A stretch of DNA of 51,741 nucleotides from Ferrithrix thermotolerans DSM 19514 (GTDB taxonomy: Bacteria > Actinomycetota > Acidimicrobiia > Acidimicrobiales > Ilumatobacteraceae), in the NCBI GenBank assembly GCA_945861325.1, contig CAMATY010000001.1:1-51741 (forward strand), written 5' to 3'. Positions 1-51,741 of this stretch are shown piece after piece. A program made the translations under genes and the position numbers. Below the pieces are notes generated by a model that worked only from the letters and a program-made list of their open reading frames with translations, had not been told where the DNA came from and did not search any database. How positions within the stretch are numbered: position 1 is the stretch's first letter; every line of letters begins with the position of its first letter.

Positions 1-330
1 GGAGATAGTGGGTTCTTCCTGAATTTTCCTGTTGAGGTTCGCTTTACAGCCCCAGATGAGATTCCGCTAAGTACAGCGAGTAATCGAGAATCTGCGTATA
101 TCGCAGTTCATATATATAAAGGGATGGACTATGTTCCGTATTTCAAAGAAGTTGAATCAATCATGAACTCATACCAAGGTCGACCCCACTGGGGCAAGTT
201 GCATTTTCAAAATGCACAGAGTCTTGCACCGAGATATCCGAATTGGGATCTGTTTCAGTCGGTTCGTAATCAAGTTGACCCAAAGAGAATCTTTACGAAC
301 GCTTACCTTGAAACCGTATTAGGCAAATGA
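1..330 (+). CDS. D-arabinono-1,4-lactone / L-gulonolactone oxidase family protein, C-terminal fragment (5' end lies outside the window)
   Basis: Frame 1 is open from nt 1. The translation ...FPVEVRFTAPDEIPLS...YQGRPHWGKLHF...DPKRIFTNAYL resembles the ALO C-terminal domain (HWGK motif). The stop overlaps the next start (ATGA at 327-330). Confidence 0.7.
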   Translation, partial: GDSGFFLNFPVEVRFTAPDEIPLSTASNRESAYIAVHIYKGMDYVPYFKEVESIMNSYQGRPHWGKLHFQNAQSLAPRYPNWDLFQSVRNQVDPKRIFTNAYLETVLGK

Positions 331-1514
331 CGATGAAAAGTTTCATAGATCTTGGTGTACCGGCAAAGTTTGCCGACAAATTAACTGCTCGAGGCATTGC
401 GACGCCTTTCGAAATTCAAACCGCTGCGATACCTGATGGTTTAGCAGGTCACGATGTTTGCGGGAAGGCACCTACCGGATCGGGCAAGACTATTGCGTTT
501 GGTCTTGTAATGGCGGTGCGGTTACAAAAATCAAAGCCGGGCCAACCCGGTGGTTTGGTGTTAGTACCAACTCGCGAATTGGCGATTCAAGTAGCGAAAG
601 AAATTGGTCTGCTGTGTGATGGAACTGATCTTCGTGTCGCTTCTGTCTACGGAGGAGCAGGCTACGGTCCGCAAGTTAAAGCTGTTCGCGGAGCAAGCAT
701 CATTGTTGCAACGCCAGGTCGTCTTGAAGACTTACTCGAGCGTCGCGATATGTCACTTAGTGCGGTGACGATTGCTGTTCTTGACGAAGCCGATCGAATG
801 TCAGACATGGGTTTCTTGCCTGCAGTGCGAAGATTGCTTCGCGCGTTACCAAAACATCGTCAGGTGTTGTTGTTCTCGGCGACGCTAGATGGTGATATTT
901 CGCAAGTTGTCAAAGAGTTTCAAAACAATCCAAAACGACACGAAACTCAAACCGATGCCGATGAACCAGACATTGATCATAAATTTTGGATGGTCAGTCG
1001 AAATGATCGTGTTGAAACAATCGCACAACTAGTTAACCACTACGAGCGACTTATCTTATTTTGTCGAACAAAGCATGGTTGCGATCGTCTTGCCAAGCAA
1101 CTAGACAACTCTGGTGTTCGATCATCAATCATTCACGGCAACAAGAGTCAAGCACAGCGAGAACGATCACTAGAAGAGTTCCGTCGCGGACGCTCGAATG
1201 CGCTTGTTGCTACAGATGTTGCAGCGCGTGGAATTCATATTGATGATGTTCCTTGCGTAGTTCATTTTGACCCGCCTGCGGATCACAAAGATTACATCCA
1301 CCGATCTGGTCGAACAGGTCGTGCAGGTTCAAAGGGCGTCGTGATATCACTTGTGGAATCTTCACAAAAGCGAACTGTCAACAAACTCGCGCGTGACGCT
1401 GGTGTTGAAGCAGACTTCGTTGCGCCTGATTTCGAACCTGCGTTGGACGAAATTGCAGCACGACCGGGAGCGCTTGGTGGAGTGTTACTAACTGTCGGTA
1501 GCCACTCCGAATAA
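327..1514 (+). CDS. DEAD-box ATP-dependent RNA helicase (short, 395 aa)
   Basis: Q-motif FEIQTAAIP, motif I APTGSGKT, Ia PTRELA, II DEAD (LDEADRM), III SAT, VI HRSGRTGRAG. Confidence 0.9.
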   Translation: MTMKSFIDLGVPAKFADKLTARGIATPFEIQTAAIPDGLAGHDVCGKAPTGSGKTIAFGLVMAVRLQKSKPGQPGGLVLVPTRELAIQVAKEIGLLCDGTDLRVASVYGGAGYGPQVKAVRGASIIVATPGRLEDLLERRDMSLSAVTIAVLDEADRMSDMGFLPAVRRLLRALPKHRQVLLFSATLDGDISQVVKEFQNNPKRHETQTDADEPDIDHKFWMVSRNDRVETIAQLVNHYERLILFCRTKHGCDRLAKQLDNSGVRSSIIHGNKSQAQRERSLEEFRRGRSNALVATDVAARGIHIDDVPCVVHFDPPADHKDYIHRSGRTGRAGSKGVVISLVESSQKRTVNKLARDAGVEADFVAPDFEPALDEIAARPGALGGVLLTVGSHSE

Positions 1515-1518
1515 TTTG

Positions 1519-3789
1519 TTAGAAACAGATATCTTGCGGACGAATTGGTACGCGAAGTAGATCTCGGCCGGTGGCGTTTCGAATTGCCGCAGCGATAGCA
1601 GGCGTAACTGAGATACATGGTGGCTCGCCGATGCCCTTGGCGCCGAGTGGAGCTTGTGGTTCGGGTTCTTCAATCATGATTGCAACAACTTGTGGTGCAT
1701 CTAGTGCGGTTGGCAATAGATAGTCAGTAAAACTGGGGTTGCGCATCTTGCCATTATCGAGAACAATCTCTTCCATCACCGCAAGACCCAGACCTTGCGC
1801 GATGCCTCCTTCAATTTGTCCGAGTGCCGCAATTGGATTTAGCACGCGACCGACATCTTGTGCCGTCGCAATCTGAATAACTTTCACCAGGCCAAGTTCA
1901 ACATCGACATCAACGACAGCACGATGCGCAACAAAAGCGAAAGCAACATGGCAGTTGCCTTGACCGTTCTCATCTAATTCTTGTGTTGGTCGATGATGAT
2001 GCTCGAATGTCTCGTCGATCAGAACTCCTGTTGAGGCTTCAGTCACGCTGATTCTGAAATCACCGATCATGTCGACGACATCGGTATCTTCAATAACTAG
2101 GCGCATTGGATCGACATCATATTTTTTGCCAATATGTTCAAACAGTCTTTGGCGTACAAGACGACATGCTCCGTCAACGGCGCCACCACTCATCCAAGTT
2201 TGTCGGGATGCCGATGTGCTGCCTGCCGAACCGATACGGGTATCAACCGGGTCAATTACGACTTCGTCAACGCCAAGTACTGAGCGTGCGATTTGTGGCG
2301 CAAGAATCACGAAACCTTGACCGACTTCAACGGTGGCATATTTAAGATGCACAACGCCATCTTGTAGTTGACAGCGAGCGGTTGCGAAATCATCGAAAGC
2401 CTCGCTGTACATCAAATTCTTGATTGATACGCCCCAACCGACGCCACGAACAATATTGTGGGGCAGCGAAGTTAAGCCAGATCCACCAACAATTTCTAGA
2501 GGATCAGCATTTTTAGCCAGTGCCGCAGGCATCGGTATTGAATTCGTTTCATTAATGCATCGCGCAACTGGAGCCACACTCTCGACTACTTGGCCAGTTA
2601 TGAGTTTGTCGCCAGTAACCATTGCATTGATTAACCGAATTTCAACTGGTGAAATGCCGCATGCGGTCGCTAATTTATCCATTTGGCTCTCATGCGCATA
2701 ACAGGCCTGAACGACTCCAAAACCTCGCATCGCACCACAAGGGGGATTATTCGTGCGAACCGCAAATCCATCAACCGTTGCATTGAGACATTTATACGGT
2801 CCTTGAATGTGAGTGATGCCATTAATCAGAACTGCCGAGGATGTTGATGCGTAAGCGCCGCCATCAAACACCATGCGAGATTCGATTCGTTGAATTACAC
2901 CAGCGCGAGTTGCGTGATGGCGAATCCAAATCTTGGCTGGGTGTCGATGAACATGACCGTAAAAAGATTCTTCCCGTCCGTATTGCATTTTGATAGGACG
3001 AGAGGTCCGTAGTGCAAGCAATGCACAGTGCACCTGCAAACTGATGTCTTCTCTTGCACCAAATGCGCCGCCGACTCCACCTAGAGTCAGTCGAACTTTT
3101 TCAAGTGGCAATCCGAGGCAGGCTGCAATTTGTTTTTGATCCTCGTGAAGCCATTGTGTGGCTACGTACATTTCTATACCATTCCCGCCAGTGTCTGGTA
3201 TCGCCAATGCTGCTTCAAGACCCAAGAATGCTTGGTCCTGCATTCCCAATTCGTAGGTGCCTTCGACAATTACTTCGCCTTGCAGATTTTGATCTCCAGT
3301 GATAATTCGTTGATGACGAATCAAGTTTCCATCTGGATGTATCTGCGCTGTAGTTGGCAGAATCGCAAATTCCGCATCGGTCACAGGTGTTAAAACTTCG
3401 TATTCAACTTTGATTGCAGCCAGAGCCCTTCGACAGGTTTCCGGATGATCAGCCGCCACCGCAGCAACAGGTTCACCGACATATCGCACAAATTCAGATG
3501 CGAAAACTGGTTGATCACTAGCGATGAGACCATACGTTTTTTTACCAGGAACATCATCGTTAGTGATGATCGCCTCAACACCCAAAATCTTGTACGCCGC
3601 AGAGAGATCAATACTCACAATTCGCGCGTATGGGTGGGGGCTTCGTAAGGTTGCGCCCCACAACATGTGTTCAGCGTGCAAATCAGATGAAAATTCAAAC
3701 TTTCCTGAAACCTTTGCTACACCGTCTGGTCGTAACGCTGAGTTTCCTAAGATCTCACGGCGTGTAGATGTCTGCGTTGCTGAACTCAT
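1519..3789 (-). CDS. Xanthine dehydrogenase-family molybdopterin-binding large subunit (756 aa)
   Basis: GGVGGAFGAREDIS (GGxFGGKE-like), AMRGFGVVQ (xRGFG), C-terminal GAKGIGEPP with the catalytic-type Glu. No CODH AYRCSFR/AYRGAGR loop. The start overlaps the Fe-S subunit stop by 1 nt. Confidence 0.9.
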   Translation of the reverse strand: MSSATQTSTRREILGNSALRPDGVAKVSGKFEFSSDLHAEHMLWGATLRSPHPYARIVSIDLSAAYKILGVEAIITNDDVPGKKTYGLIASDQPVFASEFVRYVGEPVAAVAADHPETCRRALAAIKVEYEVLTPVTDAEFAILPTTAQIHPDGNLIRHQRIITGDQNLQGEVIVEGTYELGMQDQAFLGLEAALAIPDTGGNGIEMYVATQWLHEDQKQIAACLGLPLEKVRLTLGGVGGAFGAREDISLQVHCALLALRTSRPIKMQYGREESFYGHVHRHPAKIWIRHHATRAGVIQRIESRMVFDGGAYASTSSAVLINGITHIQGPYKCLNATVDGFAVRTNNPPCGAMRGFGVVQACYAHESQMDKLATACGISPVEIRLINAMVTGDKLITGQVVESVAPVARCINETNSIPMPAALAKNADPLEIVGGSGLTSLPHNIVRGVGWGVSIKNLMYSEAFDDFATARCQLQDGVVHLKYATVEVGQGFVILAPQIARSVLGVDEVVIDPVDTRIGSAGSTSASRQTWMSGGAVDGACRLVRQRLFEHIGKKYDVDPMRLVIEDTDVVDMIGDFRISVTEASTGVLIDETFEHHHRPTQELDENGQGNCHVAFAFVAHRAVVDVDVELGLVKVIQIATAQDVGRVLNPIAALGQIEGGIAQGLGLAVMEEIVLDNGKMRNPSFTDYLLPTALDAPQVVAIMIEEPEPQAPLGAKGIGEPPCISVTPAIAAAIRNATGRDLLRVPIRPQDICF

Positions 3790-4277
3790 TAGCGACCTGC
3801 GTTACGAGTTGAAACTGCTGTAGCGACAGCCTCAAAAATGCGACCATAGCCAGTGCACCGACAGATGTTTCCTGAGATTGATTCTTTGATTTCTAGATCA
3901 GTTGGCTCAGGATTATTTGCCAGCAAATGTTCTATCGCTACTACTAACCCGGGAGTGCAGAATCCACATTGCACTCCGCCTTCGGTGATGAAAGCATCTT
4001 GCACGGCTGTCAAGGTGCCATCGTTGGTCAAACCTTCGACTGTGGTAATTTCAGAACCAATCGCTGTTGCTGCCATGACGAGGCACGAACAAACGGCTTG
4101 ACCGTCCATGATTACGGTGCAACTTCCGCATTCGCCCTGTTCACACGCACCTTTTGAACCCGGTAGTCCGAGGCGCTCACGCAACACATAAAGCAAACTT
4201 TCGCCGACCCATGCATCACGCACTTCGTGCTTGCTTCCGTTGACGGTCAAATTGTAAATTTCTGTGTTGGCAATCAT
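3789..4277 (-). CDS. (2Fe-2S)-binding small subunit of the Mo hydroxylase (162 aa)
   Basis: CEQGECGSCTV...C plant-type cluster motif plus CGFCTPG...CRCTGY second cluster motif. 4-nt overlap with the FAD subunit gene. Confidence 0.9.
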   Translation of the reverse strand: MIANTEIYNLTVNGSKHEVRDAWVGESLLYVLRERLGLPGSKGACEQGECGSCTVIMDGQAVCSCLVMAATAIGSEITTVEGLTNDGTLTAVQDAFITEGGVQCGFCTPGLVVAIEHLLANNPEPTDLEIKESISGNICRCTGYGRIFEAVATAVSTRNAGR

Positions 4278-5125
4278 TGCGTATTCGCTCTCGTCAATAG
4301 TCGCCGAGAAAGAGTTGCCACAGCATGTCGGCGATAGGCAGCAGTGCTTCGATGATCGTCAATCGGTTTGGATTCGCTAGCGATTCTGTCACCGAATTCT
4401 TTGAGCAGATTTGGCGCAACCGCAGAAACTTTTCTGAGATCTATCTGTGAGGCAATCCATGCTTCGGTTTCGCGACAGCGAACAATTGTCGGGCCGACAG
4501 CGCCGAGAGAAACTGCAATTGCGCCAACATTTCGATCGACTACAAGGCAACAAGATGCAACAGAAATTACCATTGCATTACGAACCCCGACCTTGGCGTA
4601 CCCTTGCCAGCCGTCAATGACCGGCAGCGTTGTTGAGACGATAATTTCACCCGGCTGACGGGCGTTACGTTTGACGCCGAGCATAAAGTCATGCACAGAA
4701 ATCTCACGAAAACTAGTTGCGGTATGCAAGTTGACTATTGCATTGAGCGCGCTGAGCACGGGTAGAGCATCACCTGCTGGCGAGCAAGTGCCTAGATTGC
4801 CACCGATCGAACCTGCGGCACGAATTTGTGGAGAACCTACTGTACGAGCGGCCTGTGCGAGAGCAGGGAATAGTTCGGCTAATTCTCCGTGCTCCATTTT
4901 TTGATAGGGCAGGCCAGCGCCAACCGTGACTCGCGATCTATCGGCTGAAATTTCATAGTTGCGAATTTCGTTCACTCTGCGAAGTGCAATAACATCAGTT
5001 GGCTTGCGATGATTGAAATTAATCTCGACCATCAAATCGGTGCCGCCCTGAATTATTTGTGCAGAAGGGTTTGCACTCGTGGCGATGAGCGCTTCTTTTA
5101 GCGTCAATGGAACTAGTACCGTCAC
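4274..5125 (-). CDS. FAD-binding (CoxM/XdhB-like) medium subunit of the Mo hydroxylase
   Basis: LKEAL...[10 protein letters not shown]...GSIGGNL motifs. I prefer the GTG at 5125, which forms a GTGA overlap with the upstream stop, over the longer ORF start at 5140. Confidence 0.85.
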
Positions 5126-6150
5126 GAAACACCATCCCAATTTGAGAATGCATCAATCATTGCTTTGACATCACCAAGTGGATAAAGAATCGGGCAGGTA
5201 GCGCCGTTCTTAAGGTAATGGGTTACCCGTTGACGAGCCTCTGTCGGTGTTCCACTTGCGGTGAGCATTTGAACAATTTCATCGGGCACATGTTTTGATG
5301 CTGCAACAACTTGCTCGTGAGTTGCTGGCCAAGTTAGAACTGAGCCAACTTTGTCAAGTATTGACTGGGGTACACCCGATGCCTTCATGATGTGTGGCTG
5401 TTGACCGAGATATTGGGTGACCATCTGTCGTGCCATGTCGAGAGCAGTCTTACGATCTTGATGAACGCTACAAACAACCAATTGCGGTCGATCTATTGAG
5501 TCAACAGATCTTCCTGCGCGATCAGCGCCAATAGTCAATGCTTCCATCGCCTTTTGGTTATATTCAGGTGAAACCAAGTAATTCAAAACCACGCCGTCGG
5601 CAATCTCACCAGTTAATTCCATCATCTGCATTCCAGTTGCGCCAATATAAATTGGAACATGTTTCGCGCGACGCTCCTGATACACATAGTCCAGTTCCAC
5701 GCCGTCGAGGTGCACGAATTCGCCGCTAAAAGTGACAGTCTCATTATTTAGAAGCGCACGCACACTGGTGACGATTTCGCGCATCGCACGCAATGGTTTA
5801 GCGCGCGAGATGCCAACTTTTTGCGCTAGCGGGTCCCACCATGCACCGATACCTAAAATCACGCGACCTGGCGCAAGGTCGTCGAGAGTTGAGAAAGTAG
5901 CCGCAAGGCGAGCAGGGTTACGACTCCAGCAGTCAACGACACCAGAACCGACTTTAATTCTTGTGGTTACAGATGCAAACGCGGCCATTGGTACTGTTGC
6001 TTCGCGCACGAGTCGACTCTCGGCTTGCCACACTGCTTCGAATCCTTTGCTCTCGGCGTATTTCGCAAACTCCATTCCCTCCGAAATGCGATGCGCATCT
6101 TGAAGATATAACGCAACGCGAGCGGACTTCGCTTGTGTGACTGGGCTCAT
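5122..6150 (-). CDS. Luciferase-like (LLM class, Mer/F420- or flavin-dependent) oxidoreductase (342 aa)
   Basis: TIM-barrel LLM pattern: FEAVWQAE...RIKVGSGV...[11 protein letters not shown]...YIGATG. The start abuts the upstream stop with a 0-nt gap. Confidence 0.8.
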
Positions 6151-7221
6151 TTAACTTGCCAACCTTTCGTGTAGTCGTTTCGATTGTTCGGCGGCTTTGG
6201 CTCTAACTTCATTAATGTCAACTCGTGTCGGCACACCTGAAACTAGAACTTGCTCACCGTCAATTTCAACATCTGTTGCGCGGATACCTGGCGTGAATGC
6301 GACATGCCATTCACTTTCGAGATGATCGTAATTGAACCTCACTTTGTCGGTTTTTGCTTCGGGGAAATATTTGTATCCGTTTTCAAGCCAAGACCAAACG
6401 ACAGAAGGCGAGGCGGAAACATCAAACTCGCGTAAGCGAACGTATGCAAGCCGTGCTTCTTCAAGCATGTCCGCGCCAATGCCATCCGTGCCGAGCATTA
6501 CTTGATTGTCAAGTTGAGTTGGTTTTGCATACCCCACAGAATTATTCATATTTGATCGGGGATTATGAACCACTGCGCCAGCAAGTTTGCGATCAAGATG
6601 AACCGCGTGAATTAAAAGCCAGTCGTCGTTCGCAAGATGCTCAAGTCGAGGACCGGCTTGCTGGTCATCAATACCTTCGGCAACATGAATATGTACGCCG
6701 ACATTGTGTTTTAGCGCAAGTTGGCTTGCTGCGTTCAAGGTTTCATCGCTACACGTGAAAGCAGCGTGAACACCAACCATTCCACGACCACCTTCAGATA
6801 AATAGCGATCGCATTCAGCCAAGCCTTGTTTGGCCGCTTGCGTCATCTCAGAAAGTGGCGAAACTTTTGAATGCAACTTGCCGGCATTATCCCAACGATC
6901 AGTCACTCCATAACAAGCATTTACGCGCACGCCAACCTCTTTACAAGCTTTCGCAATAGTTGACAGTGAGCCATCAATACTTTTGGGTGATTCGTGATGA
7001 TCAATAATACAAGTCGTGCCACTCAGTAGAGCCTCAGTTGCACCGAGCATCGCCGACCAATAAATCATTTGATCATCAAGCGCATCATCTAACCGCCACC
7101 AAACTTGTTGAAGAATCTCTATAAAGTTTGTCGGAGAATGTTTCGGGGCGGGCATTCCGCGAGCAAGAGACGAATACAAATGATGGTGTGCACATACAAG
7201 TCCCGCAGTCTGATTCGACAT
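6151..7221 (-). CDS. SsnA/chlorohydrolase-like amidohydrolase-superfamily protein, N-terminally short (356 aa)
   Basis: HxH metal motif already at residues 12-14 (CAHHHLYS), WWRLDDALD, IIDHHESP, HIHVAEG, HNPRSNMNNSVGY, LGTDGIGADM. As I recall E. coli SsnA, these are close to its blocks. Confidence 0.75.
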   Translation of the reverse strand: MSNQTAGLVCAHHHLYSSLARGMPAPKHSPTNFIEILQQVWWRLDDALDDQMIYWSAMLGATEALLSGTTCIIDHHESPKSIDGSLSTIAKACKEVGVRVNACYGVTDRWDNAGKLHSKVSPLSEMTQAAKQGLAECDRYLSEGGRGMVGVHAAFTCSDETLNAASQLALKHNVGVHIHVAEGIDDQQAGPRLEHLANDDWLLIHAVHLDRKLAGAVVHNPRSNMNNSVGYAKPTQLDNQVMLGTDGIGADMLEEARLAYVRLREFDVSASPSVVWSWLENGYKYFPEAKTDKVRFNYDHLESEWHVAFTPGIRATDVEIDGEQVLVSGVPTRVDINEVRAKAAEQSKRLHERLAS

Positions 7222-7224
7222 TAA

Positions 7225-9834
7225 TTAATCTTCTTGTTTGTTGCGACGCATCGGCAATGTATTTCGCCAGTTGCCATCAAGATTATGTAGCGCAGTTGCA
7301 ACGGCTCCCGCTGTTGGCACTAGCCCGATTTCTCCGACACCCTTAATGCCGTATGGTGAATTCGGTTGAGCCGACTCAATAAGTTTTACTTCAATTTTAG
7401 GAACATCCTTGGCGCGCAAAATTCCAAGACTACGCAGAGTCATATTGGTTGGAAACGCCGTAATCGGATCGGAAGGAAAATCTTCGGTCATCGCATATCC
7501 GAGACCCATGTGTACGCTGCCTTCGACTTGTCCTTCGCACAGAGTCGGATTCACTATTCGCCCAACATCATGCACTGCTAACACGCTTTCAATTTTCTGT
7601 GATGTGCGATCAATAACTACCATTTGGGCTGCATAACTAAATGTTGAGTGGATAATTGGGTTTGTTACCCCAGGTTCACCGAGTTTGTTTGTCCAGTCGA
7701 CGCGATATTCGCCGACGTGGTCAACGCCCTTGGCGAAATTCGCGGCGCGAGCGACGTCGCATGCATTCTTGACAGAGCCAGCACCCATTAACGTTCCGCG
7801 CGAACCCGTTGTCTGGCCAAAGCCAAGTTCGCGTGTCGTATCAACAATCACATCAATCAGCGTCGCATCAACGCCGAGTTCATGAACGGCAACTTGTGCA
7901 ACGACGGTGTTGATTCCCTGACCCATCTCTGTCCAACCGTGACGAACTTCAATCCGCCCGTCTTGCTTGAAATGTACAACTGCTTTGGAAATTTCTTTAA
8001 ATCCATTGCCGAGCCCACTATTCTTGAGACCCAGACCAAGACCAACTGCTTTGCCTGCAGCGATCGCCGCGTCGTAGGCCGGTTTAATTTCGTTGAGACA
8101 AATTTCTGCGCCCAGACAGCCGTCGTCCATGATCTGACCAGGACCCCAGACCATGCCCGGCTTAATTACATTTCGTGATCTGATTTCCCAGCCAGAAATA
8201 CCAACTTTTTCGGCAAGGCGATCCAAGACACCTTCCATCGCGAATTGCGCCTGATTCGCACCGAAACCACGAAAGGCACCACACACAGGATTATTCGTTC
8301 GAGCAGCAATTGCTTCGACGTCGATGTTGGCAACTTGATACGGACCGCTTGCATGTCCAGCCATTCGTTCAAGAACTTTCATCCCGACACTCGCATACGC
8401 CCCAGAGTCTCCGATTGCTCGAACACGTAACGCTGTCAGGATTCCTTGATCATCACATGCTGCTTCGTAAGTCATTTCAATTGGATGGCGCTTGGGGTGC
8501 ATCAAAAAACTTTCTTCACGAGTCAAAGTGCACTTGACGGCGGTATCAAGTAGCCACGCAGCAAGTGCCGTATGCGCTTGGTTGCTCATATCTTCTTTGC
8601 CACCGAATGCTCCACCATTTGTGATCAGTGTTACAGTCACTTGCTCATTTTGAATTGCCAGCAGGCGAGCAATGTCGTTGCGGTCATCCCACACACCTTG
8701 ACCCCCAGAATAAACCTGCAAATGTCGATTGTTGTTATCTGCACCAGGTACGCAAAGAGTGCTCTCTGGTTCTAAAAACGCGTGCTCTATCCGTTGGGTA
8801 TTAAAAGTTTCCTTGACAACATGGCTGCTAGTTGTAAAAGCTAGATCACAATCACCGCGCTTATATGTCGATTTGCTCAGAACATTTGAGTCAGTTCGCC
8901 AAACAGCCAAGTCAGATGAGTTGACTGCAACTTTCGCATCAGTGATTGGCGCAAGAACGCCGTAATCAACCGTTACAAATTCTGTCGCAGATCTTGCGTT
9001 GATACGAGAATCGGCCACGACGATTGCTAAAACATCACCGGCGTAAGATGTGCGTCCTCCAACGGGAATCATCACGGGCCAGTCTTTGTAAATAATCCCC
9101 ATCATTAGTTCGCCTGGAATATCAGCAGCAGTGAACACCGCTTTCACACCAGGCTGAGTTAGCGCAGTATTTGAATCAATCGCAAGCACATCGGCTCGTG
9201 CATGCTTCGTGAAAACTAATGCTGCGTGCAACATTCCTGGTATGCGCATGTCGTCGATATATCCGCGATCTCCGAGTGCAAGTGCTTCTGCTTCATATTT
9301 TGCAACTCGCACACCAAGTCCACCGGTTGTCAGAATTTCGCGATCAACATTTTGAGCAACAGTTTCAATCGCATCAAGAATTTTTACATAGCCAGTGCAG
9401 CGGCAAAGATGTGCGCCAAGATGTCTTGCCATATCTTCACGCTTTAACCCTGCACCTTTTTTGTCGATTTGCGCTTTCGCGCGCACGATGATCCCAGGAA
9501 TGCAAAATCCGCATTGCAAACCTCCGCAAGCAGCAAAGGCGTTGGCGAAAGCGTCACGCTCTTTTTGGCTTACGCCTTCAAGTGTCGTGATTTGCGCACC
9601 TGATACTTTTTCAAGAGACTGTTGACAACTCACGATTGCTTTGCCGTCTACTAGTACGGTGCAACAGCCACATTGACCCGTTGGTGAACAACCATCTTTC
9701 GGTGAAGTGATATCTAGCTCTTCGCGTAGTGCCGCCAATAAATGCGGGTGATCATTGCGAACAGTGACTGGAACCCCGTTGACGGAGAACGCGACGCGAT
9801 CGGCGACCTTTGGCGAATCATTGACTAGTGTCAC
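7225..9834 (-). CDS. Fused [2Fe-2S] + molybdopterin-binding hydroxylase without an FAD domain (XdhD / aldehyde-oxidoreductase architecture, 869 aa)
   Basis: N-terminus has CSPTGQCGCCTV...C and CGFCIPG...CRCTGY. The Mo domain has NGGAFGGKEDMS, GAFRGFGANQ and GIKGVGEIG (catalytic-type Glu). GTG start. Confidence 0.9.
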   Translation of the reverse strand: MTLVNDSPKVADRVAFSVNGVPVTVRNDHPHLLAALREELDITSPKDGCSPTGQCGCCTVLVDGKAIVSCQQSLEKVSGAQITTLEGVSQKERDAFANAFAACGGLQCGFCIPGIIVRAKAQIDKKGAGLKREDMARHLGAHLCRCTGYVKILDAIETVAQNVDREILTTGGLGVRVAKYEAEALALGDRGYIDDMRIPGMLHAALVFTKHARADVLAIDSNTALTQPGVKAVFTAADIPGELMMGIIYKDWPVMIPVGGRTSYAGDVLAIVVADSRINARSATEFVTVDYGVLAPITDAKVAVNSSDLAVWRTDSNVLSKSTYKRGDCDLAFTTSSHVVKETFNTQRIEHAFLEPESTLCVPGADNNNRHLQVYSGGQGVWDDRNDIARLLAIQNEQVTVTLITNGGAFGGKEDMSNQAHTALAAWLLDTAVKCTLTREESFLMHPKRHPIEMTYEAACDDQGILTALRVRAIGDSGAYASVGMKVLERMAGHASGPYQVANIDVEAIAARTNNPVCGAFRGFGANQAQFAMEGVLDRLAEKVGISGWEIRSRNVIKPGMVWGPGQIMDDGCLGAEICLNEIKPAYDAAIAAGKAVGLGLGLKNSGLGNGFKEISKAVVHFKQDGRIEVRHGWTEMGQGINTVVAQVAVHELGVDATLIDVIVDTTRELGFGQTTGSRGTLMGAGSVKNACDVARAANFAKGVDHVGEYRVDWTNKLGEPGVTNPIIHSTFSYAAQMVVIDRTSQKIESVLAVHDVGRIVNPTLCEGQVEGSVHMGLGYAMTEDFPSDPITAFPTNMTLRSLGILRAKDVPKIEVKLIESAQPNSPYGIKGVGEIGLVPTAGAVATALHNLDGNWRNTLPMRRNKQED

Positions 9835-9864
9835 ATAAACACCATACAGCTATTGAGCTTGAGG

Positions 9865-9879
9865 TTTACATTATGTAAA
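9865..9879. promoter_or_regulatory. Perfect 7-1-7 palindrome TTTACAT-T-ATGTAAA in the only spacer inside the catabolic gene array; candidate operator overlapping a -10-like CATAAT (minus strand)
   Basis: Read directly from the sequence. It lies 31-45 nt upstream of the GTG start at 9834. Confidence 0.3.
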
Positions 9880-9904
9880 GAATGGCGATTTTAAAACGGC
9901 AATT

Positions 9905-10828
9905 TCATTCAATAATTGACCCGCGCTGGGAGGTGATTCTGCCGTAAACCTCTGGTCGACGGTAACGGTTGAAATCAAAAAGCGTATTTTTATAGTTGTT
10001 GCACCAGTCCAAATCGCAAACTGCAGTCACAACTTCATCTTCGCTTGTTGAAGTTTTGGCGAGTATCTCACCCGACGGGGCAATGATACTTGAGTCGGCC
10101 AAACTGTCTACGCCTTCTTCGATACCTCCTTTTGCCACACCAACGACAAACGTGCCGTTTTGATAAGCGCCACTTTGCATCACAAGAGCGTTGTGAAAAC
10201 TCTGAAGCGGGTCTTGCGTCGGATCAGGAACATATTGCAGCGGCGTGTTGTATCCACAGAGAATCATTTCAACACCTTGTAAACCCATCACACGATAACT
10301 TTCTGGCCATCGACGATCATTACAGATCATCATTCCAATTCGACCACCGAACGCCTTCCAAACTCCGAAGCCTTCGTCGCTAGGTTTAAAGTAATAACGC
10401 TCGGCGTGTTGAAATGGTCGATCAGGCTCGTGATGTTCATGCCCAGGAATATGTACTTTACGATATTTGGCAACAGTTGAACCATCGCGTTCAACTAAAA
10501 TTTGTGTATTGAAGCGCTCTCCTTGCGGTGTCAACTCTGCGTAGCCCAAACAAAAACCTATTGCAAGTTTTTTCGCTTCGTCAAAAAGTGGTCTCGTGAT
10601 TGCTGATGGCATTTGCGTTTCGTACCAATGATCTGCGGTCGAAATATCTTCGACAAACCACCGCGGAAAAAAAGTGGTCAAAGCCAACTCCGGAAATACG
10701 ACCAACTCTGCTTTGTGTGAATGCGCTTCGCGCAGCAACGCTATTAAACGCTGGACTACCGCCGTGCGATCATCTTGCCGCTGAACCGGACCAAGTTGTG
10801 CGGCAGCGACTTTGATCGAGCGAGACAT
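9905..10828 (-). CDS. CN-hydrolase (nitrilase superfamily) enzyme, N-carbamoyl-D-amino-acid hydrolase-like (307 aa)
   Basis: Glu-Lys-Cys triad contexts VVFPELALTTFFPRW, KYRKVHIPG and MMICNDRRWPE. The overall pattern is close to Agrobacterium D-carbamoylase as I recall it. Confidence 0.8.
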   Translation of the reverse strand: MSRSIKVAAAQLGPVQRQDDRTAVVQRLIALLREAHSHKAELVVFPELALTTFFPRWFVEDISTADHWYETQMPSAITRPLFDEAKKLAIGFCLGYAELTPQGERFNTQILVERDGSTVAKYRKVHIPGHEHHEPDRPFQHAERYYFKPSDEGFGVWKAFGGRIGMMICNDRRWPESYRVMGLQGVEMILCGYNTPLQYVPDPTQDPLQSFHNALVMQSGAYQNGTFVVGVAKGGIEEGVDSLADSSIIAPSGEILAKTSTSEDEVVTAVCDLDWCNNYKNTLFDFNRYRRPEVYGRITSQRGSIIE

Positions 10829-12100
10829 CTAATTGTCGCTATCTGCATCAAGCGTTGTCAACGAAAGCATCGTGTGCAGCAAGATATTTGCACCCGCTAT
10901 CAAATCGATAGTTTCGGTGAATTCCGATGGGTTATGGCTGATCCCTTTGACACTGGGCACAAAAATCATTCCTGACGGACAAACGCGTGCGAGCATCTGT
11001 GCGTCATGACCCGCACCTGAAGGCATTCGTTGCACGGTGTTACCTTGTGCTTTAGCGATCTGTTCAACGCAGTCGATGACTCGCTCGTCAAAAATAACCG
11101 GCTCAAAGCGGGCGAGTTGTCTCGTGGTGATTTTTACACCTTCGCTTTTGGCTAGTCCAACAAAAAAATCTGCAATTTGTGACTCGGCTTTTTGCAATAG
11201 TATTTCATCGGTATTGCGAACATCAAGAGTGATTGTTGCTTTGGCGGCTACAACGTTTGTCAGATTCGGGTGAATGTCAATCTTTCCGACTGTACATACT
11301 TGATGACCACCCATCTGCTTGGCGAGATTACGGACAAACACTGTTATCTCGGCGGCAACATAAGCAGGATCATGTCGCAACGACATCGGAGTAGTTCCAG
11401 CATGATTTGACTGACCCGTAATCACCACCTCTTGCCATGAGATTCCTTGCACGCTGGTCACTGCGCCAATTCGAACATTGTTTGCCTCAAGCATCGGACC
11501 TTGTTCAATATGCAATTCAACAAACGCATGCGGAATTAAACCTGGGCAAGGTGTGGTGCCTGCATAGCCAATTCGAAGAAGTTCTTCACCAAGAATTGCG
11601 CCGTCAATTGCAACAACATCCAACGCTTGTTCTAACGGCATGCCACCCACATAGACAAGTGAACCGAGCATGTCAGGAGCAAAACGCGAGCCTTCTTCGT
11701 CTGTAAAAATTCCAACAGCAAGTGGCCTTGAAGGTTTAATACCTGATTGTTGACAAGTCTCGATTACTTCAAGAGCGGCAAGGACTCCGTAACATCCGTC
11801 GAATCTGCCACCAGTTCGCACGGTGTCAATATGCGATCCTGACATCACTGGCGCACCTTGACCAATATTCCATATCCCAATAATGTTGCCAATTGCATCA
11901 ATTAACACATCTAAATTGCAATCTTTCATCCACGAGATGAGTAAGTCGCGTCCATATTTATCGTCGTCGGTAAGAGCAAGTCGACAGTTTCCGCCACCAT
12001 CAATCGGTGAGATTTCGGCTAATGAATTGATTCGTCTCATCAAGCGATCACCGTCAACTGACAGCGAGAGATGCTGCTTACTTAAATCACCAATTGCCAC
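10829..12100 (-). CDS. M20-family Zn hydrolase of the allantoate amidohydrolase / N-carbamoyl-L-amino-acid hydrolase / beta-ureidopropionase group (423 aa)
   Basis: GSHIDTVRTGGRFDG, FTDEEGSRF, HNPSEF and a dimerisation-domain pattern. GTG start. The stop abuts the next start (0 nt). Confidence 0.8.
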   Translation of the reverse strand: MAIGDLSKQHLSLSVDGDRLMRRINSLAEISPIDGGGNCRLALTDDDKYGRDLLISWMKDCNLDVLIDAIGNIIGIWNIGQGAPVMSGSHIDTVRTGGRFDGCYGVLAALEVIETCQQSGIKPSRPLAVGIFTDEEGSRFAPDMLGSLVYVGGMPLEQALDVVAIDGAILGEELLRIGYAGTTPCPGLIPHAFVELHIEQGPMLEANNVRIGAVTSVQGISWQEVVITGQSNHAGTTPMSLRHDPAYVAAEITVFVRNLAKQMGGHQVCTVGKIDIHPNLTNVVAAKATITLDVRNTDEILLQKAESQIADFFVGLAKSEGVKITTRQLARFEPVIFDERVIDCVEQIAKAQGNTVQRMPSGAGHDAQMLARVCPSGMIFVPSVKGISHNPSEFTETIDLIAGANILLHTMLSLTTLDADSDN

Positions 12101-12137
12101 TTAGAGATTTTACACCATCATTTGCCATGATGGGTGG

Positions 12138-13484
12138 GTGATTAATCGAGAGAAACTTACACAACTGATCAGTGCTGAAGAAGAGTTATTCGTGTGCCGT
12201 AATCCAAAGTCTCAACAAGTAGCTGTATCGGCAAGTAGATCACTTGTTTCTGGTGTTCCAATGCCGTGGATGACTAGATGGTCTGGGGCATTTCCGATTT
12301 GTGTCGATAAAGCCAGTGGCGCAAAATTTACAGATATAGACGGAAATGAATACATCGATTTTTGCCTTGGTGACACAGGATCAATGACGGGTCACGCTGT
12401 TGAGCAAATTTCTCAAGCGATCACGAAGCAACTTGCAAATGGCTCGACAATGATGTTGCCGACGCAAGATGCCTTTTGGGTAGGTGAAGAGTTAACCCGT
12501 AGGTTCGGTCTCCCTAAATGGCAATTTACAGTAAGTGCCACAGACGCAAATAGATTTGTTTTGCGAATTGCGCGGTCTTTAACCAAACGAAAAAAAGTTT
12601 TAGTTCATGATTGGTGCTACCACGGAACCGTTGACGAGACGTTGGTGATTGCCGATAGTCACGGTAGAACTATTTCAAGACCTGGCGCGATTGGCCCACA
12701 AGTGGATCCCGCGGAGACGACACGAGTTGTAGCCTTCAATGATCTCGAAGCACTTGAAGAGCAGCTATCTCATCGCGATGTTGCATGCATGTTGATTGAA
12801 CCTGCGTTGACAAATATCGGGATAGTTCTTCCTGATCAAGGATATTTGGATGGTGTTCGAGAACTGACTCACAAATATGGAACGCTGTTGGCTATTGATG
12901 AGACACACACGATCTGTGCGGGTTCAGGGGGCTGCACGAAACTTTGGAATCTGAAGCCGGATATTTTGGTGGTTGGAAAAACAATCGGAGGCGGAATTCC
13001 AGTGGCTGCATATGGCTTGAGCCGTGAAGTTGCCGAGCAAATTGAAAGACAACTGAGTAACCATGAAGTTGATGTCTCTGGCATTGGCGGAACACTGTCG
13101 GGAAGCGCACTTGCAATGGCCGCAGTTCGCGCAACACTTACAAATAGTTTGTTACAGCCTCAGTTCAATGATGCGATCGTGTTGGCTTCAAGATGGGCGG
13201 AAGGTGTAAAGAACTCGTATCTTAAGCACGGATTGAATTGGAGTGTGCAGCAATTAGGTTGTCGCGCTGAGTATTGTTTTGCCGAACTTCCACGCACTGG
13301 CGCCCAAGCAGCTAACGCTTCTGATCCACAACTAGAGAGTTTCTTGCACATCTGGGCAATCAATCGCGGCGTGTTGCTGACACCTTTTCACAATATGGCT
13401 TTGATTTCGCCATTTCATAGCGCGCAAGACATAGATCTTCACACGCAAATCTTTGATCAGGCACTAGGCGCCTTGAGTAACTGA
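12138..13484 (+). CDS. Class-III (GSA-aminomutase-like) PLP-dependent aminotransferase (448 aa)
   Basis: DTGSMTGH, LIEPALTN, AIDETHT, VVGKTIGGGIP (PLP lysine context). GTG start 37 nt from the divergent M20 gene. Confidence 0.8.
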   Translation: MINREKLTQLISAEEELFVCRNPKSQQVAVSASRSLVSGVPMPWMTRWSGAFPICVDKASGAKFTDIDGNEYIDFCLGDTGSMTGHAVEQISQAITKQLANGSTMMLPTQDAFWVGEELTRRFGLPKWQFTVSATDANRFVLRIARSLTKRKKVLVHDWCYHGTVDETLVIADSHGRTISRPGAIGPQVDPAETTRVVAFNDLEALEEQLSHRDVACMLIEPALTNIGIVLPDQGYLDGVRELTHKYGTLLAIDETHTICAGSGGCTKLWNLKPDILVVGKTIGGGIPVAAYGLSREVAEQIERQLSNHEVDVSGIGGTLSGSALAMAAVRATLTNSLLQPQFNDAIVLASRWAEGVKNSYLKHGLNWSVQQLGCRAEYCFAELPRTGAQAANASDPQLESFLHIWAINRGVLLTPFHNMALISPFHSAQDIDLHTQIFDQALGALSN

Positions 13485-13490
13485 CGAAGC

Positions 13491-14222
13491 ATGACACCAC
13501 AACAGTTTCTGTGCATTGCTCTGATTGTTTTCGGAGCATCAATCATTCAGGCATTATTTGGTTTCGGCTTCGGGTTGATATCGGTGCCGCTGATGATTTT
13601 CTTTATTGATCTGCCAACGGCGGTTGTGACTGCGACTGCTGTCTCAACTGTAAGTTGTTCTGTTCAATGGTGGGAATCGCGCGCGGTTGATGTGCGCGAG
13701 ATGTCGATGCGGCTTATTCGCTCAGCGATCGTTGGCATGCCATTTGGGCTTTGGTTACTGCTCAATATTGATGCTCGACTAATGAAAGCCTTACTAGGAG
13801 TAGTCGTATTAATCGGAGTTTTTCTGAGCATCAAGGGTTTTGATTTGCAACGACTACCCAAATCTTTTGATTACACGATGGGCTTTATCTCTGGAGTTTT
13901 ATCGACAGCGACTTCGACAAACGGTCCGCCGTTGGTTTTTTTGCTACATGCTCGCCACTATTCACCCGAGAACTTTCGTGCTGTGTTGAACCGGGTGTTT
14001 TCTTTCCTGAACTTTCTTACGCTGATAATTTTTACGGTGGCGGGAAAACTAACAAGCGATGCCTTACGACTTGCGATGCTTTCGATTCCTGTTATGGGAT
14101 GTGGTGTATTTCTCGGAACACGAATGAGAAAAAGAATCAACCCTGAACATTTTAGAAACCTCGTAATTGGCTTGTTGTTGTTAAGCGGGCTTAGCGCAAT
14201 AGCCAATTCAATATTCAGTTGA
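13491..14222 (+). CDS. TauE/SafE-family anion (sulfite/organosulfonate-type) permease (243 aa)
   Basis: About 7-8 hydrophobic helices in two internally similar halves (GFGFGLISVPLM... / GVLSTATSTNGPPL). 6 nt downstream of the aminotransferase gene. Confidence 0.75.
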   Translation: MTPQQFLCIALIVFGASIIQALFGFGFGLISVPLMIFFIDLPTAVVTATAVSTVSCSVQWWESRAVDVREMSMRLIRSAIVGMPFGLWLLLNIDARLMKALLGVVVLIGVFLSIKGFDLQRLPKSFDYTMGFISGVLSTATSTNGPPLVFLLHARHYSPENFRAVLNRVFSFLNFLTLIIFTVAGKLTSDALRLAMLSIPVMGCGVFLGTRMRKRINPEHFRNLVIGLLLLSGLSAIANSIFS

Positions 14223-14241
14223 GTTTAAGAATTGCTCAGAC

Positions 14242-14961
14242 TTAGCGACTAAACCATTCAAGCCATTGTTGCTGGGTTTGTGGTTCGAACACGTGGTTAG
14301 TGGCAACTACATCGCCTAAATTGCTTGACGGCATTGCCGAATATTGGTGACCAGGGCAGACCAATGTGTCAACAGGCATTTTGGCTAGTTTTTGTAAACT
14401 GAAAAACATTTCACCAGGGTCGCTACCTGGAAGATCGGTACGACCGCAGCCCTCTAAAAATAATGTATCTCCTGCTATCAGTCGCTGCTCAACCAAAAAA
14501 CATTGGCTACCTGGAGTATGTCCTGGGGTATGTACTAAGGTGATTTCGATTTCGCCAACAGTAATTTTTTCGCCACCTTCATGTTTGGCTAAGTCGCGGT
14601 CGGAGATTCCGGTCGTGCGAGTGACCCAGGTCGATTCGGCACTATTGACATGAATCGGCACATGATGTTTTTCAAGTAATGCAGCCACGCCCTGAATGTT
14701 CATTCCCATCATTGATCCGCCTACGTGATCAGGATGGTAGTGAGTTGCTAGAACTCCACTGAGTTTCATGTCGTCGTGTTCAATGATTGACAGCAAATCG
14801 TCAACGGCATATGCAGGGTCGACGACAACACACTCACGCGTCTGTGTATCACCGATCAAATAAACGAAATTCACCATCTGATTGGCGAGGTGATCAGACT
14901 TAGCAAAATCACGGCCCGATAACAATTGCCTAAAATAAAGCCGATCAGATGTCATAGCCAT
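14242..14961 (-). CDS. MBL-fold metallo-hydrolase, ETHE1/persulfide-dioxygenase- or glyoxalase-II-like (239 aa)
   Basis: THYHPDHVGG (HxHxDH), HTPGHTPGS, GDTLFLEGCGRTDLPG, CPGHQY. Confidence 0.8.
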   Translation of the reverse strand: MAMTSDRLYFRQLLSGRDFAKSDHLANQMVNFVYLIGDTQTRECVVVDPAYAVDDLLSIIEHDDMKLSGVLATHYHPDHVGGSMMGMNIQGVAALLEKHHVPIHVNSAESTWVTRTTGISDRDLAKHEGGEKITVGEIEITLVHTPGHTPGSQCFLVEQRLIAGDTLFLEGCGRTDLPGSDPGEMFFSLQKLAKMPVDTLVCPGHQYSAMPSSNLGDVVATNHVFEPQTQQQWLEWFSR

Positions 14962-14992
14962 TGGCTTTAGGCTAGCGACCTAGTCTGATGCC

Positions 14993-16084
14993 GTGAGTTA
15001 TTCAGTGCGCGAACTGCGATACGCAATAATCGGCGCTGGAATGATGGGTCGTGAGCACATTCGAAATTTGCTGGCGATTGAAAACTGTAAAGTAGTCGCA
15101 ATTTGCGACAGTCACGAGCCAAGTCGAGTCGCCGCTTCACAATTGCTACCTGAAGCGAAATTATTTGTCAATTATCAAGATCTCTTAGATGCTGCCGAAC
15201 TTGCAATAGACGTAGTTGTGATTGCGACACCTAATCACACGCACGCTGAAATTCTTAAGGAGGTGCTGGCAACCGGCGTTCATGTACTCGTCGAGAAACC
15301 GCTTTGTTTAACTGTTGCCGAATGCGAACTTGCGATCTCACAAGAGCAAACAACACACCGTGATGGACGAGTTGTTTGGGTGGGTCTTGAGTATCGATAT
15401 ATGGCCCCGACGGCACGACTTTTGACCGAAATACAAAATGGCACTTGCGGCGATGTGAAAATGATTTCGATCCGTGAACACCGATTTCCTTTCTTACACA
15501 AAGTCGATAACTGGAATAGATTCAGTAAAAACACTGGTGGCACACTCGTCGAGAAGTGCTGTCATTTTTTTGATGTGATGAATCTGATTGCTGGTTCGGA
15601 GGCTGTTCGCGTCTACGCTTCGGGCGATCAAGATGTTAATCACCTTGATGAGATATACGATGGTCAAAAATCTGACATTTTAGATAATGCCTTCGTGATA
15701 GTTGATTACAAAAATGGAATCCGTGGAATGCTCGATTTATCAATGTTTGCCGAAGGTTCTAAGAACGAGCAAGAAATCTGCGTGGTCGGAAGTACCGCAA
15801 AGATCGATGCTTTGATCACAGACTCTGTGGTTCGAATCGGCAGGCGAGAATCTGGGGCGAGCGGCGTTGAAGATTTCATCGTTGCACAACCCGAAGGAGT
15901 CATTGCTGGCTTTCATGCGGGTGCTTCATATCTTGAGCACCTCGCAATGCAAAAAGCAATCCGTGAAAACGGCAAAGCAGAAGTTACTTTGCACGACGGT
16001 TTGCGCTCAGTGGCAATAGGGCAGGCTGCTCATCTGAGCATTGAACTACGCCGTGCAGTAAATATTAATGAATTGATTAAATAA
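14993..16084 (+). CDS. Gfo/Idh/MocA-family NAD(P)-dependent oxidoreductase (363 aa)
   Basis: N-terminal Rossmann IIGAGMMGREH, EKP motif (VLVEKPL), C-terminal alpha/beta domain. GTG start. Confidence 0.85.
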   Translation: MSYSVRELRYAIIGAGMMGREHIRNLLAIENCKVVAICDSHEPSRVAASQLLPEAKLFVNYQDLLDAAELAIDVVVIATPNHTHAEILKEVLATGVHVLVEKPLCLTVAECELAISQEQTTHRDGRVVWVGLEYRYMAPTARLLTEIQNGTCGDVKMISIREHRFPFLHKVDNWNRFSKNTGGTLVEKCCHFFDVMNLIAGSEAVRVYASGDQDVNHLDEIYDGQKSDILDNAFVIVDYKNGIRGMLDLSMFAEGSKNEQEICVVGSTAKIDALITDSVVRIGRRESGASGVEDFIVAQPEGVIAGFHAGASYLEHLAMQKAIRENGKAEVTLHDGLRSVAIGQAAHLSIELRRAVNINELIK

Positions 16085-16847
16085 CCAGAGTTAATCCACC
16101 ATCAACTACGAGAATTTGCCCAGTTGCAAATTTATTTCGGATTAGAGCGATCGTTGCTTGCGCACAATCGTGCGGGGTTGCAGACCGTCGCAGTGGTGCG
16201 ATCTTTGCAACATTGTCGTGTTGGTTTTGCCAATCTTTTGTCCACGGGGTTTCGACTAATCCTGGTGCGACAGCATTCACCCGCACTGGGCCGCATGACT
16301 TTGCCAGTAATAAAGTCATGTGATTTAAAGCGGCCTTTGTCATGGCGTAGGCGATCGAACTGCCAACTGGTCGAACTCCAGCAATCGATGTGATATTTAC
16401 AACATTGCCGTCAGTACTTTTCGAAAGAAATGGAATTGCTGCTTTTGTCAACCACCATGTGCCAAAAACATTGACATCAAAAGTTTTGGCGAAAATTTCG
16501 TCGGTCAATGCATCCAGATCGTGATGCGCTACGAGTGTTGTCCATCCGGCGTTATTGATCAAGATATCCAATTTGCCGAAATTCGCTATTGTCGTATCAA
16601 TAAGTTTCTGTCCTGATTGCCTATCAGCAATATCAGCCTGAATATAAATAGAGTTATTTTCAAGAGACTCGGCTATTTTTTGACCTGCTTCAATTGACGA
16701 GGACGAATTCACAACAACAGTTGCTCCTAAACCACTCAGCCGACGAGCAATCTCTTCACCGATGCCAGATGAAGACCCAGTGACGATTGCAATTTGTCCT
16801 GCAAGTTCTTTGGGTGAACCTTCTAAATTTTTCGGTTGCGTCATCAT
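16077..16847 (-). CDS. Short-chain dehydrogenase/reductase (SDR, 256 aa)
   Basis: TGSSSGIG cofactor motif, NNAG, S...YAMTKAA (YxxxK). Confidence 0.9.
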   Translation of the reverse strand: MMTQPKNLEGSPKELAGQIAIVTGSSSGIGEEIARRLSGLGATVVVNSSSSIEAGQKIAESLENNSIYIQADIADRQSGQKLIDTTIANFGKLDILINNAGWTTLVAHHDLDALTDEIFAKTFDVNVFGTWWLTKAAIPFLSKSTDGNVVNITSIAGVRPVGSSIAYAMTKAALNHMTLLLAKSCGPVRVNAVAPGLVETPWTKDWQNQHDNVAKIAPLRRSATPHDCAQATIALIRNKFATGQILVVDGGLTLVI

Positions 16848-16868
16848 CTCAGCACCTGCTACTAGTTT

Positions 16869-18242
16869 TCATAAAAACATATCAAGAATTTTGGCCCGAA
16901 CTTTGTCGGGCTTGTTCGTTGAGGATTCGTGCCTATCAATGCCTGCAGAAAGTTTTAATAAGCCATTGATACCAAAATAACGCATCGGCTCAGGTTCCCA
17001 CTTACGCGATGAATAGTTGACCCATGGCAGTTTTGTCAGTGGATGCGAATCATTGGCTATTAAGTGGGCGAGTGTTCGCGCCGCTAAATTCGTTGAGGCA
17101 ACACCATCGCCGACATAGCCACCCAACGACGCGAGACCGGTTTTGGCATCATAATTTACCGATGGATGCCAATTTCTTGGAACACCAAGTGGACCACCCC
17201 AGCGCTTAGTGATCTCAAGTGATTTAGTAACCGGAAAGACTTGATGCATCGACTCAATAATTCTTTGATGAATAACTTCGTGGGTGTCGAATGCAGGTTT
17301 CACTCTTGAGCCAAAGTGGTACGGTGCGCCTCGTCCACCAAATGCAATTCGACCATCTTTTGTAATCTGTACATAGATAATCATGTTCCGAGCATCGTGA
17401 TATGTCTCGCGGTTTATCCAGCCAATTTCTGCCCGTTGTGAATCCGTTAACGGTTCAGTGACAACCATGTACGAATACAGTGGTGCAAGCGTTCGTCGGT
17501 GTTGTCTGAGTTGTGATGTAAAACCCTCCGTTGCGCGAACGACAATCTGACAGCGCACTTTTGTATCTTGCAATTCAACAAACTGAGAACCAACTTTGGT
17601 TACTCGAGAATTTTCATAAATTTTCACTCCGCGTTTTTCAACGGCTCTCGCCAAGCCAAATGCCAGCTTTGCTGGGTGAATTGCAGCGCAGTGTGGGGTA
17701 TAACTAGACGATAAAAGACCATGAATACTAATTCTTGATAAGCACTCATCGGTAGTCAGCAATCGTAAATCGCTTTCAGTGAAACCGTATGACCTGGATT
17801 CGGCAACTTCGTCAACGATGCGTTTTTGTTGCACCAAATTCGTGGCTCCTTGAATTGTGCCGCCGCGCTGATAATCACAGTCAATGTCTTCGTTTGCTAA
17901 GACAGATTCGATTTCGTCAAGAGTCCGAAAACTTTCGCGGTACATATTTATAGCAGCGTCTCGTCCGTGTTCACGGTCTAGGTCGCTCAGCGTGACTGGC
18001 AAAAATCCGCTACACCATCCTCCATTTCGACCACTCGCGCCAAAGCCGACATGATCTGACTCAATAACTGCAATACGAAGATCGTTTTGAAGAAGTTTCA
18101 AATAGTAGGCAGACCAAAGACCGCTGTATCCGCCACCAACTATCGCGACATCGACATCAATATTTTCTTCGAGAGGTTCTCGCTTGACACGATGTTGAGC
18201 AATTGAGTCAAGCCAAAATGAACTCACCTCACTTTTGTCCAA
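16869..18242 (-). CDS. FAD-dependent (DAO-family, PuuB/OrdL-like) amine/amino-acid oxidoreductase
   Basis: Dinucleotide fold VAIVGGGYSGLWSAYYL. The likely true start is the GTG at 18227, which forms a GTGA overlap with the esterase stop. Confidence 0.8.
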   Translation of the reverse strand: MDKSEVSSFWLDSIAQHRVKREPLEENIDVDVAIVGGGYSGLWSAYYLKLLQNDLRIAVIESDHVGFGASGRNGGWCSGFLPVTLSDLDREHGRDAAINMYRESFRTLDEIESVLANEDIDCDYQRGGTIQGATNLVQQKRIVDEVAESRSYGFTESDLRLLTTDECLSRISIHGLLSSSYTPHCAAIHPAKLAFGLARAVEKRGVKIYENSRVTKVGSQFVELQDTKVRCQIVVRATEGFTSQLRQHRRTLAPLYSYMVVTEPLTDSQRAEIGWINRETYHDARNMIIYVQITKDGRIAFGGRGAPYHFGSRVKPAFDTHEVIHQRIIESMHQVFPVTKSLEITKRWGGPLGVPRNWHPSVNYDAKTGLASLGGYVGDGVASTNLAARTLAHLIANDSHPLTKLPWVNYSSRKWEPEPMRYFGINGLLKLSAGIDRHESSTNKPDKVRAKILDMFL

Positions 18243-19657
18243 AGTTCTCGCAACTCTGCTTCGGGATCTGTTAGGAGTTCAGTTTCTAAGTCAATCTTGA
18301 GCGTTGAACGGTTCTGTGTCTCATACTTCGGCCAAGACACTTCTCCAGATTTGGCAAACGCCAAGATTTCAGTCGAAAGATGATCTGCGATCTGCTGGCG
18401 TTGTGGGCTGTCGCCCGTGAATAGTTCAACATTTGAAGCATTTATGTTGTCAAACATAAAAGGAAGATCTAGCGCGTGGCAACTTCCGAAGGCACCATCA
18501 AACACTGGCGTACACCAGGTGAACCAGTACATCCATGATCGTGCATTGCTGTTTGATCTGGTTTCGCACAACTCCCATGCTGGAGCCCTAAAGTTTTCGT
18601 CAGTTTGAAACGCAGCAACCATTTGCGACAAAGAATGGTTTTTACGGTGCCGTGAATAGATATCCCAAACTCGTTTTGCATCACTGCCAAACACATTCTC
18701 ATAAAAAAGCATTGCAGCGTCATTGGTTATGGTGAGGCTCTCTGGATGCAATACCGTCCACAGGCGATTCTCATCGTGATTGGTGCCAACTACAAGTGGA
18801 ATTCCAGAGTCCGCCGAGGCTCTGTAGATATCTAGTGGCAAGCCGACACCACCAACAGTCGGTGTAAAAGTAGAAATATAGTTATCTAAATCAACGAAAA
18901 ACTTTGCGGTTGCCTCAATCATCTGCGCAACAGTCAGACCGCGCAATTCGTCTATTGATTTGCATTCTGCAGAATTTAAATACTGCTCTAACGCCACATT
19001 TGCTTGATCTTTTGTGCGCAGTTGTCTTAGTGACGGGCTCATCGCCCACGCTTTTGTAATCAGTCCTGCTGTTAAGGGAGAAGCAGTCAATGCAACGACG
19101 CTGCTTCCTCCGGCTGATTCGCCAAAAATGGTCACATTAGAAGGATCGCCCCCAAACGCCGAGATATTTCGTTGTACCCATCTCAAGGCACTGATCTGAT
19201 CTAACGTTCCTAAATTATTGTCTCCGAGGAAGCCAAATGGTCCAAGTCGATAATTAATAGAAACTAAAACTACATCGCCACGACGAACAAGTGATGCGCC
19301 GTTATACCAACTTGTAGCGGCCGTACCGTTCGTATAAGCACCACCATGAATCCAAAACAAAACCGGCTTTAATTTCGCTGATGACGAGTCGCTAGTTCTC
19401 GGTGCCCAGATATTTAAGTAAAGACAATTCTCACTGGCAGGTACCGTCTTAGTGTTGAGTATCTCTTCCATGAAACCTGGTACTTGTGGAGACTGGGCTC
19501 CAAAATTTTGCGCCACGACTATATCTTTATAGGTCAAAACATCTTCCGGCTCGACGAATCGTTGTGCAGTTGCAAATTGAATTCCGAGAAACTCGCTTAC
19601 CCCATCGTCTAAATCGTTGCCACAAAATTGGCCTGAAGAATTTGCAATTGTTGCCAC
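18224..19657 (-). CDS. Type-B carboxylesterase/lipase family protein (477 aa, no signal peptide)
   Basis: HGGAY oxyanion region, nucleophile elbow GESAGG. GTG start. Confidence 0.9.
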   Translation of the reverse strand: MATIANSSGQFCGNDLDDGVSEFLGIQFATAQRFVEPEDVLTYKDIVVAQNFGAQSPQVPGFMEEILNTKTVPASENCLYLNIWAPRTSDSSSAKLKPVLFWIHGGAYTNGTAATSWYNGASLVRRGDVVLVSINYRLGPFGFLGDNNLGTLDQISALRWVQRNISAFGGDPSNVTIFGESAGGSSVVALTASPLTAGLITKAWAMSPSLRQLRTKDQANVALEQYLNSAECKSIDELRGLTVAQMIEATAKFFVDLDNYISTFTPTVGGVGLPLDIYRASADSGIPLVVGTNHDENRLWTVLHPESLTITNDAAMLFYENVFGSDAKRVWDIYSRHRKNHSLSQMVAAFQTDENFRAPAWELCETRSNSNARSWMYWFTWCTPVFDGAFGSCHALDLPFMFDNINASNVELFTGDSPQRQQIADHLSTEILAFAKSGEVSWPKYETQNRSTLKIDLETELLTDPEAELRELWTKVR

Positions 19658-19669
19658 TAGATCAGGTTA

Positions 19670-20326
19670 GTGAATCTTAAGTACGATATCTCTATGCGCA
19701 TTAGGAGATCGTCTAATTGGCGCTCAGATCTGCTCTCAAAATTATGGAGATGGATATCTATCAATGCAGCGATCGGCCCGACAAGTGTTCGCGGTAAACG
19801 ATTTGGAAGTTTTGGCGAGGGTTCAATCATTTTGTTTCCGACAACAACTATTTTCAACGAAAATTACATCCATATCGGAGCAAAAACAATGATCGGTGAA
19901 CATGTTGCATTATCTGCCGGCATGATGCCGGGCCAAAAATGCTTGACTAACCCCGTAGTGAAAATCGGTGATCGATGTTTGATCGGTCGCGGCTCAGGAA
20001 TAGTTGGACACTTGTCAATAGTTATCGGCAACGATGTTTGGACGGGTCACCATGTTTACATCACTGATCAGAGCCATGGATATGAAGATATCTCACGACC
20101 GATTTCCGAGCAGTCCCAACCAGAACGGGAAGTCTCAATCGGTGATGGGTCGTGGCTCGGTCACGGTGTAGTGGTATTGCCTGGAGCAAAAATTGGCAAG
20201 CATGTCGCTGTTGGCGCCAACTCAGTCGTCACTGGTGAACTGCCAGATTTTTGTGTCGCAGTTGGTTCACCTGCCAGAGTCATCAAGCAATACACGAATG
20301 AATCAGGTTGGCTAGCAACTATTTAA
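19670..20326 (+). CDS. Left-handed beta-helix (hexapeptide-repeat) acyl/acetyltransferase (218 aa; start uncertain, ATG at 19694 also possible)
   Basis: Hexapeptide repeats IGAKTMIGEHVAL, IGDRCLIGRGSGIVG, IGDGSWLGHGVVVLPGAKIGKHVAVGANSVV. Confidence 0.8.
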   Translation: MNLKYDISMRIRRSSNWRSDLLSKLWRWISINAAIGPTSVRGKRFGSFGEGSIILFPTTTIFNENYIHIGAKTMIGEHVALSAGMMPGQKCLTNPVVKIGDRCLIGRGSGIVGHLSIVIGNDVWTGHHVYITDQSHGYEDISRPISEQSQPEREVSIGDGSWLGHGVVVLPGAKIGKHVAVGANSVVTGELPDFCVAVGSPARVIKQYTNESGWLATI

Positions 20327-20850
20327 ATCGAAAGGTCTAATGGTGGCTTGCAGTTTGACATTTCATTATCTGCCGCAAAAGTCGAAATTTTTTCACTGAT
20401 CGGCAATCCCTTCAGTGGTGTTTCTGCGAATCTTAAATTGATTCCATTGCGCAGGTCGTTGGCGAAAGATCTTCTGTCGGCAATATATATTTCGTAGTCA
20501 TCAAGCCAAAGACCAACTATTTCAATTCCTTTGGGGTCTGATGGTAATGACGCTCTGAATTCGTTGACGAAAGATTCAATAGTGTCAGTAGCTTTATCAA
20601 CTAGCGTGGCTCGCTGTGAGAGAGCAGCAGCGCCCAAGTCATCAACAAGTCGATAATCAGCAAGTTCTAGCCGTTGCTGTTCAGCAATTAAACAACGGGA
20701 CTGAGATGCTTGCGCCCATTGCCTGTCTGCGAATTTATTGATCGCTTGTTTTGACGCAAAAAATAAACCATATATCCACATTGCGACAATTAGTGCGATT
20801 ACGACTATTAGCAGTGTTCTAGAAATAAGTTTCACAGCGTACCTCTGCAT
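20323..20850 (-). CDS. Hypothetical N-terminally membrane-anchored protein (175 aa)
   Basis: Single TM helix LLIVVIALIVAMWIYGLFF followed by a soluble region. No recognisable motif. It fills an otherwise non-coding gap in a compact genome. Confidence 0.5.
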   Translation of the reverse strand: MQRYAVKLISRTLLIVVIALIVAMWIYGLFFASKQAINKFADRQWAQASQSRCLIAEQQRLELADYRLVDDLGAAALSQRATLVDKATDTIESFVNEFRASLPSDPKGIEIVGLWLDDYEIYIADRRSFANDLRNGINLRFAETPLKGLPISEKISTFAADNEMSNCKPPLDLSI

Positions 20851-20901
20851 CAGAATTCATATAAACGATAGGCGAGAACCGACGAATGATAGAACTATGT
20901 A

Positions 20902-22713
20902 GTGATTATTAGTGTTGATTCTGACGTGACAACAGGCTCAAACACAACGGTTAATTCTCGCAAACGGCTTGGAGATGCACTTCGGCTGATCAAGTCAATT
21001 GTGAGTTTTCATCGCCGGTTATTTATAACGGCAGTGAGCGGTGCAGCAGTATTTGCGATTTGCACCGTCGCATCCTCAATTGGTGTGCGGTGGATGGTCG
21101 ACCGAGTTATTTTGGTTCGATTTAATGAGGGTCGGCTCGATGTTGGAGCATTGGTGACCGGCTCAATTCTGGTTATCGGAATTGGCCTGCTGCGGGCAAT
21201 TGGCGTAGTAGTGCGACGAAGCTTCGCGGGCAAAACTGAATGGCGAACTGCGGAGACAATTACAAATTCAGTCATTGATCATGTCGTTGCACAGCCTGTT
21301 AAGTGGCACCGGAAACTTCTGACAGGAGACATCGTCGCGCGATGTGGTGTTGACTCAGATGCCAGTGTCTCAATACTCGCACCATTGCCTTTTGCTTCAT
21401 CAGTAGTAGTAATGATGATGGTTGCATCGGCGTGGATGCTTTACGTTGACATTCCGTTGGGGATTCTTGCAGTAATTGTATTTCCGATTCTGCTGATGAT
21501 GAATATCTCTTATCAAAAACGCATTGATCGTTATTATGCGTTAGCCCAAGATGAACTCGGCAATCTATCCGAAGCAGTTCATGAAAGTTTTGACGGAGTA
21601 ATGGTGGTCAAATCATTTGGCGCCGAAGACCGCGAGACTGAACGCCTGTCGATCATCACTTCGCGGTTGCGAAATGCCCGAATCGAAGCAGTCAGTGTTA
21701 GATCAATGTTTGAAGCGGCACTCGATGCCATTCCATCATTGATCAATATCGCGCTGATTGTTTTAGGTGCAATGAGGGTGAAAAGTGCCGCGATGACAAT
21801 CGGCGACTTAACAAGTTTTATCTATCTGTTCACCCTGCTTGTCTTTCCGCTACGAATAATTGGCTATCTGTTTTCAGAGATTCCTCATTCAGTGGCAGGG
21901 TGGCGCAGAGTTCGAGAAGTTTTAGATGAGCCAATCGCAAAAGATCCAAATACGACTATTCAGATACCCAGTGCTGGCACCGCAATAGAACTTAAAAATG
22001 TCTGTTTCGATCACATTCCAGGAAATCCAGTGATTTCTAATTTGTCATTTAGTGTCGCTAACGGTCAAACAGTGGCCATCGTTGGTGCGACGGGTTGTGG
22101 CAAAACCACTTTGTTGCATTTGATAGCAGGCCTGATTGCCAGTGATTCTGGGGTGATTGCAGTGCAGCCAGGGGGCATTGGTCTCGTATTCCAAGAAGCA
22201 TTCTTGTTTGCCGAGACTTTGCGATTTAATATCACTCTCGACTCGCCAATTCTTGAATCTGAAATTACTCAGGCATTGATGGTGTCTGAATGTGACGAGT
22301 TCATAAACCAATTATCAGGTGGTCTAGATACTGCAATGGGTGAACGAGGGATCAATCTCAGCGGCGGACAACGACAACGGATAGCTCTTGCCAGGGCAGT
22401 CGCACACGGCCGAAGTGTGTTGTTACTAGACGATACGACATCAGCACTCGATCCAGCAACAGAAGCCCGCGTTGTAAAAAACCTTCGCGAACTTTCACAA
22501 AGAAATGACAACAAGATGACGGTTATCATCGTCGCATCTCGGCCATCAACAATTGCTCTAGCAGACGAAGTTTTTTATATGAAAGACGGGGCAATAATCG
22601 ATCATGCACCACATGACATTTTGTACGGGCGAAACGCTGACTATAGCGAATTGATAAATGCATTTGAACACGATCGTGATGCTGTGGGTCGTGTTGGTCA
22701 GGTGCAAAAATGA
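20902..22713 (+). CDS. ABC exporter half-transporter (TMD-NBD) carrying the degenerate Walker B and H-loop
   Basis: Walker A GATGCGKTT, signature LSGGQ (canonical), Walker B LLLDD-T (Asp instead of the catalytic Glu), H-loop position VASRPST (Ser instead of His). Confidence 0.9.
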   Translation: MIISVDSDVTTGSNTTVNSRKRLGDALRLIKSIVSFHRRLFITAVSGAAVFAICTVASSIGVRWMVDRVILVRFNEGRLDVGALVTGSILVIGIGLLRAIGVVVRRSFAGKTEWRTAETITNSVIDHVVAQPVKWHRKLLTGDIVARCGVDSDASVSILAPLPFASSVVVMMMVASAWMLYVDIPLGILAVIVFPILLMMNISYQKRIDRYYALAQDELGNLSEAVHESFDGVMVVKSFGAEDRETERLSIITSRLRNARIEAVSVRSMFEAALDAIPSLINIALIVLGAMRVKSAAMTIGDLTSFIYLFTLLVFPLRIIGYLFSEIPHSVAGWRRVREVLDEPIAKDPNTTIQIPSAGTAIELKNVCFDHIPGNPVISNLSFSVANGQTVAIVGATGCGKTTLLHLIAGLIASDSGVIAVQPGGIGLVFQEAFLFAETLRFNITLDSPILESEITQALMVSECDEFINQLSGGLDTAMGERGINLSGGQRQRIALARAVAHGRSVLLLDDTTSALDPATEARVVKNLRELSQRNDNKMTVIIVASRPSTIALADEVFYMKDGAIIDHAPHDILYGRNADYSELINAFEHDRDAVGRVGQVQK

Positions 22714-24506
22714 ATGAACCAAGTGGTCGATTCGTAACGGCGAAAACGATCAATCGCGGAGTAGGCATAGCTCCCGCACTTAGCAGTGGGTTAAGAGTTA
22801 CTTTCTTGCTATCAGTAGTTGGCTCGTTGGCACGTGTGGCCGTTCCGATTTTGATTCAGCAGAGCATTGACAACGGATTACAACCCGGCAATGTTCGCGT
22901 TGGTTATATCGCCGTATTGGGTTTGATTGCATCAGTCGCAGTGGTTTTGGCGGCTTGGGCACTTAGAACTGCTGTGTTGCGACTTGGCATTAGCGCCGAG
23001 CAAGGTCTGTACACGATCAGGGTCAAACTCTATGATCACATTCATCGATTGAGTTTGGCCGACCACAACGAAGAGCGACGTGGCGCACTCGTTTCACGAG
23101 TTACAAGTGACATCGAAACTTTGACGATGTTTTTTTCATGGGGTGCATTGGTCTGGCTGTTAGATGGTTCGTTGATGTTCGTAGTTGCATGCGTGATGCT
23201 TTCTTACGATTGGATTCTCGCTGTCGTTGCGTTTGCAGTTTCGGCGCCTCTGTTTCTAGTTTTAAGATCACTGCAGAAAAAACTCGTCGGCGCGTATGAT
23301 CTTGCTCGTGAGAACAATGCCGAGCTTCTTGGCACAGTCAGTGAACTAGTTTCTGGCACCGAGACACTTCGTGCATACCAAGCTCATGCACCAATGGTTA
23401 TGCGAACGAAAAAAGCAGTACGGGTTCGCGCGGACTCGCAAATTCGAGCAGGTGTAATCGGTGCATTCTTGTTTCCATCTGGCGAGGTGTTCGCAGTTTT
23501 CACGATTGTCGCCATAGTAACTTGCGGTGTCGTGCGCGGAGTCGCAGGCGGTCTGTCAGCAGGAGCAATGGTCGGATTCGTTTTTCTCACTTATCGTTTC
23601 CTAGAGCCGATTGCCGAATTTACTGAGGTCGTAGATCAAACTCAAACTGCAGTCGCAGGTCTACGAAGAGTGTTAAGTGTTCTAGACACTCCGACTGGTC
23701 CTGCCGCATCGCTTCACCCGACCGCGCTACCGAATGGTCCGATCAGTATTGAGTTTCGTGAAGTTAGTTTTGCCTATGGATCGCGCATTGACACTCAAGA
23801 TGATGATTTGCCGGTACTAAAAAATATTTCGCTAAAGATTCCCGCTCAGCAGCACATCGCCTTAGTCGGCGCGTCTGGTTCAGGCAAAACAACACTTGCA
23901 AGATTGATCGCGCGATTTGCTGATCCAACTATTGGTGCAGTGGTATTGTCCGGAGTTAATCTTCGCGAGATCGACAACGATCTCCTTCGTCAGCGCTTAG
24001 TCGTCGTACCTCAAGAGCCATTTTTGTTTGCTCAGACAATTGCCTATAACTTGCTGTTTGCTCGACCACAATCAACCAATGCTGAATTGATGTCTTCGTT
24101 TGACCGACTTGAATTAGGGGATTGGATTCGGACACTCCCACAAGGTTTAGAAACTAATGTTGGGCAGCGTGGCTCGTCGCTATCGGCAGGAGAAAGACAA
24201 CTTGTCGCTCTTGCCAGAGCAGCCTTGACGAACCCCGATGTTCTTATTCTCGATGAAGCGACTTCAGCAGTAGACGCTCTGACCGAAGTTCAATTAGCGC
24301 GTGCTCTTAACGCTATTTCTGCGGGGCGAACTACAGTGTCGATAGCGCATCGTCTAAGTACCGCGTCGCGCGCTGATCGAATTTTGGTGCTCGAGAACGG
24401 TGTCATTGTTGAAGATGGCTCACACTTGCAATTGATGGATAAACAAAGCAAATATTACGGTCTTTATCAGCAATGGCTCTCATCCTCAAATAGCCAGATG
24501 AACTGA
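22710..24506 (+). CDS. ABC exporter half-transporter (TMD-NBD) carrying the consensus ATPase motifs and the degenerate signature
   Basis: Walker A GASGSGKTT, Walker B LILDEAT, H-loop IAHRLST, signature LSAGE (non-canonical). 4-nt overlap with the previous gene. Confidence 0.9.
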   Translation: MNEPSGRFVTAKTINRGVGIAPALSSGLRVTFLLSVVGSLARVAVPILIQQSIDNGLQPGNVRVGYIAVLGLIASVAVVLAAWALRTAVLRLGISAEQGLYTIRVKLYDHIHRLSLADHNEERRGALVSRVTSDIETLTMFFSWGALVWLLDGSLMFVVACVMLSYDWILAVVAFAVSAPLFLVLRSLQKKLVGAYDLARENNAELLGTVSELVSGTETLRAYQAHAPMVMRTKKAVRVRADSQIRAGVIGAFLFPSGEVFAVFTIVAIVTCGVVRGVAGGLSAGAMVGFVFLTYRFLEPIAEFTEVVDQTQTAVAGLRRVLSVLDTPTGPAASLHPTALPNGPISIEFREVSFAYGSRIDTQDDDLPVLKNISLKIPAQQHIALVGASGSGKTTLARLIARFADPTIGAVVLSGVNLREIDNDLLRQRLVVVPQEPFLFAQTIAYNLLFARPQSTNAELMSSFDRLELGDWIRTLPQGLETNVGQRGSSLSAGERQLVALARAALTNPDVLILDEATSAVDALTEVQLARALNAISAGRTTVSIAHRLSTASRADRILVLENGVIVEDGSHLQLMDKQSKYYGLYQQWLSSSNSQMN

Positions 24507-25276
24507 TGAATTTAGATCTTAAACGTCTCAGTAATTTCAATCTGAAAATAGTCAGCGCCCTGTTGTTGATCATTGTTGTAGCGGCGTGTTCTCAAAATGC
24601 GCAACGAGATGCAGTGTGTGAATTGGCAGACCGTTGGAATGCCGCAAGTACTGCAGTCGCAGATATCACGACAAATATTGATGTCGTCAGTCCAGGTCGC
24701 CTTAGTCTGGCATTTTTTGAAGCCACGGACACTTTGGACACAATGACCGAAGTGGCGCCATCAAACATAAAATTTACGATCGATAAATTAGCAGAGACTT
24801 ATCGATCTTTTAGTGACGCTCTTGAACAACTTGATTGGAATGCAGTATTAATTAGCAAAGACGCAGCGGCAACAAGTGCTGCAGTGCGACTGGCAAGTGA
24901 TGAGATTGAGACTGCACAGAGCGACCTAGGAGAATACATCGACACAGAATGCAATATAAAAATTGACAACTTAATAAACCAATTACCCGATGTTGGTACC
25001 ACGCTGCCTGACCCAGTAATTCAGGATGAAACAAAAGAATTGCCAGATGTAAGTTTCGACAATGATGCAAGTTTGTACGGTGCGTTTGGTTCGTTAGCGA
25101 TAGAAAGATTCGGTATTGCGGTGACAGTTGAGCAAACCACATGTGTCGGAACTGGACTTGTCCAAAAATCGGTAATTAACAACGCTCAGTTAGATGCAAG
25201 ATATTGGTCAATTCTTCAAACAATCTTTGACGAATGCTTAGTTCCAATTAACATCGCCGAATTTCTCAATAAGTAA
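24506..25276 (+). CDS. Hypothetical lipoprotein (256 aa), translationally coupled to the ABC exporter
   Basis: Lipobox LLIIVVAAC-S. TGATG 1-nt overlap with the upstream stop. No recognisable catalytic motif. Confidence 0.6.
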   Translation: MNLDLKRLSNFNLKIVSALLLIIVVAACSQNAQRDAVCELADRWNAASTAVADITTNIDVVSPGRLSLAFFEATDTLDTMTEVAPSNIKFTIDKLAETYRSFSDALEQLDWNAVLISKDAAATSAAVRLASDEIETAQSDLGEYIDTECNIKIDNLINQLPDVGTTLPDPVIQDETKELPDVSFDNDASLYGAFGSLAIERFGIAVTVEQTTCVGTGLVQKSVINNAQLDARYWSILQTIFDECLVPINIAEFLNK

Positions 25277-25306
25277 CTGCAACAAATTTGGCTAGAGTGA
25301 GTGCAA

Positions 25307-25984
25307 ATGGAACTGCTTTTACTTCGACATGCGCAACCACTGTGGATCGACAAAGGTTTATGCGTCGATAATCCGCCACTAACCGACCTTGGTTTTAGAC
25401 AGGCTGAGTTGCTCGGCAAGCGGATGGCCAGGGAACACCTTGACCATATTTACGTCTCTCCGTTGCTTCGAACTCGCCAAACTGCTGAGCCGATTCTGCG
25501 AGAGTTAAAGCGAGACCAGGTCATAGAACCATGGCTTGAAGAGATTCGCAGCCCAATCTGGCACGGATCTCCTGGTGAGCGCGCCTCTGCGGCATACAAA
25601 GAAGAGCGCTTGCGGCCTGGAAGAGAACGATGGCACGGACTTGAAGGTGGCGAACCTGTCAAAGATTTCGTAGCACGAATTCATGCTGGAGCGGAGAAGT
25701 TTTTGAGCGATCGTGGCATATACAGAATTGAGCACGAACTACCGATTTGGCAGATTGAAAATCCAGGCGAACGAATTGCCTGTGTCGCCCACGCTGGAAC
25801 TAACAGCACAATTATTTGTCACTTATTAGGTTTGACTCCAACACCTTGGGAATGGGAACGATTCGTACTCGGCCACGCTTCGATAACAAGACTTGAAGCG
25901 TTGAAAATTGGAGACGGCTATGTTTTCGCTTTATCTCCGTTGTCAGACCTGGAGCACATTCCATCCGACGATCGCACTAACTAG
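25307..25984 (+). CDS. Histidine phosphatase (phosphoglycerate-mutase-like) family protein
   Basis: LLLLRHAQP (RHG-type motif) directly at the N-terminus and a late H in CVAHAGT. I prefer the ATG at 25307 to the GTG at 25301. Confidence 0.8.
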   Translation: MELLLLRHAQPLWIDKGLCVDNPPLTDLGFRQAELLGKRMAREHLDHIYVSPLLRTRQTAEPILRELKRDQVIEPWLEEIRSPIWHGSPGERASAAYKEERLRPGRERWHGLEGGEPVKDFVARIHAGAEKFLSDRGIYRIEHELPIWQIENPGERIACVAHAGTNSTIICHLLGLTPTPWEWERFVLGHASITRLEALKIGDGYVFALSPLSDLEHIPSDDRTN

Positions 25985-26010
25985 GTCTAAGTTCTACTAG
26001 TTGATTCAAA

Positions 26011-26040
26011 GGTGGCGGAGGATCTCACTTCTCCGCCACC
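26011..26040. terminator. Stem-loop GGTGGCGGAG-N10-CTCCGCCACC between convergent genes
   Basis: 10-bp perfect GC-rich stem read from the sequence. The flanking U-tract is only weak on the minus strand (TTTGAATC). Confidence 0.45.
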
Positions 26041-26059
26041 CGATTAATCGAGCGTGCAA

Positions 26060-27385
26060 TTACGGTTGTGGGAGCACATCCGTAATCTGACAAGCATCGA
26101 CAGCTTTTACAACTGGATAGGGGCTCACTGGCGCTCCACCTTTTGGATGAACTTCAAAGTGCAGGTGAGGTGAACCAGCAAAACCAGTTGAACCCATGTA
26201 ACCAATAATTTGTCCAGCCTTGACGACTGAGCCAACTGCAATCCCAGCGGCAAAAGAATCAAGGTGTGCGTAAAAGAAATAGGTTCCATCGGCAATGGTC
26301 AATCGAAGTGCGTTTCCACTTAACGCTGCATTGGCTCCGTACATTTTTGTGATTGATCCGTCGGCGACTGCATACAGTGCTAGTCCTTTGACGCCCATGA
26401 TGTCAACGCCTTCATGCTCTCGGCCACCAGGTCGAACCTCGCGCCAAGTGTCGGTAAAACTGCATCGACCCTGTGAAGGGAATACTTTGATCTGAGGTAT
26501 TCCAAGTGTTTCGAAATCAGGAAGTAATCCGAGAGCGATTGCTGTTGGCAGGTCAACTGCCGAAGTGACATTTAAACCCCGAGCAGTTTGAAATGCAGCC
26601 AACGAAATTGCAGTTGCTACTCCAAATATCGCATCAACTCCACCTTTGACTTCAATTGAATTGGCGATCAATCTTTCTTGCAATAGTCGAACGGCATCGC
26701 TTCGTTGTCCGCGAACCGGAAGAGTATCGATTGTCAACATTCCATTTGATGGTGCAACAGCAGGTATTGCCGCTGGAGCAGATGCTGCAGTTACGACTGA
26801 TTTTTCTTTTGTCTTGACTTCAGCAGGTTTCACAACAGCAGTTTTTGGAACTAATCCGAGTGCGACCGCGGTGGCATCATCGAGAACCTGCGTGATTGGA
26901 AGACCTTTGGCTGATTGAAACTTGGCAATAGCAATAGTTGTTGCTAACCCATAGATGCCATCAGCGCCACCCTTAACAGGAACTCCATTATTAATTAGCG
27001 CCTGTTGTAATGACCATACGGCTTCGTTCTTGGTGCCAACTGTTGGCATTGCCTTTGGATCAATTTGTTGTGGCGCGATCAATCCTAAGAACTTTGCAGT
27101 TCGCTCATCAAGCACACCTGTCGGTTTAAATCCAACTACCTTCTGAAAATATTTGAGTGTGCTCCGAGTTGTGTTTGAGAAGCTTCCGTCGGCACCACCC
27201 TTGAGGGTGAAACCACGAGAGATAAGTGCTTCCTGCAGCCGAATTACTGTGCTGCCTGAGTCGCCAAAAACTGGAAGCGCCTCGACTGCGGCGCTGGCTG
27301 GCGAGGAAACTAGACCGAGACTCAGAATCACTCCTGCGAAGCCTAGAACTATGAACTTTGAGACTTTTCCCTGTGACTTTGACAT
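26060..27385 (-). CDS. Secreted M23 (LytM-type) peptidase with three PG_binding_1 repeats
   Basis: Signal peptide ending ...SPASA-AV; three repeats of about 60 aa (LQEALISRGF..KGGADG.., LQQALINNGV..KGGADG.., LQERLIANSI..KGGVDA..); HEGVDI and HLHFEVH metal motifs. The ATG at 27385 is preceded by AAGGGAG, so I prefer it to the ORF start at 27433. Confidence 0.88.
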   Translation of the reverse strand: MSKSQGKVSKFIVLGFAGVILSLGLVSSPASAAVEALPVFGDSGSTVIRLQEALISRGFTLKGGADGSFSNTTRSTLKYFQKVVGFKPTGVLDERTAKFLGLIAPQQIDPKAMPTVGTKNEAVWSLQQALINNGVPVKGGADGIYGLATTIAIAKFQSAKGLPITQVLDDATAVALGLVPKTAVVKPAEVKTKEKSVVTAASAPAAIPAVAPSNGMLTIDTLPVRGQRSDAVRLLQERLIANSIEVKGGVDAIFGVATAISLAAFQTARGLNVTSAVDLPTAIALGLLPDFETLGIPQIKVFPSQGRCSFTDTWREVRPGGREHEGVDIMGVKGLALYAVADGSITKMYGANAALSGNALRLTIADGTYFFYAHLDSFAAGIAVGSVVKAGQIIGYMGSTGFAGSPHLHFEVHPKGGAPVSPYPVVKAVDACQITDVLPQP

Positions 27386-27486
27386 TTCTGCTCCCTTGTG
27401 AGATTCGAATAAGGGATCGGCAGTCGATTGCAAAACTTGAGAGAAATATCACTTAAAATCTTGGTCTAACCACTAAGAGTGGTGAT

Positions 27487-27511
27487 AAAAAACTTGGCGC
27501 TCTTAAAAGCC
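27487..27511 (-). terminator. Possible intrinsic terminator of the TetR-methyltransferase operon
   Basis: On the minus strand, GGCUU-UUAAG-AG(C)GCC is a short bulged stem followed by AAGUUUUUUAUC. Confidence 0.3.
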
Positions 27512-27560
27512 ATGACTTACGGTGTTTTAACGAATACTTACAGTGTCAGAAAATCAAAAA

Positions 27561-28745
27561 TTAGATCGAAAAATTGACGAGTTGACTCAATTTGGGCGTG
27601 ATATTCCAGAACTTAACTAGTTCTTTGTACCTATTGATTGCCGTCTGATCAAGTGGGGCTTGTGTTTTAACTGCCCGAATCATGATGTTTCTTGGGGTGT
27701 GTTCATCCCCAACGAATTCAATTATTTCGGTTCGATATCCCATGATTCGAAGAATCTGCGCACGGATGGCGTCGGTCAGAATGTCGCCGAATCGTTCTTT
27801 TAAAATGCCGTGTTTAAGCACCATCGGCCATGGTTCAGGCGTCTCAAGAAGTTGCATCTGAATGTCGTGGTGACAGCATGGAGCAACCAGCAATAATTTT
27901 GAACCGTGATTGACTGCCCAGGCGATCGCGTCATCTGTCGCCGTGTCACAGGCATGTAATGCGATCATGATGTCTGCATTTTCAATTTCTGTTTGCGCGA
28001 TCGCTTCTGCGCGAAAATCAATTGATTCTGAAATATCTAGACGCTGTGCTATCTCTGAATTTCGAAGTCGAGACTGCTCTCGAATATCAATGCCAGTAAC
28101 TTTTATCAATGGATAAATCTGACGCAAATATTGGTGCGCCGCAAAAGTTAAATAAGCATTTCCACATCCGTGATCAACAATCGTCAATGGTTTGCTATCG
28201 CTAATTTTGATGTGATCAGCCGCAACAGCACTAGTCAACGCCGGCACCAATATTCTTAAAAACTCCTCAACTTGCAAATATTTATCCTGCTTGGTTGGTT
28301 TAATTCGACCATGTGCATCGGCGATACCGACTTCACGCAAAAATGGGTCGGCTGCATCAAGCATTCGTTGTTTCTGTTTGTCATGACTCAGAGACTGTTG
28401 ATTTTTTGAGGCTTCAATGAATACTTGAGCATCACCTTTTTTGGTGAATCGAATTGACATGGTTTGATTTACGCTTTCAATCAAAATATTTGCAAAGCCA
28501 GAATTCATATGCTTGATGATTAGATCCGAATCTGGAGCGATGTTCGAGGTCTTAGAGGTCGTTCCAGCGATTTCGATGAGTTGTAATTTGATTTCATTCT
28601 TAATTTGAACTGGTCTCAACTCAATTTTTTCGCCGTTCGGTTGCATATTTCTCCGTCGTCCAGAAAATACAGCGCGTACAAGACTTTTAGTATCGCCAAT
28701 AAGGGCCACGGCATCAGCGGTTGCTTGTTCAAATTCAATAGGCAT
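27561..28745 (-). CDS. Class-I SAM-dependent methyltransferase with an N-terminal domain of unknown function (394 aa)
   Basis: Motif I IVDHGCGNAYLTF, acidic motif II GIDIRE, motif IV-like ALHACDTATD, and LLLVAPCCHH. Confidence 0.75.
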   Translation of the reverse strand: MPIEFEQATADAVALIGDTKSLVRAVFSGRRRNMQPNGEKIELRPVQIKNEIKLQLIEIAGTTSKTSNIAPDSDLIIKHMNSGFANILIESVNQTMSIRFTKKGDAQVFIEASKNQQSLSHDKQKQRMLDAADPFLREVGIADAHGRIKPTKQDKYLQVEEFLRILVPALTSAVAADHIKISDSKPLTIVDHGCGNAYLTFAAHQYLRQIYPLIKVTGIDIREQSRLRNSEIAQRLDISESIDFRAEAIAQTEIENADIMIALHACDTATDDAIAWAVNHGSKLLLVAPCCHHDIQMQLLETPEPWPMVLKHGILKERFGDILTDAIRAQILRIMGYRTEIIEFVGDEHTPRNIMIRAVKTQAPLDQTAINRYKELVKFWNITPKLSQLVNFSI

Positions 28746-28760
28746 AAGTCTCTAACTAGT

Positions 28761-29822
28761 TCAGATCGTTTTTTGATGGCGGTGATTGCAACGCCAACCA
28801 GTTGATGTTCGCCTAAATGTGTCTGAACTGCGAACTAGCGTGACTGTCGCTTTGCCGCTAGACGCGCCGATACGACGCTCAATTATCAGATTACCGTTGG
28901 CCGTTCCGTTACCTTCGTCGGCGAAAAATGCCATCACTAGTGGTACTTCAATGATGAATTGATTTTTTGTAAACTGTGAGGAGAAATCTTGACGAATTTG
29001 GGCAATGTCGACGGCTTCGGGCAAGATGTCGCAACTAATCGTCGCATCATCAGTGAAATAATTCATTACCGCTTCAAGATCTCCACGACTAAGCGCGTCG
29101 GAGTGCATTGACACCAACTGTCGAAGATCAAAATCAGTCGCCAACGACGCCGGTCGGGGAGCATCATCATCAAGTTGTTTGCTTGAGCCGTTCGAGGATT
29201 TCGTAGAGCGACGAGAATCACGAATGTCATCTGACGAAAGACCGGTTTCTGCTGCGGCGAGTTGGCGCATCAACCGAATGAACTCTTTGCGTTTGAGTAC
29301 ACCTTCATGGGCGGCATATTGCACGGCCAAGCCGTCGATCAATCCCGATATTCGAGTGGCAGATTCGCGCGGATGTAAACAGTGAAACTCTCCTGACTCA
29401 TTACCTGCTCGCAGAACCTTTTCGAAAACAGCAATCGATTGAGCGTCGAGTTCTTGACTTATCGGTTTCATTTTTGGGTTTCGCAATGCTTCACCCCATG
29501 CATCAATCCACAGCATCCATTCGACATCGTCGCTTCCCTCGGGTACATAACTCTCAATCAGTCGCCACAACTTGGCTACTGCCGTGGGTGCCGATGCGCT
29601 GTCGCGTTGCATGTCAGCAAGGTCTTTGTTTGCGTAGTGCTCGAATGCTGCAGCAAGCAATTCTTCTTTAGAAGCAAAGTGATAATGAATTAGGCTGTTT
29701 GAAACTCCGAGTCGTTTGGCGACATCTGCCACTCGGGTGCCCGCAAAGCCGCGTTCAATGATTACATCGCAGGTAGCCTCAAGAATCTCAATGCGACGCT
29801 GCTCAACTGTTTCTTTTTTCAC
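28761..29822 (-). CDS. TetR-family regulator fused to a C-terminal NTF2-like (SnoaL/DUF4440-type) domain (353 aa)
   Basis: HTH RRIEILEATCDVIIERGFAGTRVADVAKRLGVSNSLIHYHFASKEELL; Ser/Asp-rich linker; C-terminal HSDALSRGDLEAVMNYFTDDATI...WRC pattern typical of NTF2-like folds. Confidence 0.8.
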   Translation of the reverse strand: MKKETVEQRRIEILEATCDVIIERGFAGTRVADVAKRLGVSNSLIHYHFASKEELLAAAFEHYANKDLADMQRDSASAPTAVAKLWRLIESYVPEGSDDVEWMLWIDAWGEALRNPKMKPISQELDAQSIAVFEKVLRAGNESGEFHCLHPRESATRISGLIDGLAVQYAAHEGVLKRKEFIRLMRQLAAAETGLSSDDIRDSRRSTKSSNGSSKQLDDDAPRPASLATDFDLRQLVSMHSDALSRGDLEAVMNYFTDDATISCDILPEAVDIAQIRQDFSSQFTKNQFIIEVPLVMAFFADEGNGTANGNLIIERRIGASSGKATVTLVRSSDTFRRTSTGWRCNHRHQKTI

Positions 29823-29893
29823 TACTTGCGCACGATACTCAACTCAGGGCATTAGCGAACCATTGCCAATAACTTATTTAGAAGTTTTCTGAG

Positions 29894-30796
29894 ATGTCCA
29901 GACTCACAATTACCCCTAAAACCTATTTGCGGGTTGCTCAGACCGCCTTTGCCTCGCTTTATCTAATTATCATTACGGGCTCGCTCGTGCGGTTGACTGG
30001 GTCAGGACTGGGCTGTGCAGATTGGCCACAGTGCAGCAGCACCAAGTTCGTAGATGTCTCATCAACTCACTCAGCAATTGAACAGCTGAACAGACTATTC
30101 ACCGGCGTCGTAGCCGCAAGCGTGATCTTGGCAGTTCTGCTGTCAATTCGCCTCGTCCCCAAACGTCGCGATTTGGTCGCGATGTCGGTTGGTCTTGTAC
30201 TCGGCGTTTTGGTGCAGGTCTTGCTCGGAGGTCTAGTGGTTTTGACCGGTCTCAATCCATTTTCAAATATTGCTCATTTTTTGGTGAGCATGTTTCTAAT
30301 GGCCAATGCCTACATGTTGTTGCAGCATGCAAAAATTTTTCGCACTGTGGATGAAGTCTTGCCCCGTCGCGCGCCTGAATTGAGTGACAGAACTTGCATG
30401 TTGCTCGTTCGAGCAATTTTCATAATCACTGGATTTGCAATTGTGACCGGCACAGTTGTAACCGGATCTGGACCTCACGCTGGGGATGAGACAGCAGTTC
30501 GACTAAGAATTGCGATCAGTTTGGCTGCAAAAATTCACAGTATTTCAGTGCTGTCCTGCGTGGCTCTGGCTTTGGCTCTGTTCTTCATCTCGAAACGAGA
30601 TCAACTCAGCAAGAAAATCCTCAGCGCTCCGCTTGAACGATGGCTGTTAGTCGCAGTATTTCAGGGCATTCTGGGTTACGTCCAGTATTTTTCAGGCATA
30701 CCAGTATTTTTAGTTGCCGTTCATGTGGCGGTTTCTGTTCTCGTATGGCTGGCAGCACTCGACCTCTATTGGCATTCAAGGCTTCCCGCTGTTTAG
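29894..30796 (+). CDS. ctaA: Heme A synthase (COX15/CtaA family, 300 aa)
   Basis: GSLVRLTGSGLGCADWPQC N-terminal motif, 8 predicted TM helices, conserved His in HFLVS / HAGD / HSIS / VHVAV. Confidence 0.85.
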   Translation: MSRLTITPKTYLRVAQTAFASLYLIIITGSLVRLTGSGLGCADWPQCSSTKFVDVSSTHSAIEQLNRLFTGVVAASVILAVLLSIRLVPKRRDLVAMSVGLVLGVLVQVLLGGLVVLTGLNPFSNIAHFLVSMFLMANAYMLLQHAKIFRTVDEVLPRRAPELSDRTCMLLVRAIFIITGFAIVTGTVVTGSGPHAGDETAVRLRIAISLAAKIHSISVLSCVALALALFFISKRDQLSKKILSAPLERWLLVAVFQGILGYVQYFSGIPVFLVAVHVAVSVLVWLAALDLYWHSRLPAV

Positions 30797-30822
30797 GCAT
30801 CTGTGGTTAAAATGAACCCAAG

Positions 30823-32154
30823 ATGTTACGTCACCAAATGCCGATGACTAAGCACTTTTGGCTTAAGGCCTTCCTCATGGTGCTGTGCTCGTCATTCACA
30901 TTGTTTGGTCTCGGTGCGGGCACGGCCCAAGCGGCCGAAGATGGCGAATTTTTTATTATTGCGAGTGTTCAAAATCAGATCCTTAAGGACTCAAAGACTG
31001 AGCGCACTCCAGTTGCTGGAGTGACCATCAAAGTCACTTCCCTTGACGGAAAGTTAATTGGCGAGGCAATCACAGGTGAAGACGGACTGTGTAAAATTGC
31101 GGTACCTACGCGCGACAACTATTTGATTGACATAGATATCAAGACACTGCCTGATGGTCTGAACCTAATTGACGCTGAAAAAACCCAAGTCAGAGTTAAC
31201 CAGGAGTTGTTCACGACTTCAACAAAGCGGGTAACTTTTTTTACAGGCGATAGTGGGGTAGCTGGCGCCAGCGAATTCGAACGGATAATGCAACGATTAG
31301 CGGACGGAATCCGACTCGGGATAATCATCGCGATGTGCTCGGTTGGACTTTCGCTAATTATTGGAACAACGGGACTAACGAATTTCGCACACGGCGAGAT
31401 GGTCACATTCGGCGCGCTTGTTGCATTTTTTTTCAATGTAAATTTAAATATTCCGATTTTAATTTGCGGTCCATTAGTTATTCTGATCAGTGGATGCTTC
31501 GGACTACTTATTAACTGGGGAATATTTGCTCGCTTGACAAAGCGCGCCATTGGTTCTAATTCGCAATTGGTAGTTTCGCTTGGTCTCTCTTTGATGCTGA
31601 TTAATATTTACCTATTTTTGTTCGGTGGACGGACGAAACAACTGACGAGTTATTCAAAGCAAGTTAATCTTCGCATAGGGCCGATTGGTATCACTCCGAG
31701 AGATCTAACAACAATGTTTATGGGTATCGGAATATTGCTCAGTGTCGCGTTATTTTTGCAGAGATCTAGATTTGGTAAGGCGATACGCGCAGTTAGTGAC
31801 AATGTCCAACTTGCATCAGCAACTGGTATCGATACGCAAAAAGTAATTCGGATTGTTTGGTTTGCCAGTGGAGCGCTGGCTGCAACTGGTGGAATCTTTC
31901 GAGGGCTAGATGAACAGGTCAGTTTTTCAATGGGCTCAGATTTGATTTTCCTAATGTTCGCCGGAATCACTCTGGGCGGACTCGGCTCTGCATACGGCGC
32001 ACTAGTTGGTGGTTTCTTCATTGGTATTTTTGTTGAAATGGCCGCTCTGTTCGTGCCTAGTGAACTGAAAGTAGCACCAGCGTTATTTATTTTAATTTTG
32101 GTTCTCATCGTGCGCCCGCAAGGAATTTTCGGCAGAAGTCAAAGGGTTGGCTGA
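30823..32154 (+). CDS. livH: Branched-chain-amino-acid-type ABC permease (LivH family) with a signal-peptide-led N-terminal extension of about 150 aa
   Basis: The core starts near residue 150 (GIRLGIIIAMCSVGLSLIIGTTGLTNFAHGE). The extension has signal ...GTAQA-AE followed by a beta-rich VAGVTIKVTSLDGKLIGEAITGEDGLCKIAVP carboxypeptidase-regulatory-like pattern. Confidence 0.88.
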   Translation: MLRHQMPMTKHFWLKAFLMVLCSSFTLFGLGAGTAQAAEDGEFFIIASVQNQILKDSKTERTPVAGVTIKVTSLDGKLIGEAITGEDGLCKIAVPTRDNYLIDIDIKTLPDGLNLIDAEKTQVRVNQELFTTSTKRVTFFTGDSGVAGASEFERIMQRLADGIRLGIIIAMCSVGLSLIIGTTGLTNFAHGEMVTFGALVAFFFNVNLNIPILICGPLVILISGCFGLLINWGIFARLTKRAIGSNSQLVVSLGLSLMLINIYLFLFGGRTKQLTSYSKQVNLRIGPIGITPRDLTTMFMGIGILLSVALFLQRSRFGKAIRAVSDNVQLASATGIDTQKVIRIVWFASGALAATGGIFRGLDEQVSFSMGSDLIFLMFAGITLGGLGSAYGALVGGFFIGIFVEMAALFVPSELKVAPALFILILVLIVRPQGIFGRSQRVG

Positions 32155-32155
32155 C

Positions 32156-33160
32156 ATGGATTGGCTAAAAATTATTGAGAATACGCTTCGGGCTTCAATC
32201 GGTGTAGATGCAATATATTTTGCGATAGCGGCCATAGGTCTGAACATCCACTTTGGTTATACGGGCATGCTTAACTTTGGTCAGGCCGCATTTATGGCCT
32301 GCGGGTCATACGGGCTTGGCATGACCGCTCAATATTTTGGTGTTGGCCTTTGGTGGGGTATTCCAATTGGCATTGTGTTCGTGGTAATCCTTTCATTGAT
32401 CGTCGGTATTCCAACATTGCGACTACGCGCCGATTATTTAGCAATTGTGACTATTGCAACGGCTGAGATTGTTCGGCTGTTCGTTCGATCTGTGAAATTC
32501 AACAAGGTTTTTGGAGGCACCGAGGGAATAAGCAACTTCAGTCGTCAATACCGCGAACTGAACCCATTTGAGCCAAGCAAAACATACGGAATTCGTCCAT
32601 TTCTTTTTACTGGGTACTCAATTTTTACAATTTTCGTTGGATGGATTTTGGTTGGGATATTTTCATTATTTACATGGCAATTGATGCGTAGTCCATGGGG
32701 CAGAGTAGTCAAAGGTATCCGCGAGGACGAAGATGCAGTGCGCAGCCTTGGTAAAAACGTTTACGCCTACAAGATGCAAGCGCTCGTGATCGGTGGTGTT
32801 ATCGGTATGTTCGCTGGAATGCTTTTGGCGCTTGATCGCGGATCTGTCCAACCAGACAACTACAGCCGAATGGTTACTTTCTATATTTTGACAGCACTTG
32901 TGCTGGGTGGCCTGGCAAAGGTTTCGGGTTCAGTTTTTGGCTCAATGTTTTTCTGGGTGTTGTTTGTACTTTCAGACAACATTATGCGCGAAGCAACTCG
33001 CAACGGACCATTACGCGTTGCCGGTTTCACTATCATCGAAAGCAACCAAGTGGGCGCCGTCAACTACATGTTCGTCGGCATTGGTTTGATGCTTTTAATT
33101 GTGTTCAGACCACAGGGACTGTTTGGTAACCGCCAAGAAATGGCGCTCGATGGTCGCTGA
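32156..33160 (+). CDS. livM: Branched-chain-amino-acid-type ABC permease (LivM family)
   Basis: LNIHFGYTGMLNFGQAAFM and GIPTLRLRADYLAIVT motifs. The ATG at 32156 lies 1 nt after the livH stop; an in-frame TTG at 32147 is the alternative start. Confidence 0.88.
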   Translation: MDWLKIIENTLRASIGVDAIYFAIAAIGLNIHFGYTGMLNFGQAAFMACGSYGLGMTAQYFGVGLWWGIPIGIVFVVILSLIVGIPTLRLRADYLAIVTIATAEIVRLFVRSVKFNKVFGGTEGISNFSRQYRELNPFEPSKTYGIRPFLFTGYSIFTIFVGWILVGIFSLFTWQLMRSPWGRVVKGIREDEDAVRSLGKNVYAYKMQALVIGGVIGMFAGMLLALDRGSVQPDNYSRMVTFYILTALVLGGLAKVSGSVFGSMFFWVLFVLSDNIMREATRNGPLRVAGFTIIESNQVGAVNYMFVGIGLMLLIVFRPQGLFGNRQEMALDGR

Positions 33161-34028
33161 ACGAAATTACGGTGAACTAGCGACAAAAGTTCGCGCCGCA
33201 CTCTCTGAAGTTGAGCAAAGACCCGGCGTGGCTAAGCCAGATGCGATTTTGACTGCAGACGGTGTCCGTAGACATTTTGGCGGCATCTTAGCGGTAGATG
33301 TGAATCATATTGAAATACAGCGTGGCTCAATCACTGCATTGATTGGACCAAACGGTGCTGGCAAGACGACCTTCTTCAATCTTCTGTCGGGCTTTGATAA
33401 GCCAGATTTAGGCGAATGGAGATTTGACGGCCACAACATGTCTCGTGTGGCACCTCATAAGACAGCCAGCATGGGAATGGTTCGAACATTTCAATTGACG
33501 AAAAGTCTTACAAAAATGTCTGTTATCGAAAACATGAAACTCGGAGCAATGCATCAGGTCGGCGAAAAATGGTGGAACGGACTACTACCGTTTATGTGGC
33601 GCTCGCAAGAAGAGAAAATCGAAAAGCGTGCAGATGCATTGCTCAAGCGTTTTAAAATGGATCATATGCGTAACGAATATGCTGGAACCCTTTCTGGAGG
33701 ACAACGAAAACTTCTCGAGATGGCACGAGCGCTAATGACTGAGCCTAAACTCGTGATGCTTGACGAGCCTATGGCTGGTGTTAATCCAGCGCTAAAACAG
33801 AGTCTTAACGAACATATTCGCGGCTTGCGCGATGATGGGATGAGTGTGCTTTTCGTTGAACATGACATGGATATGGTTAATGATGTTGCGGACTGGGTCG
33901 TGGTCATGGCCGAAGGCGTGATTATCGCCGAAGGTACTCCAGAAAATATTGCGAACAACGAGAAAGTAGTCGAGGCATACCTCGGACTTCACCAGGGAAG
34001 TTCGTTGTTAGATGAGGTGGCTCAATGA
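33150..34028 (+). CDS. livG: ABC ATPase, LivG type
   Basis: Walker A GPNGAGKTT, LSGGQRKLLEMARA, MLDEPMAGV, FVEHDM. I chose the ATG at 33150 rather than the longer ORF that would overlap livM by 62 nt. Confidence 0.9.
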   Translation: MVAERNYGELATKVRAALSEVEQRPGVAKPDAILTADGVRRHFGGILAVDVNHIEIQRGSITALIGPNGAGKTTFFNLLSGFDKPDLGEWRFDGHNMSRVAPHKTASMGMVRTFQLTKSLTKMSVIENMKLGAMHQVGEKWWNGLLPFMWRSQEEKIEKRADALLKRFKMDHMRNEYAGTLSGGQRKLLEMARALMTEPKLVMLDEPMAGVNPALKQSLNEHIRGLRDDGMSVLFVEHDMDMVNDVADWVVVMAEGVIIAEGTPENIANNEKVVEAYLGLHQGSSLLDEVAQ

Positions 34029-34756
34029 GCACCGTTCTTGATGTTAAAGATTTAGTTGCGGGATACATACCCGAAGTAAATATTTTGAATCTTTGCAACA
34101 TCACCGTAAATCAAGGCGAATTTGTCGGAATAATTGGACCAAATGGTGCTGGCAAGTCAACTGTGTTAAAAGCAATTTTAGGAGAGTGCGCAGTGCGGGG
34201 TGGAGAAGTGCGCCTAGGTGAATTGAATATCACCGGCTTCAAAGCGCACGAATTAGTTGAACGTGGCGTTGGCTATGTGCCGCAAAATAGAAACGTATTC
34301 CCAAGCCTTACAGTTACTGAAAACCTCGAGATGGGCTGTTTTTTGAAGCCGTCTGTTTTTAAGGATCGATTTGAATATGTTTCGACACTGTTCCCTCGGT
34401 TGCGTGAGCGAGCGAGTGTAAAAGCGGGATCTCTCTCGGGTGGCGAGCGTCAGATGGTTGCAATGGGGCGAGCTCTAATGATGGAGCCAAAGCTGTTATT
34501 ACTAGACGAACCTTCTGCAGGCTTGTCACCGTTTCTTCAAGATGAGGTGTTTATTCAATGCAAGAAGATCAATTCTGAAGGTATTGCGATACTTATGGTT
34601 GAACAGAATGCCCGGAGATGTTTGCAGGTTTCACATCGGGCATATGTTCTAGACCAAGGAAAGAACGCTTACATGGGAAGCGGCAAAGATTTACTCACTG
34701 ACCCAAATGTGATCAAGCTTTATCTCGGAACACTTGCCAAAGCCACTGGCGGCTGA
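34025..34756 (+). CDS. livF: ABC ATPase, LivF type
   Basis: GPNGAGKST, LSGGERQMVAMGRA, LLLDEPSAGL, VEQN. ATGA overlap with livG. Confidence 0.9.
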   Translation: MSTVLDVKDLVAGYIPEVNILNLCNITVNQGEFVGIIGPNGAGKSTVLKAILGECAVRGGEVRLGELNITGFKAHELVERGVGYVPQNRNVFPSLTVTENLEMGCFLKPSVFKDRFEYVSTLFPRLRERASVKAGSLSGGERQMVAMGRALMMEPKLLLLDEPSAGLSPFLQDEVFIQCKKINSEGIAILMVEQNARRCLQVSHRAYVLDQGKNAYMGSGKDLLTDPNVIKLYLGTLAKATGG

Positions 34757-34763
34757 TTTCAGT

Positions 34764-34790
34764 TAGCGAATCAATTCGCTATTATTTTTT
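34764..34790 (+). terminator. Rho-independent terminator of livHMGF
   Basis: TAGCGAA-TCAA-TTCGCTA stem-loop followed by TTATTTTTT. Confidence 0.6.
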
Positions 34791-34805
34791 CAAGTTCGAT
34801 ACAAA

Positions 34806-34835
34806 TGAAAAGGCCCCGGGCTCTCGCCCGGGGCC
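34806..34835 (-). terminator. Rho-independent terminator of the binding-protein gene
   Basis: Perfect 10-bp stem GGCCCCGGGC-TCTC-GCCCGGGGCC, followed on the minus strand by UUUUCAUUU. Confidence 0.7.
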
Positions 34836-34863
34836 AATCCATTTAATCCCTAGAAATTATTGG

Positions 34864-36222
34864 TTACTTACCCTCGTTAAAGTTCTGCCCGAGTGCGTTA
34901 CCAATGTTCCCGTCAACGCCATAGACCTTCTTCGCTTTTGGTCCAACACCGTTCTCCACCATTGTGCGGAGAATGCGTGAGCCTTCGTCGAATGTGATCA
35001 AGACGATTGCGTCTGGGTTAGCAGCAACAATCTCTCCGACTTCGGCATCAAATGTTGTTGCCTTAGGATCGTAGATCTTCTTGCCAGAGATTTTTACACC
35101 AGCGGCAGTGAGAACTTCTTCTACGACTGTTGCGAGTCCAGTTCCATAAGCATCATCTAACGCCATGATGTAAACAGATTGCACACCGTCAGCGACGATA
35201 ATTTCTGCAAGAACTGCACCCTGGAGGTCATCCGGTGGTGCGTTACGGAAGAACAAACCGTTGTCTGCGTATGAAGTCAACTTAGGCGAAGTGTTCGCTG
35301 GGCTGAACTGAATAACACCTGCAGCAGTGATCTTGTCGATAACTGTGAGCGATACACCAGATGATGCTGCACCAACAATGGCGTCAACACCTTCTTTGAG
35401 CAAACGATCTACAGTCACGCTGGCTGTGTCAGTTGAAGTGTCGCCGGAATCTCCTGCGCTGTATTCAACTGGCTTGCCAAGAACTCCGCCGGCCTTGTTT
35501 ATATAATCAATTGCATACTCAACACCAGCAATCATTGGAGCACCAAGGAATGCGAGGCTGCCAGTTTCTGGTAGAAGTCCACCAATTTTAAGAACACCGT
35601 TACCCTTGCGGGCTACGCCTGTCTTCGAAAGTGGAAGGACTGCTGACTCTGGAGCATTAGCAAGTTGGTATGTAGTAAGTGTGTCATCGAGAAGGTTGCC
35701 TGCACCAAATTGAAGGATGCCGTACGAAGCCTCGAGAGGCTCGCCGTTTCCGTTCATTGTGTTTGGACCAGAGAAACCGTCGAAGTCGACGTCGCCCTTT
35801 GCTTTAACTGCCGCAAGGCAATCAGCCCAAGTTGCTGGTGAGCACTTTGTGCCTTCTTTTGAAACAGCAACAATTTGGTCAGCAAGTGCGCTGCCGTCTG
35901 TGCCTGCTGCTTCTGCTGCAAGTGCGATCAACATCACTGCGTCAAATGATTCTGCTGTGTAGTTGAAGTCAACAAGTGCTTTGTTGCCTTTTCCTGTCCA
36001 AAATGCATTAACTGCGTCTTTGAACTCTTGAGTCAACTCCACAAGTGGAGTTGTTCCCTTCATACCTGCCAACTCGCTGCCAGCCTCTTCAACAACAGGT
36101 GCTGCTGTCTCGACTGGTGCAGTTGTCTCTTCTGTTGCTTCATCGGAGCCGCCGCAAGCCGCAGCCAAAAGGCTGAGACCGACAACAAGCGCACTGAAGC
36201 GTTTCGCTGTAGTTTTTTTCAT
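34864..36222 (-). CDS. Lipoprotein, type-I periplasmic binding protein (LivJ/Peripla_BP_6-like) with apparently circularly permuted segment order (452 aa)
   Basis: Lipobox LLAAAC-G. Residues about 210-452 (VLKIGGLLPETGSLAFLG...AGGVLGKPVEY...) align with the N-terminal ~250 residues of LivJ-type proteins. Residues about 51-187 (GMKGTTP...FDAVMLIALAAEAAGTDG...DFDGFSGPNTMNGNGEP...YGILQF) align with the C-terminal ~100 residues. RBS GGGAGA precedes the ATG. Confidence 0.85.
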   Translation of the reverse strand: MKKTTAKRFSALVVGLSLLAAACGGSDEATEETTAPVETAAPVVEEAGSELAGMKGTTPLVELTQEFKDAVNAFWTGKGNKALVDFNYTAESFDAVMLIALAAEAAGTDGSALADQIVAVSKEGTKCSPATWADCLAAVKAKGDVDFDGFSGPNTMNGNGEPLEASYGILQFGAGNLLDDTLTTYQLANAPESAVLPLSKTGVARKGNGVLKIGGLLPETGSLAFLGAPMIAGVEYAIDYINKAGGVLGKPVEYSAGDSGDTSTDTASVTVDRLLKEGVDAIVGAASSGVSLTVIDKITAAGVIQFSPANTSPKLTSYADNGLFFRNAPPDDLQGAVLAEIIVADGVQSVYIMALDDAYGTGLATVVEEVLTAAGVKISGKKIYDPKATTFDAEVGEIVAANPDAIVLITFDEGSRILRTMVENGVGPKAKKVYGVDGNIGNALGQNFNEGK

Positions 36223-36281
36223 TTATTTTCTCCCCCTAGGAGTAGGACAGCGGGATGCTGGCCATTAGTTAGGAAACTCTA

Positions 36282-36310
36282 AGGGTATTGAAGAAACTCT
36301 TAATAGGCAA
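36282..36310 (-). promoter_or_regulatory. Putative sigma-A-type promoter of the binding-protein gene
   Basis: On the minus strand, TTGCCT-17 nt-TACCCT (TANNNT), about 60 nt upstream of the ATG. Confidence 0.3.
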
Positions 36311-36371
36311 CTAAAAACCCGAATTGGCGCGACGGATGAAATGTTTTCTCGCAACTGGCGTAGTCAGATGT

Positions 36372-37325
36372 CTATGACTGATTTGATGCTGCAGCCTTGG
36401 TCAGACGGTCCCTAATCGCCTCGGCCAGACCATTGCCGGCAGGCAAAACCGCAACAACTACTGCAATATCGTTGGCGTCGGCGAGGCGCAATTCTGCGTA
36501 CAACTGCTTGGCGTAGAGATTGATATTGTCGCAGAAGTCAAGCACTGATGCTCGTACACCAGCATTTTCCAGCTCAATCTGTCGAGCAATGGCCTGTGCC
36601 GAATTCTCAGCAACTACAACTTTGCAATTCGGCGCATAGTGTTTCTCAAGCATCCCTGATGCACGAGCTTCTCCATCTGATTCATCCACATTGAGTTTTG
36701 CAATTTCTTTAATCTCGTTTTTAGTGATCGCCCCAACACGCAAAATCTGCAGATTCGTCCGAGTGCAATCGAGGATTGTTGACTCAATGCCTACGGCACA
36801 GTGACCACCATCAAGCACCAAAGCAATATCCGAACCGAGATCTGCAACAACATGGTGTGCAGATGTTGGACTTACTTTGCCAAACCGATTTGCAGAAGGA
36901 GCCACTAAACCGTCATTGAGGTTAGATAACAGCCGAAGTGCGACTGAATGATTAGGAACTCTGATCGCAACTGTATTGCGGCCACCAGTTATTTCATCGC
37001 AAACCAAATTGCTTCGTTGAAGAATAATCGTCAGTGGTCCTGGCCAAAAGTGTTTACCTAAATCTTTGGCGTATTTCGGAATTTCAATAGCCCACTTATC
37101 TAATTCTTCAAAACTTGCAAGATGCAAAATTAATGGGTGACTAGTCGGCCGTTGCTTCACCTTGAAAATTTTTCTCACAGCCGTTTTACTTGAAGCCAAA
37201 GCGGCAAGCCCATAAACGGTCTCGGTTGGCAAGCCAATTAACTGATCGTTCTTAAGGCATTCAATTGATCGAAGGATTGAAGAATCTAGTTTGCCATCAA
37301 TTATCTCGGCATCGTGATTGCTCAT
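36372..37325 (-). CDS. tsaC: L-threonylcarbamoyladenylate synthase (Sua5/TsaC, long form with the Sua5 C-terminal domain)
   Basis: PTETVYGLAA, KQRPTSHPLILH, VAPSANRFGKVSPT. I prefer the ATG at 37325, which avoids overlap with the upstream gene, to 37358. Confidence 0.85.
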   Translation of the reverse strand: MSNHDAEIIDGKLDSSILRSIECLKNDQLIGLPTETVYGLAALASSKTAVRKIFKVKQRPTSHPLILHLASFEELDKWAIEIPKYAKDLGKHFWPGPLTIILQRSNLVCDEITGGRNTVAIRVPNHSVALRLLSNLNDGLVAPSANRFGKVSPTSAHHVVADLGSDIALVLDGGHCAVGIESTILDCTRTNLQILRVGAITKNEIKEIAKLNVDESDGEARASGMLEKHYAPNCKVVVAENSAQAIARQIELENAGVRASVLDFCDNINLYAKQLYAELRLADANDIAVVVAVLPAGNGLAEAIRDRLTKAAASNQS

Positions 37326-37329
37326 CGAA

Positions 37330-38085
37330 CTAATTTTTGAAAAATTCAAGCAACTCATCGATCATTTTAAAGTTCTCAGTGCTCGCAAAATGGTCGCAAT
37401 TTTTTAGTAATTTGAATCTCGAAGTTTGAAATGCGGCGACAAGTTGATCGGCGGGTAGTACAAAATCTCGATCGCCGACAATCACCAAAACTTCGGCAAC
37501 GATTGTGCTTGCAATTTGTTTTGTGAAACTTTCACTGCGCGGTCTCTGCAACATTGCTCTCAGGGCGTCAACATCATTGCCGGGTTGGCGGGCATAGTTA
37601 CCAAATTGGTAGGCGAGTGTGTCTTCCTGGTCGGCTGTCTTGTCGATGCCTGAAATGATCCGTTTTGTTTCTTGCGGGTCGTGAGCTTCAAAGATTTTGT
37701 CACCGATGCCGATCAACACTAATTTACGAAACATCTTTGGATTAATAGTTGCGGCGTGCAACAATGCAATCGCGCCAAGCGAGAAGCCAACAGCATCAAT
37801 AGGATAATTTTGCGTTGCCTCTCGAATCGGCGATGAAATATCACCGTACACGGCGGGGTCATGTGGTTTTTCGGCTTGACCGTGACCCAGCAGATCTACG
37901 CCAATCACAGTTCGACCGATCTCTTCAATCAAAGTTTGAATACCCGGCTTTTGCCATGTTTGCTGATGTGAGCCACCCCAGCCGTGCACCATGACTATTG
38001 GAGGCAGCACAGAATTCGGCACTAATCGGGTGGTCGCCGAATCGGTATGCGACGGATTATTTACCACACTGAGTAGCATAAGCAT
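37330..38085 (-). CDS. Alpha/beta-fold hydrolase (251 aa)
   Basis: HGWGG oxyanion region, nucleophile elbow GFSLGA, C-terminal DH (CDHF). Confidence 0.8.
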   Translation of the reverse strand: MLMLLSVVNNPSHTDSATTRLVPNSVLPPIVMVHGWGGSHQQTWQKPGIQTLIEEIGRTVIGVDLLGHGQAEKPHDPAVYGDISSPIREATQNYPIDAVGFSLGAIALLHAATINPKMFRKLVLIGIGDKIFEAHDPQETKRIISGIDKTADQEDTLAYQFGNYARQPGNDVDALRAMLQRPRSESFTKQIASTIVAEVLVIVGDRDFVLPADQLVAAFQTSRFKLLKNCDHFASTENFKMIDELLEFFKN

Positions 38086-38109
38086 GCTTTGAATTAGCTC
38101 AACGGAGGG

Positions 38110-39555
38110 GTGTCGCAGATGCGTTTTTTGAACGAAGCACCTGACTTTGATCTGACATATAGCGATGTATTTATGGTGCCAAGCCTCTCGGCTGTATCTT
38201 CTCGGTTGAAAGTTGACCTAACAACTCCTGACAAAATTGGCACGAAGATACCACTTGTCGTTTCGAACATGACAGCCATTGCTGGACGACGAATGGCAGA
38301 GACAGTTGCGCGTCGAGGTGGAATCGTAGTTCTACCCCAAGATATTCCGCTTGACATTGTCGAAAATGTTGTCAAGTTCGTCAAGTCTCGTCATCAGGTG
38401 ATCGATACACCGATCACAATGCAACAGGACGGAACCGTCGGCGAAGCCTTGAGTCTGATCTATAAGCGAAGTCACGGCGCAGTAATCGTTATCGACCAAC
38501 AAGGTCGGCCATCAGGAATTTTCACAGAACATGACGCAGTGGGTTTCGATCGGTTTACTCAGATTTGCAATGTGATGAGTCAAGAGATGTTTACTCTCGA
38601 ACAAGATCTTGCACCTCAACAAATGTTCGAACGATTGACAGAAGCTCGTCTCTCGGTAGCACCAGTTACCGATGGAGATGGAAAACTCGTCGGCGTGATC
38701 ACCAGAAATGGGGCATTGCGAAGCACGATTTATCAGCCTGCTATAGATAAAAATAATCGTCTGATGATTGCTGCGGCCGTTGGAGTTAATGCCGATCCGG
38801 CACAACGGGCTAAACAACTAGCGGCTATGGGCGTTGATGTCATCGTCGTTGACACTGCCCACGGACATCAGGTTCGAATGTTAAATGCGATCGAAGAAGT
38901 GCGAAAAGTAACTTCTCAGATTCCACTTGTTGCAGGAAATGTCGTGACAACTGAGGGTACACGCGACATCATTAACGCCGGTGCTGACATCGTCAAAGTC
39001 GGAGTTGGGCCAGGCGCGATGTGTACGACTCGAATGATGACGGGTGTAGGCCGTCCACAATTTTCTGCAGTTCTTGAGTGCTCGCAAGCCGCAGCCCAAC
39101 TAGGAAAACAAATTTGGGCTGATGGTGGTGTGCGATATCCGCGCGATGTCGCACTTGGTCTGGCTGCTGGCGCGGCAAATGTGATGTTTGGTTCGCTGTT
39201 AGCGGGTACCTATGAGTCTGCTGCAGATACCTTGCGCGATACAAACGGTCGTCTTTACAAAGAAAGTTTTGGAATGGCTTCGAACCGCGCCGTACGAAAT
39301 CGCACTCGAACTGAAAGCGCCTTTGAGCGTGCACGAAAAGAACTTTTTGAAGAAGGCATTAGTTCATCGCGGATGTATCTAGATCAACACCGACCAAGCG
39401 TCGAAGACATCATTGATCAAATTATTGCGGGAGTGCGATCGTCCTGCACCTATGCAGGAGCAACTGATATCCCAGAATTTCAAAAACGTGCAGTCATCGG
39501 AGTGCAGAGTGCCTCGGGCTATGACGAAGGTCGTGCACAAGATACAAGTTGGTAG
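38110..39555 (+). CDS. guaB1: GuaB1-family IMP-dehydrogenase-related protein (CBS-containing; GMP-reductase-type paralogue)
   Basis: MRFLNE...DLTYSDVFMVPS N-terminus, a CBS pair, VDTAHGH, catalytic loop GVGPGAMCTTR, ADGGVRYPRD. Confidence 0.8.
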   Translation: MSQMRFLNEAPDFDLTYSDVFMVPSLSAVSSRLKVDLTTPDKIGTKIPLVVSNMTAIAGRRMAETVARRGGIVVLPQDIPLDIVENVVKFVKSRHQVIDTPITMQQDGTVGEALSLIYKRSHGAVIVIDQQGRPSGIFTEHDAVGFDRFTQICNVMSQEMFTLEQDLAPQQMFERLTEARLSVAPVTDGDGKLVGVITRNGALRSTIYQPAIDKNNRLMIAAAVGVNADPAQRAKQLAAMGVDVIVVDTAHGHQVRMLNAIEEVRKVTSQIPLVAGNVVTTEGTRDIINAGADIVKVGVGPGAMCTTRMMTGVGRPQFSAVLECSQAAAQLGKQIWADGGVRYPRDVALGLAAGAANVMFGSLLAGTYESAADTLRDTNGRLYKESFGMASNRAVRNRTRTESAFERARKELFEEGISSSRMYLDQHRPSVEDIIDQIIAGVRSSCTYAGATDIPEFQKRAVIGVQSASGYDEGRAQDTSW

Positions 39556-39583
39556 TGCTAATTTTTCTGATAATTTTTGCTCG

Positions 39584-40222
39584 ATGATAGTTGTTGCCAT
39601 TGACGGACCTGCTGGTGCAGGCAAATCAACTATTGCCAAAGCACTTGCAACGCGGTTAAACCTGCGCTATCTCGACACTGGTGCAATGTATCGCGCTGTA
39701 ACTTTTGCAGCGATTCAATCAGGCCTAGATCTATCAGATCAAGAATCAGTATCTGATCTGACACAAAAGTCTGAAATGATCCTGACCAATGACAGTGTGT
39801 CGATCAACGGAATGGATGCGACTAAGGCAATTCGCGGAGAAGTCGTAACTGCCGCAGTAAGCGCAGTTGCGGCAAACAGTCTTGTGCGCACTGAATTGCG
39901 TCAGCGGCAGCGCCAGTGGATCGCCGATCACAACGGCGGGGTAGTTGAGGGAAGAGATATCGGTTCAGTTGTTTTTCCTGATGCGACTTTGAAAGTTTAT
40001 TTGACTGCTTCGCCACTTGTGCGTGCGCAACGCCGAGTCGCACAAACTGGTGGCGTCGTTGAACAAATAGCCGATGCAATTGCTGCGCGTGATTCGCAGG
40101 ACAGCACACGCAGCGATAGCCCGCTATTGAGAACAGATGATGCGATTACGATAGATACAAGCAATCGCTCAATTGATCAAGTGTTAGACCAAATTGTTGC
40201 ACTTTTGCCACAACAATCATGA
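39584..40222 (+). CDS. cmk: Cytidylate kinase
   Basis: The start MIVVAIDGPAGAGKSTIAK...YLDTGAMYRA was chosen because the longer ORF (39413) overlaps guaB1. Confidence 0.9.
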   Translation: MIVVAIDGPAGAGKSTIAKALATRLNLRYLDTGAMYRAVTFAAIQSGLDLSDQESVSDLTQKSEMILTNDSVSINGMDATKAIRGEVVTAAVSAVAANSLVRTELRQRQRQWIADHNGGVVEGRDIGSVVFPDATLKVYLTASPLVRAQRRVAQTGGVVEQIADAIAARDSQDSTRSDSPLLRTDDAITIDTSNRSIDQVLDQIVALLPQQS

Positions 40223-40896
40223 CCCAAGTTGACACAACACTCGCCGGTCAAGGTCGCGTCGGGAAAATCTTTTATGGACTAATTCGTGGAATTCTTGCCA
40301 TCTTGTGTCGATCCTATTTTCGACTCAGCATCACTGGAAAAAGCAACATTCCGAAAACTGGTGCATTTATTTTGGCGCCTATCCATCGATCCAATGTTGA
40401 TACCCCGATTGCCAGCGCAACGACGAGACGTCGGTTGCGATTTATGGGCAAGGACAGTTTGTTCAAGATAAAACCAATTGCTTCAATACTTTCAACACTT
40501 GGTGGGTTTCCAGTCACCAGAGGTACTGCAGATCTTGAAGCACTCAAGCGTTGTCTCGCTGTTTTAGCGCTGGGTGAACCTATTGTGATGTTTCCAGAAG
40601 GCACACGACAATTCGGACCCACGATTCAGCCACTTTTTGATGGCGCGGCTTATTTGGCAATTAAGGCGGGTGTACCGATTGTCCCTGTTGGGATTGGTGG
40701 CACAGAAGATGTCATGCGCAAAGGTTCTAAATTTATTTACCCGAAAAAATGCACCGTGATGATCGGTGTACCGTTGCTACCCCCACAGGCGCAAACTGGC
40801 AGAACACCACGATCTGCAACAACAGAGTTAACTGCCCAACTTAAGCAATCACTACAAGAGTTGTTTGACCTTGCGCAGGCAAAGGCTCACAAATAG
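40219..40896 (+). CDS. plsC: 1-acyl-sn-glycerol-3-phosphate (lysophospholipid) acyltransferase
   Basis: HX4D motif PIHRSNVD, FPEGTR motif. 4-nt overlap with cmk. Confidence 0.8.
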   Translation: MTQVDTTLAGQGRVGKIFYGLIRGILAILCRSYFRLSITGKSNIPKTGAFILAPIHRSNVDTPIASATTRRRLRFMGKDSLFKIKPIASILSTLGGFPVTRGTADLEALKRCLAVLALGEPIVMFPEGTRQFGPTIQPLFDGAAYLAIKAGVPIVPVGIGGTEDVMRKGSKFIYPKKCTVMIGVPLLPPQAQTGRTPRSATTELTAQLKQSLQELFDLAQAKAHK

Positions 40897-42137
40897 CTGG
40901 TTAACGCTTTTCGCATTGAAATCAAGTCAGCAACGCCACAGACTTCGCGTGCTGAATGCATCGAAAGTTGTGGTATCCCAACATCAACCGTGTCGATTCC
41001 GAGCCGCGTCGCTGTGATCGGACCAATGGTTGTTCCGCACGGCATATTATTTTTAGAGACAAAAGTCTGATATGAAACTTTTGCTGTTTCACAAGCTCGA
41101 ACAAATAGCGCAGCAGAGGAGGATGAGGTTGCATAGCGTTGATTTGAATTAATTTTTATTGCGGGGCCCTGATTGATAATCGGAGCATGCGCTAAATCAT
41201 GTCGCTCGGGATAGTTGTGGTGTACGGCGTGCGCGTTATCTGCCGAAATACAACTCGACTGCGATAGAGCCTGCAAAAAATCAACACGCTCGAGACCATT
41301 TGCTGTTGCGAGCCGTTCAAGTGTGTGTTCAAGAAATGGTCCAGCGGCACCAGTTGCACTCGATGACCCAACTTCTTCATGATCAAATAATCCAACGATT
41401 GAAGTTGTTTGATTCTCTTGCGACCTAATTAGGGCACTAATCGCCGCCCAACAAGATGCTTGATTGTCGAGTCGTCCGCTCGCCAATAACGACTCATCAA
41501 CACCGATAATTTTTGCAGGTGATGTGTCAAAAAGATTCGCATCAAACGAAACTATTTCGCTGGTCTTGGTATTGATTTTCTTGGCGACCCAATCTGAGAA
41601 ATCTGGTGCACCGGTTGATGTTGCCCACGCCGGCGAAAGATGTAGATGTTTATCTAATACGAGACCTTTCTCGTTGAGTTCAGGATCTAAATGAATTGCC
41701 AGCTGCGAGATGCGCGCAAGCGGAGTCGAATCGTGGAACAACCTGACCGTGCCATCTCGCAGGACAACTCTTCCGGCAATGCCGAGGTCACGATCCAGCC
41801 AACTATTTAGCAAAGGGCTGCCATAAATTTCGATCTGTAGAGTTTTCCAACCGAAACGATTTTCGTCTGGCTTCGGCTTAATTTTGAGGCACGGCGAATC
41901 AGTATGGGCGCCAATGATTCGAAACTGTTCAATAGGTTTCGATCCAACTCTCCATGCAATTAAAGAACCTGAACGTCGAATAAAACCATTTACCGAACTT
42001 TTGTTGAGTTTCGGCAGCTCCGAACAATCAATAAATTTTGCGGCAATTAATTGCTTGGCAATGAAGTCGACTAAGTGATGGGAAGTTGGCGACGAATCAA
42101 GTTGTTCGCAAAGTTCATCTAAAAGTTTCGTCGTCAC
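40887..42137 (-). CDS. M18-family (aspartyl) aminopeptidase (416 aa)
   Basis: GAHTDSP, FDHEEVGS, CGTTIGP and SMHSAREV blocks. Confidence 0.85.
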   Translation of the reverse strand: MTTKLLDELCEQLDSSPTSHHLVDFIAKQLIAAKFIDCSELPKLNKSSVNGFIRRSGSLIAWRVGSKPIEQFRIIGAHTDSPCLKIKPKPDENRFGWKTLQIEIYGSPLLNSWLDRDLGIAGRVVLRDGTVRLFHDSTPLARISQLAIHLDPELNEKGLVLDKHLHLSPAWATSTGAPDFSDWVAKKINTKTSEIVSFDANLFDTSPAKIIGVDESLLASGRLDNQASCWAAISALIRSQENQTTSIVGLFDHEEVGSSSATGAAGPFLEHTLERLATANGLERVDFLQALSQSSCISADNAHAVHHNYPERHDLAHAPIINQGPAIKINSNQRYATSSSSAALFVRACETAKVSYQTFVSKNNMPCGTTIGPITATRLGIDTVDVGIPQLSMHSAREVCGVADLISMRKALTSYL

Positions 42138-42415
42138 GGCTTAATTGACGAGAGCGATATGTCTTGTCCAAAGAACGAGCAAGATGTGTTTTGAATGCTG
42201 GAGGCGCTGGCTTCAAATTTCGCTGCACAAATTGAAAGTGCGTCTCGTTGGGTGAACGAGAGAAATGCAATACCCGTGAAAAGTGCCAGCATCAAAATCT
42301 TCGAGACGAGAGATTTGACGAATTTGAGCACAAAAAGCCACGCTAGAGCGCTACCACCCATAGATCCAAGCCCAATGTTTTTTGCAGTTTCAGCATTCAG
42401 TGAAAATAGGTCCAT
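42134..42415 (-). CDS. Small hypothetical two-TM membrane protein (start uncertain; the ORF extends to 42457)
   Basis: Two hydrophobic helices (ALAWLFVLKFV..., ILMLALFTGIAFLSF). 4-nt overlap with the M18 gene start. Confidence 0.45.
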   Translation of the reverse strand: MDLFSLNAETAKNIGLGSMGGSALAWLFVLKFVKSLVSKILMLALFTGIAFLSFTQRDALSICAAKFEASASSIQNTSCSFFGQDISLSSIKP

Positions 42416-42430
42416 GTCATCTAGTCTGTC

Positions 42431-42874
42431 ATGACAATGAGCGATCAACGAGTACATCTTTCGGCAAGTGGCCCACCTGAGACGGTGATTCCGCCAATTA
42501 ATTCTGCACTACGAATCCGACTGGACGCTGCACTCGCTTGTGCGTTAGGTGAACGAAGAAGAGAAGTTTCCAAAGTCGTAGCCGACAACCCAACTCTTTT
42601 AGAAGGGTGGGCGAATATTGGCGATCTGAGTGAACCTGGCATTGACGCTTATATGGCATACAGAGTCGGATATCACCGTGGTCTTGACACATTGCGAGCA
42701 AACTCTTGGCGAGGTTCTGGATATGTGAGGTGGGCACGAGAATCAAATCGCGGTTTCTTGCGATGTCTCGCGGGGCTGGCAAAACAATCTCGGTTGATCG
42801 GTGAACTTGACGAAGCAGTGCGCTGCGAGCAATTTCTTTTGCAACTCGATCCAAGTGGCGAAGCATCTAAATAG
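42431..42874 (+). CDS. DUF3151-family protein (147 aa)
   Basis: The pattern NPTLLEGWANIGDL...AYMAYRVGYHRGLDTLRANSWRGSGYVRW...FLRCL is, as I recall, typical of this actinobacterial family. Confidence 0.65.
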   Translation: MTMSDQRVHLSASGPPETVIPPINSALRIRLDAALACALGERRREVSKVVADNPTLLEGWANIGDLSEPGIDAYMAYRVGYHRGLDTLRANSWRGSGYVRWARESNRGFLRCLAGLAKQSRLIGELDEAVRCEQFLLQLDPSGEASK

Positions 42875-42892
42875 TTTTCTTGCGGTCACTTA

Positions 42893-43441
42893 ATGAACGA
42901 TCAAGTGACTGCAGCAATTTTTGCTGGTGGTGCTAGTTCTCGTTTTGGATCGCCTAAAGCCAATGCACAAATTGATGGCGAAGAGTTCGTGGTGCGCATT
43001 GCGCGCTCGATTCGCCAAACAGGTATTGAGCGAGTGCTACTTGTCGGCGGATCTAAAGCAGATGCGCAAAGATGGCACTTAGAGTTTGTTGAAGACGAAA
43101 CTACGGGCGCAGGACCATTTATGGCATTGCTCTCGGCGCTCCACAAAATTGAAACTGAAATATTGCTGACCATGCCTTGTGATGTTCCTTGGATTGATTC
43201 AAAGACATGCAAAATAATTTCGGAATTTGACTTAGATTTTGATCTGCAAGTCGCTACTACGCAAGTACCACAGTGGCTCTGCAGTGCGTGGCATAAACGA
43301 ACAATTACTCATCTCGAACAACAATTTGCCACAGGAGAGCGAGCGATTCATCGTGCCGTAACTGGTTTGTCAGTCAAATATTTGCAATTCGCAGCAAAAG
43401 ATCTTAGAAATATCAACACCCCAGATGATCTGCTTGAATAA
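42893..43441 (+). CDS. mobA: Molybdenum cofactor nucleotidyltransferase (MobA-like guanylyltransferase; MocA-type cytidylyltransferase not excluded)
   Basis: AAIFAGGASSRFG, PCDVPWI, GERAIHR, NINTPDDL. Confidence 0.7.
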   Translation: MNDQVTAAIFAGGASSRFGSPKANAQIDGEEFVVRIARSIRQTGIERVLLVGGSKADAQRWHLEFVEDETTGAGPFMALLSALHKIETEILLTMPCDVPWIDSKTCKIISEFDLDFDLQVATTQVPQWLCSAWHKRTITHLEQQFATGERAIHRAVTGLSVKYLQFAAKDLRNINTPDDLLE

Positions 43442-43494
43442 CTCAACTCGACATTTCAATCTATTAATCTCGCTGTTTCAACTAGCCTAAAGAT

Positions 43495-43821
43495 ATGGCT
43501 GTTCAAGAGATTTCGGTAAATGAACTAATTGAATTAGTTGAGAGTGGTTCGCTCGTTATCGATGTGCGAGAACCTGATGAATATGTTTCTGGACACATAC
43601 CTGGAGCAATTCTCGTCCCATTGTCAACCGTTTTAGAGAACTCAAGTGAATTCTTGTCTGAAGATACTGTCTTTGTTGTTTGTCGAAGTGGTGGTCGCAG
43701 CATGCAGGCTTGTGAGCTTCTGCATGACAACGGAATCGTCAATGTCGTCAATGTCGCTGGTGGCACGATGGGATGGATCAGCCTCGGCAATGAAGTAGTT
43801 ACAGGAGAGAATCCAAGTTGA
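43495..43821 (+). CDS. Single-domain rhodanese sulfurtransferase (108 aa)
   Basis: Active-site loop CRSGGRS and the IDVREPDEY..GHIPGA pattern. Confidence 0.85.
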   Translation: MAVQEISVNELIELVESGSLVIDVREPDEYVSGHIPGAILVPLSTVLENSSEFLSEDTVFVVCRSGGRSMQACELLHDNGIVNVVNVAGGTMGWISLGNEVVTGENPS

Positions 43822-44966
43822 CATTTCGTTGGGTGGAAGATGACATTGCTTTAAGCGAAGTAATCGACGAAATTATTGTTGGCTCTCGATACGCGATTGA
43901 CACCGAATTTCATCGCGAGAAGACTTATTACCCGAAATTGGCTCTCGTCCAACTGAAATGGGGATCACAGACCGCTCTTGTTGATCCACTAGCAGTTGAT
44001 CCTCGCGGCCTTGCTCGGTTATTTGAAAATGACATTTTGGCGGTGTTTCATGCCGCCCAGCAAGATTTAGAAGTTTTGCGTCATGCATCACTTGTTGCCC
44101 CGCGAAATATTTTTGATTGTCAGATCGCCGCCGGGTTTCTTGGATTTTCTACGCCCTCGCTGGCGACACTGGTTCAGGCTCATAAAAAAATCGCGCTTTC
44201 AAAAGGTGACCGCCTAACAGACTGGTTGCGACGCCCGTTGACATCGGCACAATGCATTTACGCTGCTGACGACGTCGCCCACTTATTAGACCTACATGAC
44301 CAACTGTCGGCTCAACTAACCGAACTTGCTCGCACCGCGTGGGTTGATGATGCTTGCAAGGATCTTGTTGCACGACCAACGGGTCCGATTGAATCACATC
44401 TTGCGTGGCTCAAACTTAAGGAGTCTCGTTCGCTTAAAGGTGCCTCGCGAGGTGTTGCCCAATCACTCGGACAGTGGCGCGAAGAGAGAGCAATGCGAAG
44501 TGATCATCCTCCAAGAAGAGTGATGTCAGATATGGCTCTACTCGGAATTGCTCAGCGAGTTCCAAAAAGTGTCGAAGAACTTGCATCAACACGCGGGGTT
44601 GACGACCGCCATCTCTCCTCGGAATTCTGTAAAGAGATTATGGCTGCAATTCGCGATGGGGCACAGCGCACAGTTGAGTTACCCGGTCAAGAGAATGATG
44701 ATGTAGAAAAGTGGGCGAGACCAGCACTAACACTGATAACTGCATGGATCGGCGAACTTGCGCGAGTTCATAAAATTGATGCGTCACTCCTTGCAACTCG
44801 CAGTGACATCAGTGCTTTTCTGAAAAAGTCGCCCGAAGCGCGACTGCTGCAAGGTTGGAGAGCCGAAGTCATCGGCGATGATCTCAAGCAGATAATCGCT
44901 GGAACGGTGGGTTTGAGTGTTGATCGTGACGGACATCTCAAACTGATTCAGGCAGAGAATGCTTAA
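43818..44966 (+). CDS. rnd: Ribonuclease D (DEDD exonuclease + HRDC)
   Basis: AIDTEF (ExoI), FHAAQQDLE (ExoII), YAADDVAHL (ExoIII), followed by an HRDC-like region. TTG start in a TTGA overlap with the rhodanese stop. Confidence 0.85.
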   Translation: MTFRWVEDDIALSEVIDEIIVGSRYAIDTEFHREKTYYPKLALVQLKWGSQTALVDPLAVDPRGLARLFENDILAVFHAAQQDLEVLRHASLVAPRNIFDCQIAAGFLGFSTPSLATLVQAHKKIALSKGDRLTDWLRRPLTSAQCIYAADDVAHLLDLHDQLSAQLTELARTAWVDDACKDLVARPTGPIESHLAWLKLKESRSLKGASRGVAQSLGQWREERAMRSDHPPRRVMSDMALLGIAQRVPKSVEELASTRGVDDRHLSSEFCKEIMAAIRDGAQRTVELPGQENDDVEKWARPALTLITAWIGELARVHKIDASLLATRSDISAFLKKSPEARLLQGWRAEVIGDDLKQIIAGTVGLSVDRDGHLKLIQAENA

Positions 44967-45071
44967 TGCCACAATTTAGAGTCGTTTTGTTGCTAGTCTT
45001 TTTGCCAATGTCTAACCACTAGGCGGTGACCAAAACCGGTAGCCGCCCCAGAGAAAATTTGGAGCCCTATC

Positions 45072-45278
45072 GTGAAAAAGGGACGTCATCGTCGATTTGA
45101 AGAAGCTCGTCGTCTGAAGCAAACAGGCCCGACTGCCGAAGATCTTGGTGTTTCGCGTCAAAGTAAAAGTAAGTCACAAGAAGACGAATACGCAGCCATA
45201 GCCGAACGCTATGGCGTGAGGTTCGATGAAGACGGCGAAGAGCTCTCCGATGAGTTCACCGATGAAGACAATCAATAA
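45072..45278 (+). CDS. Small bipolar-charged hypothetical protein (68 aa; basic N-terminus, acidic C-terminus)
   Basis: GTG start preceded by GGAG at an 8-nt spacing. KKGRHRRFEEARRLK...DEDGEELSDEFTDEDNQ. No family recognised. Confidence 0.5.
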   Translation: MKKGRHRRFEEARRLKQTGPTAEDLGVSRQSKSKSQEDEYAAIAERYGVRFDEDGEELSDEFTDEDNQ

Positions 45279-45301
45279 CTAGCTGAAACTGAGTAACCCC
45301 C

Positions 45302-47134
45302 ATCAATAACATTCGAAATATTGCCATAGTGGCGCACGTTGACCATGGCAAAACAACACTTCTCGACGCACTTCTAAAATCTGGTGGAACTTTCGCTGCC
45401 CACCAGGCAGTGGTTGACCGCGTAATGGACTCAAATGATCAAGAGCGTGAACGCGGTATCACGATTCTTGCAAAAGCAGCCGAAATTGAATGGCGTGGCA
45501 CCAAAATCAATTTTGTTGACACTCCAGGTCACGCCGACTTCGGTGGAGAAGTCGAACGAGCCCTTGCGTTAGTTGACGGTATTTTATTGTTGGTAGACGC
45601 TGCCGAAGGACCACTACCACAAACTCGTTACGTTCTCTCGAAGGCACTTGCTCGTGACTTGCCTGTAGTTGTCGTACTCAACAAAGTTGATCGATCAGAT
45701 GCCCGTCCAGAAGAAGTTCTCCACGAAGTTGAACAACTGTTCTTGGATCTTGCGCACCATGACCATCATTTAAGCTTCCCTGTGATTTCTGCAGTCGCCA
45801 GAGACGGTCGTTCAATGAAGGGAATCGGAATGCCGGCAGAAAATGCCGACCTGGTTCCGTTGTTAGACGCAATTCTTGACACTATTCCTGCGCCGACAGA
45901 TGACCCTGCTGCACCGCTTCAGGCGTTAGTTGCAAACTTAGATGCATCTGATTATCTCGGTCGACTTGCAATTGGTCGTGTTCATGCTGGTGTTATGCGA
46001 AAAGGCGACACAGTGACGGTTTGGCAACACCCAACCCCAACGAACCCCTCTCCATCAATCAAGCGTCGAATCACAACCCTGTTTGCATTCCGAGGAATCG
46101 GTCGCGAGGAAGTAAGCGAAGTTTCCGCGGGAGACTTGTTTATTTTGGCTGGTATTGACGAAGTAGAAGTAGGCGACACGATCGCCGCACTTGAGAACGC
46201 CCAATCGTTACCTCGTCTTGAAGTTGACGAACCAGTTTTGCGAATGAGCTTTGGAGTTAACACTTCACCATATGCAGGTCGCGAAGGTACTTATTTAACT
46301 AGTCGTCACTTAAGCGAACGACTGTTCAAAGAAGTTCTTGGCAATGTTTCAATTAAAGTCAACACAACTGACACACCTGACGTGATCTCAGTTGCTGGTC
46401 GAGGCGAGTTACAGCTAGCGGTGCTGATTGAAAACATGCGTCGCGAAGGGTATGAGCTTCAAGTCAGTCGTCCAGAAGTAATCACTAAAGAGATTGATGG
46501 CAAAAAGCATGAGCCACTCGAAGCCGGAACAATCGACGTGCCAGACGAATATGTTGGCGCAGTCACGCAGGCACTTGCCCCTCGCAAAGGTCGCGTCACA
46601 AATCTTGAACCAGGCGACAGCGGTCGAACGATCGTTAGTTTTCAAGCACCGTCTCGTGGTCTAATAGGGTTTAGATCTTTACTGCTCACGGTTACTCGTG
46701 GCACAGCATTACTTCACCAAAGCTTGGATGGCTACATGCCGTGGGCTGGCGATTTGCCACACCGCTTAGGTGGCGCAATGATTGCCGACCGAAAGGGTTC
46801 TACGACTGCCTATGCATTAGATAATTTGCAACTTCGCGGAACGCTGTTTGTTGCTCCTGGCGTCGAAGTTTATGAAGGAATGGTCGTAGGCGAGAACTCA
46901 CGCGATGATGAAATGGTAGTAAATGCAGTTCGTGCTAAAGAAATGACAAACATCAGAACGCACAGTCACGACGACGGGCCAAAACTCGCCACTCCGATTA
47001 CCCACACGCTTGAGTCGGGAATTCAATGGATTGCCGACGATGAACTTGTCGAAGTAACTCCGACGAACATCCGAATCAGAAAGCGCTACTTGTCGCTTGA
47101 AGATCGCCGCAAATCCGGCAAAACTAACAAATAA
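45302..47134 (+). CDS. typA: Translational GTPase TypA/BipA (start codon uncertain: frame open from 45293; first canonical start GTG at 45329)
   Basis: NIRNIAIVAHVDHGKTTL (G1), DTPGH (G3), NKVD (G4), EF-G-like domains and a BipA-type C-terminus. See the finding on the start codon. Confidence 0.9.
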   Translation: MNNIRNIAIVAHVDHGKTTLLDALLKSGGTFAAHQAVVDRVMDSNDQERERGITILAKAAEIEWRGTKINFVDTPGHADFGGEVERALALVDGILLLVDAAEGPLPQTRYVLSKALARDLPVVVVLNKVDRSDARPEEVLHEVEQLFLDLAHHDHHLSFPVISAVARDGRSMKGIGMPAENADLVPLLDAILDTIPAPTDDPAAPLQALVANLDASDYLGRLAIGRVHAGVMRKGDTVTVWQHPTPTNPSPSIKRRITTLFAFRGIGREEVSEVSAGDLFILAGIDEVEVGDTIAALENAQSLPRLEVDEPVLRMSFGVNTSPYAGREGTYLTSRHLSERLFKEVLGNVSIKVNTTDTPDVISVAGRGELQLAVLIENMRREGYELQVSRPEVITKEIDGKKHEPLEAGTIDVPDEYVGAVTQALAPRKGRVTNLEPGDSGRTIVSFQAPSRGLIGFRSLLLTVTRGTALLHQSLDGYMPWAGDLPHRLGGAMIADRKGSTTAYALDNLQLRGTLFVAPGVEVYEGMVVGENSRDDEMVVNAVRAKEMTNIRTHSHDDGPKLATPITHTLESGIQWIADDELVEVTPTNIRIRKRYLSLEDRRKSGKTNK

Positions 47135-47136
47135 AG

Positions 47137-47904
47137 TTATTTAGTTTTTTTAACGGTTTTTTTGTTGCGCACTTGTGGGTGCGGCAAAAATGTTGTGCGT
47201 GGCTTTTGTAGTTGTTTGACGATCATGTCGTAGATCTCATCGCCGCACAACTCAATTAATTCGTCTTTTAGATATTTATAGACGGGACGCGAGCCAACAA
47301 ATGCTGCCGAATCATCGGTACACCACCAATCAAAATCGTGTCCACCGTCGCCCCAATCACGACGCTTCCACTCGCGCACTATTGAAAGAATGTGATCTTC
47401 ATCTTCTTCGTGCTGCTCTAATCGAAGTGGTACTTGCCAGCAAACATCTGGCTTCCAATCCATTGGTCGTTCGCCCTCTTGTGTCGCAGCAACATGAAAT
47501 GCACAACCCATTCCGCCTTCAAAGTCAGGGCGATTATGAAAGATGCATGCACCTTTATACGACGTTGTGATATCTGAGCCGTCTTGTTCTTTACCTAGCC
47601 ACTTTCCTTGCTGACCGCGATCGAAGTTCTGCCAATGCTCCGGCTTGAGTCGTTTAACACTTCGCTTGACTGATGCGAGATCTTCTTTGTCAATGAAATG
47701 AGCACCGTAACTGCAGCATCCTTGGTGCAACGTTGGGTCTGCCTCGTCGAGAATTCCTTGGCATCCGTTGCCATAAATGCATGTCCAGTTTGAGCGCAAG
47801 AAAGTTGCGTCAATCATCCAAGTTTGTTCTAGGTCTGGGTCGGCGAAACTAATCCACTCATGAAGTTCTTCAAGTTCTGACACGACGATGCAGGCTAATG
47901 GCAT
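47137..47904 (-). CDS. DUF3027-family Cys-rich protein
   Basis: NWTCIYGNGCQGI, HQGCCSYGAHF, GACIFHNR, GGMGCAFH. I prefer the ATG at 47904 to the TTG at 47922. Confidence 0.7.
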   Translation of the reverse strand: MPLACIVVSELEELHEWISFADPDLEQTWMIDATFLRSNWTCIYGNGCQGILDEADPTLHQGCCSYGAHFIDKEDLASVKRSVKRLKPEHWQNFDRGQQGKWLGKEQDGSDITTSYKGACIFHNRPDFEGGMGCAFHVAATQEGERPMDWKPDVCWQVPLRLEQHEEDEDHILSIVREWKRRDWGDGGHDFDWWCTDDSAAFVGSRPVYKYLKDELIELCGDEIYDMIVKQLQKPRTTFLPHPQVRNKKTVKKTK

Positions 47905-47916
47905 ACTTGTTGCATC

Positions 47917-48117
47917 ATGCAAAATTCAGCCGAAAAGAATCAAGAGATCGTTCAACAACTTCGCAATATTTCAGAGACACTTGCCGATCGATCTCTCGCT
48001 GCACTCAAGGACGCTCACGCTCTTGGAGAATCAAAGCGACCAGAAATTGAACGCACGCTGACACAGGCTCGACGCGCAATTGAAAAAGCAATAGCTTTGC
48101 TGATCAGCGAATCGTGA
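47917..48117 (+). CDS. Small helical hypothetical protein (66 aa)
   Basis: ATG ORF filling a 200-nt gap in a compact genome, with amphipathic-helix composition. No motif recognised. Confidence 0.35.
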   Translation: MQNSAEKNQEIVQQLRNISETLADRSLAALKDAHALGESKRPEIERTLTQARRAIEKAIALLISES

Positions 48118-48126
48118 CGATCAGCG

Positions 48127-49185
48127 TTAACTAACTTGATGAGAACTGCTGTTGAGCAGATCTATCAGGCTTCGCAATCCACCAAAATCTCGTCTTGCAA
48201 ATGCGAACGCGATGCGAAACTTGTCTAAGTTGTCATGATCTGTAGTCTCTGGAGATGTTGGTTCTATTCGCTCAATGCGACCCGACTCGCAAAGATCCGC
48301 GAACTTCAAATTCAATTCGCGCAGTAGCGAATCAGTAACTTGATTTTTAACCCGCAAAACGATCTTCTTACCAACAATTCGCATTGAGTGATAGTTGCTA
48401 TAGAAATTGCCTATCTCAGTAACTGCTTCGGTGACTCCAGCAGCCACGTGATATAAAGCCAGATCTGATTCGGAAACGAGATTGCGCGGCAACAGCGATG
48501 TCCTGACGAAGGTGTCAACACTTGACCAGAACGGATCACCAGGCAGGTCAAGCAACACGAGCGGCACGGGGTTTCCCTTGCCTGTCTGTAATAAAGTCAA
48601 CAATTCAAACATCTCGTCAAGAGTGCCGAAGCCGCCAGGCATACAAATGAATGCATGCGATTCTTTAACTAGCATAAGTTTTCGGGTAAAGAAATATCGC
48701 ATCGAGACATATTTGTCATCGCCCGCGATAATCGGATTTGCAGAAGTTTCAAACGGCAGGCGAATACTCACCCCAATTGACATCTCACGACCAGCACCAG
48801 ACATTCCGGCTTCCATAATTCCTGGTCCAGCACCCGTGACGACCATCCAACCGTCGTCGGCTAAAGCCTTGGCAACCTGCTCGGTCAATTTATATAGCGG
48901 ATCATCTTTCGTCGTTCGTGCGGATCCGAAAATTGTGACTTTTTTTCGTTCGGTATATGGCGCAAACATTGCGAAAGCCTCACGCATTTCGGTCAGAGCC
49001 GCATTGGCAATTTTTAGATTCAAAGTATTCGGCTTGTCACGCGCGAGTTGTAGAGCCGAAGTCAGCATCTCGGTAATTTGTTTTCGATCAAATTTGGTGG
49101 CGTTGTTTTTATCTAAAACCGCAGAGGTAAGTTGCTCAACAACGGCAGCAATCTCGCTGTCGCTCGAGATCTCTGGCTTTGACAT
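48127..49185 (-). CDS. Long (type-II / PpnN-like) LOG-family nucleotide 5'-monophosphate nucleosidase homologue (352 aa)
   Basis: IFGSAR, GAGPGIMEA, YFFTRK, PGGFGTLDE motifs, plus an N-terminal extension of about 75 aa and a C-terminal extension of about 100 aa. The ATG overlaps the tal stop (TAATG). Confidence 0.8.
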   Translation of the reverse strand: MSKPEISSDSEIAAVVEQLTSAVLDKNNATKFDRKQITEMLTSALQLARDKPNTLNLKIANAALTEMREAFAMFAPYTERKKVTIFGSARTTKDDPLYKLTEQVAKALADDGWMVVTGAGPGIMEAGMSGAGREMSIGVSIRLPFETSANPIIAGDDKYVSMRYFFTRKLMLVKESHAFICMPGGFGTLDEMFELLTLLQTGKGNPVPLVLLDLPGDPFWSSVDTFVRTSLLPRNLVSESDLALYHVAAGVTEAVTEIGNFYSNYHSMRIVGKKIVLRVKNQVTDSLLRELNLKFADLCESGRIERIEPTSPETTDHDNLDKFRIAFAFARRDFGGLRSLIDLLNSSSHQVS

Positions 49186-50291
49186 TAAGTAAGTTCTACT
49201 GCCTTTGCATCCAACACAGAAAGTAATTCATCAAAGCTTTTTCGAAACGATGAAACACCCTCGTGCTCCAGTTGCGCTGCGACCGAAGCAACATCAACGC
49301 CAAATTCTGCGAGTTGTGACCATTGCCAATGCGCTTGGTCTAAACCTTGATTAATTGTCGTGCTTAAATTGCCGTGGTCACTGAACGCCTCAACAGTTGT
49401 ATCAGGAAGTGTGTTGACCGTATTTGGTCCGATCAATTGATCAACATAAAGAGTGTCGGGGTATTTGACGTTTTTCGTTGAAGTTGAAGCCCACAGTGGA
49501 CGCTGCACATGAGCCCCCAAAGCCGCGAGTTTTTCCCAGCGCGCGCCTGAGAAAGTCTGCTCGAACATTTGATAGGCGAGTTTGGCTTGAGCGATCGCTG
49601 CAGTCCCACATAATGCAATCGCGCCATCACTGCCGTTGGCTTGCAACTGACGATCAATCTCAGTATCAACACGAGATATGAAAAAACTTGCAACGCTGGC
49701 CACTTGGGCAACTTTGGCAGGGTGCTCTAACTGCAATATCTCTAGACCGTCGATATAGGCGTTCATCACATCCTGATAACGGTCCAAACTAAAAATTAAA
49801 GTGACATTGACATTTCTTCCTTCACTAATCATCGAACGAATCGCTGGTACACCCTGAACGGTTGCGGGAATTTTGATCATCACGTTGTCGCGATTAATTC
49901 GCTGATGCAACTTTCGGCCTGCATCTAAGGTTTCTGCGCCTTGGTGCGCAAGATTCGGGTCAACTTCGACACTTACAAAGCCATCAAGTCCACCAGAGCT
50001 TTGATATAGCGGTTCAAACGCGTCTAACGCTCCGTTGATGTCTTCCAACACGAGTCCCCAGTAACTATCAAGTGTGCTCGTTTTCGTCGCGATTAGAGAT
50101 TTGAACTGTTTTGTGTATTCATCAGAACCTTGTATTGCTTTTTGAAAAATAGTTGGATTTGAAGTCAGGCCGCGAATTCCAGATTCGCGAACACGGTTCA
50201 ATTCGCCTGTCGTGATGTAACTGCGTTTGAGATTGTCAAGCCACGGACTCTGACCGTGTTCATCGAATAAACGCTTAAGTCGGTCACTCAT
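49185..50291 (-). CDS. tal: Transaldolase (long actinobacterial type)
   Basis: GQSPWLDNL, TSNPTIF, MIKIPAT (Schiff-base Lys context), SFFISRVD. The ATG at 50291 overlaps the tkt stop (ATGAGTGA). Confidence 0.9.
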   Translation of the reverse strand: MSDRLKRLFDEHGQSPWLDNLKRSYITTGELNRVRESGIRGLTSNPTIFQKAIQGSDEYTKQFKSLIATKTSTLDSYWGLVLEDINGALDAFEPLYQSSGGLDGFVSVEVDPNLAHQGAETLDAGRKLHQRINRDNVMIKIPATVQGVPAIRSMISEGRNVNVTLIFSLDRYQDVMNAYIDGLEILQLEHPAKVAQVASVASFFISRVDTEIDRQLQANGSDGAIALCGTAAIAQAKLAYQMFEQTFSGARWEKLAALGAHVQRPLWASTSTKNVKYPDTLYVDQLIGPNTVNTLPDTTVEAFSDHGNLSTTINQGLDQAHWQWSQLAEFGVDVASVAAQLEHEGVSSFRKSFDELLSVLDAKAVELT

Positions 50292-51741
50292 TATTTTTAA
50301 AACTAGCAATTAGTTGATTGCTCGCACTCAATACGGCCTCAAGGTTTATCCCTAATCTGTCAAGGGCGATTGCGCCAGGTGCGCTAGTTCCAAAACGATT
50401 GATACCAATTGTCTGATCGGCGTACTTCTCCCAGCCCATGGTCACGCCTGCCTCGACAGAAAGGACTGGTACTTGATTAGGAAATACATTTTGTTGCTGA
50501 TCTTTGTTCAGGCGCTCAAACCGATCCCAACTTGGCATTGAGACCACGCGAACCTGTTTGCCAGTTTTGGTTAACTCTTCGCCTGCAATTAGACACAACC
50601 CGACTTCGCTCCCTGTGGCTACCAAAATCAGATCGGGTCTTGCGTTGCAGTCGCGAACGACTCCAGCACCTTTATCAACTGCTGATCCATCGGTAACACT
50701 CGGCACATTTTGTCGCGAAAGAATTAAAGCAGTGGGTCCGTCGTGATCAACTGCGGCACACCACGCAGCGATCGTTTCATTTGGATCTGCGGGACGAATT
50801 ACTTGCAAGCCAGGTATCGCTCGCAATGACGCAAGTTGTTCAACTGGTTGATGAGTTGGTCCATCTTCACCGACACCAACAGAATCGTGAGTAAAAATGA
50901 AAATACATTTCGCACGAGAAATCGCGGCAAGGCGAATTGCTGGGCGCATGTAGTCGGCAAACACAAAGAAAGTACCTGCAACTGGCAGAACTCCACCGTG
51001 CAGTGCCATACCAACAATCGCCGCGCCCATTGCGTGTTCACGAATTCCAAAGTAGATTTGGCGTCCATCTGGCGCAGTTGCACTTTGCGCGATCTGCTTC
51101 GAGAGTTTCGTCCCTGTATTGCCTGTTAAATCTGCTGAGCCTGAAATTAAACCAGGCAATGCCGGCAGAGATGCATCCAGCGCCTTTTGAATAATTTGTC
51201 TCGTCGCAAAATTTGCAGTCGCGTCATAACTTGGTAGTAGCGAACTAAATGAGGATGACTTCGGCGTGTTCCAGGCTGCGTCCCATAAATAACTCTCGCT
51301 CATTGATGCCATGTCGCTGTCGTAACTTGAAACCAACTCTGCACCGCGCCTCGCAGCGTTCTCACGAATAGCGTCAACAATTTCTTGTGGAGCCCAAAAC
51401 GGCACGTCAGGAATCTGCATCACTTTTTTCGTCGCCGAGACATGACTGGCGTTGAACGGGTTGCCGTGCGCTTCATGGCTATCTGTGAAATCAGGCGATG
51501 GTGAACCAATGTGAGACTTCAAGATGCACAAGGTCGGTGCACCGAGATTTGACCGAGCCGTAATCAATGCATCTTCAAGGGCGTCCATGTCATCGGCGAT
51601 TTCACCCAGTTGCATTACATTCCATCCGTAACTCGAGAATCGTTTCGCAACATCATCCGAGCTCGAGAGTGAAGTTGATCCATCAATCGTGATTGCATTG
51701 TCATCAAAAATACAAATCAAGCGGTCGAGTTTTAAATGTCC
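50284..51741 (-). CDS. tkt: Transketolase, C-terminal about 486 aa (5' end outside the window)
   Basis: The frame is open to the window edge. GSADLTGNT, FGIREHAM, THDSVGVGEDGPTHQP, C-terminal domain. Confidence 0.9.
   Translation of the reverse strand, partial: GHLKLDRLICIFDDNAITIDGSTSLSSSDDVAKRFSSYGWNVMQLGEIADDMDALEDALITARSNLGAPTLCILKSHIGSPSPDFTDSHEAHGNPFNASHVSATKKVMQIPDVPFWAPQEIVDAIRENAARRGAELVSSYDSDMASMSESYLWDAAWNTPKSSSFSSLLPSYDATANFATRQIIQKALDASLPALPGLISGSADLTGNTGTKLSKQIAQSATAPDGRQIYFGIREHAMGAAIVGMALHGGVLPVAGTFFVFADYMRPAIRLAAISRAKCIFIFTHDSVGVGEDGPTHQPVEQLASLRAIPGLQVIRPADPNETIAAWCAAVDHDGPTALILSRQNVPSVTDGSAVDKGAGVVRDCNARPDLILVATGSEVGLCLIAGEELTKTGKQVRVVSMPSWDRFERLNKDQQQNVFPNQVPVLSVEAGVTMGWEKYADQTIGINRFGTSAPGAIALDRLGINLEAVLSASNQLIASFKNNE

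Follow-up and report, generated by a model that had tools for sequence, protein, structure and literature searches.

A probable F420/LLM-type variant of reductive 2,8-dioxopurine degradation in freshwater Acidimicrobiia

The locus examined here is best compared with the reductive urate pathway, which was characterized in 2025 in Escherichia coli and Clostridia. The published route leads from urate to 2,8-dioxopurine and then to a reduced ring, which is opened by SsnA and processed via diureidopropionate to diaminopropionate. The enzymes of E. coli, C. difficile, and C. sporogenes are XdhD/XdhAC, YgfK/UacX, SsnA, HyuA, YgeW/UacY, YgeY, and YgeX. SsnA has been described as its marker gene; the E. 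coli protein has the fold class of deaminases, yet it is a ring-opening hydrolase. The reductase YgfK is specific for 2,8-dioxopurine. A luciferase-like (LLM) oxidoreductase of the F420 type has been seen beside SsnA bioinformatically, and in Chloroflexota only (Li et al.).

The window (the whole stretch of DNA analyzed, 51,741 nt) derives from a freshwater member of the Acidimicrobiia (Ilumatobacteraceae-like, 47% GC), which we consider an aerobe because the window includes the heme A synthase gene CtaA. ORF calls place eight tightly packed genes on the minus strand (1519-12100), in the order and at the coordinates given by an earlier, sequence-only reading: an M20 amidase, a CN-hydrolase, an Fe-S/Mo fusion hydroxylase, an SsnA-type amidohydrolase, an LLM oxidoreductase, and the FAD, 2Fe-2S, and Mo subunits of a xanthine dehydrogenase. 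The junctions reported by that reading were reproduced from the M20 gene down to the LLM gene (0, 70, 3, and 0 nt) and at the FAD/2Fe-2S (-4 nt) and 2Fe-2S/Mo (-1 nt) boundaries. The LLM/FAD junction, given as -4 nt, is indeed an overlap, of 19 nt by the longest ORF (TTG start, 5140). A start at codon 6 of the FAD gene, a deduced Val codon, would make this overlap 4 nt. As also described, a divergent aminotransferase-TauE pair begins 37 nt from the M20 start, and the TauE gene lies 6 nt downstream of the aminotransferase end. Pfam and NCBIfam profiles upheld every domain call of the earlier reading, and the affiliation with the Acidimicrobiia agrees with its mention of Actinobacteria.

No characterized operon showed high-identity, syntenic orthology to the array. 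The relationship to the E. coli xdhD-ygfM-ssnA-ygeY region, pointed out previously, holds and was the decisive lead to the reductive pathway. We compared 83 loci that encode the same short form of SsnA (80 GTDB species, L001, L002, and the window; 55-78% SsnA identity across related loci). The array order is kept in about 17 freshwater Acidimicrobiia GTDB species (59-78% SsnA identity) with differing flanking genes, and it repeats in L001-L003; thus, the arrangement is not a matter of chance. The fusion gene is directly upstream of the short SsnA gene in 53 of the 69 loci with enough upstream sequence. Of the 64 loci whose sequence extends 3.5 kb or more past short SsnA on its downstream side, the partner on that side is the LLM in 37 and YgfK in 12, and none has both. 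The YgfK of one locus (L050) scores above the equivalog cut-off (TIGR03315, 876 vs 835 bits). XdhD homologues take the place of the fusion in L050 and L081, and L081 also has YgfM, YqeB, and YqeC. In the same way, a D-carbamoylase plus M20 module alternates with YgeW plus YqeA, and the end module consists of YgeX (8 sister loci), of two PLP enzymes, or of a class-III aminotransferase, the last confined to the freshwater clade. These three sets of exchanges lead us to place the array in the reductive pathway, and we consider it fairly probable that it represents an F420/LLM-type variant of reductive 2,8-dioxopurine degradation of purines and urate in aerobic freshwater Acidimicrobiia. The previous assignment to purine-type N-heterocycle catabolism stands. 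The sister loci also have purine-feeding genes, encoding proteins similar to 8-oxoguanine deaminase (513-519 bits) and adenine/adenosine deaminase, as well as Bmp-type ABC transporters. The data presented here are the gene content, the homologies, and the patterns of conservation and exchange among loci. For the steps that follow, we infer from them which substrate each enzyme takes, that F420 is used, which way the Fe-S/Mo reaction runs, and what the aminotransferase does.

The route would begin with a three-subunit, PucCDE-like xanthine dehydrogenase. Its Mo (molybdopterin) subunit (1519-3789, minus strand), proposed to act in the conversion of hypoxanthine/xanthine to urate, reaches 807.8 bits with TIGR03196 pucD (curated cut-off 783.65) and shares 29% identity with E. 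coli XdhA along its full length. It comprises Ald_Xan_dh_C, MoCoBD_1, and MoCoBD_2 domains and retains the residues corresponding to bovine E802, R880, and E1261. As noted earlier, the translations of both Mo proteins of the array show the GGxFGxxE motif (GGAFGARE and GGAFGGKE), and both also keep the RGFG loop and a C-terminal Glu that aligns with bovine E1261. The best NCBIfam matches of the 2Fe-2S subunit (3789-4277, minus; Fer2_2 and Fer2) are XdhC/PucE-type models, at 161-164 bits and under their cut-offs. The FAD subunit (4274-5140, minus) has FAD_binding_5 and CO_deh_flav_C domains. In related loci the 2Fe-2S gene is always accompanied by the FAD and Mo genes, and the FAD gene moves as a unit with those for the 2Fe-2S and PucD-like subunits and independently of the Fe-S/Mo fusion.

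The fusion hydroxylase (7225-9834, minus) is without an FAD domain and consists of Fer2_2, Ald_Xan_dh_C, MoCoBD_1, and MoCoBD_2. It matches TIGR03311 Se_dep_XDH over its full length (813.9 bits, slightly under the 830.45 cut-off), has Thr at the position of bovine A1078, and retains E1261. We propose, by analogy with XdhD/XdhAC (DOPDH), that it interconverts urate and 2,8-dioxopurine; as a dehydroxylase it would strip the 6-oxo group of urate in the second step. Alternatively, the array could have a second hydroxylase of xanthine or purines in this protein, given that it shares only 23% identity with E. coli XdhD, resembles TIGR03311, and has the Glu/Arg pair of xanthine dehydrogenases.

The LLM oxidoreductase (5122-6150, minus; Bac_luciferase, 217.6 bits) is the best-conserved protein of the array (83-95% identity where SsnA has 65-78%). 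Its top 15 NCBIfam matches are all F420-dependent LLMs (Mer-type, 176 bits), and no NCBIfam LLM model reaches its cut-off for this protein. The nearest solved structures are those of F420-dependent Mer (127 bits). We propose that it is a 2,8-dioxopurine reductase that putatively uses F420H2 and would, in the third step, reduce (dearomatize) the pyrimidine ring as a substitute for YgfK, an Fe-S flavoprotein, or for UacX. F420 synthesis has been reported for Ca. Actinomarinales, marine relatives within the Acidimicrobiia.

The sequence-only reading had the LLM, SsnA-like, and CN-hydrolase proteins replacing uricase, HIU hydrolase, OHCU decarboxylase, and allantoinase. In such an oxidative aerobic route, xanthine dehydrogenase would make urate, the LLM would be a flavin monooxygenase standing for uricase/HpxO, and the SsnA-like protein would stand for allantoinase. 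M20 would then be an allantoate amidohydrolase, the CN-hydrolase would act on ureidoglycine/ureidoglycolate, and the aminotransferase would have the role of PucG. The host is aerobic, as CtaA indicates, PucD exceeds its equivalog cut-off, M20 exceeds the cut-off of the NF006771 “allantoate amidohydrolase” subfamily, and the aminotransferase adjoins the array as in puc clusters. Nevertheless, we regard this route as unlikely: FMN-type models, those of the monooxygenases, give the LLM at most 53 bits against 176 for F420-dependent reductases, the CN-hydrolase is a clear D-carbamoylase, the aminotransferase is clade-specific, and a second, FAD-less Mo enzyme fixed beside SsnA would be left without a role. 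The neighborhood exchanges, in which short SsnA is partnered interchangeably with bona fide YgfK, YgeW/YqeA, and YgeX, fit the reductive pathway instead.

In the fourth step of the reductive pathway, the short-form SsnA-type amidohydrolase (6151-7221, minus; 356 aa) is proposed to open the reduced pyrimidine ring hydrolytically, at C4, which would give ureidomethyl-hydantoin or 5-ureido-dihydrouracil. The protein is 36% identical to residues 57-348 of E. coli SsnA and matches PRK07203 (242.5 bits, cut-off 444) and TIGR03314 (231.9 bits, cut-off 455.5), in both cases under the cut-off. It is without the N-terminal ~55 residues and conserves HxH, HxH..E, and D246; the AF2 model (pLDDT 94.6) begins right at the HxH strand. 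The sub-threshold scores and the missing segment count against the proposed role. Its fold class is that of the amidohydrolase deaminases, and the closest solved folds are all deaminases/chlorohydrolases (TMq ~0.8), namely isocytosine deaminase, adenosine-deaminase homologues, and guanine deaminase. The protein has the metal ligands of subtype-III amidohydrolases. These features, together with compact variants that keep short SsnA beside xanthine dehydrogenase, are compatible with the earlier suggestion of a deaminase feeding the hydroxylases. Such an enzyme would act on purines or pterins (e.g., of the 8-oxoguanine/isoguanine type), and the carbamoylases would process products of ring opening encoded elsewhere. 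However, no deaminase family comes nearly as close in sequence as SsnA does (the next best, 8-oxoguanine deaminase, gives 84.8 bits), E. coli SsnA shows that this fold class accommodates ring opening, sister loci have a separate 8-oxoguanine-deaminase-like gene within the cluster, and short SsnA forms a tight pair with either YgfK or the LLM. We thus do not favor a deaminase, which seems quite improbable.

The compact variants are five relatives that keep short SsnA, D-carbamoylase, M20, and xanthine dehydrogenase and from which the fusion and LLM are both absent. This joint absence fits a functional pairing of the two proteins. In these five relatives, short SsnA must act on another substrate, or the fusion and LLM must be encoded elsewhere in the genome. 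They also accord with a wholly hydrolytic scheme in which short SsnA would cut xanthine, urate, or another oxopurine unreduced, the carbamoylases would trim the product, and the fusion and LLM would be optional accessories that broaden the substrate range. A hydrolytic xanthine amidohydrolase pathway is known from Clostridia and Bacilli. Yet 49 of the 64 loci pair short SsnA with a reductase (LLM or YgfK), and genes downstream in the xanthinase pathway (decarboxylase, aminoimidazole deaminase, and formiminoglycine enzymes) were not seen in the window, making this scheme very unlikely.

For the fifth step of the reductive pathway, a second ring opening to 2,3-diureidopropionate, the window encodes no enzyme: the hydantoinase/dihydropyrimidinase HyuA of the E. 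coli/Clostridium pathway is missing from it and is found in only 4 of the 83 related loci, a gap that counts against the proposed route. The CN-hydrolase (9905-10828, minus) carries a CNDRRWPE motif and has full-length matches (335-377 bits) to solved N-carbamoyl-D-amino-acid hydrolases (D-carbamoylases; 8i99, 6lei, 1erz, and 1fo6). It would take off the 2-ureido group of 2,3-diureidopropionate, and a D-carbamoylase agrees with the R (D) configuration that has been proposed for these ureido intermediates. The M20 amidase (10829-12100, minus) is proposed to substitute for YgeY, removing the 3-ureido group to yield 2,3-diaminopropionate. It matches TIGR01879 at 383 bits (cut-off 204) and barely exceeds the NF006771 cut-off (407.4 vs 399 bits), a match also compatible with the oxidative route. 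It has no orthologous relationship to E. coli YgeY (E = 0.005).

The solved enzymes of named activity nearest to M20 include N-carbamoyl-beta-alanine amidohydrolase and L-carbamoylase. D-carbamoylases are classically teamed with hydantoinases, the aminotransferase is akin to beta-transaminases, both L001 and L002 have an aldehyde dehydrogenase adjoining the module, and the published reductive pathway has itself been called analogous to Pyd. All this would suit a reductive pathway of the pyrimidine/hydantoin type, with the LLM as an F420-dependent analogue of dihydropyrimidine dehydrogenase, the SsnA-like protein as dihydropyrimidinase/hydantoinase, M20 as beta-ureidopropionase, the aminotransferase acting on beta-alanine, and the D-carbamoylase completing the “hydantoinase process”; the Mo enzymes would form a separate, juxtaposed purine module. 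We find this unlikely, as the fusion is fixed immediately upstream of short SsnA in multiple clades, the alternative partner YgfK is specific for a purine, sister loci have purine deaminase-like, Bmp-type ABC transporter, and YgeX genes, and the aminotransferase is outside the conserved core.

The aminotransferase (12138-13484, plus) belongs to the PRK07046 (GSA-aminomutase-like) subfamily (NF005453, 626.5 bits, cut-off 425). Its nearest solved structure is 5ykr (uncharacterized), followed by GSA aminomutases and beta-transaminases. Previously counted among the pathway steps, it is confined to the freshwater clade, where it is co-conserved with the TauE/SafE-family permease (13491-14222, plus; TauE, 110 bits) and a GloB-like metallo-beta-lactamase-fold hydrolase (14242-14961, minus, convergent with TauE; Lactamase_B, 84.7 bits). 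The latter scores 111 bits with the GloB model, under the 200.8 cut-off; its gene adjoins TauE in L001-L003 and freshwater GTDB loci and is a conserved accessory.

For the last step in the freshwater clade, this aminotransferase may take over from the YgeX ammonia-lyase in clearing the diamine, possibly as a lineage-specific end module with 2,3-diaminopropionate as its substrate.

The ORF scan reproduced the gene order and layout given in the sequence-only reading, and Pfam and NCBIfam confirmed all of its domain calls. Eight minus-strand genes encode, in order, an M20 hydrolase (10829-12100), a CN-hydrolase (9905-10828), a hydroxylase that fuses Fe-S and Mo domains (7225-9834, hereafter the fusion), an SsnA-like amidohydrolase (6151-7221), a luciferase-like oxidoreductase (LLM; 5122-6150), a FAD subunit (4274-5140), a 2Fe-2S subunit (3789-4277), and a Mo subunit (1519-3789). 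On the plus strand, a class-III aminotransferase gene (12138-13484) begins 37 nt from the M20 start and is followed after 6 nt by a TauE permease gene (13491-14222). The array junctions from M20 to the Mo subunit are 0, 70, 3, and 0 nt, then an overlap between the LLM and FAD genes, then -4 and -1 nt. With the longest FAD ORF the overlap is 19 nt; it would be -4 if translation starts at codon 6 (Val). An Rfam scan of positions 1-16500 (E <= 0.1) returned no RNA family, and thus neither the 70-nt spacer nor the 37-nt gap between the divergent genes shows a sign of a riboswitch. Scans for sigma-70 promoters and terminators gave counts at or below shuffled expectation and were uninformative.

The window has a GC content of 45-50%, and the names attached to homologues of its proteins are those of freshwater Acidimicrobiia (Ilumatobacteraceae, 'acIV'). 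Outside the array it carries housekeeping genes. Because these include the heme A synthase gene CtaA (29894-30796), we take the host to respire oxygen. Adjoining CtaA, and unlinked to the purine array, is a gene (28761-29822) for a 353-aa fusion of a TetR-family regulator with a C-terminal SnoaL-like domain. Another gene (34864-36222) encodes a branched-chain-type periplasmic binding protein with an N-terminal extension of ~210 residues lacking a Pfam match, and converges on a set of four ABC transporter genes (30823-34756).

The closest characterized system is the reductive urate pathway of Escherichia coli and Clostridium (Li et al., 2025, bioRxiv 10.1101/2025.05.19.654654; Liu et al., 2025, bioRxiv 10.1101/2025.04.24.650524). 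The E. coli cluster comprises xdhD-ygfM, ygfK, ssnA, hyuA, ygeW, yqeA, ygeY, and ygeX, and the pathway is also reported in C. difficile and C. sporogenes in the same two papers. Urate is dehydroxylated to 2,8-dioxopurine by XdhD or XdhAC, and the product is reduced by YgfK, or by UacX in C. difficile. Ring opening by SsnA yields a ureidomethyl-hydantoin, which HyuA opens in turn; the two ureido groups are removed by YgeW or UacY and then YgeY, and YgeX converts 2,3-diaminopropionate to pyruvate. Commentary on the pathway restricts it to obligate or facultative anaerobes. Like this cluster, the window places an SsnA-type amidohydrolase beside an Fe-S/Mo hydroxylase and a putative reductase gene, together with two predicted ureido-removal enzymes and a companion xanthine dehydrogenase. 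The common logic would be to dehydroxylate, reduce, open the ring, and decarbamoylate.

The SsnA-like protein appears to be a short form of the family. Its best models are SsnA PRK07203 (242.5 bits, cut-off 444) and TIGR03314 (231.9 bits, cut-off 455.5), of which it covers only positions 60-340; the family ranked after SsnA reaches 85 bits. Unlike the SsnA of the E. coli and Clostridium cluster, this 356-aa protein thus falls below the family cut-off. It is 36% identical to residues 57-348 of E. coli SsnA and lacks the first ~55 residues of the canonical protein, with the metal ligands kept. An AlphaFold model (pLDDT 94.6) shows a barrel beginning at the HxH strand; its nearest solved folds in Foldseek are deaminase-type amidohydrolases, and no SsnA structure was among the matches. 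TIGR03314 is presumably the model behind IPR017700. Because the short SsnA reaches 232 bits against the TIGR03314 cut-off of 455.5, the IPR017700 survey of Li et al. (2025) may have missed the Acidimicrobiia clade to which it belongs.

GTDB, scanned with a single genome for each species, yielded at least 596 relatives of SsnA. Among these the 80 best are all short-form (55-78% identity) and come mostly from Acidimicrobiia of lakes, oceans, sponges, and soils, with some from Chloroflexia and Limnocylindrales MAGs. Metagenomic contigs with 67-73% SsnA identity and other flanking genes repeat the complete order: the MBL, TauE, and aminotransferase genes and, divergent from these, those for M20, CN-hydrolase, fusion, short SsnA, LLM, FAD, Fe-S, and Mo. 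Conservation of the neighborhood across loci from GTDB species, a check on the earlier proposal of a pathway, came out in its favor, as the order recurs with different flanks.

Presence tables, built by tblastn of the window proteins and the E. coli pathway proteins onto the loci, revealed which parts are exchanged. The fusion lies directly upstream of the short SsnA in 53 of the 69 loci with enough upstream sequence. Where at least 3.5 kb of downstream sequence is available, the downstream partner is LLM (37/64 loci) or a YgfK homologue (12/64), never both (0/64). The YgfK homologues are full-length or a 595-aa N-terminal form; the one in locus L050 passes the equivalog cut-off (876 bits against 835), and L054 has a fragmentary YgfK-like ORF. 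Chloroflexia MAGs with a short SsnA carry YgfK, not LLM. In two loci (L050 and L081) the fusion gives way to a homologue of XdhD that is 35-36% identical to the E. coli protein, and L081 also has YgfM, YqeB, and YqeC. Across the loci, the CN-hydrolase and M20 genes alternate with YgeW and YqeA. Mutually exclusive substitutions of this kind should be the pattern expected of non-orthologous displacement within one pathway, and it is these that would tie the short SsnA and the window array to the 2,8-dioxopurine route.

Several loci depart from the full order. In five species of the freshwater clade (L024, L027, L034, L047, and L039) a compact array consists of M20, CN-hydrolase, short SsnA, FAD, Fe-S, and Mo genes; the fusion and LLM are both cleanly missing, with gaps of 4-36 nt at their sites (e.g., L024:6339-12357). 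Their joint absence fits the fusion and LLM acting as a unit that may be gained or lost as a pair. In three others (L018, L033, and L059) the short SsnA stands alone among unrelated neighbors (acyl-CoA dehydrogenase, a betaine-type ABC system, wax-ester synthase, and acyltransferases). One Actinomycetota MAG (L042:1-21017) has two purine clusters back to back on opposite strands. The first is of the LLM type (XDH, M20, CN-hydrolase, fusion, short SsnA, LLM, and an 8-oxoguanine-deaminase-like gene), and the second is of the canonical selenium type (YqeB-like, an SsnA-like protein of 29% identity, and an XdhD homologue of 34%).

Purine-feeding genes often neighbor the core in related loci, among them adenine/adenosine-deaminase-like genes and ABC transporter genes (Bmp-type as read from the sequences). 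In several clades an 8-oxoguanine-deaminase-like gene follows LLM directly, namely in L029, L035, L042, L057, L077, and L079 (e.g., L077:13188-14276), and lies elsewhere in the locus in L052, L055, L060, L068, L070, L078, and L084; none occurs in the window. The partial sequences of these genes reach 513-519 bits (NF006055 cut-off, 532), and the product of the predicted enzyme would be urate.

The earlier assignment of the array to the catabolism of a purine-type N-heterocycle was right. The same reading placed LLM, the SsnA-like protein, and the CN-hydrolase in the middle of an oxidative purine route, where they would stand in for the canonical enzymes. As in oxidative puc/all catabolism, the M20 protein belongs to the allantoate-amidohydrolase family and an aminotransferase is nearby. 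However, the aminotransferase is GSA-aminomutase-like and not of the PucG type, and a Pfam scan of the 40 large ORFs of the window found no uricase/HpxO, HIU hydrolase, OHCU decarboxylase, or allantoinase. The oxidative placement is less well supported than a reductive route. Whole-array orthology to a known operon, which would have made the proposal of an uncharacterized pathway unnecessary, was not encountered: there is no high-identity syntenic match to any characterized operon, identity to the closest characterized proteins is 23-36%, and in at least four pathway steps the enzymes are unrelated to the characterized ones.

LLM occupies the position held by YgfK in 12 sister loci, and no YgfK or UacX homologue was found in the window by tblastn or Pfam. 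Its nearest relatives are the F420-dependent methylene-H4MPT reductases (Mer), with 176 bits to the NCBIfam model and 127 bits to PDB entries, against at most 53 bits for models of FMN-dependent monooxygenases. The top 15 NCBIfam matches are all F420-type, none at its cut-off (TIGR03841, 127.9 bits against 213.65), and in the PDB it is nearest to F420-dependent Mer, FGD, and the hydroxymycolic acid dehydrogenase. Unlike the E. coli and Clostridium cluster with YgfK or UacX, the window would have an F420-type LLM as its reductase. F420, the predicted cofactor of LLM, is plausible in Acidimicrobiia because marine members of the class (Ca. Actinomarinales) have been reported to synthesize it. LLM is also the most conserved array protein, with 83-95% identity between the window and related loci where the short SsnA has 65-78% and the FAD subunit 55-80%, which suggests unusually strong constraint.

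This variant is partly anticipated by a bioinformatic observation on Chloroflexota, in which SsnA neighborhoods carry a putative F420-dependent luciferase-family gene replacing YgfK/UacX; the PF00296 gene beside SsnA was proposed to encode an F420-dependent isoxanthine reductase (Li et al., 2025, Fig. 3c and Discussion). In the literature searched, this was the only source linking F420 to 2,8-dioxopurine or isoxanthine. The window likewise has a PF00296 gene beside SsnA instead of YgfK/UacX. The Chloroflexota neighborhoods are IPR017700 members described without experiments, whereas the present clade consists of Acidimicrobiia.

The Mo subunit (1519-3789) passes the PucD equivalog cut-off (807.8 bits against 783.65) and has the equivalents of the catalytic residues E802, R880, and E1261. 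As in the pucABCDE system of Bacillus subtilis, it is accompanied by separate 2Fe-2S and FAD subunits; these are recognized by Pfam and score below the PucE and PucC equivalog cut-offs. By these features the three-subunit enzyme is a PucCDE-type xanthine dehydrogenase (XDH). In related loci its FAD, Fe-S, and Mo genes form a block that moves together, with a variable position relative to the core.

The fusion is closest to TIGR03311 ('selenium-dependent xanthine dehydrogenase'), which it matches from end to end at 813.9 bits (cut-off 830.45). It is only 23% identical to XdhD of the E. coli cluster (TIGR03313, 157 bits against 1101.9) and lacks a dedicated YgfM. In layout (Fe-S and Mo domains without FAD) it resembles the Desulfovibrio gigas aldehyde oxidoreductase, and in the Mo domain it is similar to nicotinate dehydrogenase; the XDH-type Glu/Arg pair is kept. 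The DOPDH signature A1078T/S is T676 in the fusion, and the PucD-like subunit has Ser there too, so that A1078 does not separate the two proteins. A MAFFT alignment with a bovine XDH fragment misplaced the F1009 loop, leaving only A1078 and E1261 readable and F1009V unreliable. The fusion may be a urate dehydroxylase; this assignment is drawn from where it lies and from the two loci in which XdhD homologues stand in its place, not from orthology. We also considered whether one FAD subunit could serve both Mo enzymes; synteny gives this no support, as the FAD gene always travels with the XDH genes.

The CN-hydrolase aligns over residues 1-303 with the solved D-carbamoylases 8i99, 6lei, 1erz, 1fo6, and 2ggk at 335-377 bits. 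Its translation contains the motifs VFPELALT, YRKVHIPG, and MICNDRRWPE, which we take to be the Glu-Lys-Cys triad and substrate loop of the Agrobacterium enzyme. It is clearly predicted to be an N-carbamoyl-D-amino-acid hydrolase (D-carbamoylase). A full-length homologue of this kind is shared with the D-hydantoinase/D-carbamoylase systems of Agrobacterium and Pseudomonas. Unlike those systems, the array has no D-hydantoinase/dihydropyrimidinase, and its sole candidate for a cyclic amidohydrolase is the SsnA-type protein. The M20 protein belongs to the allantoate-amidohydrolase/carbamoylase family, and N-carbamoyl-beta-alanine amidohydrolase is among the solved relatives for which an activity is named. 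It is of the AllC/carbamoylase subfamily and not, as in the E. coli cluster, a YgeY orthologue (E = 0.005; 21.6 bits to the YgeY model).

The end module of the loci is of three kinds: YgeX (eight loci), a recurrent PLP-fold pair with members of ~499 and ~401 aa, or a trio of aminotransferase, TauE, and MBL, which is confined to the freshwater clade that includes the window. The sequence-only reading had counted the aminotransferase among the pathway steps; it is clade-specific and not part of the core. The protein belongs to subfamily PRK07046 (GSA-aminomutase-like); its solved relative 5ykr is uncharacterized, and a literature search on that entry for the function of the aminotransferase gave nothing relevant. 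The tryptophan-synthase-beta-like PLP pair is found in many marine, sponge, and Chloroflexia short-SsnA loci (L035, L037, L058, L060, L068, L070, L071, L076, L082, and L084; e.g., L084:16661-18163, minus strand) and weakly matches models of cysteine synthase and threonine synthase/dehydratase. It may be an alternative end module to YgeX. An aldehyde dehydrogenase adjoins the MBL/TauE/aminotransferase module in two related contigs (L001:789-2252 and L002:796-2226), which would suit an aldehyde product of the aminotransferase. Its place in the window is taken by a Gfo/Idh/MocA oxidoreductase (14993-16084), an SDR (16077-16847), and a DAO-type FAD oxidoreductase (16869-18242).

The functions that we infer for the array proteins would combine as follows. 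XDH would produce urate, the FAD-less fusion would dehydroxylate it to 2,8-dioxopurine, LLM would deliver hydride from F420H2, and the short SsnA would hydrolyze the C4 amidine. After a second ring opening, the D-carbamoylase would remove the alpha-ureido group, which fits the proposed D configuration. The allantoate-amidohydrolase-like M20 protein would then remove the beta-ureido group, diureidopropionate being a homologue of allantoate, to give 2,3-diaminopropionate. That the GSA-aminomutase-like aminotransferase handles this vicinal diamine in the freshwater clade is plausible but unproven.

Compared with the E. coli and Clostridium cluster, the aerobic host adds the D-carbamoylase and the class-III aminotransferase, and the window lacks HyuA, YgeW/YqeA or UacY, YgeX, and the selenium-trait genes yqeB/yqeC. 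In tblastn searches of the window, YgeW, YqeA, YgeX, and E. coli HyuA had no match, and a HyuA-like gene occurs in only 4 of the 83 related loci. Hydantoinase, diaminopropionate ammonia-lyase, YgfK, uricase, and allantoinase are all missing from the 51.7-kb window. The hydantoin step could be performed by a general dihydropyrimidinase encoded elsewhere or, more speculatively, by the short SsnA carrying out both C4 hydrolyses.

It is possible, though we rate it as unlikely, that in planktonic aerobic Acidimicrobiia, whether freshwater, marine, or sponge-associated, the 'anaerobic' reductive purine pathway operates in a version that tolerates oxygen and is driven by F420H2. In such a version, XDH and the FAD-less Mo dehydroxylase would together isomerize xanthine to 2,8-dioxopurine, and LLM would replace the Fe-S flavoprotein YgfK. 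The truncated SsnA would perform both successive C4 hydrolyses, so that a hydantoinase would be unneeded, and 2,3-diaminopropionate would pass to the GSA-aminomutase-like aminotransferase, not to an ammonia-lyase. Were this the case, the reductive route would be a major pathway of purine and nitrogen recycling in oxic waters and not a specialization of anaerobes.

The array and its ~80 species-level relatives suggest that abundant aerobic aquatic Actinobacteria use the same chemical logic with swapped parts: an F420-type LLM for the Fe-S flavoprotein YgfK, hydrolytic carbamoylases for a carbamoyltransferase and kinase, and, in the window, no selenium-trait genes. Their interest lies in the possible occurrence of an 'anaerobic' pathway in abundant aerobic plankton, in a candidate physiological role for an environmental F420-type LLM, and in a clade of short SsnA proteins that score under the curated cut-off of their family; the hydantoinase step that is missing and the compact variants without the fusion and LLM are testable puzzles. 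If confirmed, the findings would give an environmental F420-dependent LLM its first physiological substrate class, offer simpler enzymes, without an Fe-S flavoprotein, with which to engineer urate-degrading probiotics, and supply a set of markers for the recycling of purine nitrogen in lakes and oceans.

Follow-up and report, generated by a model that had tools for sequence, protein, structure and literature searches.

The window, that is, the whole stretch of DNA analysed here (51,741 nucleotides), contained a single LivJ-type gene. It encodes a substrate-binding lipoprotein on the minus strand and lies next to a set of livHMGF genes. The features of this locus are listed below, with residue numbers referring to the encoded protein.

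34864..36222, minus strand: permuted substrate-binding lipoprotein CDS, 452 aa plus stop codon (ORF list, Pfam match)
36230..36236, minus strand: Shine-Dalgarno-like GGGGGAG, 7 nt 5' of the ATG (upstream sequence read)
36154..36222, minus strand: signal peptide and lipobox, residues 1-23, MKKTTAKRFSALVVGLSLLAAAC, with Cys23 as the lipidated residue (read directly from the sequence)
36073..36153, minus strand: acidic, Thr/Pro/Ala-rich tether, residues 24-50, joining the lipid anchor to the fold (sequence)
35653..36072, minus strand: segment B, residues 51-190, formerly the C-terminal third of the LivJ fold (ANF_receptor, BLASTP against the canonical homologue L068, segment B HMM 1-132 of 132)
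35605..35652, minus strand: linker, residues about 191-206, PESAVLPLSKTGVARK, leading from the old C-terminus to the old N-terminus (gap between the two HMM segments)
34867..35604, minus strand: segment A, residues 207-452, formerly the N-terminal two thirds (Peripla_BP_6, BLASTP against L068, segment A HMM 1-239 of 240)
34802..34835, minus strand: intrinsic terminator of the binding-protein gene, with 10 G-C pairs and a GAGA loop, then TTTTCATTTG (terminator scan)
30823..34756, plus strand: livH-livM-livG-livF-type permease and ATPase genes, the presumed cognate transporter (Pfam BPD_transp_2 twice, ABC_tran twice, BCA_ABC_TP_C)

The L-A-A-C lipobox was kept in the family consensus of permuted homologues, and the tether behind it differed between homologues in both length and composition. 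Segment B supplies the final lobe 2 strand, the return strands and the C-terminal sub-domain of lobe 1, which holds a conserved Cys127/Cys135 pair. Segment A provides strands 1-5 of lobe 1, the first hinge and the greater part of lobe 2, and a helix forms its end, the new C-terminus. The linker ends with a class-specific Arg205-x-Gly-[Asp/Asn]-Gly motif, of which R161, G163 and G165 (model numbering) were invariant or nearly so among permuted homologues. The Arg-x-Gly-[Asp/Asn] part was found in 237 of 239 close homologues, compared with 1 of 87 canonical representatives.

The first-pass annotation had credited this gene with the strongest terminator in the window and with promoter-like elements of its own. 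The terminator indeed had the lowest folding energy (-26.3 kcal/mol) among the hairpin-plus-T-run sites in a scan of the whole window. The promoter elements received no support, because a scan for sigma-70 consensus promoters 5' of the gene gave no site. A TTGCCT-17 nt-TACCCT pair spotted by eye upstream was rejected as too weak for a promoter. The convergent arrangement with livHMGF, also noted in that annotation, was recovered: the transporter genes identified by Pfam lie on the opposite strand, and the gene order Sua5, binding protein, then LivF, LivG, LivM and LivH on the other strand was kept in 55 related loci.

Segment order of the binding protein

The 452-aa lipoprotein is a complete LivJ/Peripla_BP_6 fold that is circularly permuted, with the last third of the fold now placed first. 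In the native order, Pfam Peripla_BP_6 scored 132.6 bits (cutoff 31.7) and matched residues 211-437 to positions 2-226 of the 343-position profile; ANF_receptor and Peripla_BP_5 were also above their cutoffs. The canonical collinear order of elements was thus absent, as the native protein covered profile 2-226 only and carried the remaining third at its N-terminus. The N-terminal piece alone (residues 27-205) matched ANF_receptor positions 235-350 of 353, with E 7e-6 and 25.7 bits against a cutoff of 25.4. Two Peripla_BP_6 matches in swapped order had been predicted for this protein; a swapped second match was obtained, but with ANF_receptor only, and Peripla_BP_6 itself gave one partial match.

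A de-permuted construct, composed of residues 206-452 followed by residues 49-190, gave a single collinear Peripla_BP_6 match over positions 2-337 of 343 with 140.5 bits, higher than the 132.6 bits of the native order. The same construct matched ANF_receptor over 6-350 of 353, and it aligned with LivJ-like PDB chains collinearly across the artificial junction (4gnr, construct 5-316 to 7-310, E 2.5e-18). Through BLASTP comparison with the canonical protein L068 of Spirilliplanes, two blocks were found in swapped order: query 199-448 matched subject 94-342 with 57% identity (E 2e-82), and query 51-176 matched subject 347-466 with 43% identity (E 4e-25). The swapped BLASTP blocks, the partial Pfam coverage in native order and the full collinear coverage after de-permutation bear out the circular permutation proposed in the first-pass annotation. 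The N-terminal family part, proposed there as residues about 210-452, was mapped to 207-452 (Peripla_BP_6 2-226), and the moved C-terminal segment after the lipobox was placed at residues 51-190, about 140 residues. The two-thirds domain match seen in annotation is explained by the permutation.

The segment HMMs detected one copy of segment B and one of segment A in the protein, so the ABAB arrangement with two complete copies was not found here, and the mature length corresponds to a single fold without duplication, as had been claimed. No further copy of either segment was found within the window.

An AlphaFold2 model was built with an alignment of 104 permuted homologues, superseding a single-sequence run that was unusable (pLDDT 42). 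It showed one compact fold with pLDDT 94.9 and pTM 0.91, and the linker reached pLDDT 90-93. Foldseek matched the model to LivJ-like binding proteins and to class C receptor flytrap domains. Every match spanned only 223-263 of 408 columns, with TM 0.38-0.51 on the query, and no PDB chain in the Foldseek search aligned beyond 263 of the 408 model residues; such spans are as expected from the order-dependent alignment of a permutant. The compact model, these LivJ-like matches and the profile coverage of 2-337 of 343 after de-permutation indicated a complete two-lobe fold.

We considered whether residues 51-190 are instead an unrelated accessory domain placed before a C-terminally truncated LivJ-like protein, with nothing permuted. 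Peripla_BP_6 and Peripla_BP_5 reported residues 211-437 only, and the segment's own Pfam match barely passed its threshold (25.7 against 25.4 bits), as this reading would have it. It is nevertheless very improbable, since the segment shares 43% identity with the last third of the canonical homologue, de-permutation raised the score and gave full collinear coverage of the profile together with collinear PDB alignments, and the pTM of 0.91 belongs to one single compact domain.

The permuted architecture was found at more than 70 Acidimicrobiia genome loci, including those of freshwater acIV/Ilumatobacteraceae, Microthrix and Actinospongicola, and there the gene always converged with livHMGF. It was shared by 239 of the 240 retrieved 90%-identity clusters and by 40 of the best 150 representatives at 50% identity, and the permuted homologues carry signal peptides and stop codons. 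The permuted domain was also observed in fusion with Ser/Thr protein kinases (P0244) and with other binding proteins.

An artefact, either a mis-assembled or frameshifted tandem duplicate or an ABAB fragment cut by contig ends, can hardly be credited: fused ABAB relatives do exist, and one of them (P0194), on a long-read contig, has copies that are nearly identical as well as a frameshift. However, the ORF in the window comes with a Shine-Dalgarno sequence, a signal peptide, a lipobox, a stop codon and a terminator of its own, the window holds no second copy of either segment, the 1-452 architecture recurs in those 70 and more genomes, which were assembled independently, and it is shared by hundreds of protein clusters down to about 47% identity.

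Proposed chain path, ligand site and transport role

Aligned to E. coli LivJ, the cut corresponds to about LivJ residue 242/243. By this alignment it falls immediately ahead of the strand that runs into the second LivJ hinge crossover, out of three. The first-pass annotation had put the cut at the third inter-lobe crossover and the new termini in the hinge; neither placement held, as the LivJ alignment puts the cut before the second crossover and inside lobe 2. The linker proposed to join the old termini, first estimated at about 22 residues, was retained at about 16-20 residues between the two HMM segments.

Following the LivJ topology, the chain would start, behind the lipid anchor and flexible tether, with the final lobe 2 strand (MKGTT, residues 55-59), enter the C-terminal sub-domain of lobe 1 by way of the old second hinge, and come back to lobe 2 through the old third hinge. 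The conserved linker of about 16-20 residues (191-209) would then carry it back to strand 1 of lobe 1, from where it would run as in canonical proteins, passing the old first hinge and ending in lobe 2 at residue 452. Both termini would lie in lobe 2, and the lipid tether would be attached to the lobe opposite to that used by canonical relatives. In the canonical fold the C-terminus is part of lobe 2 and the N-terminus part of lobe 1, so that a linker between the two should, by homology to LivJ, contribute a fourth hinge crossover. Whether opening and closing are mechanically altered is a matter of speculation.

The ligand alpha-amino and alpha-carboxylate groups are held in LivJ by residues that we take to be Ser79, Ala100, Thr102, Tyr150, Tyr202 and Glu226. 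Alignment to LivJ and LivK showed conserved residues at the backbone-binding positions Ser288, Ala309, Thr311 and Tyr359. LivJ Tyr202 corresponded to Phe411. LivJ Glu226 corresponded to Tyr434 in one alignment, and in another, shifted by one residue, Asp437 matched the acidic residue of Atu2422. Asp393, Gly394, Asn395, Tyr44 and Glu47 (model numbering) were invariant or nearly so among permuted homologues. The putative ligand site would be made from both segments, with Ser288, Ala309, Thr311, Tyr359 and probably Asp437 from one and Tyr88 from the moved segment. Judged from these residues, an L-amino acid most likely remains the ligand that the protein hands on to LivHM.

The protein carried the marks of its family: the Peripla_BP_6 profile, the association with livHMGF and an export signal, the lipobox being read from sequence. 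A sensor or receptor domain, or an orphan binder merely located beside livHMGF without a transport role, could account for the kinase fusion of P0244 and the fusions to other binding proteins, for permutants of a second class that are orphans far from transporters, and for a gene convergent with the transporter operon and not co-transcribed with it. We consider this unlikely, since the convergence is common to the canonical Spirilliplanes homologue and kept in the 55 loci, the protein is the sole binding protein of its family in the window, and several of the positions that bind the amino-acid backbone are retained.

Tandem and second-cut relatives and the origin of the permutation

Five fused ABAB proteins, with units 64-99% identical, were identified, and such proteins occur in at least three lineages. 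An ABAB family of Candidatus Poriferisocius (17 members) occupies the same convergent position and adjoins a further canonical gene. The true ABAB protein closest in context was P0194, whose copies differ at about 5 of the first approximately 950 aligned nucleotides, with a frameshift. Because the copies are almost identical and a frameshift is present, this tandem could be a long-read assembly artefact. P0030 and P0091 were rejected as duplication intermediates, since they merely have different N-terminal anchors.

A second class of permutants (class II) is cut about 17 residues, or one strand-helix unit, earlier than class I, to which the Arg-x-Gly-[Asp/Asn] linker motif is specific. Class II proteins each carry a lipobox but differ in genomic context, being orphans with no transporter nearby. 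A Dactylosporangium MAG and Candidatus Poriferisocius were the only taxa named in class II and other groups.

We constructed a neighbour-joining tree from the de-permuted A and B segments of 131 units. The permuted proteins did not form one clade among these 131 units and were divided among several groups, with separating branches of 0.007-0.03 and 11 of 100 bootstrap replicates for the best split; the internal branches of the tree were very short. Because the tree lacks resolution, we turned to the breakpoints and the linker motif.

The most likely route to the permutation is that a canonical gene at this locus was duplicated in tandem, the copies were fused in frame and the outer parts were then lost, an event order that we infer. 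The ABAB relatives and the second, earlier cut fit a permutation by duplication and trimming, so the origin suggested in the first-pass annotation has gained support. Gene fission with re-fusion in the opposite order, or recombination between adjacent paralogues, is an alternative origin of the permutation. Tandem canonical genes are neighbours at this locus in some genomes, 17 segment-A-only representatives were found, though most look like fragments, and the tree shows no link of permuted to ABAB proteins, all of which would suit this route. It appears improbable, because the duplication model predicts fused ABAB proteins as its intermediate and these were found in at least three lineages, the two cuts one strand-helix unit apart are as expected from independent trimming, the N-terminal leader of canonical L068 aligns with a part of the linker (alignment from query residue 199), and no adjacent pair of a B-only and an A-only gene was seen.

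Taking these results together, we are confident that the gene product is a membrane-tethered, permuted Type I / cluster B 'Venus flytrap' binding protein of the adjacent LivHMGF-type (HAAT family) importer, with a permutation that most likely came about through tandem duplication, fusion and outer loss. We might speculate further, though with considerable doubt, that one actinobacterial LivJ-type subfamily keeps every stage of permutation by duplication, largely at one locus: the canonical form, adjacent paralogues, ABAB and at least two independently trimmed permutants. One permutant would then have been fixed across freshwater and activated-sludge Acidimicrobiia because the moved tether and the fourth hinge strand alter opening, closing or docking to LivHM, and the module would later have been reused as the extracellular sensor of Ser/Thr kinases.

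Comparison with known binding proteins

Two-lobed binding proteins are the standard model of hinge-bending ligand capture and the main scaffold of biosensors, and they have been permuted artificially by engineers. To our knowledge natural permuted forms are rare, and TpMglB-2 is the one described Type I case, without a close canonical relative. Horn and colleagues reportedly described in 2006 that the glycine-betaine binders OpuAC (Bacillus subtilis) and ProX (E. coli) have swapped sequence halves; these have a Type II / cluster F fold and another ligand class, and are unrelated in sequence to the protein in the window.

TpMglB-2 (Tp0684) of Treponema pallidum is the founder of the proposed 'Type Ic / Cluster Bc' permuted ligand-binding proteins (PMC4990184). 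It is a lipoprotein with both termini in the same lobe and a fourth hinge crossover made by the joined old termini, and it still binds ligand and closes (PMC4990184). The part that moved shares only about 13% identity with canonical MglB, and that study left its origin open (PMC4990184). Both proteins are thus natural circular permutations of a Type I / cluster B two-lobed lipoprotein. However, TpMglB-2 is a sugar-binding MglB with a Ca2+ site, whereas the protein studied here belongs to the LivJ/Peripla_BP_6 amino-acid family: its Pfam and NCBIfam matches included only LivJ, urea and ANF-type families and no sugar-binding family, and TpMglB-2 was absent from the top 50 structural matches of the model. 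The cut also differs, lying in the N lobe of TpMglB-2, with the first three strands moved to the C-terminus, but in lobe 2 of our protein, with the last third moved to the N-terminus. Both parts of our protein are 43-57% identical to a canonical relative, compared with the 13% of the moved part in TpMglB-2, and fused tandems exist. No permuted LivJ or branched-chain binding protein was found in the literature outside subscription journals. TpMglB-2 is already a known instance of a naturally permuted Type I binding protein, to which the LivJ family adds a case with a different cut.

This protein is abundant in uncultured freshwater Actinomycetota and is now annotated simply as 'ABC transporter substrate-binding protein', which shows how domain databases miss permutation. 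Normal, tandem-fused and second permuted forms persist in close relatives, so the steps of the rearrangement are open to study, and the duplication-and-trimming model of circular permutation can be tested with the set of canonical, tandem and permuted proteins. The canonical homologue, the fused tandems and the second cut also provide matched partners for the effects of tether and hinge strand on affinity, closure kinetics and docking.

E. coli LivJ and LivK, 4gnr, 3ipc/Atu2422, 4n0q and 2lbp share with the protein in the window the Pfam family, the two-lobe fold and the LivHMGF-type association. LivJ, LivK and the solved LivJ-like proteins have the canonical order with three hinge crossovers, whereas our protein is collinear with them only after de-permutation. 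It is lipid-anchored, unlike the LivJ/LivK type, which is free in the periplasm, and its subfamily has an insertion of about 30 residues with the conserved Cys pair that E. coli LivJ and LivK lack. The Spirilliplanes yamanashiensis protein (L068 5722-7164) is also a lipoprotein with the Cys-pair insertion and lies in convergent position next to livFGMH, but it has segment A before segment B and no Arg-x-Gly-[Asp/Asn] linker motif.

Locus of the binding-protein gene

The gene of the 452-residue LivJ-type lipoprotein is convergent with livHMGF and is followed by the strongest terminator of the window, both as the first-pass annotation had proposed.

Features of the locus
30823-34756, plus: livH, livM, livG and livF (two BPD_transp_2 permeases and two ABC ATPases, Pfam)
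34764-34781, plus: weak terminator-like hairpin, 3 G-C pairs
34835-34812, minus: terminator of the binding-protein gene, 10 G-C pairs and a T run, downstream of the stop codon
34864-36222, minus: ORF of the binding protein, 452 aa

The N-terminus, MKKTTAKRFSALVVGLSLLAAAC, reads as a signal peptide with an L-A-A-C lipobox, and an acidic/Thr/Pro/Ala-rich stretch extends from there to residue 50. A Shine-Dalgarno sequence (GGGGGAG) is located 7 nt 5′ of the ATG, and a Sua5/TsaC gene precedes on the same strand. The folding energy of the terminator (-26.3 kcal/mol) is the lowest among all hairpin-plus-T-run sites in the window. The promoter-like elements previously ascribed to the gene were not recovered, as a consensus scan of 34500-36600 found no sigma-70 consensus promoter.

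The convergent gap between livF and the binding-protein gene is 107 nt and holds two terminator-like hairpins, one on each strand (34764-34835). The LivH-type permease (30823-32154, plus, 443 aa) contains BPD_transp_2 only from residue 160, and its N-terminal extension of about 150 residues had no Pfam match at E<=1e-5; a similar LivH of 442 aa was found at the Spirilliplanes locus. The longest livG ORF (33099-34028, plus) begins with TTG, overlaps livM by 62 nt and runs about 50 residues ahead of ABC_tran; translation probably begins at a later codon. Just upstream of livH lies a COX15/CtaA-like gene, divergent from a gene (28761-29822, minus) encoding a 353-aa protein composed of TetR_N, TetR_C_6 and a C-terminal SnoaL-like domain.

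Order of the fold segments and predicted structure

Hereafter, segment A is the old N-terminal two thirds of the LivJ fold (residues 207-452) and segment B the old C-terminal third (51-190). A genome scan identified a homologue in canonical order (AB) in Spirilliplanes yamanashiensis (locus L068, ORF 5722-7164), convergent to livFGMH as in the window. By BLASTP, residues 199-448 matched Spirilliplanes 94-342 (57% identity, E 2e-82) and residues 51-176 matched 347-466 (43% identity, E 4e-25), so the order of the two blocks is swapped. This comparison is decisive, and at the sequence level it confirms a permutation far beyond chance. The Spirilliplanes stretch '...NLSNYGKEFPANTFGGAKGTQPG...' matches the C-terminus '...NIGNALGQNFNEGK' of the window protein followed by its N-terminal '...SELAGMKGTTPL', which places the cut within a single loop.

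Profile searches in native order gave one partial Peripla_BP_6 match (residues 211-437, profile 2-226 of 343, 132.6 bits), and ANF_receptor and Peripla_BP_5 showed the same partial pattern. Two swapped partial Peripla_BP_6 matches had been expected by the first-pass annotation; the second was not obtained with that profile, but residues 27-205 alone matched ANF_receptor 235-350 of 353 (E 7e-6, 25.7 bits, cutoff 25.4), which gives the swapped order. Among PDB sequences, binding proteins and receptor flytraps aligned significantly only within residues 205-445, ending near chain position 230-260, with weak sub-threshold second matches of residues ~81-122 to chain positions ~270-312. When residues 206-452 were joined to 49-190, the de-permuted construct gave a single collinear Peripla_BP_6 match (2-337/343, 140.5 bits vs 132.6 native) and a collinear ANF_receptor match (6-350/353). 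Its residues 5-316 aligned with 7-310 of 4gnr across the artificial junction (E 2.5e-18 vs 2.4e-14 in native order), and residues 14-332 with 11-321 of the E. coli leucine-binding protein 2lbp, also collinear across the junction. The claimed permutation is thus upheld, and the window protein is very probably a LivJ-type binding protein that is both functional and genuinely circularly permuted.

Single-sequence structure prediction reached a pLDDT of 42, and an alignment-based AlphaFold2 model built from 104 permuted homologues (47-89% identity) was used instead. Residues 45-452 were modelled as a single domain (pLDDT 94.9, pTM 0.91) with no low-confidence segment, the linker region having a pLDDT of 90-93. 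The best Foldseek matches in PDB were LivJ-like binding proteins and class C receptor flytrap domains. All alignments covered only 223-263 of 408 columns (query-normalised TM 0.38-0.51), as expected from an order-dependent aligner on a permutant, and this search of PDB found no solved structure with the same chain order. The chain path was obtained by mapping model secondary structure onto the LivJ alignment.

Chain path of the window protein
55-59: strand corresponding to LivJ 'LLVTK', lobe 2; then old hinge 2
65-147: helices and short strands, lobe 1, including an insertion of ~30 residues
164-172: strand, old hinge 3
184-189: strand, lobe 2
190-209: linker joining the old termini
212-217: strand 1 of lobe 1; then the canonical path
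~Pro330/Asp331: old hinge 1, leading into lobe 2
442-450: final helix, end of the protein

On LivJ, the cut maps near residue 242/243, just before the strand leading into the second hinge crossover and not, as first annotated, at the third; we take the LivJ/LBP hinges to be at 118-121, 248-252 and 326-331. Canonical proteins begin in lobe 1 and end in lobe 2, so a linker joining the two termini would have to pass between the lobes, adding a fourth hinge segment. A four-strand hinge is therefore likely, and both new termini would be in lobe 2.

The ~30-residue insertion, absent from E. coli LivJ/LivK, carries invariant Cys127 and Cys135, and from the sequence these probably form a disulfide in the extracytoplasmic protein. 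The pair is encoded at 35818-35844 (C83 and C91 in model numbering), and the insertion is common to the permuted proteins and the Spirilliplanes homologue.

Distribution, breakpoints and origin

The full 1-452 architecture was found in 70+ species-level genomes, nearly all of them Acidimicrobiia MAGs (freshwater acIV, Ilumatobacteraceae and 'Acidimicrobium/Ferrithrix'-labelled bins). Starting a further search from a member with 51% identity added Microthrixaceae, including Candidatus Microthrix subdominans, and the cultured Actinospongicola halichondriae. HMMs of the two segments were used to annotate 392 proteins (390 retrieved, the window protein and the Spirilliplanes homologue).

Segment order among the annotated proteins (BA, permuted; ABAB, fused tandem duplicate)
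All 392: BA 280, AB 88, ABAB 5, A only 17, BAA 1, AA 1
Best 150 representatives at 50% identity: BA 40, AB 87, ABAB 4, A only 17, BAA 1, AA 1

Related loci keep the order Sua5, binding protein, then LivF, LivG, LivM and LivH on the opposite strand (43 with Sua5 and 12 without), and no second copy of segment A or B was found elsewhere in the window. Because the architecture is widespread, the gene order conserved and no other segment copy present in the window, mis-assembly, frameshift or a fragment was excluded as source of the permuted order.

The permuted proteins fall into two breakpoint classes. Class I, which includes the window protein, starts with 'L-x-G-M-K-G-T-x-P' and ends with '...DGN-x-GNALG-x-NF-x-x-G-K'; class II has an N-terminal 'V-x-L-Y-G-x-D-G-N...' strand and helix, and its C-terminus, '...G-I-G-P', comes ~17 residues earlier. 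Class II consists of complete lipoproteins, which carry lipoboxes of their own. One class II cluster is named Dactylosporangium sp., where the gene is an orphan adjoining enoyl-CoA hydratase and 3-hydroxyacyl-CoA dehydrogenase genes with no transporter alongside. Directly before strand 1, class I carries a linker motif Arg-x-Gly-[Asp/Asn]-x (16/18 representatives and 237/239 close homologues), found in 1/18 class II and 1/87 canonical representatives. Being class-specific, the motif favours a single lineage, or a single structural constraint, for class I. As neighbour joining of the de-permuted sequences left the tree essentially unresolved, our claim is limited to a minimum of two trimming events.

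Fused tandem (ABAB) proteins, with identity between units
P0194: 759 aa, 99%
P0245: 813 aa, 70%
P0295: 856 aa, 73%
P0325: 1034 aa, 82%
P0379: 815 aa, 64%

P0245 belongs to a family of 17, named Candidatus Poriferisocius and encoded on contigs of up to 3.6 Mb; its gene occupies the same convergent position adjoining ABC ATPase genes, directly after another canonical binding-protein gene. On one Candidatus Poriferisocius-like contig (L081, 1242-5018), a canonical 408-aa gene, the 813-aa fused gene and convergent ABC ATPase genes follow each other, giving three fold copies in a row where the window has one permuted copy. P0194, convergent to livFGMH on a long-read metagenome contig (L077, 6001-8640), is an in-frame tandem duplication of a canonical gene whose copies are identical over the first ~950 aligned nucleotides except at ~5 positions; because the second copy is shifted in frame by 1 nt, the called protein ends at 759 aa, and the rest of segment B can be read in the +1 frame. 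Either the duplication is very recent or it arose as a long-read artefact.

The existence of fused ABAB proteins and of a second breakpoint class agrees with the earlier suggestion of tandem duplication followed by trimming at both ends. Duplication, fusion and trimming is the best-supported origin and a probable one; fission followed by re-fusion is less supported.

Ligand site, known permutants and module fusions

Ligand-site residues by LivJ/LivK alignment (LivJ, window protein)
Ser79, Ser288
Ala100, Ala309
Thr102, Thr311
Tyr150, Tyr359
Tyr202, Phe411
Phe276 (Tyr in LivK), Tyr88, in the moved segment

Asp437, in a nearly invariant Asp-Gly-Asn motif, aligns with the Asp of the Atu2422 G-D-G motif, a residue presumably equivalent to LivJ Glu226; around this position, MAFFT aligned LivJ a few residues out of register. 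The predicted pocket would thus be built from both segments and retain the amino-acid backbone-binding set. Judged from sequence, the protein most likely binds an L-amino acid and would deliver it to LivHM, with LivGF as ATPases. The lipid tether would lead into lobe 2 rather than lobe 1; that the moved tether or the extra hinge strand alters dynamics or docking is speculative.

A permuted LivJ/HAAT-type binding protein was not described in the literature searched, which covered few subscription journals. A natural permutation of a Type I/cluster B binding protein is published for TpMglB-2, the glucose-binding lipoprotein of Treponema pallidum, for which the label 'Type Ic/Cluster Bc' was proposed (PMC4990184). 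It has a fourth hinge, seen experimentally and similar to that predicted here, and both termini in one lobe, and ligand binding and closure are retained; its moved segment shares only ~13% identity with canonical MglB, and its origin was left open (PMC4990184). The window protein represents the same kind of rearrangement, but TpMglB-2 belongs to the sugar family and is cut in the N lobe, whereas the present protein is of the LivJ-type family and is cut at a different site. Close canonical relatives, fused tandem forms and a second cut point are what the present case adds.

Since the module is fused to other domains, the permuted form is presumed to serve also as an extracellular sensor. A Ser/Thr protein kinase domain stands ahead of a class I permuted module in P0244 (777 aa) and of a canonical module in P0257 (866 aa). 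The class II permuted modules of P0305 (777 aa) and P0384 (942 aa) come after a Bmp/PnrA-like binding protein, SBP_bac_1 precedes a canonical module in P0250 (846 aa), and YceI follows the tandem ABAB of P0325 (1034 aa).
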